From Candidatus Nomurabacteria bacterium (GTDB lineage: Bacteria > Patescibacteriota > Minisyncoccia > Phycocordibacterales > UBA9973): a stretch of 64,000 bases of DNA. Of the stretch, positions 1-64,000 are shown in pieces. A model generated the notes under the pieces. That model saw only the letters and a program-made list of their open reading frames with translations. It made no database searches and had not been told where the DNA came from. Positions within the stretch are counted from its first letter, which is position 1; every line of letters starts with the position of its first letter. The translations under genes and the position numbers were made by a program. The stretch lies in NCBI GenBank assembly GCA_016699085.1, contig CP064958.1, positions 67,785 through 131,784 of the forward strand, read 5' to 3'.

Positions 1-392
1 CCAATGTATGAAAACGGAAATGGAAACATCGTAAACCAAATATCTTTGGCAACTTCGTGTATAAACGCAAAACGCTTGTGTCTCGGTACGTAGAGCGGTG
101 TCAAAAATGGCAAACTATGAATCTGATCGATCACGATGTCGAAGTTTTCTTTTTTGAATCTCGTAAACCAGAAAAATGGGGCGAGTAATTGCACACTCCA
201 ATAATAACCTCGACGGATTACGGTATACCCATCAACTATTTCTTCCCTAAGAGCGCCTTCAAAATGATTACAGAAGAGTGTCACCTGGTGGCCTTGATGT
301 ACTAACTCACGGAGAATGCCTTCGGTTAATACTTCAGCCCCACCGGCCTTAGGATTTTTCAAATCCATCCAATTGAACATTAAGATACGCAT
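1..392 (-). CDS. Glycosyltransferase family 4, N-terminal part. Partial: it runs off the window start.
   Basis: Reverse translation from ATG at 390-392 gives 'MRILMFNWMDLKNPKAGGAEVLTEGILRELVHQGHQVTLFCN...', a typical GT4 N-terminal Rossmann domain. No stop codon before position 1. Confidence 0.6.
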   Translation of the reverse strand, partial: MRILMFNWMDLKNPKAGGAEVLTEGILRELVHQGHQVTLFCNHFEGALREEIVDGYTVIRRGYYWSVQLLAPFFWFTRFKKENFDIVIDQIHSLPFLTPLYVPRHKRFAFIHEVAKDIWFTMFPFPFSYI

Positions 393-403
393 AGTAGTAA
401 AGA

Positions 404-466
404 GTGAATAGTTAATAGTGAATAGAAGGTCATAAAAGTAAATAGTGAATAGTGAATAGTGAATAG
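404..466. repeat. Tandem 7-bp repeat array (TGAATAG/TTAATAG/TAAATAG, about 8 units). It lies between the 3' end of the four-helix-bundle gene and the GT4 start codon.
   Basis: Direct reading: 'gtgaatag ttaatag tgaatag...taaatag tgaatag tgaatag tgaatag'. Confidence 0.7.
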
Positions 467-468
467 AG

Positions 469-822
469 CTACTTCTTAGTTGTTTTAATAAGACTAAGCA
501 ACATTTTCTGAATTTCAAATACTAATGATTCAGCTTTCATATATGAAATTTCTGGATACTGTCTTTTTGCAATAATTACTTGGGTTTCAAGTTCTGCAGC
601 CGAAGCAATCGCTATTGATAAAAATCTTCCAAATTCTGTCTGATAATTACGTGACCAACCTTCAGCAATATTTGATGGAATAGAAATCGCTGCACGAAGC
701 ATCTGTGAAGTTAGAGAAAATTGCTCACTTTTAGGAAATTTTTTTGTCATGACATATATTTCATTTACAAGATCAATACCCTTCTGCCAAACTATGAGAT
801 CTTTATAGGATTTTATTTCCAT
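469..822 (-). CDS. Four-helix-bundle protein (PF05635-like, '23S rRNA intervening-sequence protein' family).
   Basis: 117 aa. 'YKDLIVWQKGIDLVNEIY...RAAISIPSNIAEGWSR...GRFLSIAIASAAELETQ' matches the conserved motifs of this family. Confidence 0.8.
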   Translation of the reverse strand: MEIKSYKDLIVWQKGIDLVNEIYVMTKKFPKSEQFSLTSQMLRAAISIPSNIAEGWSRNYQTEFGRFLSIAIASAAELETQVIIAKRQYPEISYMKAESLVFEIQKMLLSLIKTTKK

Positions 823-824
823 AT

Positions 825-856
825 CTATTTACTGTTCACTATTTACTAATTTACTG
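825..856. repeat. 7-bp-periodic array CTATTTA/CTGTTCA/CTATTTA/CTAATTT. It is the reverse complement of the 404-466 array, forming an inverted pair around the four-helix-bundle gene.
   Basis: Direct reading. The array overlaps the GT2 stop codon and ends 3 bp from the four-helix-bundle start codon. Confidence 0.6.
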
Positions 857-1789
857 TCTCTTTGACTTCCTGACTACATACAACGGTCGATTGATAACTT
901 CAGTGTGAATGTTGGCGATATAGAGAGCGATGAGTCCCAAACATGACAGCACAATGCCGATCAAGAATAGCAGGATAACGGCGAGTATGGCGGTACCAGA
1001 GAAATTATAAAAATTTGTAAATATGTAGCGAGACAAAAACATGAAAATACCAAACGGCAAAGAGAAGACGATGATGAGGACTCCGGCATAGCCTGCAAGT
1101 TTGAGTGGAAATAAACTATGCGAAACGAAGCTCTTAATCGCAAGTCCTAAAAGCTTGGAGAAATTGTAGCTCGCAGCACCTGATCGTCGCTCTGGTGCGA
1201 TAAATGGAACTGTATCTCGGCGAAAACCCAGCCAGTCAATGAGGCCTCGAGTAATACGCTCACGCTCAGAGAATTTATTAAACTCATCGATCACGACACG
1301 GTCGATCAGACGGAAGTCAGTCGCATTCGAAAGAATTTCTGTATCAGATATAAGATTTGAAATCGAATAGTAGAGTCTAGAGCCGAGCCGTTTGATGAGA
1401 CCTTCTTTCGTATTGGAACGTCTAATGCCGATCACAATTTCTGCACCAGCTTCCCACTTTGCAATAAATTCTGGAATGAGTTCTGGCGGATGCTGCAAAT
1501 CTGCATCGAGCATGATAACCGCATCCCCTGTCGCTGCATGAATGCCTGCCGTCGTTGCCAATTCTTTGCCGAAATTCCTCGAGAATTCGATCAGTTTGAT
1601 ACGACTATTCGTTACCATGAGCTCTTCGATCGCTTGTACACTACGATCACTACTGCCATCATCAACAAAAATAATCTCACACGTATAGGCTGAGAGTTGA
1701 GTTAGCACCGGTAGTAACGCCGCCATAAGAGGACGAATATTCGCCGCCTCGTTGTACACAGGAATGATAATAGATAGTGATTTATTCAT
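851..1789 (-). CDS. Family-2 glycosyltransferase (polyprenol-phosphate sugar transferase, DPM1/ArnC-like) with C-terminal transmembrane helices.
   Basis: 'IIIPVYNEAANI', 'VDDGSSDRS' and 'DADLQHPPE' (DxD) motifs, plus a hydrophobic C-terminus. Confidence 0.8.
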   Translation of the reverse strand: MNKSLSIIIPVYNEAANIRPLMAALLPVLTQLSAYTCEIIFVDDGSSDRSVQAIEELMVTNSRIKLIEFSRNFGKELATTAGIHAATGDAVIMLDADLQHPPELIPEFIAKWEAGAEIVIGIRRSNTKEGLIKRLGSRLYYSISNLISDTEILSNATDFRLIDRVVIDEFNKFSERERITRGLIDWLGFRRDTVPFIAPERRSGAASYNFSKLLGLAIKSFVSHSLFPLKLAGYAGVLIIVFSLPFGIFMFLSRYIFTNFYNFSGTAILAVILLFLIGIVLSCLGLIALYIANIHTEVINRPLYVVRKSKRQ

Positions 1790-3050
1790 AACGGATATTT
1801 TTTTCTAAAAAGTAGAGGACAATACATGACATGAGTAAAATCGCGCTTGTACCAAGTGACACAAGCACAATCGCGATAATACTAGTATGGAAAATACTGA
1901 TGCCAATAATTTCGGCAAGAGCTAGTATAGATAACGGATAGATGAAGGTTTTGTGATGTGTAGCCAAGAAATACTGAATAAAAACGGTTGCCATAGATGA
2001 GAGTCCCATAGCTCCCGCAAAATAAACCAAGTATGGCGCACCGCCTAGGTATTCGGACCCAAACAGGAGCGATACAATATAGGTCGGAAATGTACCGAAA
2101 AGCACGACAAGAAAGATGCTCGCAAGCCCCACAATAGCAAGTGATAGTGCTAAAAGCTTGCCTGTTTTGCCATCACGAGCAGTGTGCGATGCAGAGGTCA
2201 TCGGGAAAAGCACGACGAGTACTGCCGCTGAACCATAGGTAATAATTTTGCCGAGCACCGAAAGCGCGGCATACTCACCTGCCATAAATGGTTCCAGATA
2301 GTGCTTGGCCAAGAGTGTGTCGACATTCACAAAAATCGCGAGTAGTAATGTCGCTAAAAAGGTAAAGCCGATGTAGTGTCGCTTATCACGAAACACATCA
2401 TACCAATTCGCCTCTGTACTACGCACAACCGCACGTGGCATGCGACGACGCAAAATTAACCAGCCATAGATAAATGCGAGCAAGCTCGCAATGATGAGTG
2501 CACACACAATGCCACCGATCGAAAGGCCTATGAGTACAAAGAGAATTGAAAATGCGAATTTCAAAAGTGCATTGATGACATTACTTATCGAAAGTGCCTT
2601 GAACGCTTGCAGGCCTTGCAAGAAACCATTATTGCTCGCAGTAAAAAATGACAACGGTAGCAATAAACTAAAGATAAGCATCGGCACGAGAGGCACATGC
2701 AAGTACGACGACAACGGCAATGCGAGAATAAGCGTGAGGATAAAGCTCCCAACACCGAGATAATACATCGGCACTCTCGTCGCACGACGAAGCGCACTAA
2801 CCGCATCAGTTTCGCCTTTGGCAATATGATCAGCAGTGTATTTGGATAAGATCATCGAAATCGTACCTCCCGGAACACTGACGATCACTAACAGTGTAAA
2901 CAGGGCGACGAGTTCACCATAGATTTCTGGCGGCAAGAGCCTACCCATGACGAGGTTGAATGCGTAGTTTAAGAAGTTCGCCGCAACCGAGCCAATAAAG
3001 ACAATGGTGCTCGCCTGCAAGAATCGGTTATTGAATAGCGTGCGAAACAT
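1782..3050 (-). CDS. Polysaccharide/oligosaccharide flippase (Wzx-like, MOP superfamily). The true start is probably the Met at 3050, not 3068.
   Basis: About 12 predicted transmembrane helices over the whole length. It overlaps the GT2 gene by 8 nt, consistent with an operon. Confidence 0.55.
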   Translation of the reverse strand: MFRTLFNNRFLQASTIVFIGSVAANFLNYAFNLVMGRLLPPEIYGELVALFTLLVIVSVPGGTISMILSKYTADHIAKGETDAVSALRRATRVPMYYLGVGSFILTLILALPLSSYLHVPLVPMLIFSLLLPLSFFTASNNGFLQGLQAFKALSISNVINALLKFAFSILFVLIGLSIGGIVCALIIASLLAFIYGWLILRRRMPRAVVRSTEANWYDVFRDKRHYIGFTFLATLLLAIFVNVDTLLAKHYLEPFMAGEYAALSVLGKIITYGSAAVLVVLFPMTSASHTARDGKTGKLLALSLAIVGLASIFLVVLFGTFPTYIVSLLFGSEYLGGAPYLVYFAGAMGLSSMATVFIQYFLATHHKTFIYPLSILALAEIIGISIFHTSIIAIVLVSLGTSAILLMSCIVLYFLEKNIRYE

Positions 3051-3080
3051 GTATATATAGTATAGCAAACATTACTTAAT

Positions 3081-3112
3081 GAATAAAAATAGCCGTATGT
3101 ATAGACGGCTAT
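3081..3112 (-). terminator. Rho-independent terminator for the 3121..3699 gene.
   Basis: Stem ATAGCCGT/ACGGCTAT followed by a T-run on the minus strand. Confidence 0.5.
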
Positions 3113-3120
3113 TGAATATA

Positions 3121-3699
3121 TTACATTTCTAAACTTATACAGAACAATCGATACGCCTGGAAATCGTATGAACTTACCGAGCCTTGATGATTTTCATTAA
3201 GGAAATATCTTAATACCCTCTCTCTGTCATCCAAACGTCTAGCTACGTTACTATCTAATTGGACTTCAAACATGATATCAATATAATTTTCCTTTTCACC
3301 GTCATATTTTTTTTGCTTAATATAAATATTTGTATCAAGCTCTTTCTTTCGCAAAAAAATTGGCAGGTCACTCCACTTATTAACTATGTCATCATGCCTT
3401 AGTGCATCATACTCTTTATGCACTCTGGAGATAACCAGCATTGATAGTGGGATCAGATCTTTTTTACCAGTCTGCATATCTTCCAAAATATCCAAAACAT
3501 TTGCCCAAAATATTGGGCCGGATTCAAGATCATCAATATCACGGGGTAATGGATAACGAATGGTACACTCTTCACTTGAAAAACTTAAGGTATTTTCAGC
3601 AAAAGCAATTCCTTTTTGCTCTGCTAAAATCATAAATTGCGTTTGTAGTTCGGTATAGGGTTTTACCTTTAATTCGTGACTTACCTGTTGGTCTACCAT
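3121..3699 (-). CDS. Hypothetical protein (192 aa), cytoplasmic and acidic.
   Basis: Long ORF with no recognisable motifs. Confidence 0.45.
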   Translation of the reverse strand: MVDQQVSHELKVKPYTELQTQFMILAEQKGIAFAENTLSFSSEECTIRYPLPRDIDDLESGPIFWANVLDILEDMQTGKKDLIPLSMLVISRVHKEYDALRHDDIVNKWSDLPIFLRKKELDTNIYIKQKKYDGEKENYIDIMFEVQLDSNVARRLDDRERVLRYFLNENHQGSVSSYDFQAYRLFCISLEM

Positions 3700-3916
3700 G
3701 GGAGAACGTTTTTAATAAAATAAAATATTTAATGAAAAAAGTCAAGGAAAATAAAAATCCGCCCCTACCGTAAATAGGGACGGATACTAACTGTTATCTC
3801 GTTTTTCGGCCCTCAATGCGTCGGCCAGATAACAGTAAAAAACTAAAAGATTAGTAATAGTTTAGTACGAAACAAATTTTTTGTCAAACAATCCTATCGC
3901 CTGCTATACTTGCCCT

Positions 3917-6900
3917 ATGTCGAAACCATTTACTCATCTCCATACCCATTCTCACTACTCACTCCTAGATGGGCTATCGAAGATAGATGATTTGGTCAAC
4001 CGCGCAAAAGAACATGGTATGGAAGCACTCGCACTTACCGATCATGGCAACATGTACGGTGCTATCGAATTCTACAAAGCCTGCAAAAAAGAAAATATCA
4101 AACCTATCATCGGCGTCGAAGCCTATGTCGCCGAGCGAACGAGGTTTGATAAAGATCCTAACATTGATGCCAAACGGTATCATCTAACTTTGCTTGCCCG
4201 AAACGAAACTGGTTACAAAAATCTCATGCGACTCGTCTCGAAAGCTAACATCGAAGGCTACTACTACAAGCCACGCATGGATCATGATCTACTCAAAGAA
4301 CATGCTTCCGGACTTATATGCCTCACAGGATGCCCTGCCAGTCGTTTCATTCACCATGTTAAAAATAATCAGATTGATGAAGCCAGGAAGCTCCTTCATT
4401 TCTACATCGATATATTTGGGAAAGAGCATGTGTTCGTCGAAGTCATGCATCATGATGATGTTGATTGGTATACACCACTGTTGCCTACTATCAAACAAAT
4501 CGCACAAGACCTCGATCTACCGATCGTCGGTACGTGGGATTCGCACTACCTCCACAAAGATGATGCGGAAGCACAAGATACACTCCTAGCAATTAACACT
4601 GGCTCAGATGTGGGAAGTAATAAGATATCAATGAAGTCTGGCGACTATTCATTTATTAGTTCAGACGAAGCCTATAAAATATTCCACGACATGCCCGAAG
4701 CCTGTGCGAATACACAAAAAGTTGTGGATCTCGTTTCTATAGAGCTCTCACTCGGAAACTGGTATTTCCCAAACTACGAAATCCCTGAGGGAACCACGTA
4801 TGACAGCGAACTGTCTAAATTCACCTACCTCGGGATGGAGACTCGCAATATCGAGAAGACACCAGAGCGACTCGAACGCATCGCGTATGAACTCGACGTT
4901 ATCAAGAATAAAGGCTACGCGCCCTACTTCCTCGTCGTTGCCGATCTGTTGAAATTCGCCCGTGAGCACAATATCGTCACCACAACGAGAGGCTCGGCCG
5001 CAGGATCAATGGTCTCGTACCTTAACTACATCACGACGGTTGATCCGATCGAATACAATTTGCCATTTGAAAGATTCTTGAACCCATACCGTCCATCGGC
5101 ACCTGATATCGATATGGATATAGCTGACAACAGACGCGATGAAATGATCGATTATGCCAAATTAAAATATGGCGCAGATAAAGTTGCTCAGATCGGAACA
5201 TTCGGTACCATGATGGCACGTGGTTCAGTGCGTGACGTAGCACGTGCACTCGGCTATCCATATAGCATCGGCGATCGTCTCTCAAAACTCATACCGATGG
5301 GTAGCCAAGGTTTCCCTATGACGATCGATCATGCCATGGAACTCGTACCAGAACTTCAAACAGCGTATGACAACGAGCGTGAGACAAAAGAAATTATTGA
5401 TCTCGCAAAAAAAATGGAAGGCTGTGCACGACATATCTCTGTGCACGCAGCAGGCGTCGTTATCGCACCTTCGGCTATCGAAGATTTTACCCCGATACAG
5501 TTTGACCCCAAAGGCGGCAAAATCATCACACAGTACGACATGTACACGATCGAAGAAGCGGGACTCCTCAAGCTCGACTTTCTCGGTATCAGAAACTTAG
5601 CCATCTTAGGAGATGCCATCGAACGCATCATGAAAATCAGAGGTATAAAGATCGATCTCGACGATCTGCCAAAGCAAGACAAAAAAACATTTGAAATGCT
5701 TGCCCGTGGTGAAACTGTTGGCGTCTTCCAGCTCGGCAATGACGGCATGACAAAAGCCGTCAAGAAACTAGAACCAACGACAATCGATGACTTGAATGTC
5801 ATGGTCGCACTCTATCGTCCAGGACCAATGGCGACGATCGATGAATACATTGCGAGAAAGCATGGCAAGAATAAGACGATTTACTATCATCCGAAAATGG
5901 AAAAGTTTTTGCACAAAAGTTTTGGACTCTTGGTCTATCAAGATGATCTCCTCTACACGGCGATCGAACTCGCTGGCTATGACTGGGAATCAGTTGATAA
6001 ATTCCGCAAAGCAGTCGGTAAAAAAATCCCAGAAGAAATGGCAAAGCAACATACCAAATTCGTCGATGGCTGCCAAAAATATTCTGCCATGTCAAAAAAA
6101 GATGCCGAGAAAATCTGGGAGCTCTTTGAACCATTCCAAGGCTACGGATTCAACAAAGCTCATGCCGCAAGTTACGGCAAAGTCGCCTACCAAACAGCGT
6201 ATTTGAAAGCTAACTTCCCTGCAGAATACATGAGTGCAGTATTGACTGCCGAGTCTGATGACCTCGAGCGAATCGCAGAAGTGATCGCTGAGTGTAAACG
6301 CATGGGCTTTGTTGTACTGCCACCTGATATTAATGAGAGCTTCTCTGACTTTACTGTCGTACTCGATGAACAAGGATCGGTAACAAACACAATTCGCTTC
6401 GGTCTTCGCAGTATTAAAAATTTCGGTGAAGAGATCGGTAAGGCAATTATTGGCGAGCGCAAAGCGCATGGAGCATTTGCATCACTCGTGAATTTCCTCG
6501 ATCGAGTCCATCACAAGAACCTGAACAAGAAATCACTTGAGGCACTCGTCATGTGCGGTGCGATGGATACGCTCGGTGAGCGCGGTACACTCATGCGGAA
6601 CATGGAAGTGTTGCTCGAATACAACAAGGAAAATGAAAAAATGCGTGGACAAGATTCATTGTTCGGAGGACTAACGAGCTATGATGGCGGTAGTCTTGAA
6701 CTAGTTCCCGGTGACACTGCGACACAAGCAGAAAAATTGCTTTGGGAGAAAGAACTGCTCGGTCTCTATGTCTCAGGTCATCCACTCGAACGCTGTCGCG
6801 CACAAATCGAGCAAAGCGGTATGCATATAGGCAAAATTAGAACTGATATTAAAAATGGCATGCCGGTTATTTTGGGCGCGATGATTACTGCTATCAAAAC

Positions 6901-7102
6901 AGTTACGACCAAAAATAATGACACGATGCTTTTTGTAACCCTCACTGACTTTGAAGGATCAATGGAGGCCGTCGTGTTTTCAAAAACGTATGCACAGCAC
7001 CGAGACTTATTTGTGATCGATACCTGCGTCGCCATCAAGGGCCGCGTGTCTATCAGAAATGATGAGAAGAGTATCATCATCGAAGGTATAAAAAAAATAT
7101 AA
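3917..7102 (+). CDS. dnaE: DNA polymerase III alpha subunit.
   Basis: N-terminal PHP motif 'FTHLHTHSHYSLLDG' and polymerase core motifs throughout. The start is probably the second Met (MSKPF...). Confidence 0.9.
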   Translation: MSKPFTHLHTHSHYSLLDGLSKIDDLVNRAKEHGMEALALTDHGNMYGAIEFYKACKKENIKPIIGVEAYVAERTRFDKDPNIDAKRYHLTLLARNETGYKNLMRLVSKANIEGYYYKPRMDHDLLKEHASGLICLTGCPASRFIHHVKNNQIDEARKLLHFYIDIFGKEHVFVEVMHHDDVDWYTPLLPTIKQIAQDLDLPIVGTWDSHYLHKDDAEAQDTLLAINTGSDVGSNKISMKSGDYSFISSDEAYKIFHDMPEACANTQKVVDLVSIELSLGNWYFPNYEIPEGTTYDSELSKFTYLGMETRNIEKTPERLERIAYELDVIKNKGYAPYFLVVADLLKFAREHNIVTTTRGSAAGSMVSYLNYITTVDPIEYNLPFERFLNPYRPSAPDIDMDIADNRRDEMIDYAKLKYGADKVAQIGTFGTMMARGSVRDVARALGYPYSIGDRLSKLIPMGSQGFPMTIDHAMELVPELQTAYDNERETKEIIDLAKKMEGCARHISVHAAGVVIAPSAIEDFTPIQFDPKGGKIITQYDMYTIEEAGLLKLDFLGIRNLAILGDAIERIMKIRGIKIDLDDLPKQDKKTFEMLARGETVGVFQLGNDGMTKAVKKLEPTTIDDLNVMVALYRPGPMATIDEYIARKHGKNKTIYYHPKMEKFLHKSFGLLVYQDDLLYTAIELAGYDWESVDKFRKAVGKKIPEEMAKQHTKFVDGCQKYSAMSKKDAEKIWELFEPFQGYGFNKAHAASYGKVAYQTAYLKANFPAEYMSAVLTAESDDLERIAEVIAECKRMGFVVLPPDINESFSDFTVVLDEQGSVTNTIRFGLRSIKNFGEEIGKAIIGERKAHGAFASLVNFLDRVHHKNLNKKSLEALVMCGAMDTLGERGTLMRNMEVLLEYNKENEKMRGQDSLFGGLTSYDGGSLELVPGDTATQAEKLLWEKELLGLYVSGHPLERCRAQIEQSGMHIGKIRTDIKNGMPVILGAMITAIKTVTTKNNDTMLFVTLTDFEGSMEAVVFSKTYAQHRDLFVIDTCVAIKGRVSIRNDEKSIIIEGIKKI

Positions 7103-7126
7103 CCCGAACCGATTAGGGTTTGGGTT
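7101..7126. terminator. Hairpin terminator between dnaE (+) and the 7137..7472 gene (-). Likely bidirectional.
   Basis: AACCCGAACC-gattag-GGTTTGGGTT, with a T-run on the minus-strand side. Confidence 0.5.
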
Positions 7127-7136
7127 ATATGTTCAG

Positions 7137-7472
7137 TTATTGGAAACTTCCGGAGACCTGAATACTCTCCTGAATTGAGAGGTACATTTGTACTCTACTT
7201 TTTGTATCTGACTGTGAAGTATACTGCTCAACGAACTCTAATCTTTTCCTGAAACGAGCCATCGAACGACTCGAAATAATGAGGTCGAGTAACTCTTCGC
7301 ATAAATCATCAATCTCTTTTTGATTGAGATCTGGTCGACATTCATTTTCATTCTGAATCTTTACCAGATCTCTGATTTCCTGTTTTTTCTGTCTGATTTT
7401 CATTGTAAGTGATGGAAATAAGAAAAAATAAAGCTTCACAGGAAAGTAGATAATCAATGGAAGTTTTTTCAT
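7137..7472 (-). CDS. Hypothetical protein (111 aa).
   Basis: ORF only. Confidence 0.35.
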   Translation of the reverse strand: MKKLPLIIYFPVKLYFFLFPSLTMKIRQKKQEIRDLVKIQNENECRPDLNQKEIDDLCEELLDLIISSRSMARFRKRLEFVEQYTSQSDTKSRVQMYLSIQESIQVSGSFQ

Positions 7473-7546
7473 AACGTATGGGTTTGGTTAAGGAAAATTA
7501 AATAAATTATACGCTATTTTACAGAAAATGCAAGCTACAACTGAAT

Positions 7547-9316
7547 TTGTCATATGGTATTATTGGGCTTATGCCTGAAGAAAAATTAAACCAAATCCGT
7601 CACACCCTTGCCCATCTCTTGGCTGCATCAATACGAACACTCTATCCCAATGCACAAAATTCCATTGGCCCTGCAATAGAAAATGGCTTCTATCAAGATT
7701 TCGATTTGCCTGAGACAATATCTGAAAAAGACTTCCCTGTGATCGAAGCAAAGATGAACGAACTCTTGATGACATGGAAAGAATTCACCAAGCGAGATGT
7801 AACACCTGACGAAGCCAAAAAAGAATTTGCATGGAATAAGTACAAAGTCGAACTCATAGAAGAATTCTCACAAAAAGGCGACCAGCTAACATTCTATACA
7901 GCTGGCGAATTTGTTGATCTCTGTCGCGGCGGCCATGTTGAACATCCACATACTGATATCGTGCCAGGTTCATGGAAGCTCGATCGAGTTGCGGGAGCGT
8001 ATTGGCGTGGCGATGAGAAAAATAAAATGCTTACTCGCATTTATGGACTTGCATTTGAATCAAAAGAAAAACTCGATGGTTATATCGCCATGCAAGAAGA
8101 AGCAAAGAAACGCGACCATCGTAAACTAGGTAAAGAACTCGGATTATTTTTATTCTCTGATCTTGTTGGACCAGGATTGCCATTATGGACACCCAAAGGC
8201 ACACTGTTGCGCGAGCTTCTCAATGACTATGTCTGGAGTCTTCGAAAAAAGTATGGGTACGAAAAAGTAACAATCCCGCACATTACGAAAAAAGAATTGT
8301 ATGAGACCTCTGGGCATTGGGCAAAATATGCTGATGATCTTTTTAAAATTCATACACGGGAAAATAAACTCTTTGCTATGAAGCCCATGAACTGCCCTCA
8401 TCACACGCAAATATTTGATTCTGAACCAAGAAGCTATCGTGATATGCCGCAGCGATATTGCGAAACAACAATGGTATATCGAGATGAACAATCAGGCGAA
8501 CTATCAGGTCTGTCGAGAGTGATATCGATTACCCAAGATGATGCTCACGTTTTTTGCCGTGAAAGCCAGATCGAGGAAGAATCATTAAAGATTTGGGATA
8601 TTATTGAAAAATTCTATGGTGCATTCGGCTTTGAGCTCACACCACGACTATCTCGACATGATCCTGATAATTTTGAAAAATATCTAGGCACAAAAGAAAC
8701 GTGGGAAAAAGCTGAAGGAGCGCTCAAAGATCTCATCGAGAAGAAAAATGCTGTCGCGATAGATGGCAAAGGAGAAGCAGCATTTTATGGACCAAAAATA
8801 GATTTCCTCGGCAAAGATTCACTTGGGCGAGAACACCAAGTGGGTACAATCCAGATAGATTTCGTCCAACCAAAAAACTTCGGTCTCACGTTTACAAATG
8901 AAAAAGGTGAGAAAGAAAATGTCGTCATGATTCACTGTGCAATCATGGGCTCTATCGAGCGATTTATGATGATCATGATCGAACATCTCGGCGGATCATT
9001 CCCAACCTGGCTCTCACCAGTACAAGTCGCAATTATTCCCGTTCGCGAAAATCATATAGAGTATGCAAAGAAAGTTGAAACAGATCTTGAAGAATCCGGC
9101 ATTCGGGCAAAAATGTATGATGCTAATGACAGCCTCGGCAAACGCATCCATGCTGCAAAAGGACAGAAAATCCCGTACGTCATTGTGATCGGTGATAAAG
9201 AAATGTCTTCAGGAAACCTCACCATCGAAAAGCGTGACGGAACAAAAGATGAGCAAACACTTGCAATCTTTATTGAAATGCTTAATGGAGAGGTCAAAAA
9301 CCGTTCATTAAATTAG
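7547..9316 (+). CDS. thrS: Threonyl-tRNA synthetase lacking the N-terminal TGS domain.
   Basis: 'HTLAHLLA' editing-domain His pair, 'RDHRKLGKELGLF', class-II motifs, 'FYGPKIDF', and a C-terminal anticodon-binding domain. Confidence 0.9.
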   Translation: MSYGIIGLMPEEKLNQIRHTLAHLLAASIRTLYPNAQNSIGPAIENGFYQDFDLPETISEKDFPVIEAKMNELLMTWKEFTKRDVTPDEAKKEFAWNKYKVELIEEFSQKGDQLTFYTAGEFVDLCRGGHVEHPHTDIVPGSWKLDRVAGAYWRGDEKNKMLTRIYGLAFESKEKLDGYIAMQEEAKKRDHRKLGKELGLFLFSDLVGPGLPLWTPKGTLLRELLNDYVWSLRKKYGYEKVTIPHITKKELYETSGHWAKYADDLFKIHTRENKLFAMKPMNCPHHTQIFDSEPRSYRDMPQRYCETTMVYRDEQSGELSGLSRVISITQDDAHVFCRESQIEEESLKIWDIIEKFYGAFGFELTPRLSRHDPDNFEKYLGTKETWEKAEGALKDLIEKKNAVAIDGKGEAAFYGPKIDFLGKDSLGREHQVGTIQIDFVQPKNFGLTFTNEKGEKENVVMIHCAIMGSIERFMMIMIEHLGGSFPTWLSPVQVAIIPVRENHIEYAKKVETDLEESGIRAKMYDANDSLGKRIHAAKGQKIPYVIVIGDKEMSSGNLTIEKRDGTKDEQTLAIFIEMLNGEVKNRSLN

Positions 9317-9337
9317 GAATGTGCTCGTCACACTTTT

Positions 9338-9372
9338 CTATTTACTAATTACTAGTCACTATTTACTACCCC
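9338..9372. repeat. Heptad array CTATTTA/CTAATTA/CTAGTCA/CTATTTA/CTACCCC directly abutting the ATG at 9373.
   Basis: Direct reading. Confidence 0.6.
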
Positions 9373-9567
9373 ATGTTTGAAAATAATGTATACAATTTGA
9401 TGATGCAAGTAACCGTCGAGCACGTATCGCTCTGGCGTATAAAAGATGACTACATGAAAGATGCCAAGAAATCTCCTGAGGTTAAGAAGTTCTGGATGAA
9501 AATGATTCATGACAAAGAATCTCAAATCAAAGAACTCAAGGCACTCATCAAGAAAGAAATGAAATAA
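9373..9567 (+). CDS. Small hypothetical protein (64 aa).
   Basis: ORF preceded by the heptad array and followed by a strong terminator. Confidence 0.4.
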   Translation: MFENNVYNLMMQVTVEHVSLWRIKDDYMKDAKKSPEVKKFWMKMIHDKESQIKELKALIKKEMK

Positions 9568-9570
9568 TAA

Positions 9571-9596
9571 AAACCCCTGCTATGCAGGGGTTTTTG
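9571..9596. terminator. Rho-independent terminator, bidirectional.
   Basis: CCCCTGC-tat-GCAGGGG followed by TTTTT. It is flanked by convergent genes. Confidence 0.75.
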
Positions 9597-9608
9597 ATTC
9601 AGTAGAAA

Positions 9609-10712
9609 CTATCTGATTCTAGCTCGTTCTTTGTTGCCATATTTTTTCTCCTCAGTGACTTCCTTGATCACTTTGATAAATGGCGGGAACTGTAATATAT
9701 GATTACGGTCGGTACCCTCCCATTCAAGTTGATACTCATCTGTCTCATCCAAAAATCTATCTACCTCAAAGTATTGATTGTTCCAGAGGAAACAGTAACG
9801 ATTTTTACGGATAGGTCGATAATTATGATCTGCTCGTTCTTCAATATATGTATAATAATCTCTTTCTGGAATCCGGTGTTGTATTTCAAAGCGATCACTT
9901 GAGCCTGGAATTGATGTTTTTCTGGTGAAATAATATGTTGACCCACCATCAAGCGTACGTCTACGAACACGTTCTTCTGAACCATCAGTCGTCGTGAGGT
10001 ATGTTTGTAATATGTGCACTTCTTTGTATGCAACAGAAACATCTTCTAGTGAAAAAGGTTTAATCAGAAATTTCCTCTCAGATTCTATCGGTACCGGTAT
10101 ACCTAGCAAGTCACAAATTTTTTGATACCCTTCGGTCATTTTCTGATCAAAGGTTTTACCTTCATTGGTAATACAACTCATGTGCTCATGTCCTATCCAA
10201 GCATCTTGTGTCAAATCATCTAAGCGACGTGCATCCTCAAGTGCCTCTGTTCTGGCTTTGTTATTTATTGTTGTATAAAACGCTTCCGCACCATACGCTG
10301 CAGTCTGCAGATAGATGACTGCATCCGACATACCCATAAGTTCCCCAGCAATTAATTTTTCTTCTAACAAAATTTTATTAAAAAGCTCAGGTTTAATGTA
10401 TGCCAATGCATCAAAGACTCCTCGATCATACATAATAAGTTTTTTCGAAGCAGTAGTTTTCGACATGATGGTGCGAATACGTGCATCTGATTCAAGTGTG
10501 TGTAAAAGAAGTTGCCTCTGAAATTCAGAATTATGTAATTCCCTATCCCATGGAGTAATGCCACCTAAAATAAAACGGGTAGCAATCTCATCACGGACAA
10601 AAACTTTGACCCCTTTATCTGACAACTTCTGTAGAATAAGGGATAGTAAGGTAGTTTTTCCAGAGCACGGACCTCCGGTAACTATTGCTTCATATATGTT
10701 TTGATTATTCAT
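9609..10712 (-). CDS. Two-domain protein: an N-terminal AAA_28/NadR-like P-loop nucleotide-kinase domain fused to a C-terminal CYTH (triphosphate tunnel metalloenzyme) domain.
   Basis: Walker A 'GGPCSGKTT'. The C-terminal half carries the CYTH hallmarks: 'ESERKF' (ExExK), an 'RRRT' Arg cluster and 'LEWEG'. Confidence 0.6.
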   Translation of the reverse strand: MNNQNIYEAIVTGGPCSGKTTLLSLILQKLSDKGVKVFVRDEIATRFILGGITPWDRELHNSEFQRQLLLHTLESDARIRTIMSKTTASKKLIMYDRGVFDALAYIKPELFNKILLEEKLIAGELMGMSDAVIYLQTAAYGAEAFYTTINNKARTEALEDARRLDDLTQDAWIGHEHMSCITNEGKTFDQKMTEGYQKICDLLGIPVPIESERKFLIKPFSLEDVSVAYKEVHILQTYLTTTDGSEERVRRRTLDGGSTYYFTRKTSIPGSSDRFEIQHRIPERDYYTYIEERADHNYRPIRKNRYCFLWNNQYFEVDRFLDETDEYQLEWEGTDRNHILQFPPFIKVIKEVTEEKKYGNKERARIR

Positions 10713-10810
10713 TTTGCAAGGATTTTCCTAAACGTAATCTTTATTACCTCTAAAGTCAATCAAGCTTGCAAGTTTTAGAAAAAATGCTATAAAGAAGAAA
10801 ATTTTAATTC

Positions 10811-11071
10811 ATGAAAATACTGGAAATAGGAGCCTATCTTCTGTCTGTTTTAGGTATGGCAACTCTTACATTTTATTTATCAAAATTATTTAAGGAAGAA
10901 TTCGGCTTAACACAAAGAACCAGCATGCATTCTAGCGTTTTCATTTATCTTGCTGCGTTTATATTTACGTATACAATTGTTTACGACAATAAAGATTTTC
11001 TATTTATGATAAGCACGGTAACAGGCATAATTCTTGGAGCAGTCATATGGATGCGAAGAAAGATATCTTAA
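10811..11071 (+). CDS. Small membrane protein (86 aa, 3 predicted transmembrane helices).
   Basis: Hydrophobic ORF. Confidence 0.4.
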   Translation: MKILEIGAYLLSVLGMATLTFYLSKLFKEEFGLTQRTSMHSSVFIYLAAFIFTYTIVYDNKDFLFMISTVTGIILGAVIWMRRKIS

Positions 11072-11074
11072 ACA

Positions 11075-11104
11075 AACCCCCTGCATTTATACAGGGGGTT
11101 TTAT
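11075..11104. terminator. Rho-independent terminator, bidirectional. It overlaps the gyrB stop codon.
   Basis: CCCCCTG-catttata-CAGGGGG followed by TTTT. Confidence 0.7.
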
Positions 11105-13173
11105 ATATCGAGTTCTGCCATTTTGGCATGGGTTTGAATAAATGATTTGCGAGGAGCGACATCAGAGCCCATCAACATATCGAACACTTTATCTGCCTCT
11201 TCTCCGTCATCGATGGTGACTTGCTTCAAGATTCTTCGTGTCGAATCCATCGTCGTTTCCCACAACTCTTCTGCGTTCATTTCGCCGAGACCTTTATAGC
11301 GCTGCACGTGAATTTTCTGAGTTCTACCTTTGATTGGCTTATCGCCTTCCTCTTCTTCTACTACTTCATCACCCATACTTTCTTCCCCATTTTCTTCACT
11401 ATCGAGCTCCGCTCCAACGTTCCCCGCAAAAGCTACTTTCTCGGCTTCATTATACGCATAGAAAATTTCTTTGCCTTTTTTTATTTTATAGAGCGGTGGC
11501 TGTGCGATATATATATGCCCAGCATCGAGGAGTGGTCGGAAGTATCGATACAATAGTGTGAGTATGAGAGTGCGAATGTGTGCGCCGTCAACGTCGGCAT
11601 CGGTTGCAATAATTACCTTGTGGTAGCGAAGCTTGGTTATGTCGAACGTATCACCAATCGCAGTGCCCATAGCGACAACGAGATTTTTGATCTGTTCAGA
11701 TGCGAGCATGCGATCAAGACGAGCGCGCTCAATGTTGAGAATTTTTCCTCGTAACGGCAATATTGCCTGCGTACGTCGGTCACGTCCCATTTTGGCGGTA
11801 CCGCCTGCAGAATCTCCCTCTACGATAAAGAGTTCTGCATCTTCAGCTTTGGTACCAGAGGCACAATCAGAAAGTTTACCGGGGAGTGTCATGCCTTCGA
11901 GTGCACCTTTTCGAAGTACTGAATCTTTGGCAGCTTTGGCAGCTTTACGAGCACGGACGGCTATGATGACTTTGTTAATGATCATCTTAGCTTCATCGGG
12001 ATTCTCTTCGAGGTAAGAAGTAAAGGCATCGCCGAAAACAGTCGCTACTGCACCCTGCGCCTCAACTGAACCGAGTTTACCTTTGGTCTGGCCTTCGAAC
12101 TGAATTTCACGGAGCTTGACCGAGACAACTGCTGTCAAACCTTCAAGGACATCTTCCCCAGTGAAGCCACCGTCTGCTTCTTTGATAATATTATTTTTCT
12201 TACCGTACGTATTTAAAATTCTCGTTAGTGCAGTCTTAAATCCTGTGATATGAGTTCCACCCTCTTGAGTATAAATGTTGTTAGCAAATGGTACGATCTT
12301 GGTCGTGATGTCATCGATGTACTGGAGTGCAATCTCAACACCCACGTCATCAACTTCTTTGTCAACATAGAAAATCGTATTATGCACGGCTTTCTGGTGC
12401 TTGTTGTAGAAGCGAATAAGTGATACCAGTCCACCTTCGAAATAAAAAGAGATCGACGGGAATTCTAGCGCAAGCTCACTAAAATAAAATACAGAATCTG
12501 TATCAAGCTTTGGCATATCGAGCGTCCTCGCATCGATCACAGTAATCTTGAGACCTTTGACCAAATAGGCCTGCTGGCGCAAATGGTTGACGATAGTATT
12601 GTAATCAAACTGGAGAGTTTTGAATATTTCCTGATCAGGTTCAAAGGTTATAATCGTCCCGTGTAATTTTGATGAAGCGATTTTTTTGACAGCTGCTTTT
12701 TTCTTGCCCTGTGAGTATTCTTGTCCATGGACTCCACCATCGCGGTGCACGATCGCTTTTGTATAGATCGACAGCGCATTAACAACTGACGCACCCACGC
12801 CGTGTAATCCACCGGAAACTTTGTAGCCAGATTCATCACCGCCGAATTTGCCTCCCGCATGGAGTGTTGTCATGACTGTCTCAAGTGCAGAAACTTTTGT
12901 TTTTGAATGTATATCGACTGGAATACCTCGGCCGTTATCTGCAACGCGGATACGGTTGTTCGGCAAGAGTACGACTTCGATTCGATTTGCATGGCCGGCC
13001 ATAGCCTCGTCACGAGAGTTATCAAAAATTTCCCAGACTAAGTGGTGTAGACCTTCTGGTCCTGTACCACCAATATACATACCTGGACGCTTCCTCACCG
13101 GCTCTAGTCCTTCGAGAACTGAGATCGAATCTGCTCCATATGACCCTTTCTTTTTTGCGTCGCTATCTGCCAT
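11101..13173 (-). CDS. gyrB: DNA gyrase subunit B, with an acidic insertion near the C-terminus.
   Basis: GHKL ATPase motifs ('EIFDNSRDEAMAGH', 'DNGRGIP'), a Toprim domain, and 'EESMGDEVVEEEEGD'. Confidence 0.9.
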   Translation of the reverse strand: MADSDAKKKGSYGADSISVLEGLEPVRKRPGMYIGGTGPEGLHHLVWEIFDNSRDEAMAGHANRIEVVLLPNNRIRVADNGRGIPVDIHSKTKVSALETVMTTLHAGGKFGGDESGYKVSGGLHGVGASVVNALSIYTKAIVHRDGGVHGQEYSQGKKKAAVKKIASSKLHGTIITFEPDQEIFKTLQFDYNTIVNHLRQQAYLVKGLKITVIDARTLDMPKLDTDSVFYFSELALEFPSISFYFEGGLVSLIRFYNKHQKAVHNTIFYVDKEVDDVGVEIALQYIDDITTKIVPFANNIYTQEGGTHITGFKTALTRILNTYGKKNNIIKEADGGFTGEDVLEGLTAVVSVKLREIQFEGQTKGKLGSVEAQGAVATVFGDAFTSYLEENPDEAKMIINKVIIAVRARKAAKAAKDSVLRKGALEGMTLPGKLSDCASGTKAEDAELFIVEGDSAGGTAKMGRDRRTQAILPLRGKILNIERARLDRMLASEQIKNLVVAMGTAIGDTFDITKLRYHKVIIATDADVDGAHIRTLILTLLYRYFRPLLDAGHIYIAQPPLYKIKKGKEIFYAYNEAEKVAFAGNVGAELDSEENGEESMGDEVVEEEEGDKPIKGRTQKIHVQRYKGLGEMNAEELWETTMDSTRRILKQVTIDDGEEADKVFDMLMGSDVAPRKSFIQTHAKMAELDI

Positions 13174-13284
13174 AGATTAATTAAAAATGTCCTTTGGTTA
13201 TAAGGATATTTTGTCTATTCTTATAAGTAAAGTATACCAAATTTTTCAGGCTTCTCCAAGTGTATAAAGAGTGTTTATTATCTC

Positions 13285-14985
13285 CTAGTTTGGAATATGA
13301 ATACGCACAATGCTATACGGTGCAATCATCACTGAAGCAATAGAATCGTAGCTACTCGGACCAGAAAGTACTATCTGAGAAGTAGTTGTATTCTGATCAC
13401 CTTTTGCGCCATAGGTCGCTCCTAGTGAATTTGCTAACATTGCCTCAGCAGTAAAACTAGTCTCACCGAAATCAAAACCATTGGTAAATTTGATTGACGA
13501 AAGTGGCAGTGCAACGCCTGAGCGATTGATAATAATTAAATCTTGTTGAGTGCCATTGGTAAATCCATACACTCGTACATCAGCCGGTATACTGCCTTGT
13601 ACTGTATAGGTAAGCGCGAGTAAGTGATGCTTGGCATCAAAAAGTCCTTCTAAAAGATGGAGTGCTTGCCATGATGCACGTTTTACAATACCACCAGTTT
13701 CTTTGACATTGCCGACATCTTCACTTGCTTTATCGAATTTGGATATTAAATTCCTATCACTTCCACTCATATTCATAAAGGTAGCAGCGGTGACTGGATT
13801 ATTATGATAGGCATTATACGTAGCAACGCCGCCTAAAATAAAATCAGCAGTGTGGATGGCTTGAAACATAGTATTTTGGTAAAGCGTATTGTTGTCAGAC
13901 GATGTATCATAATCTCCCGCCAACTTAATATTGTACTGACTGATAGCAATCTTTTTACCTGGGAATGCAGCGAGTGTTCCAGCAATTTGCGCCGGATACG
14001 TAGTATCAATAAATGTCTTTGAAACTTTATTCATACAGGAAAACTGCTGATCGACAGTACCTCCACAACTAGGGTCAACCTGAAGCCAAGAATAAATTAT
14101 TGTGCCATCAAAGAAATCATTCTGCAATGCAAGAGCAGCATTCCATTCACTGAGTCTTTTACCTGACTTATCATATGGTGCTGGATGAATATATATATCA
14201 ATATTGGGATATGCTGTCTTGATCGCCAGTGCAATCGGCTTAACTCTTTGTATATAGTTTTCTACTGTTGGGAAAATATCCTCATAACCACTGAGATAGC
14301 TTTCAACACCAAGCTGTACAGCCATGATGGCAACACCTTTTGATTTCATATCTGCGATCATGGCGAGGTTGTCTTTTGTTGCTAGATCAATACTTGCTTG
14401 ATCAAATCTGCCGAACCCAGGCGCAACCTGCGAAGATACATTAAGTGACGGAAAAGCTTTCGCCCCAGAAGCTTTGAGTAGTGAAACATATTTATCGTAA
14501 AATCGATAACTGAACTCTGTTGTCCACGCGGCTTCTTTTAGTTTTGTCGTGCCATTAGTATCACGATTGATTTCAGATTCAAGTATCCCCATGCCAGGTA
14601 AATACCAATTACTATAGTTTGCGTTGGTCCCAGGCGCATAATGAAGTACCTTGATACCACCATCGGTAATAACTGTCGTAAATGCACTAGTATCAGTATC
14701 AAATCCGCCAAAAGTACTATCTATACCAGAAGCAATAATAGCATCTGGTAGAACACTACCGATTGGGACTAACACAGGATTGATTACTACTGGTACCTCT
14801 GTCGGCATCTCGGTATCACTGGTATCACTACTGGTATCGGGAATATTTGTATTAGTCGTATTAGTCGTATTTATCTTATTCTCGTCTGCCAAACGTCTCT
14901 CGTTATATTGACCCAGCCACAACATACCACTAGCTAATACGATAGCGAGTAGCCATATATATATTGATTTGTGTTTACGACGCAT
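13285..14985 (-). CDS. Secreted, membrane-anchored hypothetical protein (566 aa) with an Asn/Thr-rich linker.
   Basis: N-terminal transmembrane/signal segment and low-complexity 'NTTNTTNTN...TSSDTSDT'. Confidence 0.45.
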   Translation of the reverse strand: MRRKHKSIYIWLLAIVLASGMLWLGQYNERRLADENKINTTNTTNTNIPDTSSDTSDTEMPTEVPVVINPVLVPIGSVLPDAIIASGIDSTFGGFDTDTSAFTTVITDGGIKVLHYAPGTNANYSNWYLPGMGILESEINRDTNGTTKLKEAAWTTEFSYRFYDKYVSLLKASGAKAFPSLNVSSQVAPGFGRFDQASIDLATKDNLAMIADMKSKGVAIMAVQLGVESYLSGYEDIFPTVENYIQRVKPIALAIKTAYPNIDIYIHPAPYDKSGKRLSEWNAALALQNDFFDGTIIYSWLQVDPSCGGTVDQQFSCMNKVSKTFIDTTYPAQIAGTLAAFPGKKIAISQYNIKLAGDYDTSSDNNTLYQNTMFQAIHTADFILGGVATYNAYHNNPVTAATFMNMSGSDRNLISKFDKASEDVGNVKETGGIVKRASWQALHLLEGLFDAKHHLLALTYTVQGSIPADVRVYGFTNGTQQDLIIINRSGVALPLSSIKFTNGFDFGETSFTAEAMLANSLGATYGAKGDQNTTTSQIVLSGPSSYDSIASVMIAPYSIVRIHIPN

Positions 14986-15056
14986 AGTAGAAGTTTAGCG
15001 CACTTCATGTCCATGTTCTACAAACGAAATATGGAGGTGCATTAATTATTTTTCTC

Positions 15057-16196
15057 TTATCGTATTGTCGCGTTGAATGTCTTTTGTGTTTCTTCTTCGA
15101 GGGTTTTGTGCATTTTATTTATCTCTTCATCAGTCAATGTCCGATCGAGTGATCGATACGTGATACGGTAGGCATAGCTTTTCTTACCAGAGCCGAATTT
15201 CTCAGCATTTTCATATTCATCAACAAGTGCCATTTCTTCTGCTAAATCCCCTACAACATCACGGACGAGATCAAAATAATTGTTCGGCGCAAAAGCTTCC
15301 GCATCGACAATAAAAGAAATATCTCGAATAATTGCTGGGTATTTACTAACCTCTTTGAATTTCTGACCAAGCTTCAACTGTTTCTTGACCCGATCATCCT
15401 CTGACCAGAGCAAACGAATATCTGGAAGTTCCATACCAATAATAGCGAGTCGTTCAAGTCCAAATCCGAAGGCCCAGCCATGGTAACCTTGGATACCAAA
15501 GTTTGCGAGCACTTCTTTCCTGGGCATGCCACCTCCTAATATTTCTATCCAATCACCATTGATTTGTACTTCAACTTCAAGTGATGGATCCGTATAAGGA
15601 AATGTATCTGGGTTAAAACGATAGACAACATCAGGACCAAACATTGTTTGCACTATGTCGGAAAGTGCATTTTTTAAATCATCAATCGTAAGTGACTCCT
15701 TTTCGTCAGCAACAAGATATAGCCCTCCCATTTGATGGAAAATATTCATGTGCTTGCGATCGATTTCATCTTTTCGATACACCTTACCGTAACAAATAAC
15801 TCCTATTGGTTCCTTAGTTTTTATTTTCTCCTGCACTTCAGGCAGTGTGAGGTAGTAATGCCACATGACTGTATCATGCGTGCGCAAAATATTTTTTGAA
15901 TCTACGTAGTACGTATCTGAAGTACTGCGAGCAGGATGGTCAGGCGCAAAATTAAATAAATCAAAGCTGATATCTGCAGGGACGATTTCAGGAATAATAA
16001 CGTTGTCAAAATCTTTAAGGAGCGGCATAGCCTTTACCTTTTCTACGATTTCAAATAGCGGACTCGTCGCTGTACGCGAAAGATCCAACATTGATAGGTA
16101 TCGTTTAATTCGAAGTGCTTCTGCATCATTGCGTGTCTCAAGAGCTTTGAGTAATGACTCCTCTTCTGTTGTATTTATTCGTATATCTTTTCCCAT
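15057..16196 (-). CDS. pheS: Phenylalanyl-tRNA synthetase with mitochondrial-type architecture: a PheS catalytic core fused to a C-terminal FDX-ACB anticodon-binding domain.
   Basis: Motif 1 'HPARSTSDTYY', motif 2/3 'FPYTDPSLEV' and 'GFGLERLAI'. C-terminal 'KYPAIIRDISFIVD...YAYRITYRSLDRTLTDEE' is an FDX-ACB domain, normally found in PheT or mtPheRS. Confidence 0.75.
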   Translation of the reverse strand: MGKDIRINTTEEESLLKALETRNDAEALRIKRYLSMLDLSRTATSPLFEIVEKVKAMPLLKDFDNVIIPEIVPADISFDLFNFAPDHPARSTSDTYYVDSKNILRTHDTVMWHYYLTLPEVQEKIKTKEPIGVICYGKVYRKDEIDRKHMNIFHQMGGLYLVADEKESLTIDDLKNALSDIVQTMFGPDVVYRFNPDTFPYTDPSLEVEVQINGDWIEILGGGMPRKEVLANFGIQGYHGWAFGFGLERLAIIGMELPDIRLLWSEDDRVKKQLKLGQKFKEVSKYPAIIRDISFIVDAEAFAPNNYFDLVRDVVGDLAEEMALVDEYENAEKFGSGKKSYAYRITYRSLDRTLTDEEINKMHKTLEEETQKTFNATIR

Positions 16197-16201
16197 ATAA
16201 T

Positions 16202-16432
16202 TTATTTTCGACTAAGTAGTATGTACACATAATTGCCTTTATACATCAGTGTAAACTGATGATTATCGTCATCTTCAAATTGGGCAGATTTCTTGTCATG
16301 TGCTTGGTTAAAGTAGACTTTAGCTTCAAGTGGCTCGATTTTACTTAGCAAATATGTAAGCCCGCTCTTGATATGAGCGTCTTCGGTATCATATTCAACC
16401 TTATGTTCATGGATATATTTATACGTTACCAT
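16202..16432 (-). CDS. Small hypothetical protein (76 aa).
   Basis: ORF only. Confidence 0.3.
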   Translation of the reverse strand: MVTYKYIHEHKVEYDTEDAHIKSGLTYLLSKIEPLEAKVYFNQAHDKKSAQFEDDDNHQFTLMYKGNYVYILLSRK

Positions 16433-16768
16433 AACGGAAAGTATAGCAAAAACAGGCCATTTTTGCGAAGATGTGATAAAATAACTCTATGTCAAAAACG
16501 ACGATCTATATCATTATTGCTTGTCTTATATTACTCATTGGGGGCTACTACATAGGCTGGCTCGACAATGGACCGCGAGAGCAAGAAGAAATAATAGACA
16601 TCAATAATCTCCCAAGCCGCCTTGATCCATAGAAATATATCCACAGAATGTAATAAATTAAAAATTTCGAAACGAACACTGTTTGAGCATTTCTATGGTA
16701 AAAACTGGCATGCGAGTTTGTGAGATGAGAAATTTTTAATTTATGAAATTTAAAAATTAAATATATTT

Positions 16769-17107
16769 CTACTTAAACATAAAAAAGATTTTCTCAAAAT
16801 TTTCAATTTTACCAGTCTTTGAGTCAACTTTGATTCCCTCTTGTTCATACAGTGCTAAACGTTTTACTCGATACTCTTCATTCGTCCACACTTTACCGTC
16901 AGTATAGACAATCCGATGAAATGGAACTTGCCCGCCTTTTTGGCGGGTTCGCTTTCTCTCTTCTTCATATTTACCTAGTATTGCCGTAATGCTTCGAGCT
17001 GCTTGTCCGCCTCCACCACAAGCCTTCGCTATTGCTCCATATGTCGTCACTTTGCCTTTGGGAATAAGGAGTGCAGCTTCGACAACGCGTTGTGAGAAAG
17101 TTTTCAT
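16769..17107 (-). CDS. Alkyltransferase-like protein: the MGMT DNA-binding domain without the catalytic Cys.
   Basis: 'TYGAIAKACGGGGQAARSI...VPFHRIV'. The canonical PCHRV Cys is replaced by Phe. Confidence 0.6.
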   Translation of the reverse strand: MKTFSQRVVEAALLIPKGKVTTYGAIAKACGGGGQAARSITAILGKYEEERKRTRQKGGQVPFHRIVYTDGKVWTNEEYRVKRLALYEQEGIKVDSKTGKIENFEKIFFMFK

Positions 17108-17108
17108 A

Positions 17109-20047
17109 TTATTTTACAAGTTCCTTTAGTTTACAGTACATACATTCTTTCTGGCCGAATTTTTGGTTGTAACATGGACGATTTACCCACTCACCGGATT
17201 CCAATGCTTCGACAAAATCATAAATATCCTTCTTCAGAAGCTCGATTTCTGCATTCGTAATCTTTGTTTCATAGAACCTGTTTTTATCATCGGCAGCGGA
17301 TTCTATAAATACAAGGCGTGAATTTGAAATCACTTTTTGGTCTTTCTGATGGCTGATGAGGTAGGCATACATTGCAAGTTGTCGAAGCTTATCGCCAAGC
17401 CGCCCCTCTTCATCCCGCTTCTCAATATCACGCTTAGCATATGCTCGCCCAGTCTTGAAGTCAGTAACTTGGATCGTCTCATCATCAAGTAATTCTACAA
17501 GATCGATCTTGCCTGTTATTGCTATATTTGTGAGCTCAGAATCTTGGTACACCAAAGGCACCTCCGTCCTTGTATTCTCGCTAAACTTTTTATACTCAAC
17601 GAGGAGTAACTGTGGCAACCATGTAACTGCATCTTTTTTGAAACGCGCCACGATTCTCTCGTCAAAGAGCTTCATCCTCTCAATTTCCTGATCTACTAAT
17701 GCAGGAATATCATCTGCAACTGATGGTTTTTTGAAATAATGATTGAGGCATGCGTGGATAAGATTACCAAAATCAAGACTCTCACTCTTGGCTTCCGGTA
17801 GTCGCAAAAAATTTCTGAAATACCACATCCATGGACAGCTGAAAAAATTATTCAAATGCGTAACAGCTAGTTTCATCGGGAAAGCTTCAGAACGCACCAG
17901 CTGTCGCACTTCTTCTATTGCATTTTTTTCTTCTCGTATGGGTTCGCTCGCCACGTATGCCTTTGGGTCATGGTCTAGAATTTGTTTTTCTGTTTCTTGT
18001 GCTGTTGTTTTTTGGAGCAATTCTTGCGGTAGCATGGCAATGATTTTTGCAAGCTCCTGATCACCTCCCGTGTATCCAGATACCGCATATGAGAATGTTG
18101 CAAATCGCTTGCCTCGAGTAAGTGCCACATAGAGCTCACGTCGCGCTGTCAGCTCATCCTTTTTCGAAACTTTTTCTGAAAGTTTTTCTGGTAATGTAAA
18201 ACCCATTTGTTTGCCTTTCATGAGCGAAGCTTCATCGAGATGCGCAATCCATACAAAGTCGAACTCCAAACCTTTTGAAGCATGCAATGTCATCACTCGC
18301 ACACCACTCGTAGCAGAAAAAACAGCCAATGGGATATCTTGACCATACGACGCAAGCCGATCTATAAAAGTGACGAATTCCTTAAGACTAATCTCTGGAT
18401 CCTTCTCCATTTGCGCAAGCGCAAGATGTAAAAAGGTCCTCACTATTTCGATTTTTTGGAGCAATGATTCAGTGGTGCTTGCGTGGCTAAAGAAAAATTT
18501 CTCGCCAAGGACTTGGATAAATGAATAGAGGTCTCTCTTTTCACCAATAAGCTCAAGCAGTACATCACCAAATATTTTTATTTCATCTTCACCTTGTACG
18601 AATTTCTCGACTGAAATTTTGTTGCCATGCTCTTTCAAAAACTTGTGCGCCATCATAACAGGCACACCAGAAATCGGATCAAGTAGTACAGATGCAACTG
18701 CATCTGTACTAAACGGAGCAATAATAACCCGAAGAAGCTTTACGAGTGACTGAGTTTCAGAAGCTAAAAAGAAATGTTTGTTGTTCCCGGCGGCAACAGG
18801 TAGTCCTAGATCTAAAAGTATTGGAATTGCGCTTCGTACCTGTGCATTTTTGGGCACTAGTACTACGCATTGCTCAGGCGAAACACCATCTTCAATCTTT
18901 TTCTTTATCGCAAGTCCGGCCGCAAGTATCTCATCACGAGGGAAAGCAGCTTCGACAAGCTCTATAGAATGATGCTCCTTACTCTGGCTTTGCAATTTGC
19001 TTGTGACAATACTACTCTTAAGTATATGATCTGCAACAGTTAAAATTTCAGTAGTCGATCTATAATTTTCTACAAGCGGAATAACTTTTGCTCCATTAAA
19101 AACAGTTCCAAAGTTTTCAAAATGTGATAGTGATGCTCCCCCAAAACCATAAATGAGTTGACGATCATCACCCACGACAAATACGTTTGGTTTCTCGACA
19201 GAGCCCCATACTTCAGCGAGAAATTCATTCTGTACACCAGAAGAATCCTGATGCTCATCGACTAGAACATATAAATATCGCTCGCGAATGCTATCTTTGG
19301 CATCTGATGAAATCTGTACGAGCCTGACCAAATATTCAAGTATGTCATCATAATCAGCAAGGCTCCGTTCTGCTTTTGTTTTTTCATACAAACTATAAAA
19401 ACTCGCCGCCTCTTTTGTCCGTTGTAGACGTATAATTTTTTCTGCAGTTTCTTTTTTCAGCTCGCCTTTTGTTGCCCCGCGTGAAGAAATATGTTCTGGA
19501 TTAGTTTTGAAAGATTGGATTTCTTGATCGATAGACTCTAATAAATCTTTTGGAGCCATACGCTCTCGCTTAGCGAGCGATATAAGTGATTTTAGATCTT
19601 TAAAATTATTAGCTCCACCGGAGCGAGGGCGCAAATATTCCCAATCATTTCCTTCGAGTAACTCATCAATTAAAATAACCGCATCGCGATCATCAATAAG
19701 CTTGGGCGCCTGAGATAGACCTAGTGCCTCATAGAATTCATCCAACACACCGCTTGCAAAGCTATGGAATGTAGATATTTTTACGCGTGACCCATCAGGG
19801 CCAATCAAGCGGAGCAAACGCTCTCGCATAGCTCGGACACCAGAATTGGTAAAGGTAAGGCAGAGTATACCATCAGCTGGCGTATCAGTTTTTTGTAAAA
19901 TATTTGCAATACGTAGCGTCAGTACCTGGGTTTTGCCAGTACCAGGGCCGGCGATCACCATCACTGGTCCCTCGATCGAATCCACAGCCTCCTTTTGAGC
20001 TTTATTTAATTTCTTATATGCTTCGTCAAACTCAAGTTTCATAAGCA
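17109..20047 (-). CDS. UvrD/PcrA-family helicase fused to a C-terminal PD-(D/E)xK nuclease with a 4-Cys (Fe-S-like) cluster. The start is probably the Met at 20047.
   Basis: Walker A 'AGPGTGKTQVL' and helicase motifs. C-terminus 'DLVELLDD...DFKTGR...YAYLI' plus Cys spacing C...C-x9-C-x2-C. Confidence 0.8.
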
Positions 20048-20131
20048 TAGTATATCGTATTTCTATACCTCTCGTACTTGACCAAAACGAAATAATCGAT
20101 ATACTAACACAAAACAAAATTCTTAAAAAAT

Positions 20132-20500
20132 ATGGCAAAGACAGCACAAAAACATCCGGCAGTAACGGCTTTTAAAGAATGCCGCATTCTGGCTAATGCC
20201 CAGAAAATTCTTGACCTTGTGCAACTACAAGGCGGTGATTATAAAAATATAACCGGTCTTTCACATACACTATTTAACGAAGCGGTGTATCTTGTTGTAA
20301 ACAAAGCACCAAAAGTTCGCGCCGCTTTCCAAGACTATCAAAATGAGCCAGGATGCGGAAATGCAAAGAAAATTTTAAAACTAATCAACAAAGGAGACAG
20401 TATGAGTTCTGATTTTGGTATTCCAGATAAAGTCATGGCACAAATCATGAATGCAACTATAAGTAAAACTTCCCAAAGGAAATTAGCTTTAAGAAAATAA
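20132..20500 (+). CDS. Hypothetical protein (122 aa).
   Basis: ORF divergent from the helicase gene. Confidence 0.35.
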   Translation: MAKTAQKHPAVTAFKECRILANAQKILDLVQLQGGDYKNITGLSHTLFNEAVYLVVNKAPKVRAAFQDYQNEPGCGNAKKILKLINKGDSMSSDFGIPDKVMAQIMNATISKTSQRKLALRK

Positions 20501-20502
20501 AA

Positions 20503-20535
20503 ATTCCCCCAACAAATTTTGTCGGGGGAAATTTA
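20503..20535. terminator. Hairpin terminator, bidirectional.
   Basis: TTCCCCC...GGGGGAA between convergent genes. Confidence 0.55.
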
Positions 20536-20549
20536 ATTTATAAGATATT

Positions 20550-21695
20550 TTAATTATTTACTTTAGCACCAATTCTTACTTGTTCTTCATAACTATTAAC
20601 AGAAGGGAGAAGACTTGCGACTTCAAATTTTTCTTTACCAGACTTGTCCCAAATAATTAGAGAATCATCGTCTGTATTGAAGCCAATCACGATACTATTG
20701 ATCGGACTTAACTTCCCTGATCCGAATACATCATCAACATCTTTCGCAAATGCAATGGCATTTTGTTTTGCTTGTTCTGTATTATAATCGTGTCCAGCGC
20801 AACCGAGATGAGGTTTCTCAGCTGAGAAATGATATGTCGCCAAAACAAGTGCTTCTCGGTCACGACCGAGAGAATACTGAAGCCATGCTTTTACTTTATC
20901 GTAAAGTGCTTTCCATCCAAGACTAAATTTCGCTCCCACATTTCTTATGGGTTGAATAATGCCAACTGGAGTTTCTGTTGCAAGTGAAAGATTTATTCTT
21001 CCATCCATGCATTTGAAAGCCATTATCTCAGTTGAAAAATTTCTTCTGTATTTTTCCCTTTCGAAATGTTTGTTAACAAACATACTGCTCTGCTCCTCAT
21101 TTCTTTTTAAGAGATATACTGTCATAGGATTATCCTCACTCTGTGCGTACCCTTTCTCACGAAAATACCGAAGTTGTGTCATATCAAGCCGTTGAAAATG
21201 ACGGTCATTTTCGTTCATAGTTCCAGCAATAAACTGCAATCCCATATCAAGTAATTTAGGATAGTTATCTTTTATAACTTGATATCCCAAGCAAATTAAA
21301 TCATCTGCTTTAAGTATTGCATGCTTATAGTCTGAACCACTTTCACGATATGGAGAAGAAACCATAAAAGTTAAGCCTCCTTCAGGTGTGATACCTCTTT
21401 TCTCTAGATTATCAGTAAGTACTTTTCCGGCTGTTTTGAGTGGTCCAATAGAATCAATGTCAAAGGGATTCAATATCAGAGCTAGATTTGGTTCATGTAG
21501 CCAGTCAAAACCGTTACCAAAACCAATAACCCTTTCTTGGTGATCAAAATCAATTGGACGATCAGAGGACCGTATAACGGAAATATGTTCCTTGTTTCCA
21601 CTAAGTAATCTTGCAAAGTCCCTGAGAACTTTCTCTGGCAAATCGGGGTAAAGGCAAGATATCTGCTGTGCAATTTTTTGATATTCGTGTTCCAT
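20550..21695 (-). CDS. Hypothetical protein (381 aa) with a beta-carbonic-anhydrase-like C-terminal domain.
   Basis: 'CMDGR' (CxDxR) then 'PIRNVG', then 'HLGCAG' (HxxC). These occur with the spacing seen in beta-carbonic anhydrase. Confidence 0.4.
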   Translation of the reverse strand: MEHEYQKIAQQISCLYPDLPEKVLRDFARLLSGNKEHISVIRSSDRPIDFDHQERVIGFGNGFDWLHEPNLALILNPFDIDSIGPLKTAGKVLTDNLEKRGITPEGGLTFMVSSPYRESGSDYKHAILKADDLICLGYQVIKDNYPKLLDMGLQFIAGTMNENDRHFQRLDMTQLRYFREKGYAQSEDNPMTVYLLKRNEEQSSMFVNKHFEREKYRRNFSTEIMAFKCMDGRINLSLATETPVGIIQPIRNVGAKFSLGWKALYDKVKAWLQYSLGRDREALVLATYHFSAEKPHLGCAGHDYNTEQAKQNAIAFAKDVDDVFGSGKLSPINSIVIGFNTDDDSLIIWDKSGKEKFEVASLLPSVNSYEEQVRIGAKVNN

Positions 21696-21774
21696 GTATG
21701 GTAGGTGATTTTATTTTAAAAATGAAAATTCAAAAGCTAGCATACCATATATGCCAGCTTTTTCAAATTTGTAG

Positions 21775-22464
21775 TTATAAACTTTTAGGAGTTTGATTTT
21801 CGCTAGATTGGATTGGTACTATTGGTTTTGTGACTTCAACCACTGGTTCCAAACGCTTAGCAAGTTCAACGTACATGTATGACAATGCAATAATCGACAC
21901 AGGAATAGAGATAAGCAATCCTACACCGAGCGCTATTGCACCCAAAATATTGATACCTGCAATCATAATCATAAAGAGCCATAGTTCCCCTTTTACGCCT
22001 TTCGTCATTCGTGCACTCTCGCGGAAAGCATCTCGAATCGAGAGGTCGTCTTTATCGATAACGAGGTATTTTGCAAATGAGAATTTGATCGCCCATATGA
22101 TACCTGGAATAATAAATAAAATAAGACCGAGGATTACGATCGCACCGTAGAGTATCGATACAGCCAAATAGCGAAGAATCATTCTCACTGAACGCAAAAT
22201 ATCACTCGAATGAGGCTCGCTGCCACGGACAACTTTTATCGTGACGTAGATAATTCCTACACTGAGTACTATTTGGTACAACACACTAGAGATGGAAAAG
22301 ACAGCAGCCAAAAGTGGCATTGAATGTTCAGTAGCCTTTTGTGCGTTTTGAAATACGATCGTGATCCCAAATAAAAGTACACAGAAAATTATGTAGAACA
22401 AATATTCCTTTTTAAATGCCTGCCAGCCAAATCGCAATGCCTCCCGCTTTGGTAATTGTGCCAT
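21775..22464 (-). CDS. Polytopic membrane protein (229 aa), DUF975-like.
   Basis: About 5 hydrophobic helices. Confidence 0.45.
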   Translation of the reverse strand: MAQLPKREALRFGWQAFKKEYLFYIIFCVLLFGITIVFQNAQKATEHSMPLLAAVFSISSVLYQIVLSVGIIYVTIKVVRGSEPHSSDILRSVRMILRYLAVSILYGAIVILGLILFIIPGIIWAIKFSFAKYLVIDKDDLSIRDAFRESARMTKGVKGELWLFMIMIAGINILGAIALGVGLLISIPVSIIALSYMYVELAKRLEPVVEVTKPIVPIQSSENQTPKSL

Positions 22465-22469
22465 ATAGA

Positions 22470-23705
22470 CTAGAGTTCTTCGGTTGCTGAAGTCACAGGT
22501 GTTTCCACAGCATTATCTAATAATTGTGCTGCGACTGATTCGAGGAGCATAGCCTCATGTGCGACAAATGCACTTATTGAATCAAATGATCCTACGTTTA
22601 TAGTGCCTTCTTTCAGCTCTGCAACAGAATCTCGGAGACTATCGCTTGTTTTGTATGTTGGACTTTTCTTCATTAAAAACTTATACCATGGTGCTCGCAC
22701 TTCGACACCATTGTTGGTATTGTCGACAATAATCCGCTGGATCACATACGTCTTTGCAAAACCGAGGAACTTAGCGTTGGCTGCATAGGATATTTCGGTC
22801 ATATCTTTATTCATGACAATCTTTTTGATTCGATCATTGTCTCTCATTAATGTTTCAGCATAAAGTTTGAGATCTTCAAGTGTTGCTACACTTGTGGCAC
22901 GATCAATTCGGACAGTTTCCAAAGTTGTAGGCCCGAGTTCACTTCGGTTAATAGTGAGAGAAAGATCAGCTGCTTCTGGCGCTTGGTCACCTTGGGCTAC
23001 GTAACTTTTATTTTCATCCCAGTTAGTCTTAAAACTAGCGAATGATGCTTGGATGTTTTGGAAGTGACTATCAGCACTAACTCCAGGTAGTCCACGCAAA
23101 CACGAGAGTACTCGTGCGTTGAACGCAATTAAATTCTCAACTCTATTCATATCTGGACCTGCAGATTTACCGAGTTCATGGATAACTTCAACTAATACTG
23201 AACGGAAAATGGTTTTTAGACGGCTTTGGGCAACATCACTATTGCCTATAAGATCAAGTTCACTAGACATAGCCATTTGCAAGGCACGTTCCTTGGTGTA
23301 CAAATCTTTCTGCACTTGTGACACTTCGTCGGCTGGAGTTGCTAGAACACTATAGCTATCGACATTCCAAGCAAAACTAGATCGGTCGGCCTCACTAGCT
23401 CCCAAAAATGTACTATCGATCGCACTACAAAATGATTCAGTGTCAGTATCAGGAATACTTTTAGTACCGATATCACTAACGAGATTATCAACGATATAGG
23501 TAAGGTATCCAGAAGTCTTTGGGAGTGCAGTTGTTGTCGGAGCCTTCAATCCATCTGATGAAATTTCTGTTTCTGGTAATGCCGCAAAGATACTCGATGC
23601 GTAAAATAAGCTGATAATACTAAGCGTACTGACGAGCATAGAAGCTCTAGTGTGTGTTTTCATCCCGGTAGTATACCACCTGTAACCTAACTGTAAAATT
23701 GACAA
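22470..23705 (-). CDS. Secreted hypothetical protein (411 aa).
   Basis: N-terminal signal peptide 'ISLFYASSIFA'. Confidence 0.45.
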   Translation of the reverse strand: MSILQLGYRWYTTGMKTHTRASMLVSTLSIISLFYASSIFAALPETEISSDGLKAPTTTALPKTSGYLTYIVDNLVSDIGTKSIPDTDTESFCSAIDSTFLGASEADRSSFAWNVDSYSVLATPADEVSQVQKDLYTKERALQMAMSSELDLIGNSDVAQSRLKTIFRSVLVEVIHELGKSAGPDMNRVENLIAFNARVLSCLRGLPGVSADSHFQNIQASFASFKTNWDENKSYVAQGDQAPEAADLSLTINRSELGPTTLETVRIDRATSVATLEDLKLYAETLMRDNDRIKKIVMNKDMTEISYAANAKFLGFAKTYVIQRIIVDNTNNGVEVRAPWYKFLMKKSPTYKTSDSLRDSVAELKEGTINVGSFDSISAFVAHEAMLLESVAAQLLDNAVETPVTSATEEL

Positions 23706-23762
23706 TAATAAATTAAGTGTCGGAGTTTATATCTTTATGAAGACAGGATTCTCAAAAAAACG

Positions 23763-24335
23763 TTACCTAGATTTATACCGGAAACAATTCGTTGTATGAT
23801 CGTGCACCATGCCGATGCCTTGCATGAATGCATAGCAAATGGTCGAGCCGACAAATTTGAATCCTCGCTTTTTCAAGTCTATACTCATTGCATCAGATAT
23901 AGCCGATGTCGGGGGAAGCTTTTTGTTAGGACTAAAAGAATGATGGATCGTTTTGCCTCCAGTAAAGCTCCAAATATATTTAGAAAAACTACCGAATTCT
24001 TTTTGAATAATTAGAAAACTTTTAGCATTGGTAATCGTTGATTCTATTTTCAGACGATTGCGGATAATGCCGGCATTTTGCATAAGCTTAGTAACATCAC
24101 GCTTCCCCATCTGAGCAACTTTAGTCGCATCAAAATCATGGAAAGCTTTAGCAAAATTATCTCTTTTGTGGAGTATACATTTCCATGACAAACCCGCCTG
24201 ATGCGTATCGAGCACGATGGCTTCGAAAATATCTTGATCTTTTCTCTTCGGTACTCCCCAAACCGTATCGTGATATTCCTGCATTCTCAGGTCGTCCTCC
24301 ACCCATGCACAACGGATTTTTTCTTTGCTTTTCAT
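23763..24335 (-). CDS. tag: DNA-3-methyladenine glycosylase I.
   Basis: 'YHDTVWGVPKRKDQDIFEAIVLDTHQAGLSW' Tag signature, plus Zn-site residues. Confidence 0.85.
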   Translation of the reverse strand: MKSKEKIRCAWVEDDLRMQEYHDTVWGVPKRKDQDIFEAIVLDTHQAGLSWKCILHKRDNFAKAFHDFDATKVAQMGKRDVTKLMQNAGIIRNRLKIESTITNAKSFLIIQKEFGSFSKYIWSFTGGKTIHHSFSPNKKLPPTSAISDAMSIDLKKRGFKFVGSTICYAFMQGIGMVHDHTTNCFRYKSR

Positions 24336-24396
24336 TCCTCTACTATAGCAAAAACGGTCTTAAAAGACCGTTTATTATTTTCAATAAATTTGATAT

Positions 24397-24639
24397 CTAA
24401 AAAAGAATTTCACTTGCTCCTACTGCAAAACCGAACAAAAATATTACTGCTGCATAAATTAAATTGATATACCTTTCGAGATTTGCACCGAATTTTTGTT
24501 TCAAGTTCCCATCCCATTTTTCAATTCTACTCGTGAAATTAAACACGAATGAATCCTCTGGAAAAGCCGGAATAGGTGGCATTGCATTTTTGGTGGCATT
24601 TGATTTATCAACTGTTACACCAATAGATAGATTGTTCAT
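24397..24639 (-). CDS. Small hypothetical protein (80 aa).
   Basis: ORF only. Confidence 0.3.
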   Translation of the reverse strand: MNNLSIGVTVDKSNATKNAMPPIPAFPEDSFVFNFTSRIEKWDGNLKQKFGANLERYINLIYAAVIFLFGFAVGASEILF

Positions 24640-24750
24640 GAGTACAGATTTTTCAAACTATACTACGTACTACTAGAAACCACAATCATAAATCAAAAAG
24701 CAAAGATCGCTCTCTGCTTTTCGTCTGTTACTATTTATTAGTTACAATTT

Positions 24751-25197
24751 TTACATCCATGCACCCAATATCGCACCGAAAATCAAAAGTGACACGAGCA
24801 TATAGCCAGCATTGATAAAGAATAATCTCCATGCCATTTTGCGAGGGCGATTGCTCCACATGGCACCACTAGCAGATAGTGGCATTGCAAATCCTAGCCA
24901 CACCCAAAACGCTGTTGAAACACCTGACATAGCTCCAGTTGTGCCAAAGTATGCCATACCCATCACAATAATATGAGAGAGGACATATAACTCGATCAAC
25001 AAGAGCACAAACTGCGTGAGATATAATTTCCACATACCTTTCTGAATCTCTTTCATTTTCTCTGGTGGCATGTTCATATCCATACCAGAAGCTTCCATGA
25101 ATGCTACTCCAAAAAGGATTTTTGAATGCCACAGGAAACCTATAAACATTCCTACAAGTCCACACACTAATATCGCTACATAATTTACTGGGATCAT
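24751..25197 (-). CDS. Membrane protein (148 aa).
   Basis: 4 hydrophobic helices. The start codon is abutted by a heptad array. Confidence 0.45.
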   Translation of the reverse strand: MIPVNYVAILVCGLVGMFIGFLWHSKILFGVAFMEASGMDMNMPPEKMKEIQKGMWKLYLTQFVLLLIELYVLSHIIVMGMAYFGTTGAMSGVSTAFWVWLGFAMPLSASGAMWSNRPRKMAWRLFFINAGYMLVSLLIFGAILGAWM

Positions 25198-25203
25198 ATA
25201 TAT

Positions 25204-25231
25204 AGTAAACAGTGAGTAGTAAATAGTATAC
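25204..25231. repeat. Heptad array TAGTAAA/CAGTGAG/TAGTAAA/TAGTATA, 6 bp upstream of the 24751..25197 start codon.
   Basis: Direct reading. Confidence 0.5.
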
Positions 25232-25276
25232 GACTATTTAAAACTAACTACTTATAAATTAAACTAATAATTTCGA

Positions 25277-25819
25277 CTACTGATTTTTAATAACGAAATC
25301 TCCAAATACTTTCAAATCTTCACTCGATATCGAGTTTCGAGCGCTCGTATGTGCAACCCATGTCCGGTAACCATTGAGACATGTAAACGCAGAGACCCCC
25401 GGGACGAATGGTCCGTATTGATCTAGGGTACATGCTGACCAAGCTGGCGGATTGCCCCAATGGTCACCCCAGATAATTACCATATCATGATCAGGTGGCA
25501 TGGTTCCTCGAAAAGTAGGAATTGCATCTGCAGTAAGCGCCTGCGGATCCATAGGAACAGCACTTGTATCTGAATAATATTCAATAATATTCATCTCTTG
25601 GGGATAATAGAAACCAAATGTAGGCGACTTGAGCCATCCGTCAGGAATCGATTCAATACTAGGATCAGCTGTATTGCTTGTTTCAATTTGTCCAGGCAAT
25701 ATTAAATTTTTATCTACATATCCTTCTTCTTTTTTCTCAGTAATAAGCCAGATGATAATACCTAGAAGCACCAGCACGGCCACAATGAGCCCTTTATTTA
25801 TTTTTGAAGTATTTTGCAT
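25277..25819 (-). CDS. Secreted hypothetical protein (180 aa) with an N-terminal transmembrane anchor.
   Basis: ORF plus an N-terminal hydrophobic segment. Confidence 0.4.
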   Translation of the reverse strand: MQNTSKINKGLIVAVLVLLGIIIWLITEKKEEGYVDKNLILPGQIETSNTADPSIESIPDGWLKSPTFGFYYPQEMNIIEYYSDTSAVPMDPQALTADAIPTFRGTMPPDHDMVIIWGDHWGNPPAWSACTLDQYGPFVPGVSAFTCLNGYRTWVAHTSARNSISSEDLKVFGDFVIKNQ

Positions 25820-25949
25820 GTTATTTATTTTTATTTTTTATATCTATGTAAACGTTGCCCATCGCTTGATACGTTCCTTTCTGGACTCTTGCTTCTCAGA
25901 AACTGTAGCAATATTTTGCCACTCTTTAAAGTTTTCCATTACTTACTTA

Positions 25950-26201
25950 TTATTGAGTGTTTAATTGATCAACATTGATGAAATGCGTACCATCAGGAGT
26001 CACGCATTGCTCTGGATATGATTCGAGGATAGGATGGCCAGCAAGAGCACAGTCCGCAAACGTGGTTATCTCTGTTTTTGGAGGAATAACATCAGGTAGT
26101 GTATTAGTTTTTCGCATTTCAAAATATCGTCCTAAAAATGCAGCCCCAATAATAAAAACTACGATACCGATCGCGAGCCCTCTAGGTAGTTTTTCTTTCA
26201 T
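25950..26201 (-). CDS. Small membrane-anchored protein. The start is probably the internal Met 'MKEKLP'.
   Basis: The ORF-track start overlaps a terminator hairpin, so the start was moved to the Met at 26201. Confidence 0.35.
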   Translation of the reverse strand: MKEKLPRGLAIGIVVFIIGAAFLGRYFEMRKTNTLPDVIPPKTEITTFADCALAGHPILESYPEQCVTPDGTHFINVDQLNTQ

Positions 26202-26256
26202 GCCTACATTGTACCCTATATAGAAATATATTCTAGAGATGCATGTGCAAAAAATA

Positions 26257-26278
26257 AAACCCACATATGTGGGTTTTT
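26257..26278 (-). terminator. Rho-independent terminator for the 26280..27170 gene.
   Basis: AAAACCCACATATGTGGGTTTT palindrome followed by a T-run on the minus strand. Confidence 0.6.
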
Positions 26279-26279
26279 A

Positions 26280-27170
26280 CTATACCTGTTTGATAACAAA
26301 TGATGGAGTTGACGCACAGATTAGCGGCACAACCCAATCATCTAATTTCATCGAGATATGAATACTTTTCTTGGTTTGGAGAGCAAATTGATCAAAGGTT
26401 ACATTTCTTTCTTGCGATAGTAAATTTCGCTTTATAAAAGTTTTCACTAATTCAGTAAACTCTTCAGTACATTCCTTTGAAAGATACAATTTTTTCACAT
26501 TATCTCGAATCATTTTTTGTGTATTGATGATCATGTGAAAATTAGCCCCAGTAATTTTGATGTCATTTTTGAGTGTGATATCTATATTATTCACCAAAAT
26601 CGACATTTCCGAAGGTATAACGGTATACACATCAGGTGCCCAGGGCCAAATACTATAGACGTCTCCCGGATACAGTAATTTATGATCTGTATGACGTAAT
26701 ACAATCTTTCTTTCTGGAACAACAAATTTGGACCAGTCACTCATGAAGAAGACGAGCTCGAAAAATATGCAGCCAATTGAAACTTGAATTAATCGCATCT
26801 CTCCTGCACTAAATGAAGTACCCATATTCGAACAAACTATAATCGGCAAAAAGAACATCACTACGAATGATAAACCCTTGGCAATGCTAGAAAAAAAGGA
26901 TACCAATCTGTTCCAAATAGAGCTTTCTTTATAATTTCTATTTAAAAATTGGTGATTTTTTTCAATACCATAATAAGATACGCTGGTGAAAAATAATAGC
27001 ATTGCAATACTTACCAAAAGTATTGCTCCAACCTCGCTTAGAGATTGCGGCCAAATATTTTGATGACCTGAGTACGGTCCATCTACTAAATTCAAGAGCA
27101 ACAGTATCCAAGGAAATACCAGAGCAAATGTTACTACGTAAGTAAAATTCTTTGCATTTTTTGTTTTCAT
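26280..27170 (-). CDS. Polytopic membrane protein (296 aa).
   Basis: Hydrophobic helices. Confidence 0.45.
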   Translation of the reverse strand: MKTKNAKNFTYVVTFALVFPWILLLLNLVDGPYSGHQNIWPQSLSEVGAILLVSIAMLLFFTSVSYYGIEKNHQFLNRNYKESSIWNRLVSFFSSIAKGLSFVVMFFLPIIVCSNMGTSFSAGEMRLIQVSIGCIFFELVFFMSDWSKFVVPERKIVLRHTDHKLLYPGDVYSIWPWAPDVYTVIPSEMSILVNNIDITLKNDIKITGANFHMIINTQKMIRDNVKKLYLSKECTEEFTELVKTFIKRNLLSQERNVTFDQFALQTKKSIHISMKLDDWVVPLICASTPSFVIKQV

Positions 27171-27231
27171 AACAATGAAATTTGAGATTACTATACAGTA
27201 TTTCTATAGAAAATCAAGTTCATCTACTAAA

Positions 27232-27259
27232 CAAAAAAGACCTTACATAGGTCATTTTT
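27232..27259 (-). terminator. Terminator for the 27269..28366 gene.
   Basis: GACCT-tacat-AGGTC followed by TTTTTT on the minus strand. Confidence 0.5.
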
Positions 27260-27268
27260 GTTTGTATT

Positions 27269-28366
27269 TTATTCGTCAATTGTGAACGTCTTCATTTCCC
27301 CACCAGGGATTGTATACTCAAGTGTCTTATCATCAATCCATTTTGGCTTATGCCAAAATGTCGTATCACCCGTTCGATCAAGAAGAATTTTTTCTTTCGT
27401 TATTACATTGTAGACATAAAAAGATACCTGCATATTTTTAGATGTCCATTCTGCTTGATATTCGGCATCGAATTCTTTTGTGCCTGTCCAGGGCGGGCCG
27501 TCATCATAGGTTACCCACGCATTTTCAATATTAAATGGATCACCTTCCATGGTTCCTGTTGGAGCATCAAATAATTGCCAGTTACCTGAAGAAACATCAA
27601 CTTTCACAAATGCTAGCGTATCAGCACCGTCAAATAATCGAAACCAATAGTATTGACTATCTTTTGTCCAACCTATGAGACTAATGTCGCCACTAGCGCC
27701 CGGATATTTTGCAAATATATCTTGCATTGGAATAGCAACAACATCTTCACCGGAATCAATTGATTTGATAATGAATGAATAATCTTCGCTGCCAACATAT
27801 CCTTTTATTAAATTAATGTATTTTTCGTGTGGATCGATATCAAAAGAAGTTTGATATATTAAAGTTGGTTTATTACTTTTTATATCAGTAAATGTAAAGT
27901 TTGATTCTGGATTTTTATCTATATATGAGTATTTCCAAACTTCAAATCTGTAATCTGGTAAGATTTGAAAGTTGCTGTAATCAAACCCCCAATATCTCAA
28001 AACATACATTGCGCAATCCCTTATTTTATAGACCTCTTGATTTGGAGGAACATTGTCAATTACAAATGAATTAATTTGTGTATTTTGACTATCAGTTATT
28101 TTTACTTCCATGGGGATAAGTGGTCGATCAAGACCATTCACCGCTTTTTCTCCATCTCGGGGGAAATTAATTTGTAATCCATCTGACTGACATTTTTCTA
28201 TATTATTTGTTGCCATACTATCCCATACATCAGTAGGTGCCGGGATTACATCTTTTAGAAATTTAAAGTAGTAGAGAATAAATATAGTCAAAAAACCCAC
28301 AATGATTATGAGTACAGCATGGAATATCTTTCGATGTGAATTAGAAGTCATACGAGAGTATTCCAT
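27269..28366 (-). CDS. Membrane-anchored extracytoplasmic protein (365 aa).
   Basis: N-terminal transmembrane segment. Overlaps the upstream giant gene by 26 nt, consistent with an operon. Confidence 0.45.
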   Translation of the reverse strand: MEYSRMTSNSHRKIFHAVLIIIVGFLTIFILYYFKFLKDVIPAPTDVWDSMATNNIEKCQSDGLQINFPRDGEKAVNGLDRPLIPMEVKITDSQNTQINSFVIDNVPPNQEVYKIRDCAMYVLRYWGFDYSNFQILPDYRFEVWKYSYIDKNPESNFTFTDIKSNKPTLIYQTSFDIDPHEKYINLIKGYVGSEDYSFIIKSIDSGEDVVAIPMQDIFAKYPGASGDISLIGWTKDSQYYWFRLFDGADTLAFVKVDVSSGNWQLFDAPTGTMEGDPFNIENAWVTYDDGPPWTGTKEFDAEYQAEWTSKNMQVSFYVYNVITKEKILLDRTGDTTFWHKPKWIDDKTLEYTIPGGEMKTFTIDE

Positions 28367-31298
28367 TTGATGTTAAGAGAGCTAGTATAGACATACCGCT
28401 CTTATCATACACCTCTTCTGGCAAATTTGGCTTTGTTACAACTATATGAGTTAGATTCGTTGTTGCATTATACGTCGCAACAACTTTAAAAGCATCTTTA
28501 ACCTTTATCGTTTGAGTCAGCTTTTTATATGATCCATCATTGGCCAGATTCCATTTATACTCAATCGTTGTATGTGGAAATTTAATTTTTGGATTAGCAT
28601 TATAGCTAATATCTTTAACTCTTAGATTAATCGGAGAAATACCAGGGACAAAAGGTGCAGCATCGCTAACTAGATTGAGCTTTGTTGTATTACCTGATAC
28701 ATCAGCAATCGTATAGGTAAGATTTTCCTTCGTTGTTGAAGTTGGACTTTCTTCATCTACTCCAATAATACTTAGATCTTTATTGTCTTGATCAAATGCG
28801 ATAAATACTTCGGGAGCTGTAATATCAGGAACATTTACTTGCTCTAATATAGTTTCACCCGTACCATTTATCGTGTCATATGTCGCAATAAACGAATCAA
28901 CTTGCCCATCTGTAATACTACCTGTAGATTGACTTTGCGAATCATTACCAGATCCATCAAAAGAAGTAGCCGCAATAGTGTACGTACCTGCACCTGTGCC
29001 CGTAACCTTGAGAGTATAGTCCCCTACACTAGGTGTTGGAATGTACGCTATTTTCCAAGTATGTTCAGCTCCATTACCATCAGGATCATCATACATTTCA
29101 TTAACATAACTGGCATTGGGAATATCAGCAAAAGTCTCATCAGTAGATGGATCATAGCCAAGTTTGTTACCTGCTGGATCTGTTATAACAATATCGGCAG
29201 GAGATGCAACATTAAATGCAAGGTACACAGTTGCAACTCCAGTCGGATTTGGTTTGAAAAGTCTTAGTCCTGCAAATTGCTTACTGTATGCGCGGACATG
29301 CTCAGTAGTATTTGTTTCTGATTCATTGAGGGTTTTAGTGTTGTAAAATGCCGGATCTTTTACTTCATAATTATTGGATGAGAGCTTATTTGCAAGAACT
29401 ATAAAATGTGTGTGGGTTTTAGTATTTTTTATATACTGCACTTTTGCAATAACTGGCCGGTTGAGATCTAAATAACTATTGGCAAGACTGTAATTAGTTT
29501 CCGAGAAATCTCCAGAGTTTGCATCATAGGCTAATTGATTATCGGTGTATTGTGCTACTTTATACCAACTCATAGCACCACCAGGATAATAGCCCATATT
29601 GTTTTTTAACCAAGAATTTAATGTTAGTGGCGTTACATCATTTGCTTGTATATTTGTGATTCCATAATACCTAGCTACCATTACAGCAGAGACCATAGCG
29701 CAACCACAACTTGCAATTGTTATCCCACAACCAGTATTCCCAATACCATACGCATAATCTTGATTAAACCATGAAGAAGTTTCAGCAATACCGGGATAAG
29801 GTGATTGATTTTGTGTATACAGTGGTACATTTTGAATAACAAAATCAATATTATTTGTTATCCCAAATTCACTCCATGGGGATTTGTTATTTTGTGCATC
29901 CACTGCCCTGGCACGCCAGTGATACGAATCATCAGTATTCCCCTCACTCTTTATGCTAACTACTTCACCATCATTTACAGAGCCTGATATTAGTAAATTA
30001 GAACCGTCAAAAACTACATCATTAGGTTTAATTTCAACCTCCATAGAAGCCGTTCCTCCATCTGGCACATGCAACGTTCCTTTGAGGATAATTGTATCAC
30101 CCGTATTAAGCCCCCCTTCTGCAAGTGAGTAGCTACCATCAGATTTGAATTGAGTAAGTAAATCAATACTGGGGCCACTAGTGCCAGCAAATGGATCAGT
30201 AGATAACCATGGAGAAAATGAAGAAAGATATTGAATGTCCGCAGTATCTCCTTGTCCTGTAGGATTCACCAATTCATCATAAGGGCCACTTGGATCACCC
30301 CACCAATTATTAGTTAAGTCAGGTATAGTACCACCTATGATAAAAGCAACAGTATTCCCAGAAAAAGAACTTTGGTGGACACTAAATACCCCATGCTCTG
30401 TTCCCCGCATACCAATTGCATTATTAAGTATTTGGGAATTCGTCATTGTTAATACTTCATCATCGGGGCCCAATAGTTTGAAACCACCCTCTGAAGATAC
30501 ATTGTCAACTGCAATTTCAGAAAAATTTTTTATCACAACTGAATCAAGTGTAATATTTGTTCCTAATCCATAATATCGAATACCAGCTTTCCCAGTATCA
30601 AAAATACAATTTGTGCAACTAAGAGACGAATCGTAGGCAACAATAGCCGCATAGGTAGTGGTGTTTATTTCAGTAAAATCAGTTAAATAAACTTGAGAAG
30701 TGAAGCCACTAAAAATACCCAGCACACTATCAGCTATATCAATGTTCGTTGCTGTTATTGTTGCATGATCTGCATATATATCTCTATGATTGTGATTAAA
30801 GGAAATATGATCAATAGAGGCCGTAACACTATGGTAATAAAGCGCATTTACTGCATATGAAAAATCAACAAAAGCAAGTGCTGATGTTGCATTAAAAATT
30901 TTGATTCCTCCCCAGTCATCATATCCAGGAGATGTCAAACTACCATCATTATTAGAATCCCCGCTAACACTATCATCCAGATACGAAGTAAATATAATTG
31001 GATTTGAAGCCTCCCCGACCGCATGCAATGTGCCTTTGACAGAAAGTAGAGGTGGATCTTCATCATCGGGATCATCGGGGCCATAACTTTTAATTACAAC
31101 TCCGGGTTGGATAGTCAATATGACACCTAATGCAACATCTATCGGAGAAGTTATAATATAAGGGCTACCTCCGACATCCCATGTTGTATTGCTTGTAATA
31201 TTATTCGTAATAATAGTACTTGCATGAAGTTTGTTGTTTGGAGCAAGTACAATGATGGTAATAAGTACCATCACAATAAAAATATATTGCTTGTACAT
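28341..31298 (-). CDS. Large cell-surface protein (about 985 aa) with a signal peptide, a beta-helix-like region, a C39-like cysteine peptidase domain and C-terminal Ig-like domains. The true start is the Met at 31298.
   Basis: 'GNTGCGITIASCGCAMVSAVMVARYYG' (Cys box), then 'THTHFIVL' (His), then 'KDPA' (Asp), matching the peptidase C39/C39-like signature. The ORF-track N-terminal extension is a translated palindrome. Confidence 0.65.
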   Translation of the reverse strand: MYKQYIFIVMVLITIIVLAPNNKLHASTIITNNITSNTTWDVGGSPYIITSPIDVALGVILTIQPGVVIKSYGPDDPDDEDPPLLSVKGTLHAVGEASNPIIFTSYLDDSVSGDSNNDGSLTSPGYDDWGGIKIFNATSALAFVDFSYAVNALYYHSVTASIDHISFNHNHRDIYADHATITATNIDIADSVLGIFSGFTSQVYLTDFTEINTTTYAAIVAYDSSLSCTNCIFDTGKAGIRYYGLGTNITLDSVVIKNFSEIAVDNVSSEGGFKLLGPDDEVLTMTNSQILNNAIGMRGTEHGVFSVHQSSFSGNTVAFIIGGTIPDLTNNWWGDPSGPYDELVNPTGQGDTADIQYLSSFSPWLSTDPFAGTSGPSIDLLTQFKSDGSYSLAEGGLNTGDTIILKGTLHVPDGGTASMEVEIKPNDVVFDGSNLLISGSVNDGEVVSIKSEGNTDDSYHWRARAVDAQNNKSPWSEFGITNNIDFVIQNVPLYTQNQSPYPGIAETSSWFNQDYAYGIGNTGCGITIASCGCAMVSAVMVARYYGITNIQANDVTPLTLNSWLKNNMGYYPGGAMSWYKVAQYTDNQLAYDANSGDFSETNYSLANSYLDLNRPVIAKVQYIKNTKTHTHFIVLANKLSSNNYEVKDPAFYNTKTLNESETNTTEHVRAYSKQFAGLRLFKPNPTGVATVYLAFNVASPADIVITDPAGNKLGYDPSTDETFADIPNASYVNEMYDDPDGNGAEHTWKIAYIPTPSVGDYTLKVTGTGAGTYTIAATSFDGSGNDSQSQSTGSITDGQVDSFIATYDTINGTGETILEQVNVPDITAPEVFIAFDQDNKDLSIIGVDEESPTSTTKENLTYTIADVSGNTTKLNLVSDAAPFVPGISPINLRVKDISYNANPKIKFPHTTIEYKWNLANDGSYKKLTQTIKVKDAFKVVATYNATTNLTHIVVTKPNLPEEVYDKSGMSILALLTSNGILSYDF

Positions 31299-31396
31299 AT
31301 AGTATAAGTATATGCTTTGACTTTTTACTCGCAATATTGTAAAAATTTTTCTGTGGAAAACTTTTATATAAAAAACTTTTATGATATAAGGTTTTT

Positions 31397-31450
31397 TCAA
31401 ACTAAAATAATATATATACACGGCCGTGTATATATATTATTTTAGTTTGA
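31397..31450. promoter_or_regulatory. 54-bp perfect palindrome (putative operator) upstream of the surface-protein gene. It overlaps the stop codon of the PaaX-like gene.
   Basis: TCAAACTAAAATAATATATATACACGG|CCGTGTATATATATTATTTTAGTTTGA. Confidence 0.6.
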
Positions 31451-31982
31451 AAAATTGTTTTAGATTTTTATCGTCGCTTATAAAATCAACAATCATATAC
31501 CTGACATTTTTACCAAAGACATAGTGAGTTTTCAAAAGCTCTATATAATCCTCGCACGCAAAAGGATACACCCATACACTCTGCTGCAGTTGTATAAAAC
31601 CAATTTCTTTTAATTCATGTCTTAGTAGATCTCTCTTGGTCCGATTGCGCTCAAATATATCAAAGCAAACAACGCGCCATTTACCATCCCAATTTTTATT
31701 TTGTATATATCTATATTTCTTTAATTTCCAAAGAAATATCTTACCCATTTCTGATAGTTGATATGTGTTACTTTTATTAATTCTTTCTAGATACCCCTTA
31801 TTGAGTAGGATTTCTATTTTTTTATTTACATACTGTCGTTTACTGTTGCGAAATAATTTACTCCTATCTATCATTTCATTTTTTTCAAAAAGCATATCCA
31901 AAGTAATCGAACCAAGTTCTGAAACAGCAAACAAAAGGTTCCCAGTTACTTTACCTAATCGTAATAATTTATTATTTATCAT
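31437..31982 (-). CDS. PaaX-like winged-helix transcriptional regulator. The start is probably the Met at 31982.
   Basis: N-terminal wHTH. C-terminal 'WDGKWRVVCFDIFERNRTKRDLLRHELKEIGFIQLQQSVWVYP' is the PaaX_C-like signature. Confidence 0.55.
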   Translation of the reverse strand: MINNKLLRLGKVTGNLLFAVSELGSITLDMLFEKNEMIDRSKLFRNSKRQYVNKKIEILLNKGYLERINKSNTYQLSEMGKIFLWKLKKYRYIQNKNWDGKWRVVCFDIFERNRTKRDLLRHELKEIGFIQLQQSVWVYPFACEDYIELLKTHYVFGKNVRYMIVDFISDDKNLKQFFKLK

Positions 31983-31995
31983 ATATACCTTGTTA

Positions 31996-32027
31996 TAATT
32001 TATATACACGACCGTGTATATAAATTA
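31996..32027. promoter_or_regulatory. Second copy of the palindrome core (15-bp arms, one substitution at the centre), 14 bp upstream of the regulator start codon.
   Basis: TAATTTATATACACG-ac-CGTGTATATAAATTA. Confidence 0.55.
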
Positions 32028-32082
32028 TCTAGACAATATAATGTTAATAATACATAACGGTACAGAATTTTATACGAATCGT

Positions 32083-32352
32083 TTATTGTTTATCCTTAAA
32101 CTTCCACCAGGCGACTTTGGTAATATTTCGCTCGCCGGTTTTTGCCATATAGACGAGCGAGCGGAGTACATAGAGCATACAGCGGTCGACGTGAGTACCA
32201 GCAAGTTTTTCAAGCTCTGCATATAGTTTGTCAGGATTTTTATTCTTGAGATCACTTACCTTCTGAATCCCAATCGAATAGAGATCCTCTGCAACCGCCG
32301 GTCCGACATTCGGCAATATTTGGAGTTCTTGTAAGATTGCTTGTTTATCCAT
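32083..32352 (-). CDS. Helix-hairpin-helix DNA-binding protein (89 aa).
   Basis: 'LPNVGPAVAEDLYSIGIQKVSDL' HhH motif. Confidence 0.5.
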   Translation of the reverse strand: MDKQAILQELQILPNVGPAVAEDLYSIGIQKVSDLKNKNPDKLYAELEKLAGTHVDRCMLYVLRSLVYMAKTGERNITKVAWWKFKDKQ

Positions 32353-32387
32353 ATACCAAAGAAAACCCTTGCGGGTTTTCTAGAATC

Positions 32388-33056
32388 TTATTGGTGTATT
32401 TCATGCTTCGTGCAGCCATTTTTGCACATCTCACAGTTATCACAAGTCGACATATTGCTGCCGCAGGCTTTACAGTCGCATCCACAAGAAGCTGCGCTCG
32501 TCATCATGCACGTACAGTCACCACCCTTGCACATATTGCACGCACAATTCTTGCCGCCACAATTCGTTGATCCACAGAACATATGGCACGCACAGCCAGT
32601 TGATTTACATTTACCACCTCGACAGCACGGACAAATCTTTGGACCGAGCGCAAATATGCCAGGTCCAGCAAATGAAATACAAAGTGACGCAGCAAGCAGC
32701 AAGAGTTCGAACTCATAGCCTTTTGCACCAGTAAGCCCACCGACAAGTTTGAGCTTGAAGATCGCTACTGCCATGATAATAGCAAACAAGTAGCCAGTAA
32801 GTTTCGTACCCACACCAAGCACAAATGCAATACCACCGATAAATTCAACCCATGCGGTAACGTACGCTAAAAATGCTGGCAAGCCGAGAGATGCAAAGAA
32901 CCCAACCGTACCTGCCATATTATCAATCTTCTGCCAACCGTGAGCGATAAAGATTACACCAATAACGACACGGAGTATGAGGAGTCCCCACGCACGACAG
33001 TTATAATGTTTCATCATATGAATAACGTATTTATAGTAATACGAGTAGTATATCAC
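32388..33056 (-). CDS. DoxX-family membrane protein with a C-terminal metallothionein-like Cys-rich tail (about 80 aa).
   Basis: DoxX N-terminus 'LLILRVVIGVIFIAHGWQKI'. The tail has 21 Cys in about 78 residues ('CPCCRGGKCKSTGCACHMFCGSTNCGGKNCACNMCKGGDCTC...'). Confidence 0.7.
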   Translation of the reverse strand: MIYYSYYYKYVIHMMKHYNCRAWGLLILRVVIGVIFIAHGWQKIDNMAGTVGFFASLGLPAFLAYVTAWVEFIGGIAFVLGVGTKLTGYLFAIIMAVAIFKLKLVGGLTGAKGYEFELLLLAASLCISFAGPGIFALGPKICPCCRGGKCKSTGCACHMFCGSTNCGGKNCACNMCKGGDCTCMMTSAASCGCDCKACGSNMSTCDNCEMCKNGCTKHEIHQ

Positions 33057-33066
33057 GCACTATTAC

Positions 33067-34272
33067 CTAGTATCCAGACGTAAGTACGAATACTGTTATT
33101 TCAGGCCGCATACCCACACGTCCAGGGAAACCAAGCGCTCCTAGACCTCGATTGACATAGAGATACTGACTGCCGATATGGTATAAACCTGCCCAATGTG
33201 GATAGACATATTTGATAGGACTCCATTTTATTTGCTTTGTTTCAATACCAAACTGCATACCATGCGTATGACCTGATAGCGTCAGAGTAATCCATGGGTA
33301 CATCGTATTCACCTCTTTATCAAAATGTGAAGGATCATGTGAGAGCAGTATAGTAAACAGATTTTGGTCAATATCGCTCGTGGCTTTGGCAAGATCGCCG
33401 TACTTTGTAAAATGCATTTTTGAACTCCAATTTTCTACACCAATCAAATTAATTTGTGCATCATTCTTTTGAATACTTACATGTTCATTGAGAAGTAAAT
33501 TCCAACCTAGCTCCTTTTGATATTTTTTCAGTTGCAATAGATTGGCAATTTTTTCTTCAGGAGTTTTCCAAGACACATAGTCACCATAGTCGTGGTTGCC
33601 AAGTATAGAAAAAATACCAGATGGTGCCTTGAGCTTTTTGAGTTCTAGTATATATGGTAATACTTCTTCAACGCGATTATTTACCAAATCTCCGGTAAAG
33701 AAAACACAATCCGGCTGTTGTGTATTAATTAGAGCCACTGCTTTTTTAATCGGAAGAATGGATGTATAGGTACCACTATGAATATCTGAAATCTGCACAA
33801 ATCGAAAGCCATTAAAGGCTTTGGGAATTTTCGCATCTACAATTTGTATCGTTTTGATACTTATGTGAGCAAGGCCGCGAAGCATGCCATACATAAACAC
33901 AGAGAAAAGTACCAGTCCGAACATAAGCCCACTACCGATAGCCCACATGATAAGTTGAGATCCTACTACAAAAGGAGTGAGGCTCAACAAAAATACAAAG
34001 CTCAGCAATATACCACTAACAAAAACTGCCGCCAGGCTTGCGAAAAGTATAGTGACAAAGAGTGCTCGGCCATATACCTCACAAAAATGCCAACGGTTGC
34101 CAAATTTACTTACTTCAAATATATAGACCAAGGCAAATTCGATAGATGCAATACTTATCGAACCAAGTACGGAAAGCTCTTTATGAAAGATAAAAGCAAC
34201 TTCTAGCCAAAATATGGCGAGTATAAATATACACCCAATGATAGTGATACCAATCGAAAGAAATTTTTTCAT
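33067..34272 (-). CDS. Membrane-anchored calcineurin-like metallophosphoesterase.
   Basis: 'VQISDIHSG', 'GDLVN', 'GNHDYGD', 'GHTHG', preceded by an N-terminal polytopic region. Confidence 0.75.
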   Translation of the reverse strand: MKKFLSIGITIIGCIFILAIFWLEVAFIFHKELSVLGSISIASIEFALVYIFEVSKFGNRWHFCEVYGRALFVTILFASLAAVFVSGILLSFVFLLSLTPFVVGSQLIMWAIGSGLMFGLVLFSVFMYGMLRGLAHISIKTIQIVDAKIPKAFNGFRFVQISDIHSGTYTSILPIKKAVALINTQQPDCVFFTGDLVNNRVEEVLPYILELKKLKAPSGIFSILGNHDYGDYVSWKTPEEKIANLLQLKKYQKELGWNLLLNEHVSIQKNDAQINLIGVENWSSKMHFTKYGDLAKATSDIDQNLFTILLSHDPSHFDKEVNTMYPWITLTLSGHTHGMQFGIETKQIKWSPIKYVYPHWAGLYHIGSQYLYVNRGLGALGFPGRVGMRPEITVFVLTSGY

Positions 34273-34275
34273 ATA

Positions 34276-34671
34276 CTATTCTTTTTTCTCAAAATCAATC
34301 GAACACGAATTAACACAGAAATGTTTCCCTGATGGCGCGTGCTCATCATCAAAGAGATACCCCAAGTGTGATTTGCATTTTGAACAAACTACTTCGGTCC
34401 GGTGCATACCCATCGTATTATCTTCGACATATTCGACACTGCCCGCTATTGCATCATCGAAAGCCGGCCAACCACGAAGTCCGAGTGGACCCTCAGCAGA
34501 GTTTAACTTGGTGTCAGATGCAAAAAGCTTTTGTCCGCAGATTTTGCAGGCATACATGCCTGCATCGTTCGTCTTCCAGTATTCGCCTGAATACGGCGCC
34601 TCAGTCCCCTTTTCTTGGGTTACATGGAATTCTGTCTCATTTAGTTTTTTCTTGAGTTCATCTTTGTCCAT
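34276..34671 (-). CDS. msrB: Peptide-methionine (R)-S-oxide reductase.
   Basis: Two CxxC Zn motifs and 'HLGYLFDD...HFCVNS'. Confidence 0.85.
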   Translation of the reverse strand: MDKDELKKKLNETEFHVTQEKGTEAPYSGEYWKTNDAGMYACKICGQKLFASDTKLNSAEGPLGLRGWPAFDDAIAGSVEYVEDNTMGMHRTEVVCSKCKSHLGYLFDDEHAPSGKHFCVNSCSIDFEKKE

Positions 34672-34676
34672 ACTTT

Positions 34677-35003
34677 TTAGTTTTTCTGTAGCATTACAGC
34701 AAAACGGGTGGCGTCATTATCATTTGCTTTTATTTCGAGTCCGCTATTTTTGAATATTTTTACTAAATCATCAAAGTAATCACCAGACACATTAATCGGT
34801 ATACTATTTTTTGCTTGTGGAAATGCACGAGCAATAATCTGCTGCCCTTTCCAAACTTGTATTAAATTATCTTCAGACTCAATCTTAAATTGCTTGTTTT
34901 TCTGATTAGCGACAAAAGCATTAAAAACATTCTCAATTTCTATTGGAATTGGAATGTCTTGGTCAATTATTGCTTTATTTTGTGCACGTTCAATTCCTAA
35001 CAT
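34677..35003 (-). CDS. Hypothetical protein (start uncertain).
   Basis: ORF. The upstream extension overlaps the glnN promoter region. Confidence 0.3.
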   Translation of the reverse strand: MLGIERAQNKAIIDQDIPIPIEIENVFNAFVANQKNKQFKIESEDNLIQVWKGQQIIARAFPQAKNSIPINVSGDYFDDLVKIFKNSGLEIKANDNDATRFAVMLQKN

Positions 35004-35089
35004 ATAAAAAGTATACCACAATAAAGCTCCAAAAAAGTTTGTTTGACATAGATATATATATACTTTAGTATGAGGCAAACGTTATTCAC

Positions 35090-37243
35090 ATGTCAAAAGA
35101 AAACCAAACTAGCAAAAGCAAAAAAATCTCTGATTATTTTGCTGAAAATGTATTTACTGAGGAAGCAATGAAAAGCTACCTCAGCGAAGATGCCTTTCAA
35201 GGCGTAATGTCAGCTACAAAAACTGGACAAAAAATTGACCGGAAAACAGCAGACCAAGTCGCTGCGACCATGAAGTCCTGGGCAATTTCCAAAGGTGCCA
35301 CTCATTACACGCATTGGTTCCAACCACTTACAGGTGCAACAGCAGAGAAACATGACGCCTTTTTCCAACTCACTGATGAAAACAAAGGAGCAGAAAAATT
35401 CGACGGGAGTGCATTAGTGCAACAAGAACCTGATGCCAGTAGCTTCCCAAGCGGTGGACTTAGAAACACGTTCGAGGCTCGCGGATATTCGGTTTGGGAT
35501 CCGTCTTCACCTGCTTTTATTATGGAAATCGGAAGTGGAAAAACACTTTGTATTCCTACCATTTTTGTTTCCTACAATGGCGAAGCACTTGACTATAAGG
35601 CACCCTTGCTGAAATCTCTCCATGCACTCGAAACTGCTGCAGTAGAAGTGTGTCATTACTTTGATAAGAATGTTACCAAAGTGGTGCCTACACTCGGATG
35701 GGAACAGGAATATTTTGCGATTGATGAAGCACTGTTCGAAGCACGACCTGATCTGGTATTTTGTGGCAGAACATTATTCGGCCATAGTCCAGCAAAGGGG
35801 CAACAGTTAGAAGACCACTATTTTGGTTCGATCCCGGAACGGGTCTATGCATTTATGCTGGATTTTGAAACCGAATCCTTCAAACTTGGTATACCATTAA
35901 AGACGCGCCACAATGAAGTGGCTCCTGGGCAATATGAAGTGGCGCCAATTTTTGAAGAAGTAAATGTGGCCGTTGACCACAATCAATTATTGATGGATGT
36001 GATGCAACGGGTAGCGAGGCGCCATAAATTACGGGTACTACTTCATGAAAAACCCTTTGCCGGCATCAACGGAAGCGGCAAGCACAACAACTGGAGTATG
36101 GCCACTGATACCGGAAAGAATCTACTCTCACCGGGACGCACGCCAAAAAATAATTTACAGTTTCTTACCTTTTTTATCAACGTGATTAAAGCGGTAAGTG
36201 AAGGAGCCGATTTACTTCGCGCTTCCATTGCCTCTGCTGCCAACGACTTTCGTTTGGGAGCAAATGAAGCTCCTCCGGCAATTATTTCCGTTTTCATTGG
36301 CTCGTACATGACTAAAATTCTGGACGAAATCGAAACGAAAGTGGAAAGTGGAAAGTTTACTGAAGAAAGTGAGCAAAGTCTGCGTTTAGAAATTCATAAT
36401 AAGATTCCGACTTTGTTTCAAGATAATACCGACAGGAACCGTACTTCTCCCTTTGCATTCACGGGAAATAAATTTGAGGTACGCGCTGTAGGTTCATCAC
36501 AAAACTGCTCTTCCACAATGACAGTATTGAACACCATTGTTGCAGATCAGTTGATTAACTTCAAAAAAGAAGCTGATGGTTTAATTGCTAAAGGTAAGAA
36601 TCGCGAAGTTGCCATCATGGAAATACTAAAGCGTTACATTACCGAAAGCAAAAAGATTTGTTTTGAAGGTAACAACTACTCCAAAGAATGGGAAGAGGAA
36701 GCAGCACGCCGCGGATTGAGTAATGTAAAAAACACACCCCGCGCCCTCGATTTCATGATGGCCAAAAAAGGAATCGATCTATTTGTCCGAAATCAGGTTT
36801 TCACCAAAGAAGAAATTCATGCACGCCATGAAATTGAATTAGAAAAATACATCAAGATTGTTCAGATCGAAGGCCGTATTATTGGCGAACTGGCAGTGAA
36901 CCAAATCATTCCTGCAGCCATTCAGTATCAGAATGAACTGATCAATAACATAAAAGGGTTCCGGGAAATCGGGCTGGATGAACGTCATACCGAAGCACAA
37001 AAGAACCTGGTTACGGAAATCAGTGAACATGTGAATGCCATTCTGAAGATGGTTCATGAAATGACGGAAGCCCGAAAATCCGCTAATAACACAGAGGATA
37101 TCCGTGACCGGGCCATTGCCTATTGTGATACCGTTAAACCATTCTTTGATGAAATCCGCTACCGGACCGATAAGCTGGAACTGCTGGTGGATGATAAGGT
37201 TTGGCCCTTACCAAAATATCGAGATTTACTATTTTTGAAGTAA
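35090..37243 (+). CDS. glnN: Glutamine synthetase type III.
   Basis: About 717 aa. The N-terminus 'FAENVFTEEAMKSYLSEDAFQGV...THYTHWFQPLTG' and overall length match type-III GS. Confidence 0.85.
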   Translation: MSKENQTSKSKKISDYFAENVFTEEAMKSYLSEDAFQGVMSATKTGQKIDRKTADQVAATMKSWAISKGATHYTHWFQPLTGATAEKHDAFFQLTDENKGAEKFDGSALVQQEPDASSFPSGGLRNTFEARGYSVWDPSSPAFIMEIGSGKTLCIPTIFVSYNGEALDYKAPLLKSLHALETAAVEVCHYFDKNVTKVVPTLGWEQEYFAIDEALFEARPDLVFCGRTLFGHSPAKGQQLEDHYFGSIPERVYAFMLDFETESFKLGIPLKTRHNEVAPGQYEVAPIFEEVNVAVDHNQLLMDVMQRVARRHKLRVLLHEKPFAGINGSGKHNNWSMATDTGKNLLSPGRTPKNNLQFLTFFINVIKAVSEGADLLRASIASAANDFRLGANEAPPAIISVFIGSYMTKILDEIETKVESGKFTEESEQSLRLEIHNKIPTLFQDNTDRNRTSPFAFTGNKFEVRAVGSSQNCSSTMTVLNTIVADQLINFKKEADGLIAKGKNREVAIMEILKRYITESKKICFEGNNYSKEWEEEAARRGLSNVKNTPRALDFMMAKKGIDLFVRNQVFTKEEIHARHEIELEKYIKIVQIEGRIIGELAVNQIIPAAIQYQNELINNIKGFREIGLDERHTEAQKNLVTEISEHVNAILKMVHEMTEARKSANNTEDIRDRAIAYCDTVKPFFDEIRYRTDKLELLVDDKVWPLPKYRDLLFLK

Positions 37244-37244
37244 A

Positions 37245-37278
37245 ACAAAACCCTGAGTGACACAGGGTTTTTATTTTT
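37245..37278. terminator. Rho-independent terminator, bidirectional.
   Basis: AAAACCCTG-agtgaca-CAGGGTTTT followed by TATTTTTT. Confidence 0.7.
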
Positions 37279-37879
37279 TCCTATGCTTAATAATTTGAAA
37301 AATTGGCGGAATAAATGATACTACAAACACACCTATAATAATGGGTAGTATGTAGCGATCAATACCTGGTATTGTCTCTCCTAAGAAAAACCCGAGCAGT
37401 GACAGTGAGAACACCCAAAATATACCACCGATAATGTTGTACGTTAAAAATACTCCATAATTCATTTGTGTGGCACCAGCAAGTATTGGCGCAAACATCC
37501 GAATACCAGCCAGAAATCGTCCAATAATAATCGTCTTCTTACCATGTTTGTCGTAGAATTTTTTGGCTTGCTCAAGATAACGTTTCTTAAACAAGAAAGA
37601 ATCATCACGAACAAAAAGCCGTGGACCGAGTTTCCTGCCGAACCAATACCCAACCGAATCACCAAGGATTGCAGCTATTGAACCAAAAGCAAGTAACAAC
37701 CAAAGATTGATATATCCTTTGGAGGCAAGCAACCCAGCAGTAATCAAAAGCGTATCTCCTGGAAGTATAAAGCCCAAGAATGTGCCTGATTCTGCAAAGA
37801 GAATAGCAATAACACCTATTAGACCAAAGGTTGAAATAATAGTCTTAGGATCTAGGAGAGAAAACAAGTGTGAGATCAT
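37271..37879 (-). CDS. DedA/SNARE-associated family membrane protein.
   Basis: 'GFILPGDTLLITAGLLASKG' DedA motif. Confidence 0.75.
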   Translation of the reverse strand: MISHLFSLLDPKTIISTFGLIGVIAILFAESGTFLGFILPGDTLLITAGLLASKGYINLWLLLAFGSIAAILGDSVGYWFGRKLGPRLFVRDDSFLFKKRYLEQAKKFYDKHGKKTIIIGRFLAGIRMFAPILAGATQMNYGVFLTYNIIGGIFWVFSLSLLGFFLGETIPGIDRYILPIIIGVFVVSFIPPIFQIIKHRKK

Positions 37880-37999
37880 AACACTCGAAGTGTAACATAC
37901 ATAAAGCTTTATTTATGAAGTCTATTTATTTACAATATTGAGTATATATTTGCTATACTATAAGTACGCCTTTTTCTTATTAATAATAATCTATAATTT

Positions 38000-39064
38000 A
38001 TGGAATTTTTCAGAGATCAATCATATAACTCAGCCAAGGTATTTTTCCTCTTGGCGCTCATCATAGGTTCGGGTATGTTTATTATGTATGGCGGCGGCAA
38101 TGGTGACAATAGTTTACTAGGTCGTGTATTTAATAAAAAAAACACTACATATAATCCACTTAATAATAATATTCAGACTGGAATCAATATTGTCGTTCCA
38201 GGAAGTAATGTAGCAAGTACTAGTAACTGCACAGCGGCAAATGCTGGTTTCCCCGGATCGGTTCGTTATTGTAATGAAATTTTTAGCCAGTTAGATATTC
38301 CAGAACCTTCAGTATCAGCGGGCACTTCGGGAATAGTCTTTTCGTCTACATATGGTCTTAAGTTTGATGTCTATACTCCACCACTTTCTGACACAGCAAC
38401 AAATCGAGCTGCGGTCATACATTTTCACGGAGGTGGTGGTGATGAGACTAGCGCTGGACCATGTAAACAATATGCAAGCTTTGGGTATGTATGTTTTTCT
38501 GGAGATTATCGAAATGATGATGCTGTAAAAGGATTTAGCTCAGCAGAACAGAAACATGCCACATCTGATGCGCAAGCAGCTCTACGCTATATCCGAATTC
38601 ATGCGAGTGAGTATGGCATTGATCCAAATCGGATAATGTTAAGTGGTATATCTGCAGGAGGTACTGTTGCACTAGAAGCTGCTGTTTCTGGAAATAACCT
38701 TGACAATGTCAACTGGTTCTCATCTAGTGATCTTGAAGTTAACAGAGACAATCAATTTGGTATTGTGTCTTCAAAAAGCTGCGTAGCAACAAGTAATTCT
38801 GGCGCTCCAATGGTTTCTACCAATAGTTTAATTGATGCTGGAGATCCACCCACATCATTATTTCTAGGAGAAAATGATCTCAGTCATGGATGGACATGTA
38901 ATACAGGGCAAGTATTCACTGATGCCATGACACTTATCGGTATTCCAAGTTATTTCCAGTGTTTTCCAGATACTGGCCACTCACTCAACCAAGGCCCAGC
39001 AATAGATGCTGTTGTCATCCCAATGGTATATAAAGAAATGATTGTTGAAAGCTGCACATTATAA
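38000..39064 (+). CDS. Secreted alpha/beta-hydrolase (esterase/lipase-like).
   Basis: N-terminal transmembrane/signal segment, 'HFHGGGG' oxyanion-hole motif, 'GISAGG' (GxSxG), and a C-terminal 'DTGHS'. Confidence 0.6.
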   Translation: MEFFRDQSYNSAKVFFLLALIIGSGMFIMYGGGNGDNSLLGRVFNKKNTTYNPLNNNIQTGINIVVPGSNVASTSNCTAANAGFPGSVRYCNEIFSQLDIPEPSVSAGTSGIVFSSTYGLKFDVYTPPLSDTATNRAAVIHFHGGGGDETSAGPCKQYASFGYVCFSGDYRNDDAVKGFSSAEQKHATSDAQAALRYIRIHASEYGIDPNRIMLSGISAGGTVALEAAVSGNNLDNVNWFSSSDLEVNRDNQFGIVSSKSCVATSNSGAPMVSTNSLIDAGDPPTSLFLGENDLSHGWTCNTGQVFTDAMTLIGIPSYFQCFPDTGHSLNQGPAIDAVVIPMVYKEMIVESCTL

Positions 39065-39079
39065 TATCATGTAGACACT

Positions 39080-39106
39080 AAAAATCCCGGAATTCCGGGA
39101 TTTTTA
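39080..39106 (+). terminator. Rho-independent terminator.
   Basis: Perfect palindrome AAAATCCCGGAATTCCGGGATTTTT. Confidence 0.7.
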
Positions 39107-39272
39107 ATTGCGAGATATTTTTTTTTCGGTATTCATTGTGCAAAATTCGAACCTTTTTTGAAAGCAATCCTGATGAAGAAATCTGAAAAATGCGGACTCG
39201 GTTTTGCGAAACAATTTTGCGGAAGGAATGCAGGGCGGGGATTTCGGAATTTTGGCGGGTAAGATTAGAAGA

Positions 39273-40121
39273 TTACAACTCTGTTTTTTTGATTACAAAG
39301 TTTTTTGCCAAACTATGTTTCCAAATAGTTGCCTTCCGTTTATTTTTAGTAATTATCATTTTAGGTCTTTTGGAAAAAGACAACATCTTTTTAAACTCAT
39401 TCTTCTCATTTTCTCCGAACGAAGAACTATTTTTGAAAAGAGTATCTATTTCTGTCATCGTGTTTTTGTCGTATCTTGTCGTTATTATATAATCACCAAT
39501 AACACAAAGATTATCTGTCATCGGTACACCGATCTTCTCATTTATACTTATCTGGATATTTGCTTTCGCAAATCGAGTTTTAAAATCTTTAGCAAAAAGC
39601 GTGTTGGCACCTAATGTTATCAGAACTTTGTTTTTCTTTTTTAAAGATTTTTTATATAAATACATTTCCGAATGAGGACTGTCATGTATAAACCAGCTAT
39701 GATGGTTAAAGAAAAAGAACGGTTTATCGTTGAATCGTTCGGAAAGGGCAAGGAATAAATGTCCCCAATATATATTCAACGCATCCATGTCTTTGAAAAC
39801 AATAACTTTGCGTCCCGTAAAAGATTCTTCAAGAAAAGGCAGGGCGACACCAAGATTTTGTTCACTTTCTTCTACGAAATCTTTGAGACGCGAAAGCCAG
39901 ACTTTATTCAAAGTAAAGAGTTTTTTCTCTTTTATGATTACCTCATCTCGCATAAGCTCGCGTAGCGCTTTATATAAGCCCTGTTTCGAAACAGATAGTT
40001 TTATATTTACTTGTTCTAAGAGGTTTACTCCATCTATAGGACCTTTCGTAAGAATGTCCAAAATTCCCTGTCGGACAAGGGAAATAACTGGTATTCCTGT
40101 AAACTTGTGGTTTACTAGCAT
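39273..40121 (-). CDS. Hypothetical protein with an N-terminal winged-helix domain (possible regulator).
   Basis: 'GILDILTKGPIDGVNLLEQVNIKLSVSKQGLYKALREL' HTH-like segment. Confidence 0.4.
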   Translation of the reverse strand: MLVNHKFTGIPVISLVRQGILDILTKGPIDGVNLLEQVNIKLSVSKQGLYKALRELMRDEVIIKEKKLFTLNKVWLSRLKDFVEESEQNLGVALPFLEESFTGRKVIVFKDMDALNIYWGHLFLALSERFNDKPFFFFNHHSWFIHDSPHSEMYLYKKSLKKKNKVLITLGANTLFAKDFKTRFAKANIQISINEKIGVPMTDNLCVIGDYIITTRYDKNTMTEIDTLFKNSSSFGENEKNEFKKMLSFSKRPKMIITKNKRKATIWKHSLAKNFVIKKTEL

Positions 40122-40205
40122 ATAAATATCATATACTTTTTTTACTATATGTCAAGGGTGAGATAGAGTATCGGTAGATAAATTGTAAATTAAAAACTAA
40201 AAATC

Positions 40206-40811
40206 ATGAAAAAAATATTAAAAGAATTTCGCGTTAGTGACGTATTTCGTCATGACGACTCAAAATGTATTCCCCAGAAATGGGCACGAGGAGCAAAAGT
40301 CATAGCCTTTGATCATAACGAGAAGTGCATTATTTCTCCTGACATCTTAAAAGGTAAGTTCTTAACATTTCCTTTTTCAGAGGGGAATTTCGCTCCCTTA
40401 AACACAAGTTTGTCGTCTATCGGTAACAGCTTACTCTCTGAAGATATTTTCTTTATCCTTTTGTACTTGTTTATTATAGAACCAAAAATGGGAAAGGAGT
40501 TATTGGGATTTGAATTTGAGAAAGAAGTGTGTTATTTATTTCCAGTCTTGTTTAGGAAATCCTATAAAAGGCTTTTTGCTACGTCATTAGACAGAACTAT
40601 TTTCAGTGTTATTTGGAGTAAACAAGAATCTCCAATATCAACTTGGAATATAGAAACAGCGGAAGATAGATGGGAAGAAAGTGCTGGTTGGGGTCAACAA
40701 AGGGTATGGAGGAAATATCCAAAAGAAAGTATTATTATTTCTTTTAAACCAGACCCGGAGCCAGACCCTTGGATTGTAATATATCCTGAAAAAAATCTCA
40801 TTGCGAAATGA
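40206..40811 (+). CDS. Hypothetical protein (201 aa).
   Basis: ORF followed by a terminator. Confidence 0.4.
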   Translation: MKKILKEFRVSDVFRHDDSKCIPQKWARGAKVIAFDHNEKCIISPDILKGKFLTFPFSEGNFAPLNTSLSSIGNSLLSEDIFFILLYLFIIEPKMGKELLGFEFEKEVCYLFPVLFRKSYKRLFATSLDRTIFSVIWSKQESPISTWNIETAEDRWEESAGWGQQRVWRKYPKESIIISFKPDPEPDPWIVIYPEKNLIAK

Positions 40812-40827
40812 GTTGAGTGATCTCAAT

Positions 40828-40860
40828 AGTCCCCGTGATTTATTTCATGGGGATTTTTTA
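40828..40860 (+). terminator. Rho-independent terminator.
   Basis: TCCCCGTGA-tttatt-TCATGGGGA followed by TTTTTT. Confidence 0.6.
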
Positions 40861-40966
40861 TATAAGTTCCGCCCGCCAAAAAACGAAATCGGATTTTAGA
40901 GCCGAAATGGGGTCACACCTTCGTGCCGACCATATTTTTGGTTCGGAAACCCTTTTCGAAAAATTG

Positions 40967-41053
40967 CGGAGGGTAAGAGATTTGAACTCTTGATGCTCTT
41001 TCGAGCATACCGCCTTTCCAAGGCGGCGCACTAGACCACTATGCGAACCCTCC
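40967..41053 (-). tRNA. tRNA-Ser (anticodon GGA), with a long variable arm and no encoded CCA.
   Basis: Manual cloverleaf: acceptor GGAGGGT/ACCCTCC, D-stem GCA/TGC, anticodon stem CCGCC/GGCGG with loop TTGGAAA, variable arm ATGCTC-gaaa-GAGCAT, T-stem AAGAG/CTCTT with loop TTCAAAT, discriminator G. Confidence 0.85.
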
Positions 41054-41197
41054 ATTGCCTCCGCACGTAGGCGGAGGCAGGCAATCCCGCCCCGCATGCG
41101 CGGGGCTTGGGATACCTTCGGTGGAAAATATAAATATTCCCACCTTAATCGAAAGAACATCCACTCTTATACTATCCATAATTAAAAATGTTGCAAC

Positions 41198-41230
41198 AAA
41201 AAAAGTCTGCGATAATCTGCAGACTTTTAA
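41198..41230 (-). terminator. Terminator for the 41234..41845 gene.
   Basis: AGTCTGC...GCAGACT followed by a T-run on the minus strand. Confidence 0.5.
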
Positions 41231-41233
41231 CTA

Positions 41234-41845
41234 TTATCCCCAAATGATATTTCCACCACCATCTCTTTCTGGACGAGGGAGTGGCGGCTGGGTATTGAAA
41301 TTCATTCCTTGTTCTTCTACCCACCCAATGTTGAACCATTTTTCGATAATAGGACTAAGAAGTATAAACGGCGTACTTGCAAGCAAATTGATACCAGTAA
41401 ATACAATCTGACCCATGATAATTTCTTGCCAGGTTACCGCATGAGGAGCAAAAAGCATTAAAGTACATGTAACAATATCAAAAATGACTAAGCCACCTAT
41501 CCCGAATGTTAGGTAAAATCGCAACTTACTCACATACGATTTGCGCCTACGAATCTTTTTCCTTGCATACATATACGCTATACCCATACCAATGAGACCA
41601 TACAATACTGAGTACATACAGTTCGTCCCTAAGTCGAGTGCGAGTGTATGATGAATATACGGCGCAATTATATTGAATAAAAATACACTACATGCACCAA
41701 AGAAAAAAACATGCCATTTGCTGAGTTTCCCTGCTGGCATTTGGAATGCCATGATGGGATTACCAGGAATATACGGCAAACTCGTAAGGAGTCTGTACGC
41801 AAGTGTTACAACAGCAAGCGTAAGTAATTTGAGATTATTTTTCAT
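41234..41845 (-). CDS. Polytopic membrane protein (203 aa), possibly an ECF-transporter S component.
   Basis: About 5 transmembrane helices. Confidence 0.4.
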   Translation of the reverse strand: MKNNLKLLTLAVVTLAYRLLTSLPYIPGNPIMAFQMPAGKLSKWHVFFFGACSVFLFNIIAPYIHHTLALDLGTNCMYSVLYGLIGMGIAYMYARKKIRRRKSYVSKLRFYLTFGIGGLVIFDIVTCTLMLFAPHAVTWQEIIMGQIVFTGINLLASTPFILLSPIIEKWFNIGWVEEQGMNFNTQPPLPRPERDGGGNIIWG

Positions 41846-42049
41846 TTCAAAGAAGTTTAGATTTCTATCATATCGAAATTAGATAAAAATGCAAGTTGAC
41901 TAGATGCGTGAAATACGTGTTACTTAATCATCTTAAAACCAAACCCCTTTGGTTTAAAAAGTTCTTCAGGAATAGAATAAGAAGTTGTTTTTATATCCTC
42001 AATCATGGATTATTTATAGCATGTATTTTTTAGATTCGATATCATAGCG

Positions 42050-43756
42050 TTACAGTAACTTTTTCAGTCTTTTTTCAATATACATATCTATCTCGTCTAT
42101 ATTTTTCTGTAGTGTAGTAAAGATAACTTTTTCTTTCTTGTTTAACACACGGTCAATTTTTATTGCTTCAAGTGATAGTAATTGCTTTGCTAAGTCTTCT
42201 TTTACTGACACCAGTTCATTATGGATTTTAGTGATGGTTTCTTTCAACTCGCGTTCAATCTTTCTTTTTGTGCCAAAATATTTATGCCATCCAATATAGC
42301 AAACAATGAGTAAGCCGACTGAACAAAGAATTATACATAAGAGCCAGAGCATGGTAATGGTTACTTGTGCAACACTTGTCTGATTTACTTTTACAAATAT
42401 TTTTTCTGAGGGCTGGCTTTTAACCTCATCGGAAAGAATATTTGTACCGTAGATACTCAGTATTCCTACCTTTTTTATCTTATCTGTAGTAAAACTGAAA
42501 GTTCCATCCGTAGACGTTACCTCAGTATATTCCTTAATAATTTTGCCATCTAGTTGGACAGTTATGACAACAGGTGTGTCGGGATAATCGCTTTGCCCGG
42601 AAATAATGACTGATTCTCCTTTCACTATTTCTGTAGCATCAATAGATAGTACTGGTGCAGTTATATAAGAACTTTCATATAACAATTCTGACGTTGTGTA
42701 ATTACCCGCCCTGTCGTATGCCGTCACTACTAAACTATGATTTCCTTGATTCAACACTGGAAGTGAGTATTGTTCATCTATCAATGTATCACTCTTCACC
42801 AGTAACGGTTCTGCCGAATCAATTTTTATTGTGTAGTAGTCTATTCCTGAGGTCACATCTTCCGCATTTAATGTGAGTAGGTTCTTATAATCTACAGTAT
42901 GTACGACAGGAACAAATTCTTTTGGCGGTGTTGCATCTATCTTGATTTTATAATGCGCAGTTGGACTACTACCACCTGCACTGCTATATGAAAGATGGAA
43001 ATAATGTATACCGTCCACGATATTAGTAAGAGTCTTTTCTGAGACAGAACTATCATAGACTAGAGTGGGTGTTGCATTTGAGATCTTATTCAAAAGAGTT
43101 TTAAGAGAACTAACCCCATCTGGCACTTTCCAATTAAAGGAGGCAGTATTATTTGCATACCAGATTTCCTGATTTGGATGAGTACTGGAGTAAATCTGAG
43201 GTTTTACTAATGATGAACTTGAAGTATCTTCAGTGGTAGTTGCATCCTCTAGAATTCCTATAGCAACAACACTTCCTGATTTTGAAATTAAAATATTTGT
43301 ACCTAACCCATCATTTTCTCTAACCGCCGCATCAGAGTACACAATTGATGCTGTGCCTACCTTTTTAGCTTTAAATGTAATAGTTGCAATCGTACCACTA
43401 CCACCTTTATAACCAGGATTTACAATACCTCCATTATAGGAGATTACGCCTGTGGTGTTCGAAAAAGTTGGTTCTTCTACCCATAAAGTAAAAATAGAAT
43501 TACTCTTGCTTATTGATACTACCTGAAGTAAATCTACGGGAAATAAAATTTCCCCGTCAGAATTGTTTATATATTTTCCTGACGTGTTCGCAATAACGCT
43601 AATAGAAAACGTATTTCCAACACTCGTGGTGATAGTACTAGGTAAAAGCGAGAGTGTTGCGGAAAAAACAATAGTGGGTAGTAGGAAAAAAATTACTACA
43701 CTGCACGCGACAAAACTATATGTCTCAAGTATCGATTTATAGAGTAGTTTGTGCAT
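42050..43756 (-). CDS. Type-I membrane protein with an N-terminal cohesin-like domain, Ig-like domains, a C-terminal transmembrane helix and a cytoplasmic coiled-coil tail.
   Basis: Signal peptide; 'ILFPVDLLQVVSISKSNSIFTLWVEE...GTIATITFKAKKVGTASIV' cohesin-like beta-sandwich pattern; C-terminal transmembrane 'ITMLWLLCIILCSVGLLIV'. Confidence 0.5.
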   Translation of the reverse strand: MHKLLYKSILETYSFVACSVVIFFLLPTIVFSATLSLLPSTITTSVGNTFSISVIANTSGKYINNSDGEILFPVDLLQVVSISKSNSIFTLWVEEPTFSNTTGVISYNGGIVNPGYKGGSGTIATITFKAKKVGTASIVYSDAAVRENDGLGTNILISKSGSVVAIGILEDATTTEDTSSSSLVKPQIYSSTHPNQEIWYANNTASFNWKVPDGVSSLKTLLNKISNATPTLVYDSSVSEKTLTNIVDGIHYFHLSYSSAGGSSPTAHYKIKIDATPPKEFVPVVHTVDYKNLLTLNAEDVTSGIDYYTIKIDSAEPLLVKSDTLIDEQYSLPVLNQGNHSLVVTAYDRAGNYTTSELLYESSYITAPVLSIDATEIVKGESVIISGQSDYPDTPVVITVQLDGKIIKEYTEVTSTDGTFSFTTDKIKKVGILSIYGTNILSDEVKSQPSEKIFVKVNQTSVAQVTITMLWLLCIILCSVGLLIVCYIGWHKYFGTKRKIERELKETITKIHNELVSVKEDLAKQLLSLEAIKIDRVLNKKEKVIFTTLQKNIDEIDMYIEKRLKKLL

Positions 43757-44654
43757 TGTATTTCCATCGTAGTATCAGTTTAATGAACGCATATAAACAA
43801 ATAATAATGAGTACTGACACAACTATTGCTACCCAGTTAATTGGCTCTTTTGATACTACTGTTGCAGTTTGAAAGTTTCCTGCTTTGTCATACGCCAACA
43901 CTGTCACATCCACATCCTGGGTTTGGTTTATAAGAACGTAATGACTGCCGCTTCTAACGCCAGGATTTGTTCCTTCTCTTACCTCGTAATAACTAATTCC
44001 TGATTGTCCATCAGTGGTCTCAAAAGAGAGAAATTTCTTACCATCATATAGATAACTATCTTGCAATACTTCTACAGTGAAAGCCTCTGGGGGTATATTG
44101 TCATTAGAAATAATTTCCTGCCATTTATCTATATTACTTTCATTTGCAACTCTAACTGAAATTATTGATATATCTTTCACTACCGTGCTTGGTGTACCTA
44201 ATCCATCATTGAGATACGCAGTGACACTACTTGGCTTTATAGTAAAATCGCCGGGTTGGTTTATTTTCACAATTACTTTAAAAAGTAATAACTTATCCCC
44301 AGATACCCCACCTGGAAGTCCACCGACAAAATTAATATTTCCCTCTTCGAGCGATGGTTTACGTGGCCACAGGGTGAAAACCGAATTAACAACACTTAAA
44401 TCCTTTATTTCAAAATTGCCATTGTGGGTATCACTTAGGGTAAGTGAACCATCCACTGAATTAATCTGCTCCCCTTCTGTATCCAGATAAATATCAATAA
44501 TGCTAGTATCCCCAGCCACCAAGGCGCTATTTGATGAGGCACGAATAGCTACTGCATAACTTGTGACAGGTAGAGCAAAGGAGGTAATGAACAAAGTTAC
44601 CGTAATAAAATATAAAAGTGCTCCTTTATTTCTTTTTAAAAATTGTTTTTTCAT
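43737..44654 (-). CDS. Type-I membrane protein with an N-terminal cohesin-like domain and a C-terminal transmembrane anchor.
   Basis: Signal peptide; 'IIDIYLDTEGEQINSVDGSLTL...FTLWPRK...LLLFKVIVKINQPGDFTI' cohesin-like pattern; C-terminal transmembrane helix. Overlaps neighbours by 4 and 20 nt. Confidence 0.5.
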   Translation of the reverse strand: MKKQFLKRNKGALLYFITVTLFITSFALPVTSYAVAIRASSNSALVAGDTSIIDIYLDTEGEQINSVDGSLTLSDTHNGNFEIKDLSVVNSVFTLWPRKPSLEEGNINFVGGLPGGVSGDKLLLFKVIVKINQPGDFTIKPSSVTAYLNDGLGTPSTVVKDISIISVRVANESNIDKWQEIISNDNIPPEAFTVEVLQDSYLYDGKKFLSFETTDGQSGISYYEVREGTNPGVRSGSHYVLINQTQDVDVTVLAYDKAGNFQTATVVSKEPINWVAIVVSVLIIICLYAFIKLILRWKYNAQTTL

Positions 44655-46570
44655 TTAGGTTTTGTTCCCCACTGATACAGCATAATAGAAAAATCAATTG
44701 AATCAACTTTTTGATCAAGATTGACATCTACGCAAGGATTAGAAAAGGTGGGTGATTGCTTCCAAAAGAACAGTAATATGGAAAAGTCTACTGAATCTAC
44801 AAGACCACTAGAGTTGAAATCGGCCCCATTACACTCACTTGTATCTGCGTCGTCACTTGAGCCGGAAGCTCCCCCTCCTCCTCCACTACCTCCACCTCCT
44901 CCTCCAGCCTGCTCCTCACTCACCTCAGTCACAGTGAACACTCTAGATGCACCAGAACTATCTGTCCCGAAGTAAACAACCAATTTAAAATAATAGGTTC
45001 CAATTGAAGCCACACTTGCTGTGAGATTTGTGTTCCAATCTTCGCTAGGATTTATAAATTTTGCTGCCGATGCATAGTATGCGTCATCATTCCCACCGCA
45101 TTCATTATCTAAATCAGTAACCACACACCATTCATAGTCATATTCATATCCACTAAGACCTTCGTTAGTGATAGTTACATTTCCCAACACCGAACTTATA
45201 CTAGACGCTGTCACAGAATTTATCAATACCTGTGCGGGTGAACCTGAAACTTCCCAATAATCATTTGTCTGGATCGTCTTTCCACTTTCAACTTCTGTTG
45301 AGGCAACTGTTTCCCATAAGCCCTGAGAGGCGCCTGAAGCGACAGTATATGTATATTCATACACACCTGTACTCACCAGTGTCATGGGTACAGCGGAGAC
45401 AACCGCATTACGGTTTGCATCATATACAGTTACTGTGGGCACTGAAGCAGGCGCTGTTGGTGTAGCGCTACTATTTAAAATATATACTTTAGTTCTATAT
45501 ACATATCCAGCTTGAATTCTCTCTAGATTACTCATCCTTACTGACCACCCTGTAATTGATGAAATAGTGCCATCCAAATTGGTCGCAATTTGGGCCCCGA
45601 TTGATCCGACAGCAACAAGTGAATCGGAAAGTACGTTCCACACATCCGCAGCAGTAATATCATTACCATAGTTTGTAAGTGTCCTCGTTGCATTTGCCCA
45701 GACAGCAGTAGCTATGGAGGAAGTGGAGTAATCTGTGAGCGTGCGGGTAGCAGATGCCCACACATCAGCAGCGGTAAGATTACTAGTACCCCGACTAGAT
45801 ACTTCCACATCGAGATTATCCACAATCTTTTTCCCGATAGTACCCGATGTTGTTAATCCTGATGTAGCGACATCCCAAATTCCTTGTTTTGAAGCAGTGG
45901 AGAGTTCTACCGTACCACTATTAATCGATCGAGTACCGTATCCCCAAACATCCGCAGCAGTAATATTATTTAGCGCATTGATTAAGGTTCGATTTGTTTC
46001 AATTTCTGTAACTATTGTATTTTTTGCAGTATCAATATAACTCTCCGTTGCAAGCGATCCTCCCCCGGTCAATGTTTTATCTGTTAAACGCCTCACTGAA
46101 GCGTATGTATCATTCCACACATCAGCAGCTAGTGAACCGAATGCAGTCAGTGTACGATCACCATTGGCCCACACACTTGTCGCAATAGAACTATCGGTAA
46201 GAGTAGCTGTTTTAACAATAAATGTCTTGTCAACCTTAACAAGATCACCAGCAAGTGCCGTACCACAAGACATAAATGAAGCATATTTCCCGTTTGTAAC
46301 GGGGGCAACATAATCGTAATGATGCCATCCGTTTGCATCGGCGGTCATTACTACCTCATTCACCAGAGTTGTTCCATTCGGGCTATATATAGAGATGGTA
46401 CAGTCACTCGTATTTGCCGTGAAATCATCGTTGTATACAAATTCTCCTACAGTGATCGTATCACCAGGTGCGTATACAGTCTCTGATGCAAGCGTTACAG
46501 GTGCATTGCTAAAAAAAGTTACTAGCAGTACAACAAATAAATATTTTCCAAAGTAAGAACGAAAAATCAT
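44651..46570 (-). CDS. Secreted protein (639 aa) with 'AADVW...TRTLT' repeats, a Gly-rich linker and a C-terminal tandem dockerin-like module.
   Basis: Sec signal peptide; 'GGGGGGSGGGGGASGSS' linker; C-terminus 'DFNSSGLVDSVDFSILLFFW' plus 'DVNLDQKVDSIDFSIMLYQW', a duplicated Ca-binding dockerin-type segment. Confidence 0.6.
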   Translation of the reverse strand: MIFRSYFGKYLFVVLLVTFFSNAPVTLASETVYAPGDTITVGEFVYNDDFTANTSDCTISIYSPNGTTLVNEVVMTADANGWHHYDYVAPVTNGKYASFMSCGTALAGDLVKVDKTFIVKTATLTDSSIATSVWANGDRTLTAFGSLAADVWNDTYASVRRLTDKTLTGGGSLATESYIDTAKNTIVTEIETNRTLINALNNITAADVWGYGTRSINSGTVELSTASKQGIWDVATSGLTTSGTIGKKIVDNLDVEVSSRGTSNLTAADVWASATRTLTDYSTSSIATAVWANATRTLTNYGNDITAADVWNVLSDSLVAVGSIGAQIATNLDGTISSITGWSVRMSNLERIQAGYVYRTKVYILNSSATPTAPASVPTVTVYDANRNAVVSAVPMTLVSTGVYEYTYTVASGASQGLWETVASTEVESGKTIQTNDYWEVSGSPAQVLINSVTASSISSVLGNVTITNEGLSGYEYDYEWCVVTDLDNECGGNDDAYYASAAKFINPSEDWNTNLTASVASIGTYYFKLVVYFGTDSSGASRVFTVTEVSEEQAGGGGGGSGGGGGASGSSDDADTSECNGADFNSSGLVDSVDFSILLFFWKQSPTFSNPCVDVNLDQKVDSIDFSIMLYQWGTKPK

Positions 46571-46659
46571 TGTCTATAAATTAGCTAGCACTTCATTAAT
46601 AAATAAGTCTAATTCCATAAAGCATTACGGGTGTACAAACCTTTTACAGCATCAAAAAA

Positions 46660-46836
46660 TTACCTTTTGTTACCCAATGATTTTAGAGAATTACCACTTG
46701 ATTGCTTAAAAGCACCAATGACACTTCGTATTGCATCAAGAAAACTCTTTGTCATTTTTGGAATTCTTTGTGCACTAAAAAGAAAAAATATTACCAACAC
46801 TATTATTACTACCTCCTTTCCACCGAGCCCAAACAC
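46660..46836 (-). CDS. tatA: Sec-independent translocase TatA/E-like (59 aa, GTG start). Not in the ORF track.
   Basis: Reverse translation 'FGLGGKEVVIIVLVIFFLFSAQRIPKMTKSFLDAIRSVIGAFK': transmembrane helix, then 'FG', then an amphipathic helix. Confidence 0.6.
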   Translation of the reverse strand: MFGLGGKEVVIIVLVIFFLFSAQRIPKMTKSFLDAIRSVIGAFKQSSGNSLKSLGNKR

Positions 46837-46845
46837 ATCGAAATA

Positions 46846-47004
46846 TTATTTCTTCTTTATATCATCGTCAGACTTAAATGCTCCTGTTATGTGCTTAATC
46901 GCATCAACAAGACTTTTTGCTAATTCGGGTATTTTTTTAGCCCCAAAAAGAACTACAAGAATAACTGCAATGATAATTATTTCTTTTGTACCTAGTCCAA
47001 ACAT
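46846..47004 (-). CDS. tatA: Sec-independent translocase TatA/E (53 aa). Not in the ORF track.
   Basis: Reverse translation 'MFGLGTKEIIIIAVILVVLFGAKKIPELAKSLVDAIKHITGAFKSDDDIKKK'. Confidence 0.7.
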   Translation of the reverse strand: MFGLGTKEIIIIAVILVVLFGAKKIPELAKSLVDAIKHITGAFKSDDDIKKK

Positions 47005-47015
47005 ATATGTAAATG

Positions 47016-47750
47016 TTATTTTATAATTAAACTATGACGACTTTTAAAACTTGAATTAACCAGTATGGTCAACTCATAAATCAAGACCATGGGCAATGCC
47101 ATTAAGACTAATGATAGACCATCAGTGGGTGGAAGTAAAGAAACGAGAATAAATATAAAAACAATCGCATGGCGTCGCTTGGAGCGCAGGTAGCGCACGG
47201 TAGTAAAACCAGTTCTAATGAGAAAGGTAATGACTATGGGGAATTCAAACACAAGTCCGAGGAGTGATGCAGTAAGTACAATCTCTGAGACAAATCGTGT
47301 AATATCCCAGTAATTTACAATACCAAGTGTTGTGTTGAGGTGGGCAATCGTTTCAATCGCAAAATAAAGTATTGCGAATCCATAGCCAAATCCTAAAAAA
47401 AAGAGCGGGATAGATACAGGTATTAATGCAATAAATAATTTTTTTTCAAGTTTTAATAAACCTGGACTCAGAAATGCATATAAATGATAGACGAAAAATG
47501 GTGTTACGACGACACTGGCAAGAAAGAACCCTGCACTCATAGCAAGATTTATAAGTTGAAAGGGTGCCGTAGTAACTATCAGCACATCTTTTATTGCAAG
47601 ATGCTTAATAAATAACTTTATGAGCGGACTTGTAGTAAAAAATCCAATGATAAATACAAGTGCAAAAATTCTTAAGAGAGATAGGAGTCGCCACTGTAAT
47701 TCATTAAAATAATTACTATATTGATGGAGATATTGATGCAAGCCATCCAT
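47016..47750 (-). CDS. tatC: Sec-independent translocase TatC.
   Basis: 6 transmembrane helices; 'LSPGLLKLEKKL', 'FEFPIV', 'LRSKRRHAIVFIFILVSLLPPTDGLSLVLMALPMVLIYEL' TatC signatures. Confidence 0.9.
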   Translation of the reverse strand: MDGLHQYLHQYSNYFNELQWRLLSLLRIFALVFIIGFFTTSPLIKLFIKHLAIKDVLIVTTAPFQLINLAMSAGFFLASVVVTPFFVYHLYAFLSPGLLKLEKKLFIALIPVSIPLFFLGFGYGFAILYFAIETIAHLNTTLGIVNYWDITRFVSEIVLTASLLGLVFEFPIVITFLIRTGFTTVRYLRSKRRHAIVFIFILVSLLPPTDGLSLVLMALPMVLIYELTILVNSSFKSRHSLIIK

Positions 47751-47754
47751 AATA

Positions 47755-48621
47755 TTATGGTAATTTCTTCTTAGGCTTCGGCTTTACCATATTAATACTA
47801 GGATCTTGTACAGGTGCGATGGGTATTACTTCTATTGAACTTGTGGGTAGTTCTGGTTCAGGCACTGGGGTCGATTCGTCTGGTTCTGGCTCAACAATTG
47901 GCACGACTGGTGCTTCTTTTGGTACTTCAGAGTTTGTCACAGGCGAGTCAGATGGCTCATCATGAGAAATAGGTGGGCTTACAATATTGACACGATGATC
48001 ATTAAGCCAATCTGCAACTGCATCGACACCATCACTCCATGATGGATAGGTTCTCGTATCCACTCCATTATTACCGACATTACCAGGGTTATTGGTTTTA
48101 GCCCCAATACCAAGAGTGCCAAAAACAGAATCAAGTTCTATGAGTGCCATCATCAATCGGACATCAATATTGTATTTTACACCTGAATCAAAAATCATTT
48201 GCCCAGTAAGCGGACTTTCAACAGCAGTAAATCTGACATACTGCTCAATTTCTTCTGCTGAACTCATGGTGCCCATTTTTTCTAGGATACTCTGAATCTT
48301 TTTTTCATGATCAGGATCTACTGCATACGAAGTAATATCATATTCAAGCAAACATTTTGTAGCATCTGTTATCGTCGTAGGATTAAACGCAGCTTCAATA
48401 CCCTTCTTTACTACATCAGCTTCTGAAAAGGGAGTATTCACTGCCGTCTCTTCAATACTAGAGAGTAATTTTAATTTGGAAACTGTATTTTGCACATCAA
48501 GAATTTCAGCATCTACTGCCACAATCCTCTCCAAATCACCTGACTGGAAAGCCTGATCTTTCGCAAGGGTCAAGCCATTTAATCTATTCGTCAATAATTG
48601 TATTAAATAATCTATATTCAT
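47755..48621 (-). CDS. Coiled-coil protein with a possible glucosaminidase-like (peptidoglycan hydrolase) segment and a Pro-rich C-terminus.
   Basis: 'MALIELDSVFGTLGIGAKTNNPGNVGN' resembles FlgJ/GH73-type motifs. C-terminus 'PVVPIVEPEPDESTPVPEPELP'. Confidence 0.35.
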   Translation of the reverse strand: MNIDYLIQLLTNRLNGLTLAKDQAFQSGDLERIVAVDAEILDVQNTVSKLKLLSSIEETAVNTPFSEADVVKKGIEAAFNPTTITDATKCLLEYDITSYAVDPDHEKKIQSILEKMGTMSSAEEIEQYVRFTAVESPLTGQMIFDSGVKYNIDVRLMMALIELDSVFGTLGIGAKTNNPGNVGNNGVDTRTYPSWSDGVDAVADWLNDHRVNIVSPPISHDEPSDSPVTNSEVPKEAPVVPIVEPEPDESTPVPEPELPTSSIEVIPIAPVQDPSINMVKPKPKKKLP

Positions 48622-48627
48622 AAATAA

Positions 48628-51477
48628 TTAAAAGAAAAGAAGCATTCGCCACATTTCAGCTCCAGTATGACGCATTACGTACAAATATTTCAATCCGTCT
48701 GTGGTCTCTATTATTTCCATTCTATTACCAATAATTGCTGTGGAATGACCATATGGAATTGTTCCTAAAGATTTTACTTCATTTGTAGAAAAATTATATG
48801 CATAGATTCTACCTGTAGCATTTTTAGTAAAATAAATAGTATTTTCTCCATCATATGCATACATAGACCCCGTCGTAAGAGTTTCTGCTTGTGGTGAAAA
48901 GAAATACCCATACGTCCACCGGGAAGTGGTTATGTCATAAATATCAGCTGTATTAGAGGCACCACCTCTCGGTAAAAAAATATATTTACCTTTCGTTGCA
49001 CTATCACTATTTCCCCAAACCCACAATAATTGCATTCCGGCACCTCTTGCTGGAATACCCAAGATCGCATACGTAGAAGTTGTGTCTGTCAGAGTAAGTG
49101 CTGCTGTGGTAAGTGCGGTTGCAGTATTTGAAGTAATGGTTGCCTCCTGACCAAGCGCTGTTCCTCCTGTAATACGCAACCTCTTACCGGCCCACATATT
49201 TGTAGTCCAGTTTTTTGTGGTTGTCTCTGTGACTGGTGTTGTTGTACCACCAGCTGTTATTAAACCCCAACTATCTGCTATTTCATAATGGGTAGTACTA
49301 TCAGGAGTAAAAGATTGAGTAGCATAAGTAAGAGTGGTACTAGTATTTGAAACAACAGAAATAATACCACTTGCAAAACCTGTGCCTGCTTCTATTCGAA
49401 GCTTATATCCTGCCCAGCAGTTGGTCACCCAACTCTTTGATGAATCAACGAGTGTCGTGGTCGACCCCCCTGACGCATGTCCCCAGTTTTGCATATTTGC
49501 AGGTTTAAACTGATTGTCAGTGCCAAAAACTTTTGAATCATAAATTGCGTATCTTGAAGTTCCATTCACACCCGCTACAATAGTCGCCACCGTTAATGTA
49601 GTAGCAGTGTTCGCAGTAATCCATCGTGTCTGACTAGTAGGTGCAGTACCAGCAACTGATAGATGTACCAACTTTCCAACATGTTCATTTGTTGTCCATG
49701 CTTTTGATGCATCTACAATTAACGTCGTTGACTGAGAACTATTTGCAGCCATACTTGCAGTTGCAGTAGTAGCTACATCAAAAGTAGTTGTACTTCCAGC
49801 ACCTAATATAGTATGGGCTGTATTATAAGCTGCTTCAGAGCACCCAGCGAAAGTCACTGAGTCTCCTGTTTTAAACCAGTTCGCTGTGGGTGTTGTAATC
49901 AGACAAGTTACCCCTACTGAAGTTATTTCAATAGTACAACCAGATCCTGTGCCACCCGTAGTCGCCTTACCTGTACCAGTAGTAAATCCAGTAACCGTGC
50001 CAGAAGCAACAAGCTCTATCGCAGTAACAACACCAGTAGAACCTGAAAAAGTAGTAGCTGTAACAATAACACGGGCACCTGTGCCTCCTACTGAGCACGT
50101 CAAAATATCTCCGACTAAATATCCTGTCCCACCTGCTGTAGGTGTTGAGTTTACTGCTGTCACACCAGCTGCAATTCTTGCACCACTTGTCACACCAAGT
50201 GCATCCCAACCATTCATCTTTACCGATATATTTGTTGTAACTCCGTAATCAAAATTTTGACCTTGCATCCAGAAATCATTTTCAGGTGAATATGCGTACA
50301 TTGCACCAGCCGCACCTCCTGCTAGAAACATTTTGTCATAATCGCCCCACACTTCATAAAGAGAAGTTGCGTCTGGATTTGTATCCCATGGTTTAACTAC
50401 AGTAAACACCGTCGCTGTATTACAGACAATCCTTCGGTGTTGCCCCATTCCTGTGCCCCCAGTGATACGAATACGATAATTAACATATCTATCTACTGTC
50501 ATTGTTTGTGTGGAATCAGTCAAAGTTCTCGCAGCGCCAGCCGTAGCAGTAGAAGAAACAAATGCTGTACCTGTTTTTGCCAATCGTTCAACGGAACAAT
50601 CAGTACCTAGTGCTGCTTGTATTAAACCTTGATTACAAGTCTTTGTTTGCCAAGAATCATGTAAAATATCGTAATATTGTAGAGTAAAAAATGGTGCCGA
50701 TGCCGCAGACGACAAAACATAAATCCCTCCAGTGGTTGTTGTAAAATACGAAGTATAATCTGGTGTGACATCCCAAGTAGATACGGTGTATGTGTGGGAT
50801 AAAATTTGGAAATGTGCCTGAGAACCAGCAGTGGTAACAGGAAGCGCATAAGGTGCTACCGCTACGAAGGGTTGGTTGTTCCAAGATTCGTGTGGTTGTA
50901 AGTTTACATCATATATATAGAGAGTGGTTGCATCATTATATAAAATCTTCTTATATTGTGTCGCATCTGTACCGAACGTAATACCTACAAGATAGCCTGA
51001 CCATTGATTAAATTTCCACTTTTTAGTGGAATCAGCCAAAGTTGAAGTAGTAGTACCCGTAATCACACCTGCATCGTGAATGGTCTCACTGGTATACGTG
51101 AGTACTTTTTCTTGACCAGCACCTGTGCCGGTTAATATTTTTAATGTTTTACCATTGAGAGTGGGCCCACGAAGCCCCGCTATTTGAATAGTTGTTGCTG
51201 TCGCACTGAGTACCCGACCATGATAGCCACGGAAACCAGTATAGCGTGCAGACAAAGTGGTTACAGGAGTAGTGTTTGGCGTTGAGAGTTGTTGCCAAGT
51301 ATCAGCATAGGTATCATATCTATACAGTGTGGCAGTAGAAATATAATACAGGAATCGAGCAGATCCATCATCAGATGTAGCAAGCCCTGAAAGTGCAGCA
51401 GTGTTGGTGGGGGCAAAACGACACCACTCCCAGACTGGTAAATCAACCTGTGCTTTTAAATTATTGGTGACTGCCAT
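48628..51477 (-). CDS. Giant Thr/Gly-rich protein (949 aa) with at least six internal 45-aa repeats and no obvious signal peptide.
   Basis: Repeats of the form 'T.xDSxKxWxTNxWAGxxLRIxxGTGxGQxxxIxSNTATxLT', seen 6 times. Confidence 0.5.
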   Translation of the reverse strand: MAVTNNLKAQVDLPVWEWCRFAPTNTAALSGLATSDDGSARFLYYISTATLYRYDTYADTWQQLSTPNTTPVTTLSARYTGFRGYHGRVLSATATTIQIAGLRGPTLNGKTLKILTGTGAGQEKVLTYTSETIHDAGVITGTTTSTLADSTKKWKFNQWSGYLVGITFGTDATQYKKILYNDATTLYIYDVNLQPHESWNNQPFVAVAPYALPVTTAGSQAHFQILSHTYTVSTWDVTPDYTSYFTTTTGGIYVLSSAASAPFFTLQYYDILHDSWQTKTCNQGLIQAALGTDCSVERLAKTGTAFVSSTATAGAARTLTDSTQTMTVDRYVNYRIRITGGTGMGQHRRIVCNTATVFTVVKPWDTNPDATSLYEVWGDYDKMFLAGGAAGAMYAYSPENDFWMQGQNFDYGVTTNISVKMNGWDALGVTSGARIAAGVTAVNSTPTAGGTGYLVGDILTCSVGGTGARVIVTATTFSGSTGVVTAIELVASGTVTGFTTGTGKATTGGTGSGCTIEITSVGVTCLITTPTANWFKTGDSVTFAGCSEAAYNTAHTILGAGSTTTFDVATTATASMAANSSQSTTLIVDASKAWTTNEHVGKLVHLSVAGTAPTSQTRWITANTATTLTVATIVAGVNGTSRYAIYDSKVFGTDNQFKPANMQNWGHASGGSTTTLVDSSKSWVTNCWAGYKLRIEAGTGFASGIISVVSNTSTTLTYATQSFTPDSTTHYEIADSWGLITAGGTTTPVTETTTKNWTTNMWAGKRLRITGGTALGQEATITSNTATALTTAALTLTDTTSTYAILGIPARGAGMQLLWVWGNSDSATKGKYIFLPRGGASNTADIYDITTSRWTYGYFFSPQAETLTTGSMYAYDGENTIYFTKNATGRIYAYNFSTNEVKSLGTIPYGHSTAIIGNRMEIIETTDGLKYLYVMRHTGAEMWRMLLFF

Positions 51478-51481
51478 ATAA

Positions 51482-52195
51482 CTATGAAAAAACTAAATTA
51501 CTTCTAATTCCATTTGCTGAGGCATTTCTTGCTGTATCAATATACAGATAACGTCCATCAACGCCTCCTAATGCCACGAGATTGGTTGCTGATGTAAGTG
51601 TCGAGACAGTAGTTACCGTTGTTACGGTTCCCACAGTAGTGACAGTACCAAGTGTAAGTGAAGCCGAAATTGCATCAAGGGTGATTTTTTGTCTTTGTGC
51701 TGTATCAACGACTGCCAACGAGTCTACTTGTTTTACCAATCTACGCAGAAGCATTGCACTATCATCAGTTGCGGGATTTACTTGGGTGCTTGTAGTGTCT
51801 TTTACCGTAACACTGCTCGTTCCTCCAGTGGAAGCAGTAAGTAGGTTATTACTCCCATCAAAGGTAAGGTTTGCTGTTTTTGCTTGAATGAGAGCGAGGG
51901 TAGTCTCAGTGGCAGGATCGATCCGTACATTAGAGATATTTTTTACTCCAACAACACTTGAAGATGGAGTACTTCCCATGATCAACGCCTCGGCTTTTTT
52001 AGGCAACAATTGTGACGCTACCAAACCGACACCGGCAATGCCGGCAACTTTTAGAAAATTTCTTTTACCGTTATCAGTCTCTAATGAATGTTTATTATTT
52101 CCATTTCGCGCACTACCTGAGCCTGGTTTTACAATACTACTTAATGTATTTCTAGAAATTAATTTGAAGGAATATTTGATTGGAATGATATACAT
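51482..52195 (-). CDS. Exported Thr-rich repeat protein (237 aa) with a twin-arginine-like (KR) signal peptide.
   Basis: 'NGKRNFLKVAGIAGVGLVASQLLPKKAEA' is a Tat-type n-region plus h-region plus AxA cleavage site. C-terminus 'TVGTVTTVTTVSTLTS'. Confidence 0.5.
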   Translation of the reverse strand: MYIIPIKYSFKLISRNTLSSIVKPGSGSARNGNNKHSLETDNGKRNFLKVAGIAGVGLVASQLLPKKAEALIMGSTPSSSVVGVKNISNVRIDPATETTLALIQAKTANLTFDGSNNLLTASTGGTSSVTVKDTTSTQVNPATDDSAMLLRRLVKQVDSLAVVDTAQRQKITLDAISASLTLGTVTTVGTVTTVTTVSTLTSATNLVALGGVDGRYLYIDTARNASANGIRSNLVFS

Positions 52196-52268
52196 AGATT
52201 CGTAAATTTATTATATGTTATATTTTATCTTTTGCAATCACGAAAATGAGTCAGAAAAATTTCCTGTG

Positions 52269-53150
52269 CTATTTATTGAGCAACGCTTTCACGCGATCCT
52301 CCATCGGCGGATGTGTCATCCAGAGTTTTGCAAAACTGCTGGTCTTACCTTTTGGATCTGCAACGTAGAGATGAGCTATAGCGTTGGATTGACGTGCCAT
52401 GGGTGTACTGTACTGACTGATCTTGGTCAGTGCATTTGCCAAACCTTCAGGATAGCGTGTCAAAAGTGCACCGGATGCATCTGCTAAATATTCACGTTTC
52501 CTTGATATCGCAAGCTGTATGAGCGTAGCAAAAATCGGTGCAAGGATTGCGAGCACAATACCAATAATCATAAAAAAGTTTCCCCCACCTTCCCTATCTC
52601 TACCACGACCGCCAAATAGTTGTGCCCGCAAAAACATATCCGCAACGATAGAAATAAATCCCGCTAGTACAACAGCAACCGTCGCGACCAAAATATCACG
52701 ATTGCCAACATGTGAGAGCTCATGCGCAATCACCCCTTCTAACTCACTTCGATCTAGTATTGCCAAGATGCCTGTCGTTACCGCTATTGCTGCATGCTCT
52801 TTATTGCGACCAGTAGCAAATGCATTGGGCGCAGGATCGTTGATGACATAGAGCTTGGGTTTCGGCAGGCCGGCAGTAATAGAGAGATTCTCAACAATAC
52901 TATGAAGCTCTCGGTATACGCTTGGATCAGCTGGTTTAGCACCTGCAAGTTTAATCGCAATCTTATCTGAGTACCAATAGCCAATAATATTCATGACAAT
53001 ACTAAAGAAAAAGAAAGCGTAGAGGATCGTAGGATTCTGGTAGACTTGTGCAAACACAAAACCAATACCGACCACGAGCACAAGGAAAACACTCATGAGG
53101 AGCCAGGTCTTCGTGACATTTTTGGATTGTTGGGTATAGAGCGTTGCCAT
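52269..53150 (-). CDS. htpX: Zinc metalloprotease HtpX (peptidase M48).
   Basis: N-terminal transmembrane helices and 'HELSHVGNRD' (HExxH). Confidence 0.85.
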   Translation of the reverse strand: MATLYTQQSKNVTKTWLLMSVFLVLVVGIGFVFAQVYQNPTILYAFFFFSIVMNIIGYWYSDKIAIKLAGAKPADPSVYRELHSIVENLSITAGLPKPKLYVINDPAPNAFATGRNKEHAAIAVTTGILAILDRSELEGVIAHELSHVGNRDILVATVAVVLAGFISIVADMFLRAQLFGGRGRDREGGGNFFMIIGIVLAILAPIFATLIQLAISRKREYLADASGALLTRYPEGLANALTKISQYSTPMARQSNAIAHLYVADPKGKTSSFAKLWMTHPPMEDRVKALLNK

Positions 53151-53192
53151 GTAGGTATTTTAGCAAATTTTAGACACATTTGCGCTAAAAAT

Positions 53193-53221
53193 AAAACTAC
53201 CCTTTTTGGGGGTAGTTTTTT
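53193..53221 (-). terminator. Terminator for the 53220..53423 gene.
   Basis: ACTACCC-tttttgg-GGGTAGT with flanking T/A runs. Confidence 0.5.
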
Positions 53222-53423
53222 ACTGTTTAGCAGCGAGTATAAATAGCTTCTGCCGGAATTCATCGGGAGAAAGCTTTTCTTGTCTAAATTCATCTTTAAG
53301 TGTTTGGTACTCTGGAGTATCCTTTGCTTTACGAACAAGACTCCAAATTGACAATTCACCGCTAGATTTTTTTAAAACTTGAAGCTTCTGCTTTTTTTCG
53401 GTGTTATTATTTGTCGTTTCCAT
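53220..53423 (-). CDS. Small hypothetical protein (67 aa).
   Basis: ORF only. Confidence 0.3.
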   Translation of the reverse strand: METTNNNTEKKQKLQVLKKSSGELSIWSLVRKAKDTPEYQTLKDEFRQEKLSPDEFRQKLFILAAKQ

Positions 53424-53442
53424 TTGATTTTATAATAGCACT

Positions 53443-54624
53443 CTAAGCAACAGCTGTCAATATATGACGCTCCTTTAAGGATATACGATTCTTGTATGCC
53501 TTAGCAAAAGTGATATTTTTATCTACGATTACTGAACTAATTTTATGTGCCCTAGCAATATTACCTAGAGGGATTTTTTCATCAATCGTGTCTTGTGATA
53601 ACTCATGTTTCCCTGCCCAAATTTCAAGTAGCTTTAAATGTTCATCGTATTTAGGATCATCGGCTATATTAAACAATTGATGTGCATCACGGGATCGCAC
53701 TAATGTAGCTAACTCATCAATTGAAAAATCAGCTTCAACCTCATGTAAATAGTCCAAGATGAGCGTGTCTGTAATTTCTATTTCTTTTAATTTTTCTATA
53801 TTTTGGTCCAAAAAATATACCCCGAAGTAGCCATATTTTTCATGAAGTGCATTGAGTAATTGTATTCTTTTTTCGATAATTGCTTCCTGGTTTGCTTCAA
53901 TAAATGCTTCATTAGCATTTTTAAATGCATGAGCTTGGCTGTATATATCCAAAGAATCAATATATTCTTGATGAGCATATTCGCTTGCGTGACGTTCATT
54001 TGGATCGATTACCCCACGTTTTACCTGAACCAATATTACTTCTAATATTTCATTTGAGAAAGGTTCAGAAATTATCTGAACAAGATCTATTTTATGTTTT
54101 ACATCGAGAGTATTATTTGTTCCTATAATACTATCCATCCCTTTATATTGCTCATTCCCATTAAATGATGAATTCATTTCCTCAACTACTTCTGCAACCT
54201 TCTCAACACCGAGCATCATCCCTTCTATATATTGCTGGACGTTTCTTGTGGCTTCGGGTTCTATTTCATCTTTTTTATTTTTATTCTTTTCTTCAACAAA
54301 ATATCTTGTATAGTCTGAAACAAAACGAGGAAGATTATTAAGCTTATTATTCACCACCAGCTCAAGTATACGATTTTGGAATACAACCTCTGGCAGATAC
54401 AAAGTTCGACGGTCTGGGTCATCATTTTTTGTAAATTTTCGAATAGTTTCTATCGTTCTTGCATCTAGACCATTCACATGAATTGCAGCAATTTTTCTAA
54501 AAAATGCTTCTTGTTCTTCAATCTTTAGTCCTGGCACAATGCTTAAATCATTTATATTTTCTTGTCGATATTCAGTCTGACTGTTTTTTTTCTTATCTTT
54601 CCCAACAAATAGTGAAAATTCCAT
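53443..54624 (-). CDS. Hypothetical cytoplasmic protein (393 aa).
   Basis: ORF only. Confidence 0.4.
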   Translation of the reverse strand: MEFSLFVGKDKKKNSQTEYRQENINDLSIVPGLKIEEQEAFFRKIAAIHVNGLDARTIETIRKFTKNDDPDRRTLYLPEVVFQNRILELVVNNKLNNLPRFVSDYTRYFVEEKNKNKKDEIEPEATRNVQQYIEGMMLGVEKVAEVVEEMNSSFNGNEQYKGMDSIIGTNNTLDVKHKIDLVQIISEPFSNEILEVILVQVKRGVIDPNERHASEYAHQEYIDSLDIYSQAHAFKNANEAFIEANQEAIIEKRIQLLNALHEKYGYFGVYFLDQNIEKLKEIEITDTLILDYLHEVEADFSIDELATLVRSRDAHQLFNIADDPKYDEHLKLLEIWAGKHELSQDTIDEKIPLGNIARAHKISSVIVDKNITFAKAYKNRISLKERHILTAVA

Positions 54625-54662
54625 ATCTATATTATACCATACTAATAAGTATTTAGCAAAAT

Positions 54663-55160
54663 CTACTGAAATACAACTGGAATTTTGATTGACTTGTCAT
54701 GCTCAGGTAATCCGGATGCATTGTCAGCTCGAATCACAATATAGCCAGGACCAGGTGCAATGCCAATAAGGTCAAGGGCGGAAGTAAACGTTACAGGTCC
54801 TATTGTCATCCATTCTGTTATCGCCATCCCATGTGTTTGTTTTAGGATATTCCCTGCTGTGTCTTCTATCGTAATGCCAATATTGCCTTCAAAGAAATAA
54901 GCACCTTGCACTGTCGCTAATAGGATCACCTCCCCACCAATACTGTCGCCTGGTTTAATAGAGCTAAACACGAGATCATCTTTATTTCCCGAAACCTCAA
55001 GTGGTACGGGTTGATAATCAGGTTCATCAGTATTACCTATGGTCTGGGTCTCACCATCTGGCCCCACAGGAGCTCGCACGGGAACATTTTTGACTATAAA
55101 CAAGAGCGCCAGGAGTAGGATAATAACAACTACAAGAATAATCAGATTCTTTGTCTTCAT
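54663..55160 (-). CDS. Secreted or membrane-anchored hypothetical protein (165 aa).
   Basis: N-terminal transmembrane segment. Confidence 0.4.
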   Translation of the reverse strand: MKTKNLIILVVVIILLLALLFIVKNVPVRAPVGPDGETQTIGNTDEPDYQPVPLEVSGNKDDLVFSSIKPGDSIGGEVILLATVQGAYFFEGNIGITIEDTAGNILKQTHGMAITEWMTIGPVTFTSALDLIGIAPGPGYIVIRADNASGLPEHDKSIKIPVVFQ

Positions 55161-55162
55161 CT

Positions 55163-55750
55163 TTATTGGAATTTAACTGAAGCTAAATCGATAAATGCAG
55201 CCGTTGTTGCATTAACTTTGTTCTTGACTGTTATAACAATTGCGCCACCAGAAGTATTTTGGAGGATGAATGTTGTACTACCAGGCTGTACTGCTGAGTA
55301 ACATTTTGTATATAAATTATTACCAAAGACGGCAGGACCATCCACTGTAACAGCACCCGGAACTGCACAAGCTGTCTCTGGTGTAATGCCTTTTGCGTAG
55401 CTAATTACATCGACTTCATCGAGACCACCAGAATTGTAACCACGGACTGCGTACGTACCCTTTGGACTTGCTTGTTCAACAACAGTTGAAGCGAGTGGAT
55501 ACTGGAATGAAAAATCAGCCGACATAAATGTCTGAGTTACATTTGTAGGAGTAGGTGTTGTATTATTTGTATTCTCGTTATTTTCTGTATTTTGTGGCAA
55601 AACACTATTGTTATCATCAATAACAGGAGAGCCTATATATCCATCATCACTTTTACGACCAAAATCACCGATGGCAAATATACCAATGGCAACAATAGCC
55701 AAAATAACGATTATGAGTAATGCTTTACCTGTAGGTTGTTTATTTTCCAT
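55163..55750 (-). CDS. Secreted or membrane-anchored hypothetical protein (195 aa).
   Basis: N-terminal transmembrane segment and an Asn/Thr-rich linker. Confidence 0.4.
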   Translation of the reverse strand: MENKQPTGKALLIIVILAIVAIGIFAIGDFGRKSDDGYIGSPVIDDNNSVLPQNTENNENTNNTTPTPTNVTQTFMSADFSFQYPLASTVVEQASPKGTYAVRGYNSGGLDEVDVISYAKGITPETACAVPGAVTVDGPAVFGNNLYTKCYSAVQPGSTTFILQNTSGGAIVITVKNKVNATTAAFIDLASVKFQ

Positions 55751-55903
55751 ATAATTTTAAATTATGACTAATGACTTAAGTATACGCCTATTTAGTGTGA
55801 TTGTCGCCTGTTTACAATATCTCACAATAGATAGCTACGATTAATTACAATTCAAATTATTTCGGAATGTTTTTAATTAAATAATTATTTTTCATAAAGT
55901 AAG

Positions 55904-56650
55904 TTACTTCTTAATAAATCCTTCGAGAGCTTTCAATGTTTCTACAGGCACCATGTAGACGACCGTATTTGATTGGTCAGATGACATATCATTGATCGAC
56001 TGAAGGGTGCGCAAATGAAGCGCCCCAGGAGCAGACGCTAGCATTTCAGCAGCTTTGGCCATATTGGCAGACGCTGCTAACTCTCCTTCAGATGTGATAA
56101 TCACTGCTCGCTTCTCGCGTTCAGCTTCAGCTTGTTTGCCGATCGTGCGTTCCATTTCAAGCGGCAAGCTCACGTCTTTGAGTTCAACATTTTGGACTTT
56201 GAGCCCCCAAGCATCAGTCTCTTTATCCACTGTCTCACGTATTCGATCCGCGATCTGATCTCGTTCGGCCAAAAGCTCATCGAGTGTTACTGACCCGACA
56301 ATGTTACGCATTGTAGTCTGTGCATACTGTGAAATCGCATGCTGGAAATTTTCAACTTCGATCACCGCTTTGGCTGCGTCGCTCACTTTGTAGTAAATAA
56401 CAGCATTTACTTTGACAGATACATTATCCCGAGTGATGGCATTCTGATCTGGCACATCAACAGCTTTGATACGAATATCAACTTTTTGAAATGATTGAAA
56501 TATCGGAATGATGAGGCGCCACCCAGGATTCATGAGCCCACTATAGCGACCCAAAGTAAAGCGCACGCCGCGCTGGTATTGATTGATCTGCTTGATACTA
56601 GCGATCAAAATAAAGAAGACAACAAGTAAAAGGATGTAGATAAGTGTCAT
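55904..56650 (-). CDS. SPFH/band-7 (stomatin/prohibitin-like) membrane protein.
   Basis: N-terminal transmembrane segment plus an SPFH domain with a C-terminal coiled coil ('EAEREKRA'). Confidence 0.8.
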   Translation of the reverse strand: MTLIYILLLVVFFILIASIKQINQYQRGVRFTLGRYSGLMNPGWRLIIPIFQSFQKVDIRIKAVDVPDQNAITRDNVSVKVNAVIYYKVSDAAKAVIEVENFQHAISQYAQTTMRNIVGSVTLDELLAERDQIADRIRETVDKETDAWGLKVQNVELKDVSLPLEMERTIGKQAEAEREKRAVIITSEGELAASANMAKAAEMLASAPGALHLRTLQSINDMSSDQSNTVVYMVPVETLKALEGFIKK

Positions 56651-56690
56651 AAAATTTAATTAATTTCTACTAGAGTTACATTTCTAAATA

Positions 56691-57251
56691 CTACGAAGAT
56701 GCAATATCTATCGTCAAAATCTTGGCTTCACCATATGTTTTGCCAGCATCACTTTCTCCAACTAGACGATAATTATACGTTGTGCCTGCCGTAATACCAT
56801 AGATTATCTCACTAATATTGCCTTCAGCGGTATTTTGAGTTTTGCGCGGTGTTGACTGGATGGCGCCTTTAATACCATTACTATCAACAGTCCAGTATTC
56901 GAACCAACTCACCACATATGCACCGTTTGCTTTAAATGTGCCATTAACGATCACTTTCGCAGGAGGTGTATCAGTACATGGTGCTGCACCTGCTACCGGT
57001 AGCCCACAACCATAGCCGCTATAGGTGTATGACAGTGTAGTAATAGTTGGTTTCTTTACTTGGGAAGTCGGTGCAGTAGGATTTTGAGTGCCTGTAGTAT
57101 CTTCTGTTGTATTTACAATTTCTGCTGGGACTGTCGCATTAACATTGTCAACTATATTTTTAGATTTACACATAACCCCAATACTTATCCCAATAAGCAG
57201 AATAAATACGCCTAATATCCCAACAATAATTTTCTGTTTAGTGTCTGTCAT
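56691..57251 (-). CDS. Membrane-anchored extracytoplasmic hypothetical protein (186 aa).
   Basis: N-terminal transmembrane segment. Confidence 0.4.
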   Translation of the reverse strand: MTDTKQKIIVGILGVFILLIGISIGVMCKSKNIVDNVNATVPAEIVNTTEDTTGTQNPTAPTSQVKKPTITTLSYTYSGYGCGLPVAGAAPCTDTPPAKVIVNGTFKANGAYVVSWFEYWTVDSNGIKGAIQSTPRKTQNTAEGNISEIIYGITAGTTYNYRLVGESDAGKTYGEAKILTIDIASS

Positions 57252-57286
57252 ATAAAATAGATGTTTTAATTAATAAAAAATAATTT

Positions 57287-57844
57287 TTAAAATTTCACTT
57301 CCACCGTCTGCTGTGCAACATCGTTATCAGGCAAATCAAAGAATTCCATTTTCTTGAATGAAAACATGTTGGCAACAATATTACTTGGCACAGATTCAAT
57401 CTTGATATTGAGATCTCGGACATTAGTATTATAAAATCTCCGAGCGGCTTGAATTTTGTTTTCAGTATCAGAGAGCTCACGCTGAAGTTCAAGGAAGTTT
57501 ACATTAGCCTTGAGATCTGGATACGCTTCGGCAATACCAAAGAGTCCGGTCACCGCACCAGCAAGCATTGCTTCGCCTTTAGCGTGTTCTCCAACAGTTT
57601 TAGCGCCCATCGCAGCAGCGCGAGCTTGAGTGACTTTTTCAAATGCACTGGATTCGTGGGCAGCATAACCTTTAACCGTGCTCACGAGGTTAGGGATAAG
57701 ATCATAGCGGCGCTTGAGTTGAACTTCGATATCTGCCCAAGCTTCTTTAGTACGATTGCGTAATGTAACAAAACTGTTGTACATGACAACCAAACTCACA
57801 ACAAGTAGTGCAATGATTATTAATATAATAATTCCTGTAGACAT
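57287..57844 (-). CDS. LemA-family protein. The start is probably the Met at 57844.
   Basis: 'LVVMYNSFVTLRNRTKEAWADIEVQLKRRYDLIPNLV' LemA signature. Confidence 0.8.
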   Translation of the reverse strand: MSTGIIILIIIALLVVSLVVMYNSFVTLRNRTKEAWADIEVQLKRRYDLIPNLVSTVKGYAAHESSAFEKVTQARAAAMGAKTVGEHAKGEAMLAGAVTGLFGIAEAYPDLKANVNFLELQRELSDTENKIQAARRFYNTNVRDLNIKIESVPSNIVANMFSFKKMEFFDLPDNDVAQQTVEVKF

Positions 57845-57872
57845 AGTAGTAGTAAAAAGTGAATAGTAAATT
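57845..57872. repeat. Heptad array TAGTAGT/AGTAAAA/AGTGAAT/AGTAAAT directly abutting the LemA start codon.
   Basis: Direct reading. Confidence 0.55.
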
Positions 57873-57968
57873 GAGGACCAGACGACATTGTAAGTATAGC
57901 AAAGAATCAAGGATTATTCCCTGTTTGACTTTATTTATTTTTTGTTCTAAAGTAATAAAAACATACAA

Positions 57969-58382
57969 ATGGAAGAATATACACTGAGCATACATGACGT
58001 AAGAGAATTCGCTGCTGGAGGGCTACGAAAAACTATCCCCCAGCTTGTTGGGTCGATTACTGAGACTCTAGACAAGATCAGGCTATATACCGAAAAAAAA
58101 GATATTAACCTAAAGGATCTTTTCAAAGGTATAGAGAAAGCAGACCGGAATTGCGGAAAAATAATAGCTTTTGTAACATATGCTGAGAACGAAAAATTAT
58201 ATGGTATAACCAATGCAAGGAAGGTCGAAATACATACTTTACTTACTACAGTTTGTGACTTGTATACACAATTTCTAAAGTATATTCAAATAAAAACTGA
58301 AACCAACAAAGAAATATTAGATGTTATGTTGCCTCAAACCTCCCAAAATATTGCAACGGTAAGAATAATGTTAGATATTTAA
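57969..58382 (+). CDS. Hypothetical protein (137 aa).
   Basis: ORF followed by a terminator. Confidence 0.35.
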   Translation: MEEYTLSIHDVREFAAGGLRKTIPQLVGSITETLDKIRLYTEKKDINLKDLFKGIEKADRNCGKIIAFVTYAENEKLYGITNARKVEIHTLLTTVCDLYTQFLKYIQIKTETNKEILDVMLPQTSQNIATVRIMLDI

Positions 58383-58389
58383 AAAAAAT

Positions 58390-58422
58390 TAAAAAACCAC
58401 ATATGAATGTGGTTTTTCTTTT
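58390..58422. terminator. Rho-independent terminator, bidirectional.
   Basis: ACCACAT-atga-ATGTGGT followed by TTTTT. Confidence 0.65.
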
Positions 58423-58430
58423 TGATAGAT

Positions 58431-59354
58431 TTAATTTTTCCCAATCCTTTCTCGGCGCTTTCGGGAATAATTTTCCCAGGTAACCAAGAGTGGTGAAGCC
58501 AAGAATATACTCGAGTACGTTCCGAAAAACATTCCCGCTGTAAGCATAATAGCAAAATAGCGAGTTGATGAAGGTCCAAAAAAGACAAGCGCCAAAAGGA
58601 CAAGAATAACAGTAAGCGACGTACTGATAGATCGAGTAAATGTCTGCCTGATACTTGTTCCAACAATATGCTCAAATGACTCATTATCCTTATGCTCTTT
58701 ACTCAAGTTTAGATTTTCTCGAATACGATCAAAGACTACGATAGTATCTGAGACTGAAAGTCCTAAAATTGTGAGTACAGCTACGATAATAAGTGTATCA
58801 ACTTCAATGCCTTGATAGTGGGCAACAATAGCAAAAATACCAGTCGGAATAAGGACATCATGAAGCAAAGTCGCAATAGCGATCAAACCATATTTCCATG
58901 ACTGGATAGGTTTTGAAACTTTACGAAAAGCATACGTGATGAAAAACACAATACCAAGCGAGACTAATATTATTGAGACGATTGACTTGTGCTTGAGCTC
59001 TTTGCCGACTGAAGGGCCAATAGAATTAAATGAGATTTCAGCGAGCTTGCCACTGCTTGCTTTTGATAATGTGGCCAAGAGTTCTTGGTGTTCAGGCTCT
59101 GACAGGCTTCGAGTTTTAATAATAAGACCGGTTTCTTCTGTTGGTTGAAGCAGTGCCTCAATATCACTAGCACGCAAGGCTTCCTGCAACACAACGACAT
59201 CTGGTCGATCGGCACTGTATAGCACCTCAGTAATTGATCCGCCACGGAAATCAATACCGAAATTAAGCTTGAAAATAAAAAGTGAGATGATTGATGCAAT
59301 CACCAAAAGAATCGAGAAGCCTATGAAGAAATTTTTGTGTTTAATAATAAACAT
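58431..59354 (-). CDS. secF: Protein translocase subunit SecF.
   Basis: 6 transmembrane helices and SecF motifs ('GPSVGKEL', 'DTIVVFDRIREN'). Confidence 0.9.
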   Translation of the reverse strand: MFIIKHKNFFIGFSILLVIASIISLFIFKLNFGIDFRGGSITEVLYSADRPDVVVLQEALRASDIEALLQPTEETGLIIKTRSLSEPEHQELLATLSKASSGKLAEISFNSIGPSVGKELKHKSIVSIILVSLGIVFFITYAFRKVSKPIQSWKYGLIAIATLLHDVLIPTGIFAIVAHYQGIEVDTLIIVAVLTILGLSVSDTIVVFDRIRENLNLSKEHKDNESFEHIVGTSIRQTFTRSISTSLTVILVLLALVFFGPSSTRYFAIMLTAGMFFGTYSSIFLASPLLVTWENYSRKRRERIGKN

Positions 59355-59366
59355 AATATGTAATGA

Positions 59367-60785
59367 TTATGAATGAGTAGTTTTTCTTGCAGACGTAATC
59401 CCCGAACCAAATAAGAATCCAGAAAGTTTGGTGGTCTTTGTAATATTTAGTGCATACAAAAACAATCGTGTAAATGAAATAGCTGATAGTAATGACACCA
59501 ATACGCCGAGTCCAAATGTAAGCGCAAACCCTTTGACGAGTGATGTACCAAACCAAAAGAGAATAATCGCTGTAATTATGCTTGAAAGATTTGAATCACG
59601 AATCGAAAACCATGCACGAGAGAAACCCACTTTAATTGCTTCATCTAGTGATCGTCCATGAAGACGGATTTCTTCTTTGATTCTTTCAAAAATAAGCACA
59701 TTGGCATCCACTGCAATACCGATTGATATGACAAACCCAGCAATACCAGCCGCAGACAACGTCACTGGCAAGAGCTTGAAGATTGCAAGCATGATTGAAA
59801 TATAGAGTAGAAGTGCAATTACAGAAATCACACCCGGCAATCGATACCAGAATATGAGAAAGAGTGCGATAGCCAGAAAACCAATAACACCCGCTCGAAC
59901 TCCATCTGCTGCTGCCTCGGCACCAAGTGTCGCACCAATAGTTTGTGTAGAAATAAGTTCAATAGGTACAGGCAATGCACCAGAATTCAATCGGCCAACT
60001 AATTGCTTGGCTTCTTGTGGGGTGAAATTGCCACTGATTTGAGCCTGACCATTTGGGATAGCTTCTTGAACTGTTGGTGCAGACAATAGTGCCCCATCCA
60101 AGAATATTGCAACAGTTTTACCAACATTATCAGCGGTGATTTGTGCAAATAATTCTGTGCCTTTTTCATCAAACTGCAGCGAAACAATCGGCACTTGTGT
60201 TGTTGGATTAAATTCTAGTGTTGCGTGTTTCAAATACCGACCTGTGAGTTCGGTTGCAATAAATTGGCTATCTGTTAGCTCATCGGAAGAAGCAACTGGA
60301 ATCTTTATCTCTCCGTTTACTGCTTGACTTGGATCAATTTCAACTGACGTTGTACCACCTTCTGGATTTTCAACTTTAAATTCCAAAAGTGGTGTCTGTC
60401 CGATAAGTTCGATTGCTTGATGAATATCGGTAACTCCTGGCAAGTCAATCAAGAGGCGCTCTTCGCCTTGGTTAGCAAAATTACCTTCTTGGACTTGAAC
60501 AACAGGTTCAGAGACACCAAAGAGATTCACTCGTCGCTCTATGACATCACGAAGTGCATCCATGGAGTCTTTGACATCTGCAGATTCTAATTGTGATATG
60601 TCTGCGCGATAGACTAGGTGTGATCCACCTGAGAGATCAAGACCTAACTTGAAAGGATAGTTGATAAACCATGACGGGACACCAATAGAACGATTTTCTT
60701 TAGCGATCGTGGAACCATACACGAAATACCCGACAAGGATGCCGGCTAATAAAACGAGTATAGCGATAATGCGTGTTTTCCACAT
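59367..60785 (-). CDS. secD: Protein translocase subunit SecD.
   Basis: Periplasmic domain plus a C-terminal 6-transmembrane region ('VDANVLIFERIKEE'). Confidence 0.9.
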   Translation of the reverse strand: MWKTRIIAILVLLAGILVGYFVYGSTIAKENRSIGVPSWFINYPFKLGLDLSGGSHLVYRADISQLESADVKDSMDALRDVIERRVNLFGVSEPVVQVQEGNFANQGEERLLIDLPGVTDIHQAIELIGQTPLLEFKVENPEGGTTSVEIDPSQAVNGEIKIPVASSDELTDSQFIATELTGRYLKHATLEFNPTTQVPIVSLQFDEKGTELFAQITADNVGKTVAIFLDGALLSAPTVQEAIPNGQAQISGNFTPQEAKQLVGRLNSGALPVPIELISTQTIGATLGAEAAADGVRAGVIGFLAIALFLIFWYRLPGVISVIALLLYISIMLAIFKLLPVTLSAAGIAGFVISIGIAVDANVLIFERIKEEIRLHGRSLDEAIKVGFSRAWFSIRDSNLSSIITAIILFWFGTSLVKGFALTFGLGVLVSLLSAISFTRLFLYALNITKTTKLSGFLFGSGITSARKTTHS

Positions 60786-60827
60786 AATTTACTGCCCTAT
60801 TCTAGCGATTTATAGGAAAAATGCAAC

Positions 60828-61139
60828 CTAGTTCTCTTTTTTGTCTTGAGGAAAATGGTCACGAATGTCTGTAATGGAGACAGGCACTGTCTGACTTGCA
60901 GGATTATCAACACCTAGTAACGGAAAGACATCAACTTGCAATTGAGAAGGATATTTCGAGGCAACAATACCTTTTTCAAGATTACCAGCAGAAGTACCAT
61001 CTGAATTCGTAATTTTGTAGACTACTATCTCACCGACCTGTATGGCATTGAAATATTCAACATCTACTATTTCATACGGACGACCATGTTTATTTATTTT
61101 GCTATTTAAAGAATCCAATGGATTTTTTCGATTTTCCAT
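60828..61139 (-). CDS. Hypothetical protein (103 aa).
   Basis: ORF only. Confidence 0.35.
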   Translation of the reverse strand: MENRKNPLDSLNSKINKHGRPYEIVDVEYFNAIQVGEIVVYKITNSDGTSAGNLEKGIVASKYPSQLQVDVFPLLGVDNPASQTVPVSITDIRDHFPQDKKEN

Positions 61140-61144
61140 ATAAA

Positions 61145-61870
61145 TTATTTTTCTACTTTTGTAATAGCGTCGATGAATGCTGCCAAAGGTTGTGCTCCAT
61201 TAATGAGCGTTGTTCCTATGATAACTGATGGTGTTCCATTGATACCAAAACTTTGACCTTCAATATAATCTGCCTGAATGCTAGCTTTATACGCATCTAT
61301 ATTTGCATCAACAGCAGCAGATACTTTACTTTGGTCAATGCCAGAAATCCCTTGAGTAACATCTTCAATACTTGTCCTATCTCCAAATCCTTCACCACCT
61401 TCCTCATCTTGCATTGCATACATCGCTTCGCGCCAAGTAAAATATTGCTCAGGGTAAAGTTCCCACACTGCCCGATCAAATAAGGCAGCTTCTATCGAGT
61501 CGGGACCCAAGAATACAAAGTCTTTAAACACAATTTTCATTTTACCTGTATCGACATAATCACGCTTGAGTGTTGGCAATACTTCTGTTTCAGTTTTTTT
61601 ACAAAATGGACATTGATAATCACTCCAGTAGACCATCGTTATGGGTGCATTTGATACACCAATAAATGGATCCTCTCTTACTTCGACATTTTTAATATCA
61701 ACCTCTTGGAGAGTCGGTTCTGCAGGGTTTGGTTTTGGTGTCGCTGTTTTTGGAGTACCATTTATGCCAGTAAAATAAATAGTGAGCGATATCATAACTC
61801 CAGCAATAAGAATTGATGCAGGAATCGATAGCTTCATTTTTGATTTTTCATTTGATAGTTGTTCTTCCAT
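61145..61870 (-). CDS. DsbA-like thiol:disulfide oxidoreductase, membrane-anchored.
   Basis: N-terminal transmembrane segment and a 'YQCPFC' CxxC active site. Confidence 0.75.
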   Translation of the reverse strand: MEEQLSNEKSKMKLSIPASILIAGVMISLTIYFTGINGTPKTATPKPNPAEPTLQEVDIKNVEVREDPFIGVSNAPITMVYWSDYQCPFCKKTETEVLPTLKRDYVDTGKMKIVFKDFVFLGPDSIEAALFDRAVWELYPEQYFTWREAMYAMQDEEGGEGFGDRTSIEDVTQGISGIDQSKVSAAVDANIDAYKASIQADYIEGQSFGINGTPSVIIGTTLINGAQPLAAFIDAITKVEK

Positions 61871-61928
61871 ACATATATATTACAGTTAATAGTTTAACTT
61901 TGGTAGTATACCACAGTGTATAAAGGAT

Positions 61929-62516
61929 CTATTTTAATCCACCAAAAGCAACCATGTGCTTTATTTTCGGCCGTAAAAAATAATATACACTATAGGCAAT
62001 ACTGCCACCGAGCACATACCCTGCGAGTATATCGATCGGATAATGAATACCAGAAGCTATACGTGCAAGACCAATCAATAATGCTCCTAGCATAAAAAGA
62101 TACCCGATTGGTTTATGGTAGATATACAATGCAACTGCAAGTCCCGCAAAAATGGTTGCATGACCCGAAGGAAATGAGTCATGGATCCCGGATATGGTGA
62201 TAAGAGTCTGCAGGGTTGTATCTGTGATAAATGGCCTCGCCTCGCCAAAAATAACTTTAAGCAGCATCACAATACCCCACGACAAAAGACCAGTGCATAT
62301 AATACTGCCTATTTCAATCATTTTTCTACGTATGGCATACCATGTCAGTGGAGCTGCGTCGCGATCTTTATGCACGAGTATAAACAGGAAAATACCTAAG
62401 CAAAAAACAAATGGGAATAAATCTGCAAAAAATATTATAGTCGTATCAAGCGACGTATATCTAAAACTAAACGCATGGATATAGGCAAATACTATATTAT
62501 TAATTTCCGCGATCAT
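61929..62516 (-). CDS. PAP2-family phosphatase (undecaprenyl-diphosphatase-like).
   Basis: 'KVIFGEARP', 'PSGHA', 'SGIHYPIDILAG' PAP2 motifs. Confidence 0.75.
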   Translation of the reverse strand: MIAEINNIVFAYIHAFSFRYTSLDTTIIFFADLFPFVFCLGIFLFILVHKDRDAAPLTWYAIRRKMIEIGSIICTGLLSWGIVMLLKVIFGEARPFITDTTLQTLITISGIHDSFPSGHATIFAGLAVALYIYHKPIGYLFMLGALLIGLARIASGIHYPIDILAGYVLGGSIAYSVYYFLRPKIKHMVAFGGLK

Positions 62517-63324
62517 ATGTTGCTGCTAAAAGTAAATTACGAAATAAAATCGCAATAGTTATAGGACCTATACCCCCTGGAACTGGTGTAAAAATACCTG
62601 CCAAAGAACTGCAAGCTTCATCAATGTCCCCTTGAATGATACCACCTTCTTCACTTGTACCTGCATCAAGCAGTATGACTCCTTGTTTAATCATGTCTGG
62701 CTTGATCAGTGAAGGACTGCCGGCACCTGAAATAATAATGTCTGCGTTTCGTATTGTGTCGTTAAAATCTAAACTATCACGAGTAAGAATTGTAGGACTA
62801 AGACCTTTTGATTCTAACCAGTACGAGATCGGTAACCCAACTAATTTCCCTTTGCCTATAATAACAATCTTTTTGTCTACAAGATCCACGTGCTCCTGAT
62901 TGAAAATTTCTGCAACCGCTCCAACAACAGGTGGCAAGTACGACTGTACACCTTTGCGTAGATTTTCAAGTCCGTGTGAAGATAAAACATCTACGTCTTG
63001 CTCGACTGGCACGTTCTCCAACACCTTACTAGTATCAATATGTTCTGGTAGTGGCAGTTGGACAATAATACCTGTAGCATGAGTATGAGTTTGGATAGCC
63101 TCAATAAGCATGTCAGTTGTTGTGGCCTGTGGTAATTTAATAACGTTAGTATGAACACCAATAGCCGACCCAAATTTTTCTTTATACTTAATAAAAATAT
63201 CAATAACTGAATTTTCCCCTACATAAAAAATGACGAGTTCTGGGCGTACAGAAAAAGCTTTGACTTCTTCGATAAGTGCAAGTTTGATGGTATCTCGTAT
63301 TTGCTTGCCATCGATTCTGCGCAT
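62500..63324 (-). CDS. folD: Bifunctional methylene-THF dehydrogenase/cyclohydrolase.
   Basis: 'IDGKQI', 'PGGIGPITIAILF' FolD signatures. Confidence 0.85.
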   Translation of the reverse strand: MRRIDGKQIRDTIKLALIEEVKAFSVRPELVIFYVGENSVIDIFIKYKEKFGSAIGVHTNVIKLPQATTTDMLIEAIQTHTHATGIIVQLPLPEHIDTSKVLENVPVEQDVDVLSSHGLENLRKGVQSYLPPVVGAVAEIFNQEHVDLVDKKIVIIGKGKLVGLPISYWLESKGLSPTILTRDSLDFNDTIRNADIIISGAGSPSLIKPDMIKQGVILLDAGTSEEGGIIQGDIDEACSSLAGIFTPVPGGIGPITIAILFRNLLLAATYDRGN

Positions 63325-63998
63325 TATATGCTTTGCAATAATACTGCTATTGCTTTTTCTAGCTCCTCCTTTGGTTCCCAGCCCAAAAGCTCTTTTGCAA
63401 GTGTTATATCTGCACAGCTGTCTTTGGCTTCTGGTCGAGCTGGTAATGATGTCGTATCGCCGCCAAAAATCTTTGCTAGTGCTTGTATCGAGATACTTTG
63501 ACCACCGCCAACATTTATCACTTCCCCTTTCCCAACATTAACAGAATCCATAGCGAGCAGATTAGCTCGAACAACATCATAGACATGAGTAAAATCTCTG
63601 GTTTGAGTTCCATCACCTATAATCGGTAGTGGTTGGCCTTCTTTGGTTAGCTTGGCAAATTTGGCAATGACACCTGCGTAAGATCCATTTGGATCTTGGC
63701 GTGGGCCATAAATATTGAAGTAACGAAGTGAGACTGTTTGTAAGCCATAGATGGAACTAAAGATGCGACAATATAATTCACCAACATACTTCTGAATTCC
63801 ATATGGATGTAATGGTTTAGCTTCAAAACTTTCCTTCATCTTTGGAGCCTGCTGTTCACCATATGCTGAACTCGATGCAGAGTAAATAACTCGACGGACA
63901 CCTGCCTTATGAGCAGCGTGAAGCACAGTGAGTGTGCCAGTGATGTTAGCATGGTTGGTTTCCAATGGATGTTCAATAGACAATGGCACTCGCGGCAA
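63324..63998 (-). CDS. NAD-dependent sugar epimerase/dehydratase, C-terminal part. The N-terminus lies beyond the window end.
   Basis: 'YSASSSAYG' (catalytic Sx) and a 'YxxxK'-region; the ORF is open at the window edge. Confidence 0.65.
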   Translation of the reverse strand: MPRVPLSIEHPLETNHANITGTLTVLHAAHKAGVRRVIYSASSSAYGEQQAPKMKESFEAKPLHPYGIQKYVGELYCRIFSSIYGLQTVSLRYFNIYGPRQDPNGSYAGVIAKFAKLTKEGQPLPIIGDGTQTRDFTHVYDVVRANLLAMDSVNVGKGEVINVGGGQSISIQALAKIFGGDTTSLPARPEAKDSCADITLAKELLGWEPKEELEKAIAVLLQSI

Positions 63999-64000
63999 TG

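Follow-up and report, generated by a model that had tools for sequence, protein, structure and literature searches.

A conserved Paceibacteria locus that combines a Tat translocase, phage-related cargo and a cohesin–dockerin trio: a possible surface-display operon

What might a very small bacterium do with a private Tat translocase encoded beside cohesin and dockerin genes? The question is raised by a nine-gene locus from Candidatus Nomurabacteria that is conserved among the tiny Paceibacteria (CPR) and that may shed light on the surface equipment of these little-understood cells. The original prediction, made from the 64-kb stretch of DNA analysed here (the window), read the locus as a single, self-contained apparatus in which a dedicated Tat machinery assembles a cohesin–dockerin complex on the cell surface, and knew of no earlier description of the combination. 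We find this interpretation to be partly supported. A part in surface assembly is still the most sensible reading, and no description of a private Tat system combined with phage-derived proteins and cohesin–dockerin modules was found in the literature searched, but the locus falls into two modules and Tat does not appear to serve the proteins it was thought to serve.

All nine co-oriented minus-strand ORFs (positions 42050-52195) were confirmed exactly as predicted (Table 1), as was their short or negative spacing: in transcription order, the intergenic gaps are 4, 6, 4, 11, 9, 89, -4 and -20 bp. The largest of these separates the second tatA copy from g7, and no terminator-like site was found within it. 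The promoter-like site ahead of g1 has 10/12 consensus matches and is joint best on the minus strand; it is a consensus match only, and such sites are no more frequent in the region than shuffling would lead one to expect. The predicted co-conservation of the genes is borne out in many Paceibacteria. Because the same gene order repeats in independent genomes whose flanking genes differ, the nine-gene cluster is more than chance: of 38 species-level loci (those species genomes having enough upstream sequence), 20 have the Tat-cargo part and the trio g7-g8-g9 side by side, with order and orientation preserved, and these 20 represent many candidate Paceibacteria lineages with different flanks. 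Two modules make up the locus, a Tat-cargo module (g1-g2-g3-tatC-tatA-tatA) and a trio of Sec-signal proteins (g7-g9).

Table 1. Features of the locus, given as positions in the 64-kb window
Feature	Position	Strand	Description
Promoter-like site	52210..52237	-	TTGCAA, 16 nt spacer, TATAAT; in 73-bp gap upstream of g1
g1, Tat-signal adaptor, 237 aa	51482..52195	-	Long n-region, KRNFLK, hydrophobic h-region, KKAEA (AxA cleavage site)
g1 Tat signal peptide core, about aa 42-70	51986..52072	-	KR-type motif, conserved
g1 C-terminal domain, aa 115-237	51485..51853	-	Homologous to small phage virion proteins, e.g. Pam2 gp65
g2, 949 aa, 101 kDa	48628..51477	-	6-bladed Kelch-type beta-propeller, ~680 aa of inserted beta domains; homolog of Pam2 gp66
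g3, 288 aa	47755..48621	-	Coiled coil, lysozyme-like (GH73/GH23-like) segment, Pro-rich tail ending in basic cluster
g3 N-terminal coiled coil, aa 1-55	48457-48621	-	Resembles ~53-aa ORF after phage g2 homolog
g3 lysozyme-like segment, aa ~140-210	47992-48204	-	PF01832 match, below cut-off
tatC, 244 aa	47016..47750	-	PF00902 E 4e-37; TIGR00945 E 3.7e-35
tatA copy 1, 52 aa	46846..47004	-	PF02416 E 1.8e-12, 46.7 bits
tatA copy 2, 58 aa	46660..46836	-	GTG start, more divergent; PF02416 E 5.8e-5, 22.7 bits (cut-off 21)
g7, 639 aa	44651..46570	-	Sec-type signal peptide, six AADVW...RTLT repeats, MG2-like Ig domain, Gly-rich linker, C-terminal dockerin
g7 MG2-like Ig domain	45275-45490	-	MG2 E 1.7e-11
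g7 dockerin, aa 584-636	44663-44821	-	Dockerin_1 below cut-off; two F-hand segments
g8, 305 aa	43737..44654	-	Signal peptide, cohesin-like N-terminal domain, Ig-like domain, C-terminal transmembrane anchor
g8 cohesin-like domain	about 44145-44552	-	Paralog of g9 N-terminal domain (E 6e-9)
g9, 568 aa	42050..43756	-	Signal peptide, cohesin, three Ig-like domains, transmembrane helix, ~80-aa cytoplasmic coiled coil
g9 cohesin domain, aa 33-167	43256-43660	-	Cohesin-type fold
g9 transmembrane helix	42287-42376	-	

The translocase genes are as predicted. TatC covers positions 3-208 of the 208 in the PF00902 profile and scores 121.8 bits against TIGR00945, slightly under the equivalog cut-off of 132.7; with the products of the two tatA genes, both parts of a minimal TatAC system, a TatC membrane protein and a TatA-family subunit, are present. 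The second tatA is missing in some related loci, a single TatA being encoded in L003, L005 and L007. Tat is tied to its cargo: 19 of 20 tatC loci in genomes carry either g2 (cargo type A) or a 722-aa protein (cargo type B).

The KR-type Tat signal reported for g1 scores 17.9 bits against the TIGR01409 Tat-signal model (cut-off 16.7). It reads GKRNFLK + VAGIAGVGLVASQLLP + KKAEA and displays the features of a Tat substrate, namely a motif of the (S/T)RRxFLK kind, a moderately hydrophobic h-region, a basic c-region and an AxA site. Of 120 g1 homologs, 118 have (K/R)R-x-F-L-K together with a hydrophobic h-region (mostly KR, with RR in 12), and the basic c-region and the AxA site are conserved as well. 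The signal is placed 27-62 aa (median 40) after a conserved N-terminal motif in these homologs, a position atypical for Tat signals. The C-terminal domain, which lies within a mature part of ~17 kDa, shares 55% identity with Pam2_65. In 41 viral loci it also matches the ORF that immediately precedes the g2 homolog, and a Tat motif is absent from all 41 of these g1-type ORFs. The top 150 matches to this domain in a representative library comprise 104 short, signal-less proteins and 46 long proteins with a Tat signal. The N-terminal ~100 aa of g1 are retained while the C-terminal half varies with cargo type.

The second protein, g2, had been described as a giant repeat protein; it is not a repeat protein of adhesin type but a confidently folded, six-bladed Kelch propeller and a full-length homolog of a phage virion family. 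Full-length relatives with 40-62% identity occur in at least 207 IMG/VR contigs, and in 80 viral loci the whole protein (aa 1-949) aligns at that level. The phage family is mis-annotated as FliK. The closest parallel in a cultured phage is the trio gp65/gp66/gp67 of the cyanophage Pam2 (a Pseudanabaena siphovirus), which matches g1/g2/g3 in the same order, as a small partner, a ~900-aa Kelch propeller (39% identity between g2 and Pam2_66 over 88% of length) and a ~53-aa coiled-coil ORF. Both gp65 and gp66 have been found in virions by mass spectrometry (PMC9382816 Table S2), evidence that concerns the phage proteins and is not transferable to the cellular copy. The phage g2 relatives sit among genes for tail fibre, collagen-like minor tail and virion structural proteins, and no tatC, tatA, dockerin or cohesin genes were found in the 80 viral loci. 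Conservation is even along the length of g2 (44-57% identity to phage copies), unlike that of classical receptor-binding proteins with variable tips, and the sequence therefore does not point to a role in host recognition.

The third protein, g3, is 44% identical over aa 1-50 to its counterpart in the phage locus L087. As to the glucosaminidase-like segment previously ascribed to it, 10/10 family members tested match PF01832 (best E 2.7e-7), and the window protein reaches 25.4 bits, below the cut-off of 30.2. The family profile also weakly matches the catalytic-motif region of the lytic transglycosylase MltC (E 0.025); of two candidate catalytic acidic residues, the Glu E162 is present in 9/10 members (replaced in one) and D164 in at least 90%. 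Neither g2 nor g3 has a signal peptide. The putative hydrolase fusion is kept in all g3 family members examined and the lysozyme-like segment is absent from the phage counterparts, so that cellular and phage copies show two differences, this domain on the coiled-coil partner and the Tat signal on the small one. Judged from these homologies, g1-g2-g3 probably descend from, or have been exchanged with, a three-gene phage virion module.

The cargo has been replaced repeatedly. Compared with L001, g2 is 86% identical, TatC 55% and g9 51%, whilst compared with L002, g2 is only 44% identical; between genomes with TatC at only 47-55% identity, g2 reaches 80-86%. The cellular g2 sequences form three lineages, each of which lies nearer to a phage sequence than to either of the other two. 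Cargo type B is phage-borne too, lying in L089 between the terminase gene and the portal and major head genes. On several occasions, different phage-related cassettes have come to occupy the cargo slot.

The dockerin and cohesin proteins of the other module are real, as had been claimed, although orthologs bring this out better than the window proteins do. g7 scores 18.4 bits against Dockerin_1 (PF00404), under the 22.9-bit cut-off, whereas its orthologs in L002, L003, L004 and L005 score 27.2-34.7 bits, above the cut-off (19.2 bits in L001). Type I dockerins follow the consensus D-x-N-x-D/S-x-x-V-D-x-x-D, then a helix. In g7, F-hand segments DFNSSGLVDSVD and DVNLDQKVDSID are present, the duplicated calcium-binding F-hand reading DFNSSGLVDSVDFSILLFFW (from aa 584) and DVNLDQKVDSIDFSIMLYQW (from aa 615), and the Cel5A dockerin 2vn6_B is matched weakly. 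PF00963 (Cohesin) gave no match at E<1 for g8 or g9 and is matched by 10 of 80 g9 orthologs (best E 5.4e-9); the beta-sandwich (jelly-roll) fold of cohesins is found here. The trio is stable in its makeup, with g8 adjoining g9 in 38/38 loci and a dockerin protein in 34/38. Its company is more varied: tatC is missing within 10 kb in 18/38 loci, and the trio is also seen with other partners, such as giant dockerin proteins (~3000 aa) or, in L004, a tail-fibre-like protein (1266 aa) with a Sec signal. When viral contigs were searched for relatives of the cohesin protein, none turned up. The trio is a purely cellular, separable module.

The trio shares cohesin and dockerin modules with the cellulosome, but the locus has no tandem-cohesin scaffoldin and lacks both a carbohydrate-binding module and carbohydrate-active enzymes that bear a dockerin, g7 containing only MG2-like and Ig-like domains. 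Cellulosome membership was considered and rejected, there being one cohesin per anchor and neither a glycoside hydrolase nor a carbohydrate-binding module in g7. Non-cellulosomal cohesins are known from Archaeoglobus fulgidus (2xdh) and from Clostridium perfringens glycoside hydrolases (2vo8, 2w1n). The Paceibacteria arrangement differs in that a single cohesin tops a C-terminally membrane-anchored Ig stalk, and in that one dockerin-tailed protein and then two paralogous anchors form a fixed three-gene cassette, with predicted pairing.

What, then, brings the two modules together? We propose, with a probability of about one half, that the locus is a composite surface-display operon in which a phage-derived complex, folded beforehand, leaves by the hitchhiker route through the dedicated Tat system, with the trio as its likely anchor. 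The cytoplasm is where phage virion proteins fold and assemble. There, g1, g2 and probably g3 would form a complex of about 150 kDa; indirect support for such a partnership comes from the missing signals of g2 and g3 and from the C-terminal domain of g1, which travels with g2 in the 41 phage loci as well as in cellular loci and which varies with the cargo type. The adjacent minimal TatAC would move the folded complex out, with g2 and g3 riding on the g1 signal, and signal peptidase would cut g1 at the AEA site. The putative hydrolase g3 may open the cell's own wall locally, or that of a partner cell, letting the bulky complex reach the surface. Meanwhile g7-g9 would be exported by Sec, the g8 and g9 anchors presenting their N-terminal cohesins outward on Ig-domain stalks and presumably holding the dockerin-tailed g7. 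As about half of related genomes have the modules side by side, g7-g9 would be the most likely socket for keeping the complex once exported. Together, the modules would provide for contact with other cells or particles.

Signal-less subunits are known to leave by Tat hitchhiking in HybOC and PaoABC, the latter a three-component precedent (PMC4273604). As in these E. coli complexes (hydrogenase-2 HybO/HybC and an aldehyde oxidoreductase), a small signal-bearing subunit is encoded alongside larger signal-less partners, and export would have to be of a folded, pre-assembled complex. The known cases are, however, cofactor-containing redox enzymes, whose folding in the cytoplasm is explained by cofactor insertion, whereas the g1-g3 cargo has no cofactor-binding or redox Pfam match, is phage-virion-like, carries a mostly KR signal and has tatAC inside its own operon; hitchhiking is here a proposed route. 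Size counts against the proposal, since, with its 101-kDa propeller, a ~150 kDa complex would rank among the largest known Tat cargo; known substrates span about 20-70 Å (PMC4273604). So do the predominance of KR over RR and the atypical signal position among g1 homologs, and the putative hydrolase assignment of g3, which is sub-threshold with its candidate catalytic Glu replaced in 1/10 members.

Two further systems invite comparison. Envelope-spanning machines have specialised peptidoglycan hydrolases, such as FlgJ in flagella and VirB1 in type IV secretion. Like these, g3 would combine a small lysozyme-like domain with a machine-specific interaction domain in the operon of a bulky wall-crossing structure, and its sub-threshold match is to PF01832, the Pfam family of FlgJ; it differs in having no signal peptide of its own, a phage-type coiled coil as its N-terminus and an activity that is predicted. 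The mosaic adhesive trimer (MAT) fibres of Bdellovibrio are phage-like surface proteins that recognise prey, trimeric with mosaic variable tips, and their abstract mentions no Tat export (PMC10769870). The likeness may be one of function only, phage-like proteins on the surface of a bacterium dependent on other cells, and g2 is a uniformly conserved propeller.

An unlikely, though not negligible, reading is that the Tat-cargo module and the trio are unrelated neighbours, adjacent merely as envelope genes of the same region. The modules may indeed be independent, given that the trio stands without Tat in 18 of 38 loci and that the 89-bp gap falls exactly at the module boundary; the trio's other partners and the different export routes (Tat versus Sec) point the same way. 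Against this are the shared order and orientation in the remaining 20 loci despite different flanks, and the lack of a terminator-like site in the gap. Moreover, mature g1 has no predicted membrane anchor after AxA cleavage, and an exported complex would therefore need something to hold it.

The same predicted cleavage would free g1 from the membrane, and we regard it as improbable that g1-g2-g3 are released as a secreted lytic complex, resembling a tail-less phage lysin weapon, with the propeller binding another cell and g3 cutting its wall to free nutrients for a dependent CPR cell. The lysozyme-like segment, absent from phage counterparts, and the location of the phage relatives among tail proteins would suit such a role. 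The hydrolase domain is, however, short and below threshold, nothing points to a target, and frequent linkage to a membrane-anchored trio suits retention, as in the proposed display operon, better than release.

Somewhat more doubtful again is a function in masking or decoy against phages, in which exported copies of a virion protein from the cell's own phages would occupy or shield the phage receptor or bind incoming virions, and would be swapped as phages change. This would account for the repeated refilling of the cargo slot, for the polyphyly of cellular g2 among phage sequences and for the discordant identities with L001 and L002, but the only cultured phage, Pam2, has a cyanobacterial host, g2 lacks a variable tip and nothing in the neighbourhood was noticed as a known defence gene. 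No earlier case of a virion-protein decoy encoded on a chromosome and exported by Tat is known to us.

The model first put forward, that the dedicated Tat system exports and assembles a mini-cellulosome-like folded complex of cohesin and dockerin proteins, draws on the shared orientation and joint conservation of the Tat, dockerin and cohesin genes, and now seems very improbable. Since g7, g8 and g9 carry Sec-type signal peptides without a twin-arginine motif, and no ORF of the 64-kb window other than g1 has a Tat motif, the cohesin–dockerin complex does not take the Tat route. About half of the trio loci have no Tat, and the presence of Tat follows the phage-derived cargo. Nor does the dockerin protein show a carbohydrate-active enzyme domain.

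Finally, that g1-g3 are decaying tail genes of a cryptic prophage, beside tatAC by chance and with no cellular function, is the least probable reading despite their clear phage homology: a PHROGs search found no other phage genes in the 64-kb window, the chromosomal surroundings are ordinary (DnaE, GyrB, ThrRS, SecD) and all ORFs of the locus are intact, whilst the Tat-signal and putative hydrolase fusions are kept as described above, g2 is more alike between genomes than TatC is, and the position beside tatC is conserved across lineages.

The nine ORFs of the locus (g1 to g9 in transcription order) are best read as a composite operon of two modules, g1-g2-g3 with tatC and two tatA genes on the one hand and the g7-g8-g9 trio on the other, whose functions we infer from sequence, structure prediction and gene context. 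All nine are co-oriented on the minus strand at the coordinates of the original prediction, with successive intergenic gaps of 4, 6, 4, 11, 9, 89, -4 and -20 bp and a promoter-like site upstream of g1 (see table). Its gene-by-gene description is also essentially right, since family-by-family checks of TatC, TatA, g1, g3, g7, g8 and g9 agree with it. The g9 protein is identical to that of locus tag IPF86_00555 on an 808-kb contig, and the genes around the locus are typical of a chromosome (DnaE, ThrRS, GyrB, an AddA-like helicase, type III glutamine synthetase, SecD, an M48 peptidase, Band7 and LemA); on account of this setting and the absence of other phage genes, we rejected a prophage reading of the window.

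Features of the locus, its surroundings and related loci
Feature	Position	Strand	Detail
Locus g1-g9	window 42050-52195	(-)	nine genes
Promoter-like site	73-bp gap upstream of g1	(-)	TTGCAA, 16 nt, TATAAT
Gene sizes		(-)	g1 237 aa, g2 949 aa, g3 288 aa, g7 639 aa, g8 305 aa, g9 568 aa
g1 n-region	window 52073-52195		aa 1-41
g3 C-terminus	window 47755-47900		linker, alignment A4
g7 repeat region	window 45600-46200		aa 130-320
g9 cytoplasmic tail	window 42050-42290		aa ~490-568
tRNA-Ser(GGA)	window 40966-41053	(-)	~1 kb downstream of locus
Peptidase_C39_2 ORF	window 28341-31421	(-)	1026 aa, GTG start
ORF upstream of locus	window 53443-54624	(-)	393 aa
ORF	window 13285-14985	(-)	566 aa
ORF	window 22470-23705	(-)	411 aa
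Tail-fibre-like protein	L004:4523-8323		1266 aa
Pam2_66	ON014754.1 65292-67919		locus L088
g2 group 1	window, L001, L110, L007		nearest phage L008
g2 group 2	L002, L117		nearest phage L087
g2 group 3	L144		nearest Pam2

Elsewhere in the window, the tRNA gene is the sole RNA gene, and the large GTG-initiated ORF has Peptidase_C39_2 (aa 531-677) as its sole Pfam match. The three other ORFs listed have no Pfam match; that just upstream of the locus lies between the M48 peptidase gene and a gene for a small Gmad2-like Ig-domain protein.

TatC and both TatA copies score above their Pfam thresholds, as does g1 with the TIGR01409 Tat-signal model, and g1 is the only ORF of the 64-kb window with a Tat-like motif. 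Its signal comprises, in order, GKRNFLK, a hydrophobic stretch (VAGIAGVGLVASQLLP) and KKAEA. The (K/R)R-x-F-L-K motif and hydrophobic h-region are present in 118 of the 120 best g1 homologues, and the basic c-region and an A-E/D-A cleavage motif are kept within the family. Most homologues have KR at the twin-arginine position (RR is found in 12 of the best 120), suggesting that the co-encoded TatC may be adapted to KR signals. The n-region of g1 is unusually long. At least 45 of 120 homologues (P0241-P0360) carry an extreme N-terminal motif, (L/I)P-x-K-(Y/F)-S-F-(K/R)-(L/F)-(V/I), located 27-62 aa (median 40) upstream of KR-x-FLK and retained despite a change of cargo type at loci L003 and L005. 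A chaperone or a regulator might bind there, or the motif might reflect start codons that were called wrongly.

No signal peptide is found in g2. Length varies little within the g2 family: the best 120 of its 603 matches measure 937-972 aa and are 57-98% identical. PDB sequence searches with single proteins and with the g2 profile returned nothing useful. Structures were modelled for g2 and g9, and the fold of the g2 family is predicted to be a Kelch-type propeller. Compared with phage copies, g2 is 44-57% identical in every 50-residue block, and this evenness along its length speaks against a classical receptor-binding protein with a variable tip; the ligand of g2, if any, is probably conserved. 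In g3, a Glucosaminidase (PF01832) match is sub-threshold; all 10 family members examined match the same model (best E 2.7e-7), and the family profile weakly matches the catalytic-motif region of the lytic transglycosylase MltC. The C-terminus of g3 is a Pro/Glu/Thr-rich linker of variable length, followed in many, not all, members by a short basic cluster (KPKPKKKLP, KKKNKRKIA, GNRRRRTA, PIRRRRV).

A connection between the first module and phages emerged only from gene context and translated searches: in a PHROGs scan of eight proteins (g1, g2, g3, g7, g8, g9 and two encoded in the upstream flank) the six from the cluster had no family match. The first lead was a g2 homologue, 59% identical, on a 353-kb contig, where a tail-fibre-like and a collagen-like protein and many small ORFs are its neighbours, with no Tat, cohesin or dockerin gene nearby. 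An IMG/VR scan then placed full-length g2 relatives (40-62% identity) on 207 viral contigs, the IMG/VR labels being checked for nine loci. At eight viral loci the neighbours are mostly PHROG tail fibre, collagen-like minor tail, tail, tail spike and virion structural proteins, and tatC, tatA, g7, g8 and g9 are absent from all 80 viral loci retrieved. In 41 of these 80, the ORF directly upstream of the g2 homologue is similar to g1 in its C-terminal half only (about aa 115-237 of g1), and none of the 41 has a Tat-like motif. Many viral loci also have, directly downstream, an ORF of 52-56 aa that resembles g3 in its N-terminal coiled coil; at L087 the identity is 44% over aa 1-50.

The same trio occurs in a cultured phage, the Pseudanabaena siphovirus Pam2, as gp65 (150 aa), gp66 (875 aa) and gp67 (53 aa), just after the distal-tail and minor-tail genes; gp65 and gp66 are listed as mass-spectrometry identifications from virions (Supplementary Table 2, PMC9382816). 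Among 1.84 billion cluster representatives searched, the C-terminal domain of g1 has 463 relatives, and the top 150 of these comprise 104 short, signal-less proteins (median 140 aa) and 46 long ones with a Tat-type signal (median 272 aa). As the phage small partner has no Tat motif and the phage g3-like ORF no lysozyme-like domain, the cellular versions differ by two additions, a Tat signal in the one partner and a lysozyme-like domain in the other. In the databases, Pam2_66 carries the label ‘flagellar hook-length control protein FliK’ and its Parcubacteria relatives ‘Mucin-2 precursor’ or ‘FliK’, names that are almost certainly annotation artefacts of T-rich composition.

Co-conservation of the genes extends beyond this genome. 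On other Paceibacteria contigs (L001, L002, L003, L005, L007), with differing flanking genes, the same order recurs: a Tat-signal protein, a large protein, a 240-310-aa protein, tatC, tatA (sometimes twice), a dockerin protein and cohesin proteins of ~300 and then ~570 aa. Scanning one genome per GTDB species identified g9 relatives in 470 genomes, although, as with the other collection scans, the search was built on short peptide patterns and relatives can be missed. Among the best 80 of the 470, 78 are titled as Patescibacteria lineages (including Nomura-, Taylor-, Adler-, Niyogi-, Wildermuth-, Jorgensen-, Komeili-, Zambryski-, Wolfe-, Magasanik- and Gribaldobacteria), unclassified bacterium or ‘Candidatus Saccharibacteria’, and two as Gammaproteobacteria. 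Where the upstream sequence reaches at least 8.5 kb (38 loci), g8 is always adjacent; a dockerin protein is present at 34 of these loci and tatC at 20. Many of the locus-bearing contigs (L092-L171) are titled ‘uncultured Candidatus Saccharibacteria bacterium’, and L150 and L171 ‘uncultured Gammaproteobacteria bacterium’; these titles are probably loose or wrong labels, or belong to mis-binned contigs.

What lies between g1 and tatC is exchangeable. At L003, L005 and 16 of the 38 genome loci, the g2 and g3 positions are filled by unrelated proteins of 720, 240 and 60 aa, and the ~100 N-terminal residues of g1 are kept (about 50% identity) with a different C-terminal half. The 720-aa protein was considered as a short g2 homologue and found to have no similarity, making it a different cargo; it too has phage relatives, one of which (L089) has the large terminase gene on one side and the portal and major head genes on the other. 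Cargo of type A (g2) or type B is present in 19 of the 20 loci with tatC. Identity patterns within the locus disagree with one another: against L001 the values are 86% for g2, 55% for TatC and 51% for g9, and against L002 they are 44, 53 and 49%, respectively. By distance analysis the cellular g2 copies form three groups, each with a phage sequence as its nearest outside neighbour (see table). That each group is closest to a phage, and not to another cellular group, indicates several independent exchanges of g2 with phages. The trees are rough neighbour-joining ones and the cellular sample is small, so the direction of transfer is judged mainly from the breadth of the phage distribution.

In the second module, g7 bears a signal peptide of the Sec type and an MG2-like domain (E 1.7e-11). 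Its C-terminal match to Dockerin_1 scores 18.4 bits against a threshold of 22.9, which orthologues pass with 27-35 bits; both Ca-binding F-hand segments are readable in its sequence. No Pfam Cohesin match is found in g9 itself, 10 of 80 orthologues having one (best E 5.4e-9), and its profile matched only Ig-like adhesin repeats in the PDB. Its AlphaFold2 model (pLDDT 85.5) starts with a signal peptide and a beta-sandwich domain (aa 33-167), continues with three Ig-like domains and ends with a TM helix and a long cytoplasmic helix. The shorter paralogue g8 combines a cohesin-like domain with a single Ig-like domain and is anchored at its C-terminus. A phage origin for this module was considered and dropped, because the pattern-based search returned no relative of the g9 cohesin family from 2.9 million viral contigs, and g7 had no match among cultured phages. 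The trio is cellular and separable from Tat: at locus L004 it occurs without Tat genes, following a tail-fibre-like protein with a Sec signal.

Several further features of the trio can be noted. The L004 tail-fibre-like protein has phage tail-fibre PHROG matches and a Peptidase_S74 chaperone domain. At three other loci with the trio and no Tat (L132, L135, L165), the dockerin sits at the end of a giant protein (2954-3143 aa). Carriers of the dockerin vary widely in size (366 to >3100 aa), and the two cohesin anchors are constant. A part of g7 covered by no Pfam match contains six copies of (A/S)(A/T)(A/D/S)VW, each followed ~4-6 residues on by R(T/S/R)L(T/I). After its TM helix, g9 ends in a conserved cytoplasmic coiled coil of ~80 residues, seen in the model and in orthologues, with near-invariant residues including W490, K492, H512, K519 and E530; this suggests that the anchor may also contact something inside the cell.

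Folding and assembly of phage virion proteins take place in the cytoplasm, so that Tat, a carrier of folded proteins, would be suited to their export; moving such proteins suggests a rationale for Tat in minimal, largely cofactor-poor cells. The signal is that of the small adaptor g1, and the signal-less g2 and g3 would ride along as hitchhikers, as in the established HybOC and PaoABC systems (PMC4273604). A 1:1:1 complex of g1, g2 and g3 would have a computed mass of about 150 kDa, which would place it among the largest Tat cargoes known. The simplest account of the lysozyme-like domain added to g3 would be that it serves, as a dedicated enzyme, to open the wall for a complex whose size bars it from crossing peptidoglycan; FlgJ and VirB1 are wall-opening enzymes in other systems. 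The domain could instead act on the wall of a partner cell. The second module would be exported by Sec, its two membrane-anchored cohesins holding the dockerin-tailed g7. The frequent adjacency of the modules and the lack of an anchor on mature g1 suggest that the trio would retain the exported complex, the weakest step of the model.

Tat hitchhiking, non-cellulosomal cohesin-dockerin pairs, phage-like surface proteins and specialised wall hydrolases are all already known. The MAT fibres of Bdellovibrio, phage-like surface proteins in a bacterium dependent on other cells (PMC10769870), offer a possible parallel to the phage-type cargo. Literature searches found no description of the locus, in keeping with the original prediction. 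Nor did they find a Tat translocase inside an operon with a virion-derived cargo module, a phage adaptor domain that bears a fused, conserved KR signal, repeated replacement of such cargo or linkage to a fixed cohesin-dockerin cassette across Paceibacteria. Tentatively, with a probability of roughly 0.3, the locus may be a Paceibacteria ‘capture and display’ platform, in which a private Tat system, an adaptor whose generic N-terminus bears the signal and a socket of cohesin and dockerin have repeatedly received phage virion modules, so that structural proteins which fold in the cytoplasm became surface equipment, for host contact or for blocking the cell’s own phages. If so, it would represent a previously unrecognised route of phage-gene domestication and the first Tat system with virion-derived proteins as its main clients.

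The Paceibacteria (Parcubacteria) are mostly uncultured and, to our knowledge, their partners and mode of attachment are not known for most of the class. The locus matters to the study of CPR cells and of gene flow between phages and their hosts. It offers testable parts in the 101-kDa propeller, the adaptor, the candidate wall hydrolase and the cohesin-dockerin anchor, and a widespread phage virion family labelled ‘FliK’, ‘mucin’ or ‘hypothetical’ gains a fold and a defined gene context. Shared and repeatedly exchanged cargo also connects the genomes of Paceibacteria with many uncultured phages, the 353-kb contig included, and could aid their host assignment. That contig (L006, the same as L016; JGI 3300020045 Ga0206662_1000002, 353,233 bp) is huge and phage-like, has 37% GC and carries the pair of g2 and the g1 C-terminal domain. 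It also encodes IF-1, an HNH endonuclease, tail-fibre-like proteins of 1474 and 844 aa, a staphylococcal-nuclease-like protein and a 1576-aa multi-glycosyltransferase/methyltransferase. Given the identity of its g2 to the Nomurabacteria protein, a CPR host for L006 is worth considering.

Follow-up and report, generated by a model that had tools for sequence, protein, structure and literature searches.

What would a Patescibacterium with a tiny genome (~808 kb) do with a dockerin protein encoded in one operon with two cohesin paralogs? Such a locus lies in the window considered here, that is, the whole 64-kb stretch of DNA analysed, in which motif and homology searches found one dockerin and two cohesins in total. 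No description of an operon combining a dockerin gene (A) with two cohesin genes (B and C) was found in the literature. The results support the first-pass annotation, which read the three genes as encoding a dockerin protein and two membrane-anchored cohesin proteins, and the locus is likely to represent a non-cellulosomal surface-tethering module, in which a variable fibre or adhesin is plugged in a Ca-dependent manner into a membrane anchor.

Organization of the operon and its neighbourhood

All three minus-strand ORFs reported by the first-pass annotation are present:

44651..46570, minus strand: gene A, 639-aa ORF; predicted secreted cargo protein with a C-terminal dockerin
43737..44654, minus strand: gene B, 305-aa ORF; signal-like N-terminus, cohesin, Ig-like domain and C-terminal TM helix
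42050..43756, minus strand: gene C, 568-aa ORF; signal-like N-terminus, cohesin, inserted domain, two Ig-like domains, TM helix and charged tail

The A/B junction reads AAATGA, i.e., a 4-nt ATGA overlap, while B and C overlap by 20 nt. Both overlaps had been taken as signs of translational coupling; the tight coupling of the genes is confirmed here and kept in 80 other species. Upstream lies a conserved block (46660..47750, minus strand), comprising tatC and two tatA genes, whose part in the system is uncertain:

47016..47750, minus strand: tatC (Pfam TatC, E=4e-37)
46846..47004, minus strand: tatA reading frame
46660..46836, minus strand: second tatA reading frame, with a GTG start

The same tat gene order is annotated in two of the homologous loci (L001 and L003), TatC is present in 29/37 informative loci, and the conserved neighbourhood often reaches upstream to tatA/tatC together with a Tat substrate. 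A glucosaminidase-like protein and a protein of ~800-950 aa are also frequently linked.

The dockerin module of protein A

On the evidence of motif, profile and structural model, the tail of A is a dockerin, with the following features:

44663..44833, minus strand: dockerin module, aa 580-636 (regex, ortholog profile, AF2 model and Foldseek)
44783..44821, minus strand: Ca-binding loop, followed by a 'DFSI(L/M)L..W' helix
44690..44728, minus strand: Ca-binding loop, followed by a 'DFSI(L/M)L..W' helix

The two repeat segments noted earlier, DFNSSGLVDSVDF and DVNLDQKVDSIDF, stand 31 aa apart and are the sole matches of a dockerin Ca-loop regex in all six frames of the window, so they do not represent a chance motif. 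Type I-like dockerins (PF00404) were defined by two tandem ~22-residue segments with 12-residue EF-hand-like loops carrying D/N at positions 1, 3, 5, 9 and 12; the ligands of A are D-N-S-D-D in loop 1 and D-N-D-D-D in loop 2, with D/N at 9/10 positions. The exception, Ser at position 5 of loop 1, is shared by 3/101 orthologs and still supplies an oxygen ligand. Across these 101 orthologs, the ligand positions 1, 3, 5, 9 and 12 are near-invariant. The dockerin has its Ca-ligand set kept, with near-identical helices in the two repeats. Two loop-helix repeats of this kind are the arrangement used in cohesin recognition. A conserved Cys pair (C580 and C613) is also found in the module, and its two members co-occur across orthologs.

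The Pfam scan proposed earlier as a check gave a mixed outcome: Dockerin_1 (PF00404) was detected in A at 18.4 bits (E=0.0025), but below the 22.9-bit cut-off, and neither B nor C of the window matched the cohesin family PF00963 at E<=1. Five other cargos score 27-35 bits on PF00404, and this family is a precomputed annotation of most of the A orthologs listed. A profile of the ortholog tails matched at least 20 solved dockerins in the PDB, with type I dockerins such as CelS among them (best E=1.9e-11), and its alignment places the ligand positions of A on those of the CelS dockerin 1daq; the Ca-coordinating residues on which the first reading hinged are in place and aligned to solved dockerins. 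Structure prediction, also suggested earlier, likewise gave a dockerin fold of two packed loop-helix motifs: the AF2 model of the tail (78-aa construct) has pLDDT >87 over the module, with one helix after each loop (32-41 and 63-71), and the top 21 PDB matches returned by Foldseek are all dockerins (2y3n_B with TM 0.79 and rmsd 1.4 A over 55 columns). The NagJ-NagH complex 2ozn of Clostridium perfringens is also among the Foldseek dockerin matches.

The cargo body of protein A

Ahead of the dockerin, A comprises the following features:

46484..46570, minus strand: aa 1-29, Sec-type signal-peptide-like segment, ...PVTLA/SE (sequence reading; hydrophobic segment aa 11-29)
45611..46198, minus strand: aa ~125-320, repeats '(I/L)(A/T)(A/T)(A/S/D)VW..x..R(T/S)L(T/N)' (sequence and motif counts)
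45275..45490, minus strand: aa 361-432, MG2 (alpha-2-macroglobulin-type Ig-like) domain (Pfam PF01835, E=1.7e-11, over cut-off)
44867..44908, minus strand: aa 555-568, flexible Gly-rich linker GGGGGGSGGGGGAS before the dockerin (sequence)

Hydropathy reveals one N-terminal hydrophobic segment, ending ...TLA/SE, and none elsewhere, and reading of the N-terminus found no twin-arginine motif. The predicted secretion signal of A is upheld, and the signal-like feature is conserved in 80 other species. The poly-Gly linker is upheld as well: GGGGGGSGGGGG precedes both dockerin segments, and a linker, either Gly-rich or Pro/Thr-rich, occurs in most A orthologs. The orthologs range from 304 to >3,400 aa, and the number of A-type repeats (motif counts) rises with protein length. 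The cargo type varies by lineage, being either of the repeat/MG2 type or composed of at least 27 FN3 domains, with dockerin, B and C unchanged.

These data bear on the idea of a miniature cellulosome or amylosome, i.e., a surface-assembled enzyme complex degrading polysaccharide, which would be in keeping with cellulosomes being the best-known setting of cohesin-dockerin pairs and with the minimal adjacent pair of cellulase function in Cellulosilyticum lentocellum (PMC13487519). However, Pfam, NCBIfam and further searches found no glycoside hydrolase, CBM or other catalytic domain in A, whose body gave no enzyme, PDB or PHROG match, and six other cargos (FN3/MG2 arrays) likewise lack a catalytic domain or CBM. 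B and C carry one cohesin each, and the window contains no multi-cohesin scaffoldin; two-cohesin B-C fusions are confined to 2/80 loci. Because the cargo has no enzyme and swaps between lineages, the locus is not read as a cellulosome; an enzyme complex of either kind was rejected as contradicted by the domain content, and it is extremely improbable.

Proteins B and C as membrane-anchored cohesins

The two proteins encoded after A have the following features:

44145..44558, minus strand: B aa ~33-170, cohesin-fold beta-sandwich (AF2, Foldseek and ortholog Pfam matches)
43851..44102, minus strand: B aa ~185-268, Ig-like domain of OmpL47/Big_13 type (NCBIfam NF047446; AF2 strands 194-266)
43764..43835, minus strand: B aa ~274-297, C-terminal TM helix (hydropathy 2.94 at aa 277-295; AF2 helix 274-304)
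43241..43660, minus strand: C aa ~33-172, cohesin domain (homology to the B cohesin; ortholog PF00963 matches)
42392..43219, minus strand: C aa ~180-455, stalk made up of three beta domains (hhalign gap structure, Pfam, NCBIfam and PDB profile)
C aa ~180-275, minus strand: stalk insert without counterpart in B (hhalign gap structure)
C aa ~276-360, minus strand: Big_13/OmpL47-type Ig domain (Pfam and NCBIfam matches)
C aa ~365-455, minus strand: Lap/Ca_tandemer-like Ig domain (Pfam, NCBIfam and PDB profile matches)
42287..42364, minus strand: C aa ~465-490, TM helix (hydropathy 2.81; conserved among orthologs)
42053..42286, minus strand: C aa ~491-568, charged tail (composition, heptad count and ortholog consensus)

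According to its AF2 model (pLDDT 92.4; 9-10 strands from aa 35 to 168), the N-terminal domain of B is a cohesin fold. The best Foldseek matches are the cohesins 2w1n, 2xdh, 2vo8, 2jh2, 5m2s and 6kgd, with TM 0.63-0.75 to cohesins when normalised to the target; 2w1n, a cohesin+FN3 double module, gave E=4.8e-10, whereas 2xdh, a non-cellulosomal cohesin from A. fulgidus, gave TM 0.75 with rmsd 3.2 A over 141 columns. The fold matches also include structures of the R. flavefaciens ScaE cohesin (2zf9/4iu3). PF00963 is matched by 4/49 B orthologs (best 8e-5). The Ig-like domain contains the motifs D.QSGI.YYEV and AYDKAGN and matches NF047446 at E=2e-4, below the cut-off of that model; BLASTP and hhalign place it in C as well.

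C is clearly a paralog of B as judged from sequence comparison: the N-terminal ~140-aa beta domains share 28% identity (BLASTP, E=6e-9), and hhalign gives E=1.5e-43 for the pair. The cohesin of C, assigned by homology to that of B, is supported by PF00963 matches in 7/36 C orthologs (best E=1.7e-8) and by the NCBI name 'cohesin domain-containing protein' of two of them (P0251 and P0259). The full-length C profile found no cohesin match in the PDB; it matched the Lap adhesin 6xi3 at E=9.7e-9. The cohesin-like ~140-aa domain originally proposed for both proteins is therefore borne out as a shared domain, with the cohesin fold seen in the model of B.

The signal peptide and C-terminal TM helix proposed for both proteins hold up as well: B and C each begin with a hydrophobic, signal-like segment and end in a TM helix conserved among orthologs, and both segments are conserved in 80 other species. 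In B, the helix is followed by a 10-residue basic tail (RWKYNAQTTL). The tail of C had been described as a cytoplasmic coiled coil. A charged helical tail with heptad character is indeed present; its length is ~71-78 aa, varying with the end point assumed for the TM helix, and it is 42% charged and free of Pro and Gly. At heptad a/d positions, 65% of its residues are hydrophobic, vs 37% overall, and the ortholog consensus is GWHKFFG...LNKKEE.IF..IQKNIDDID.FIEKKLKK. On this crude heptad count, a coiled coil is plausible. An SLH- or sortase-attached anchoring scaffoldin was rejected: Pfam found no SLH match in the B and C families, the B family consensus shows nothing like a conserved LPXTG motif ahead of the C-terminal helix, and the anchor is instead a simple TM helix followed by basic residues.

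Alternatively, the cohesin-like domains could be plain structural or adhesive beta-sandwiches and the tail of A a Ca-stabilised terminal module, all acting as independent envelope components. The missing Pfam cohesin match in B and C of the window would fit this view, as would the marginal sequence likeness to solved cohesins (best match of the B-family profile in the PDB, 5aoz, E=0.43) and the occurrence of the cohesin fold outside dockerin contexts, e.g., in TMEM132 (PMC6030884). The most conserved cohesin positions lie on beta5 and beta6, in the 8-9 loop and at N65 of beta3, which would fit the canonical 8-3-6-5 face used for dockerin binding; the conserved residues are largely Gly or Pro and may thus be structural rather than part of an interface, which would also suit plain sandwiches. 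Against this, the fold matches are true dockerin-binding cohesins, including the dockerin-complex crystals 5m2s and 6kgd, the dockerin of A has a complete Ca-ligand set and near-identical helices in its two repeats, and the genes stay adjacent and co-occur across 80 loci. Independent envelope components are accordingly considered very unlikely.

Conservation across Patescibacteria

Conservation was assessed in the best 80 loci, which come from 80 different assemblies of 80 Patescibacteria species, none giving two loci. In 80/80 loci the next ORF after the dockerin ORF is B; the gap between the two has a median of 3 nt, and ATGA overlaps are common. C follows B in 69/80 loci (median gap -13 nt) and is fused to it in 2 further loci, so that 71/80 species have both cohesins; by lineage, 5 lack C and 2 carry it as a fusion with B. 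The universal core is A+B rather than the trio. Three homologs of the A body without a dockerin have no B, C or dockerin match in their loci of 12.7-17.6 kb, even at E<=10. Moreover, orthologs with differing cargo retain an extremely conserved dockerin sequence, as expected if the dockerin co-evolves with a fixed, adjacently encoded partner.

These observations weigh against genuine domains with partners elsewhere, an arrangement in which the cohesin partner of A would be encoded at another site or by another cell (e.g., a host), B and C would capture other dockerins, and the operon would reflect shared regulation only. Invariable adjacency of B, absence of B and C beside the dockerin-less homologs, a constant dockerin on changing cargo and the single locus per assembly among the best 80 are all at odds with it. 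In its favour, the dockerin/cohesin census covers 64 kb of the ~808-kb genome, and clade signal dominates the MI covariation of the dockerin with either cohesin. In classical cellulosomes, too, enzyme genes often lie apart from those of their scaffoldins. Such separate partners are on balance unlikely, and synteny together with co-occurrence suggests that the dockerin of A binds B and/or C. The sole pointer to B over C as partner is the presence of B, but not of C, in every locus.

Comparison with known cohesin-dockerin systems

The envelope-fixed cohesin that would capture the C-terminal dockerin of a secreted protein resembles the anchoring cohesins of cellulosomes, such as C. thermocellum SdbA/OlpB/Orf2p and R. 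flavefaciens ScaE. Those proteins use SLH repeats or a sortase LPXTG signal as anchor, whereas B and C use a C-terminal TM helix; A is non-enzymatic and fibre-like instead of an enzyme-loaded scaffoldin, and the host is a Patescibacterium. Non-cellulosomal modules, surveyed by Peer et al. 2009 as cited in PMC9012536, provide examples of single cohesins and dockerins that do not serve cellulose degradation, as well as the best structural matches to B (A. fulgidus 2xdh; C. perfringens GH84/GH33 cohesins 2w1n, 2vo8 and 2jh2), and the cohesin+FN3 tandem of 2w1n mirrors the cohesin+Ig layout of B. However, the known examples are either enzymes and toxins of soluble or secreted type or archaeal proteins yet to be characterised, not an operon of dockerin cargo and two TM-anchored cohesin paralogs. 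Adjacent cohesin and dockerin genes forming a small complex are seen in ClcC/ClcD (Clole_2599/2598) of Cellulosilyticum lentocellum (PMC13487519), a Firmicute in which the function is that of a cellulase; in contrast, the present locus has no enzyme, two membrane-anchored cohesin paralogs and radiation-wide conservation.

Also similar are the dockerin/cohesin surface proteins of ANME archaea (PMC9012536), which are dockerin-bearing, Ig/FN3-rich, non-cellulolytic envelope proteins of partner-attached organisms with a proposed adhesion role, although ANME include multi-cohesin scaffoldin-like forms. Compared by description, SEML1_0315 of the Saccharibacterium Southlakia epibionticum (PMC10633639) is an essential dockerin-domain envelope protein, also Ig/FN3-rich and non-cellulolytic, from a partner-attached organism and with a proposed adhesion role; unlike here, no adjacent cohesin gene is listed beside it.

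Proposed mechanism and biological meaning

Under the surface-tethering reading, A would be exported via Sec, and its body, a string of repeats and Ig/MG2 domains, would form a rod or fibre without catalytic function. The C-terminal dockerin, carried on the flexible Gly linker, would take two Ca2+ and plug non-covalently into the cohesin of B; the cohesin of C is a probable additional or alternative socket. B and C would be co-translated from one overlapping operon and each held in the cytoplasmic membrane by its C-terminal TM helix, with C having the longer stalk and a tail that would form a coiled coil in the cytoplasm. The outcome would be a variable surface fibre or adhesin pinned on a conserved socket; Ca dependence and stoichiometry of the A-B/C pairing are likewise presumed. 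A membrane-anchored ectodomain of ~270 residues may fall short of spanning a cell wall or S-layer.

Cultivated Patescibacteria have an episymbiotic lifestyle, and by analogy the displayed A may serve attachment, e.g., to a host cell. A bolder and rather doubtful extension is that the trio lies at the centre of a plug-and-socket organelle for host attachment that spans the envelope and occurs throughout Patescibacteria, with a hypervariable fibre on a dockerin and a two-subunit B/C membrane socket. If so, a fibre of 0.3 to >3.4 thousand residues would be swapped by lineage on a near-invariant, disulfide-clasped dockerin plug, and the coiled-coil tail of C would couple it to the cytoplasm. The Tat substrate, tatA/tatC, the glucosaminidase-like protein and the ~800-950-aa protein would aid assembly through the cell wall, and the resulting structure would mediate attachment to host cells.

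Gene organization and chromosomal setting

The first-pass annotation had described a minimal cohesin-dockerin trio of one secreted dockerin protein and two membrane-anchored cohesin-like proteins, and the three open reading frames were found as claimed, on the minus strand:

44651..46570, minus strand, gene A, ORF of 639 aa (cargo protein with C-terminal dockerin)
43737..44654, minus strand, gene B, ORF of 305 aa (membrane-anchored protein)
42050..43756, minus strand, gene C, ORF of 568 aa (membrane-anchored protein)

Both reported overlaps are borne out by the sequence: the 4-nt A/B junction is an ATGA that combines the stop codon of A with the start codon of B, and the B/C overlap measures 20 nt. 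Identical NCBI proteins (IPF86_00565, IPF86_00560, and IPF86_00555 for A, B, and C, respectively) are listed as hypothetical in a Candidatus Nomurabacteria MAG with an 808-kb contig. The remaining genes of the window are housekeeping in nature, including DnaE, ThrRS, GyrB, an AddA-like helicase, SecD, glutamine synthetase, an M48 protease, and one tRNA-Ser, and the trio is therefore considered part of the core chromosome rather than a mobile element. A phage origin was also considered and rejected, although homologs of the A body without a dockerin occur next to Peptidase_S74 proteins: neither the trio nor the genes upstream of it matched PHROG, and tblastn of A and B against 50,697 phage records gave no match. 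Promoter and terminator scans gave counts no higher than those of shuffled sequence.

Immediately 3' of C lies a gene for a 203-aa multi-pass membrane protein (41234..41845, minus strand), with a terminator-like hairpin beyond it (41201..41228); it is not conserved at this place after C in the related loci L001 or L003. Elsewhere in the window, a 1,026-aa protein (28341..31421, minus strand), whose sole match is a Peptidase_C39-like domain (E=1e-5), may represent another large envelope or secreted protein.

Topology and anchoring

A possesses one N-terminal hydrophobic segment with a cleavage-like site (TLA/SE) and no other such segment. B and C combine an N-terminal hydrophobic segment with a single C-terminal TM helix, located at aa 277-295 in B, where RWKYNAQTTL follows, and at approximately aa 467-490 in C, where it leads into a tail of about 71-78 aa that lacks Pro and Gly, has 42% charged residues, and shows heptad character. 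These topologies are common to the orthologs, in agreement with the signal-like N-termini and C-terminal anchors originally proposed. Pfam detected no SLH domain in the trio, and the anchor-family consensus contains no LPXTG-like motif. Tat export of A was rejected, as the twin-arginine motif is absent from A, B, and C and occurs instead in a nearby 237-aa protein.

The dockerin of A

A six-frame regex search of the 64 kb for the dockerin Ca-loop returned only two sites, 31 aa apart and both within the last 60 residues of A. By itself, A scored 18.4 bits against Pfam Dockerin_1 (E=0.0025; cut-off 22.9 bits), and the single full-length sequence had no significant dockerin match in PDB (best dockerin E=0.06). 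A full-length profile of C likewise matched no cohesin in PDB, and these failures made domain-level profiles necessary. A profile of the ortholog tails matched type I dockerins in PDB (CelS 1daq, E=1.9e-11, and more than 20 others), the ligand columns being in register, and an AF2 model of the A tail (pLDDT above 87 over the module, each loop followed by a helix) had dockerins as all 21 of its top 21 PDB matches, the best being 2y3n_B (TM 0.79, rmsd 1.4 A). The Ca-coordinating residues are present in alignment with solved dockerins: ligand positions 1, 3, 5, 9, and 12 are near-invariant in both repeats across 101 ortholog tails, and A carries D/N at 9/10 of them, the exception being position 5 of loop 1, which is Ser. 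A precomputed PF00404 match exists for most of the 120 A orthologs listed, and cargos of the same operon type elsewhere reach 27-35 bits on Dockerin_1. B and C of the window have no Pfam Cohesin match.

A-type dockerins are a distinct and very conserved subfamily that carries 'DFSI(L/M)L..W' after each loop. Two cysteines, C580 and C613, flank the loops (44663..44833) in the contexts C-x3-D (loop 1) and C-x-D (loop 2); among the 101 tails, 67 contain both, 25 neither, and 9 only one, and this co-occurrence suggests a candidate disulfide clasp. Such a clasp is not known to be a trait of classical dockerins. Type I dockerins are known for a dual-binding mode, with which the two near-identical repeats of A would be compatible.

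The cohesin domains of B and C

Modelled with AF2 from 49 homologs, B (pLDDT 92.4) comprises an N-terminal helix, two beta domains (aa 35-168 and aa 194-266), and a helix near the C-terminus (aa 274-304). In a Foldseek search of PDB, cohesins ranked first, among them 2w1n (E=4.8e-10), a C. perfringens GH84C structure in which a cohesin and an FN3 domain form a double module, 2xdh from A. fulgidus, which is non-cellulosomal (TM 0.75, rmsd 3.2 A, 141 columns), 2vo8, 2jh2, and the cohesins of two dockerin co-crystals, 5m2s and 6kgd. Structure prediction placed the N-terminal domain of B among cohesins, just as it placed the A tail among dockerins. B and C are paralogs: their N-terminal domains share 28% identity (BLASTP, E=6e-9), and a profile-profile comparison (E=1.5e-43) spans the cohesin and one Ig-like domain. 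Pfam Cohesin matched 7/36 C orthologs (best 1.7e-8) and 4/49 B orthologs (best 8e-5), and two C orthologs have been named 'cohesin domain-containing protein' by NCBI. The best PDB match of the B profile was cohesin 5aoz at E=0.43. Given such weak sequence-only evidence for B and C of the window, the assignment depends mainly on fold and family transitivity: the cohesin-like beta domains proposed for both proteins hold for B by fold match and for C by paralogy to B and by its Pfam-matching orthologs.

Conservation within the cohesin is highest on strands beta5 and beta6 and on 'NDGLGT' in the 8-9 loop. This distribution would suit the canonical 8-3-6-5 face for dockerin binding, but many of the conserved residues are Gly or Pro. 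In MI/APC analysis of dockerin against B/C cohesin columns across 71 paired triplets, position 18 of repeat 1 tracks many cohesin columns, which represents clade signal, the Ig-domain control having been lost to gaps.

Conservation across Patescibacteria

GTDB representatives (one genome per species) were scanned with a 7-sequence alignment of the dockerin tail, yielding 240 confirmed places, the best 80 of which lie in 80 different assemblies. Most of these 80 loci are labelled Nomura-, Falkow-, Zambryski-, Yanofsky-, Wolfe-, or Doudnabacteria, Paceibacteria, or Minisyncoccia, and many others uncultured 'Saccharibacteria' or 'Gammaproteobacteria', labels that we take to be auto-assigned. According to HMM annotation of ORFs in these best 80 of 240 loci, a B-type gene directly follows the dockerin gene in 80/80 (median gap 3 nt; at most 12 nt in 72/80; ATGA overlaps common) and a C-type gene follows B in 69/80 (median gap -13 nt), where some overlaps may be overestimated because each ORF was called from the earliest start codon following a stop. 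B and C are fused in two loci; in five others, where 9 kb or more of sequence extends beyond the pair, unrelated housekeeping genes come after B, and four are uninformative on C (three contig ends and one with only 748 nt past B). The earlier view of the trio as a unit thus stands for the dockerin gene and B, which form a universal core, but not for C, which is a usual but dispensable paralog. An exhaustive profile search recovered 2,883 representative clusters (50% identity) of the anchor family at E<=1e-30, mostly B-type proteins of about 300 aa.

Variation of the cargo

Complete A proteins in the best 80 of 240 loci range from 304 to 1,575 aa, and 31 further dockerin ORFs are truncated on the 5' side by the boundary of the locus or contig, 8 of them exceeding 3,390 aa. 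The cargo bodies upstream of the dockerin are of two types, consisting either of a 'VW...RTLT' repeat plus MG2, as in the window, or of FN3 arrays. In A, 'AADVW...RTLT' repeats occupy aa ~125-320 (45611..46198), and their number rises with ortholog length. A closed Falkowbacteria chromosome (CP066698) encodes a cargo with at least 27 FN3 domains and exemplifies the loci whose FN3-array cargo is a giant of more than 3,390 aa (L032, L036, L051, L060, L070, L081, L082, and L084), in most of which B is shortened to about 200 aa, apparently without the Ig-like domain.

Three homologs of the A body with a different, dockerin-less C-terminus adjoin Peptidase_S74 proteins, and no dockerin, B, or C was found within 12.7-17.6 kb of them, even at E<=10, implying that dockerin and cohesin genes come and go together. 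Such bodies in L085 and L086 end in '...ILARLD...IKLET' and adjoin Peptidase_S74 (tail-fibre chaperone-type) proteins of 1,274-1,469 aa. This hints at use of the A body as a fibre module in other settings as well.

Upstream neighbours

The region upstream of A contains the following genes:

51482..52195, minus strand, 237-aa protein with Tat-type signal (GKRNFLK, hydrophobic stretch, AEA)
48628..51477, minus strand, 949-aa protein upstream of tatC, no signal peptide, faint Kelch matches only
47755..48621, minus strand, glucosaminidase-like protein (below Pfam cut-off), between the 949-aa protein gene and tatC
47016..47750, minus strand, tatC, in the same-strand block as the 237-aa protein
46846..47004 and 46660..46836, minus strand, two copies of tatA, same block

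Of 37 informative loci, 30 have a homolog of the 237-aa protein ahead of the dockerin gene, on either strand; 25 of the 30 homologs keep a (K/R)R-x-F-L-K motif, and the protein is probably the local Tat substrate. The pair of 949-aa and glucosaminidase-like genes also occurs in six related loci (L001, L005, L012, L015, L019, and L072); a wall-hydrolase-like gene adjoining putative envelope structure genes is suggestive.

Proposed function and relation to known systems

Domain identities and conserved synteny support the proposed composition of one secreted dockerin protein and two anchored cohesin proteins; the attribute 'minimal' is to be read within the 64-kb window, where one dockerin and two cohesins occur. 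The evidence best fits a plug-and-socket display system of non-cellulosomal type. A would be exported by Sec, and its dockerin, with Ca bound, would fasten it to the cohesin of the membrane protein B, both Ca dependence and binding being predicted, with the cohesin of C probably an additional or alternative partner; tight translational coupling would keep cargo and anchor amounts in step. We infer adhesion of the cargo to host or substrate, because cargos consist of Ig, FN3, and MG2 domains and turn over rapidly between lineages, and because cultivated Patescibacteria are epibionts (PMC10633639).

In its working, the module may be likened to an anchoring-scaffoldin/dockerin joint. Unlike a cellulosome, it has neither enzymes nor a multi-cohesin scaffoldin, and the defining features of SLH- or sortase-attached anchoring scaffoldins are absent. 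A cellulosome reading was rejected, as no enzyme domain was detected in A or in any other cargo examined; correcting the first reading, the module is not cellulosome-like in function. By Foldseek, B is structurally closest to non-cellulosomal cohesins from A. fulgidus and C. perfringens. In C. lentocellum, a minimal pair of neighbouring cohesin and dockerin genes was reported in 2026, in that case with cellulase function (PMC13487519), and ANME archaea encode many non-cellulolytic dockerin and cohesin surface proteins (PMC9012536). SEML1_0315, a dockerin-domain envelope protein of the cultivated Saccharibacterium Southlakia epibionticum, is essential and Ig-rich, with no cohesin gene listed beside it (PMC10633639); the neighbouring genes encode an M48 protease, an alpha/beta hydrolase, and a tRNA (PMC10633639 supplement). 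Genes of like kinds flank the trio:

52269..53150, M48 protease
38000..39064, alpha/beta hydrolase
40966..41053, tRNA-Ser

This resemblance could be remnant synteny or coincidence.

No description of the operon in CPR/Patescibacteria was found in the full-text literature searched, which covers few subscription journals. Public databases already recognise the single domains in part, via Pfam matches and NCBI names, and the module is ordinary in principle, since cohesin-dockerin binding is well known; what is unreported within the literature covered is a radiation-wide, membrane-helix-anchored, enzyme-free surface-display operon.

Biological significance

Patescibacteria (CPR) constitute a large part of bacterial diversity, and to our knowledge the means of attachment in most of them is largely unknown apart from type IV pili. 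As a candidate for a general device of surface display or attachment, the module is concrete and directly testable. It extends the cohesin-dockerin principle to a form that is encoded in an operon, anchored by a membrane helix, and non-catalytic. The predicted Ca-dependent pair is very small and highly conserved and could act as an orthogonal protein-assembly tag. The essentiality of SEML1_0315 (PMC10633639) suggests that dockerin-domain envelope proteins may be important for growth. In Patescibacteria carrying the operon, the cohesin-dockerin joint would pin to the membrane a fast-evolving, enzyme-free, and sometimes giant fibre.
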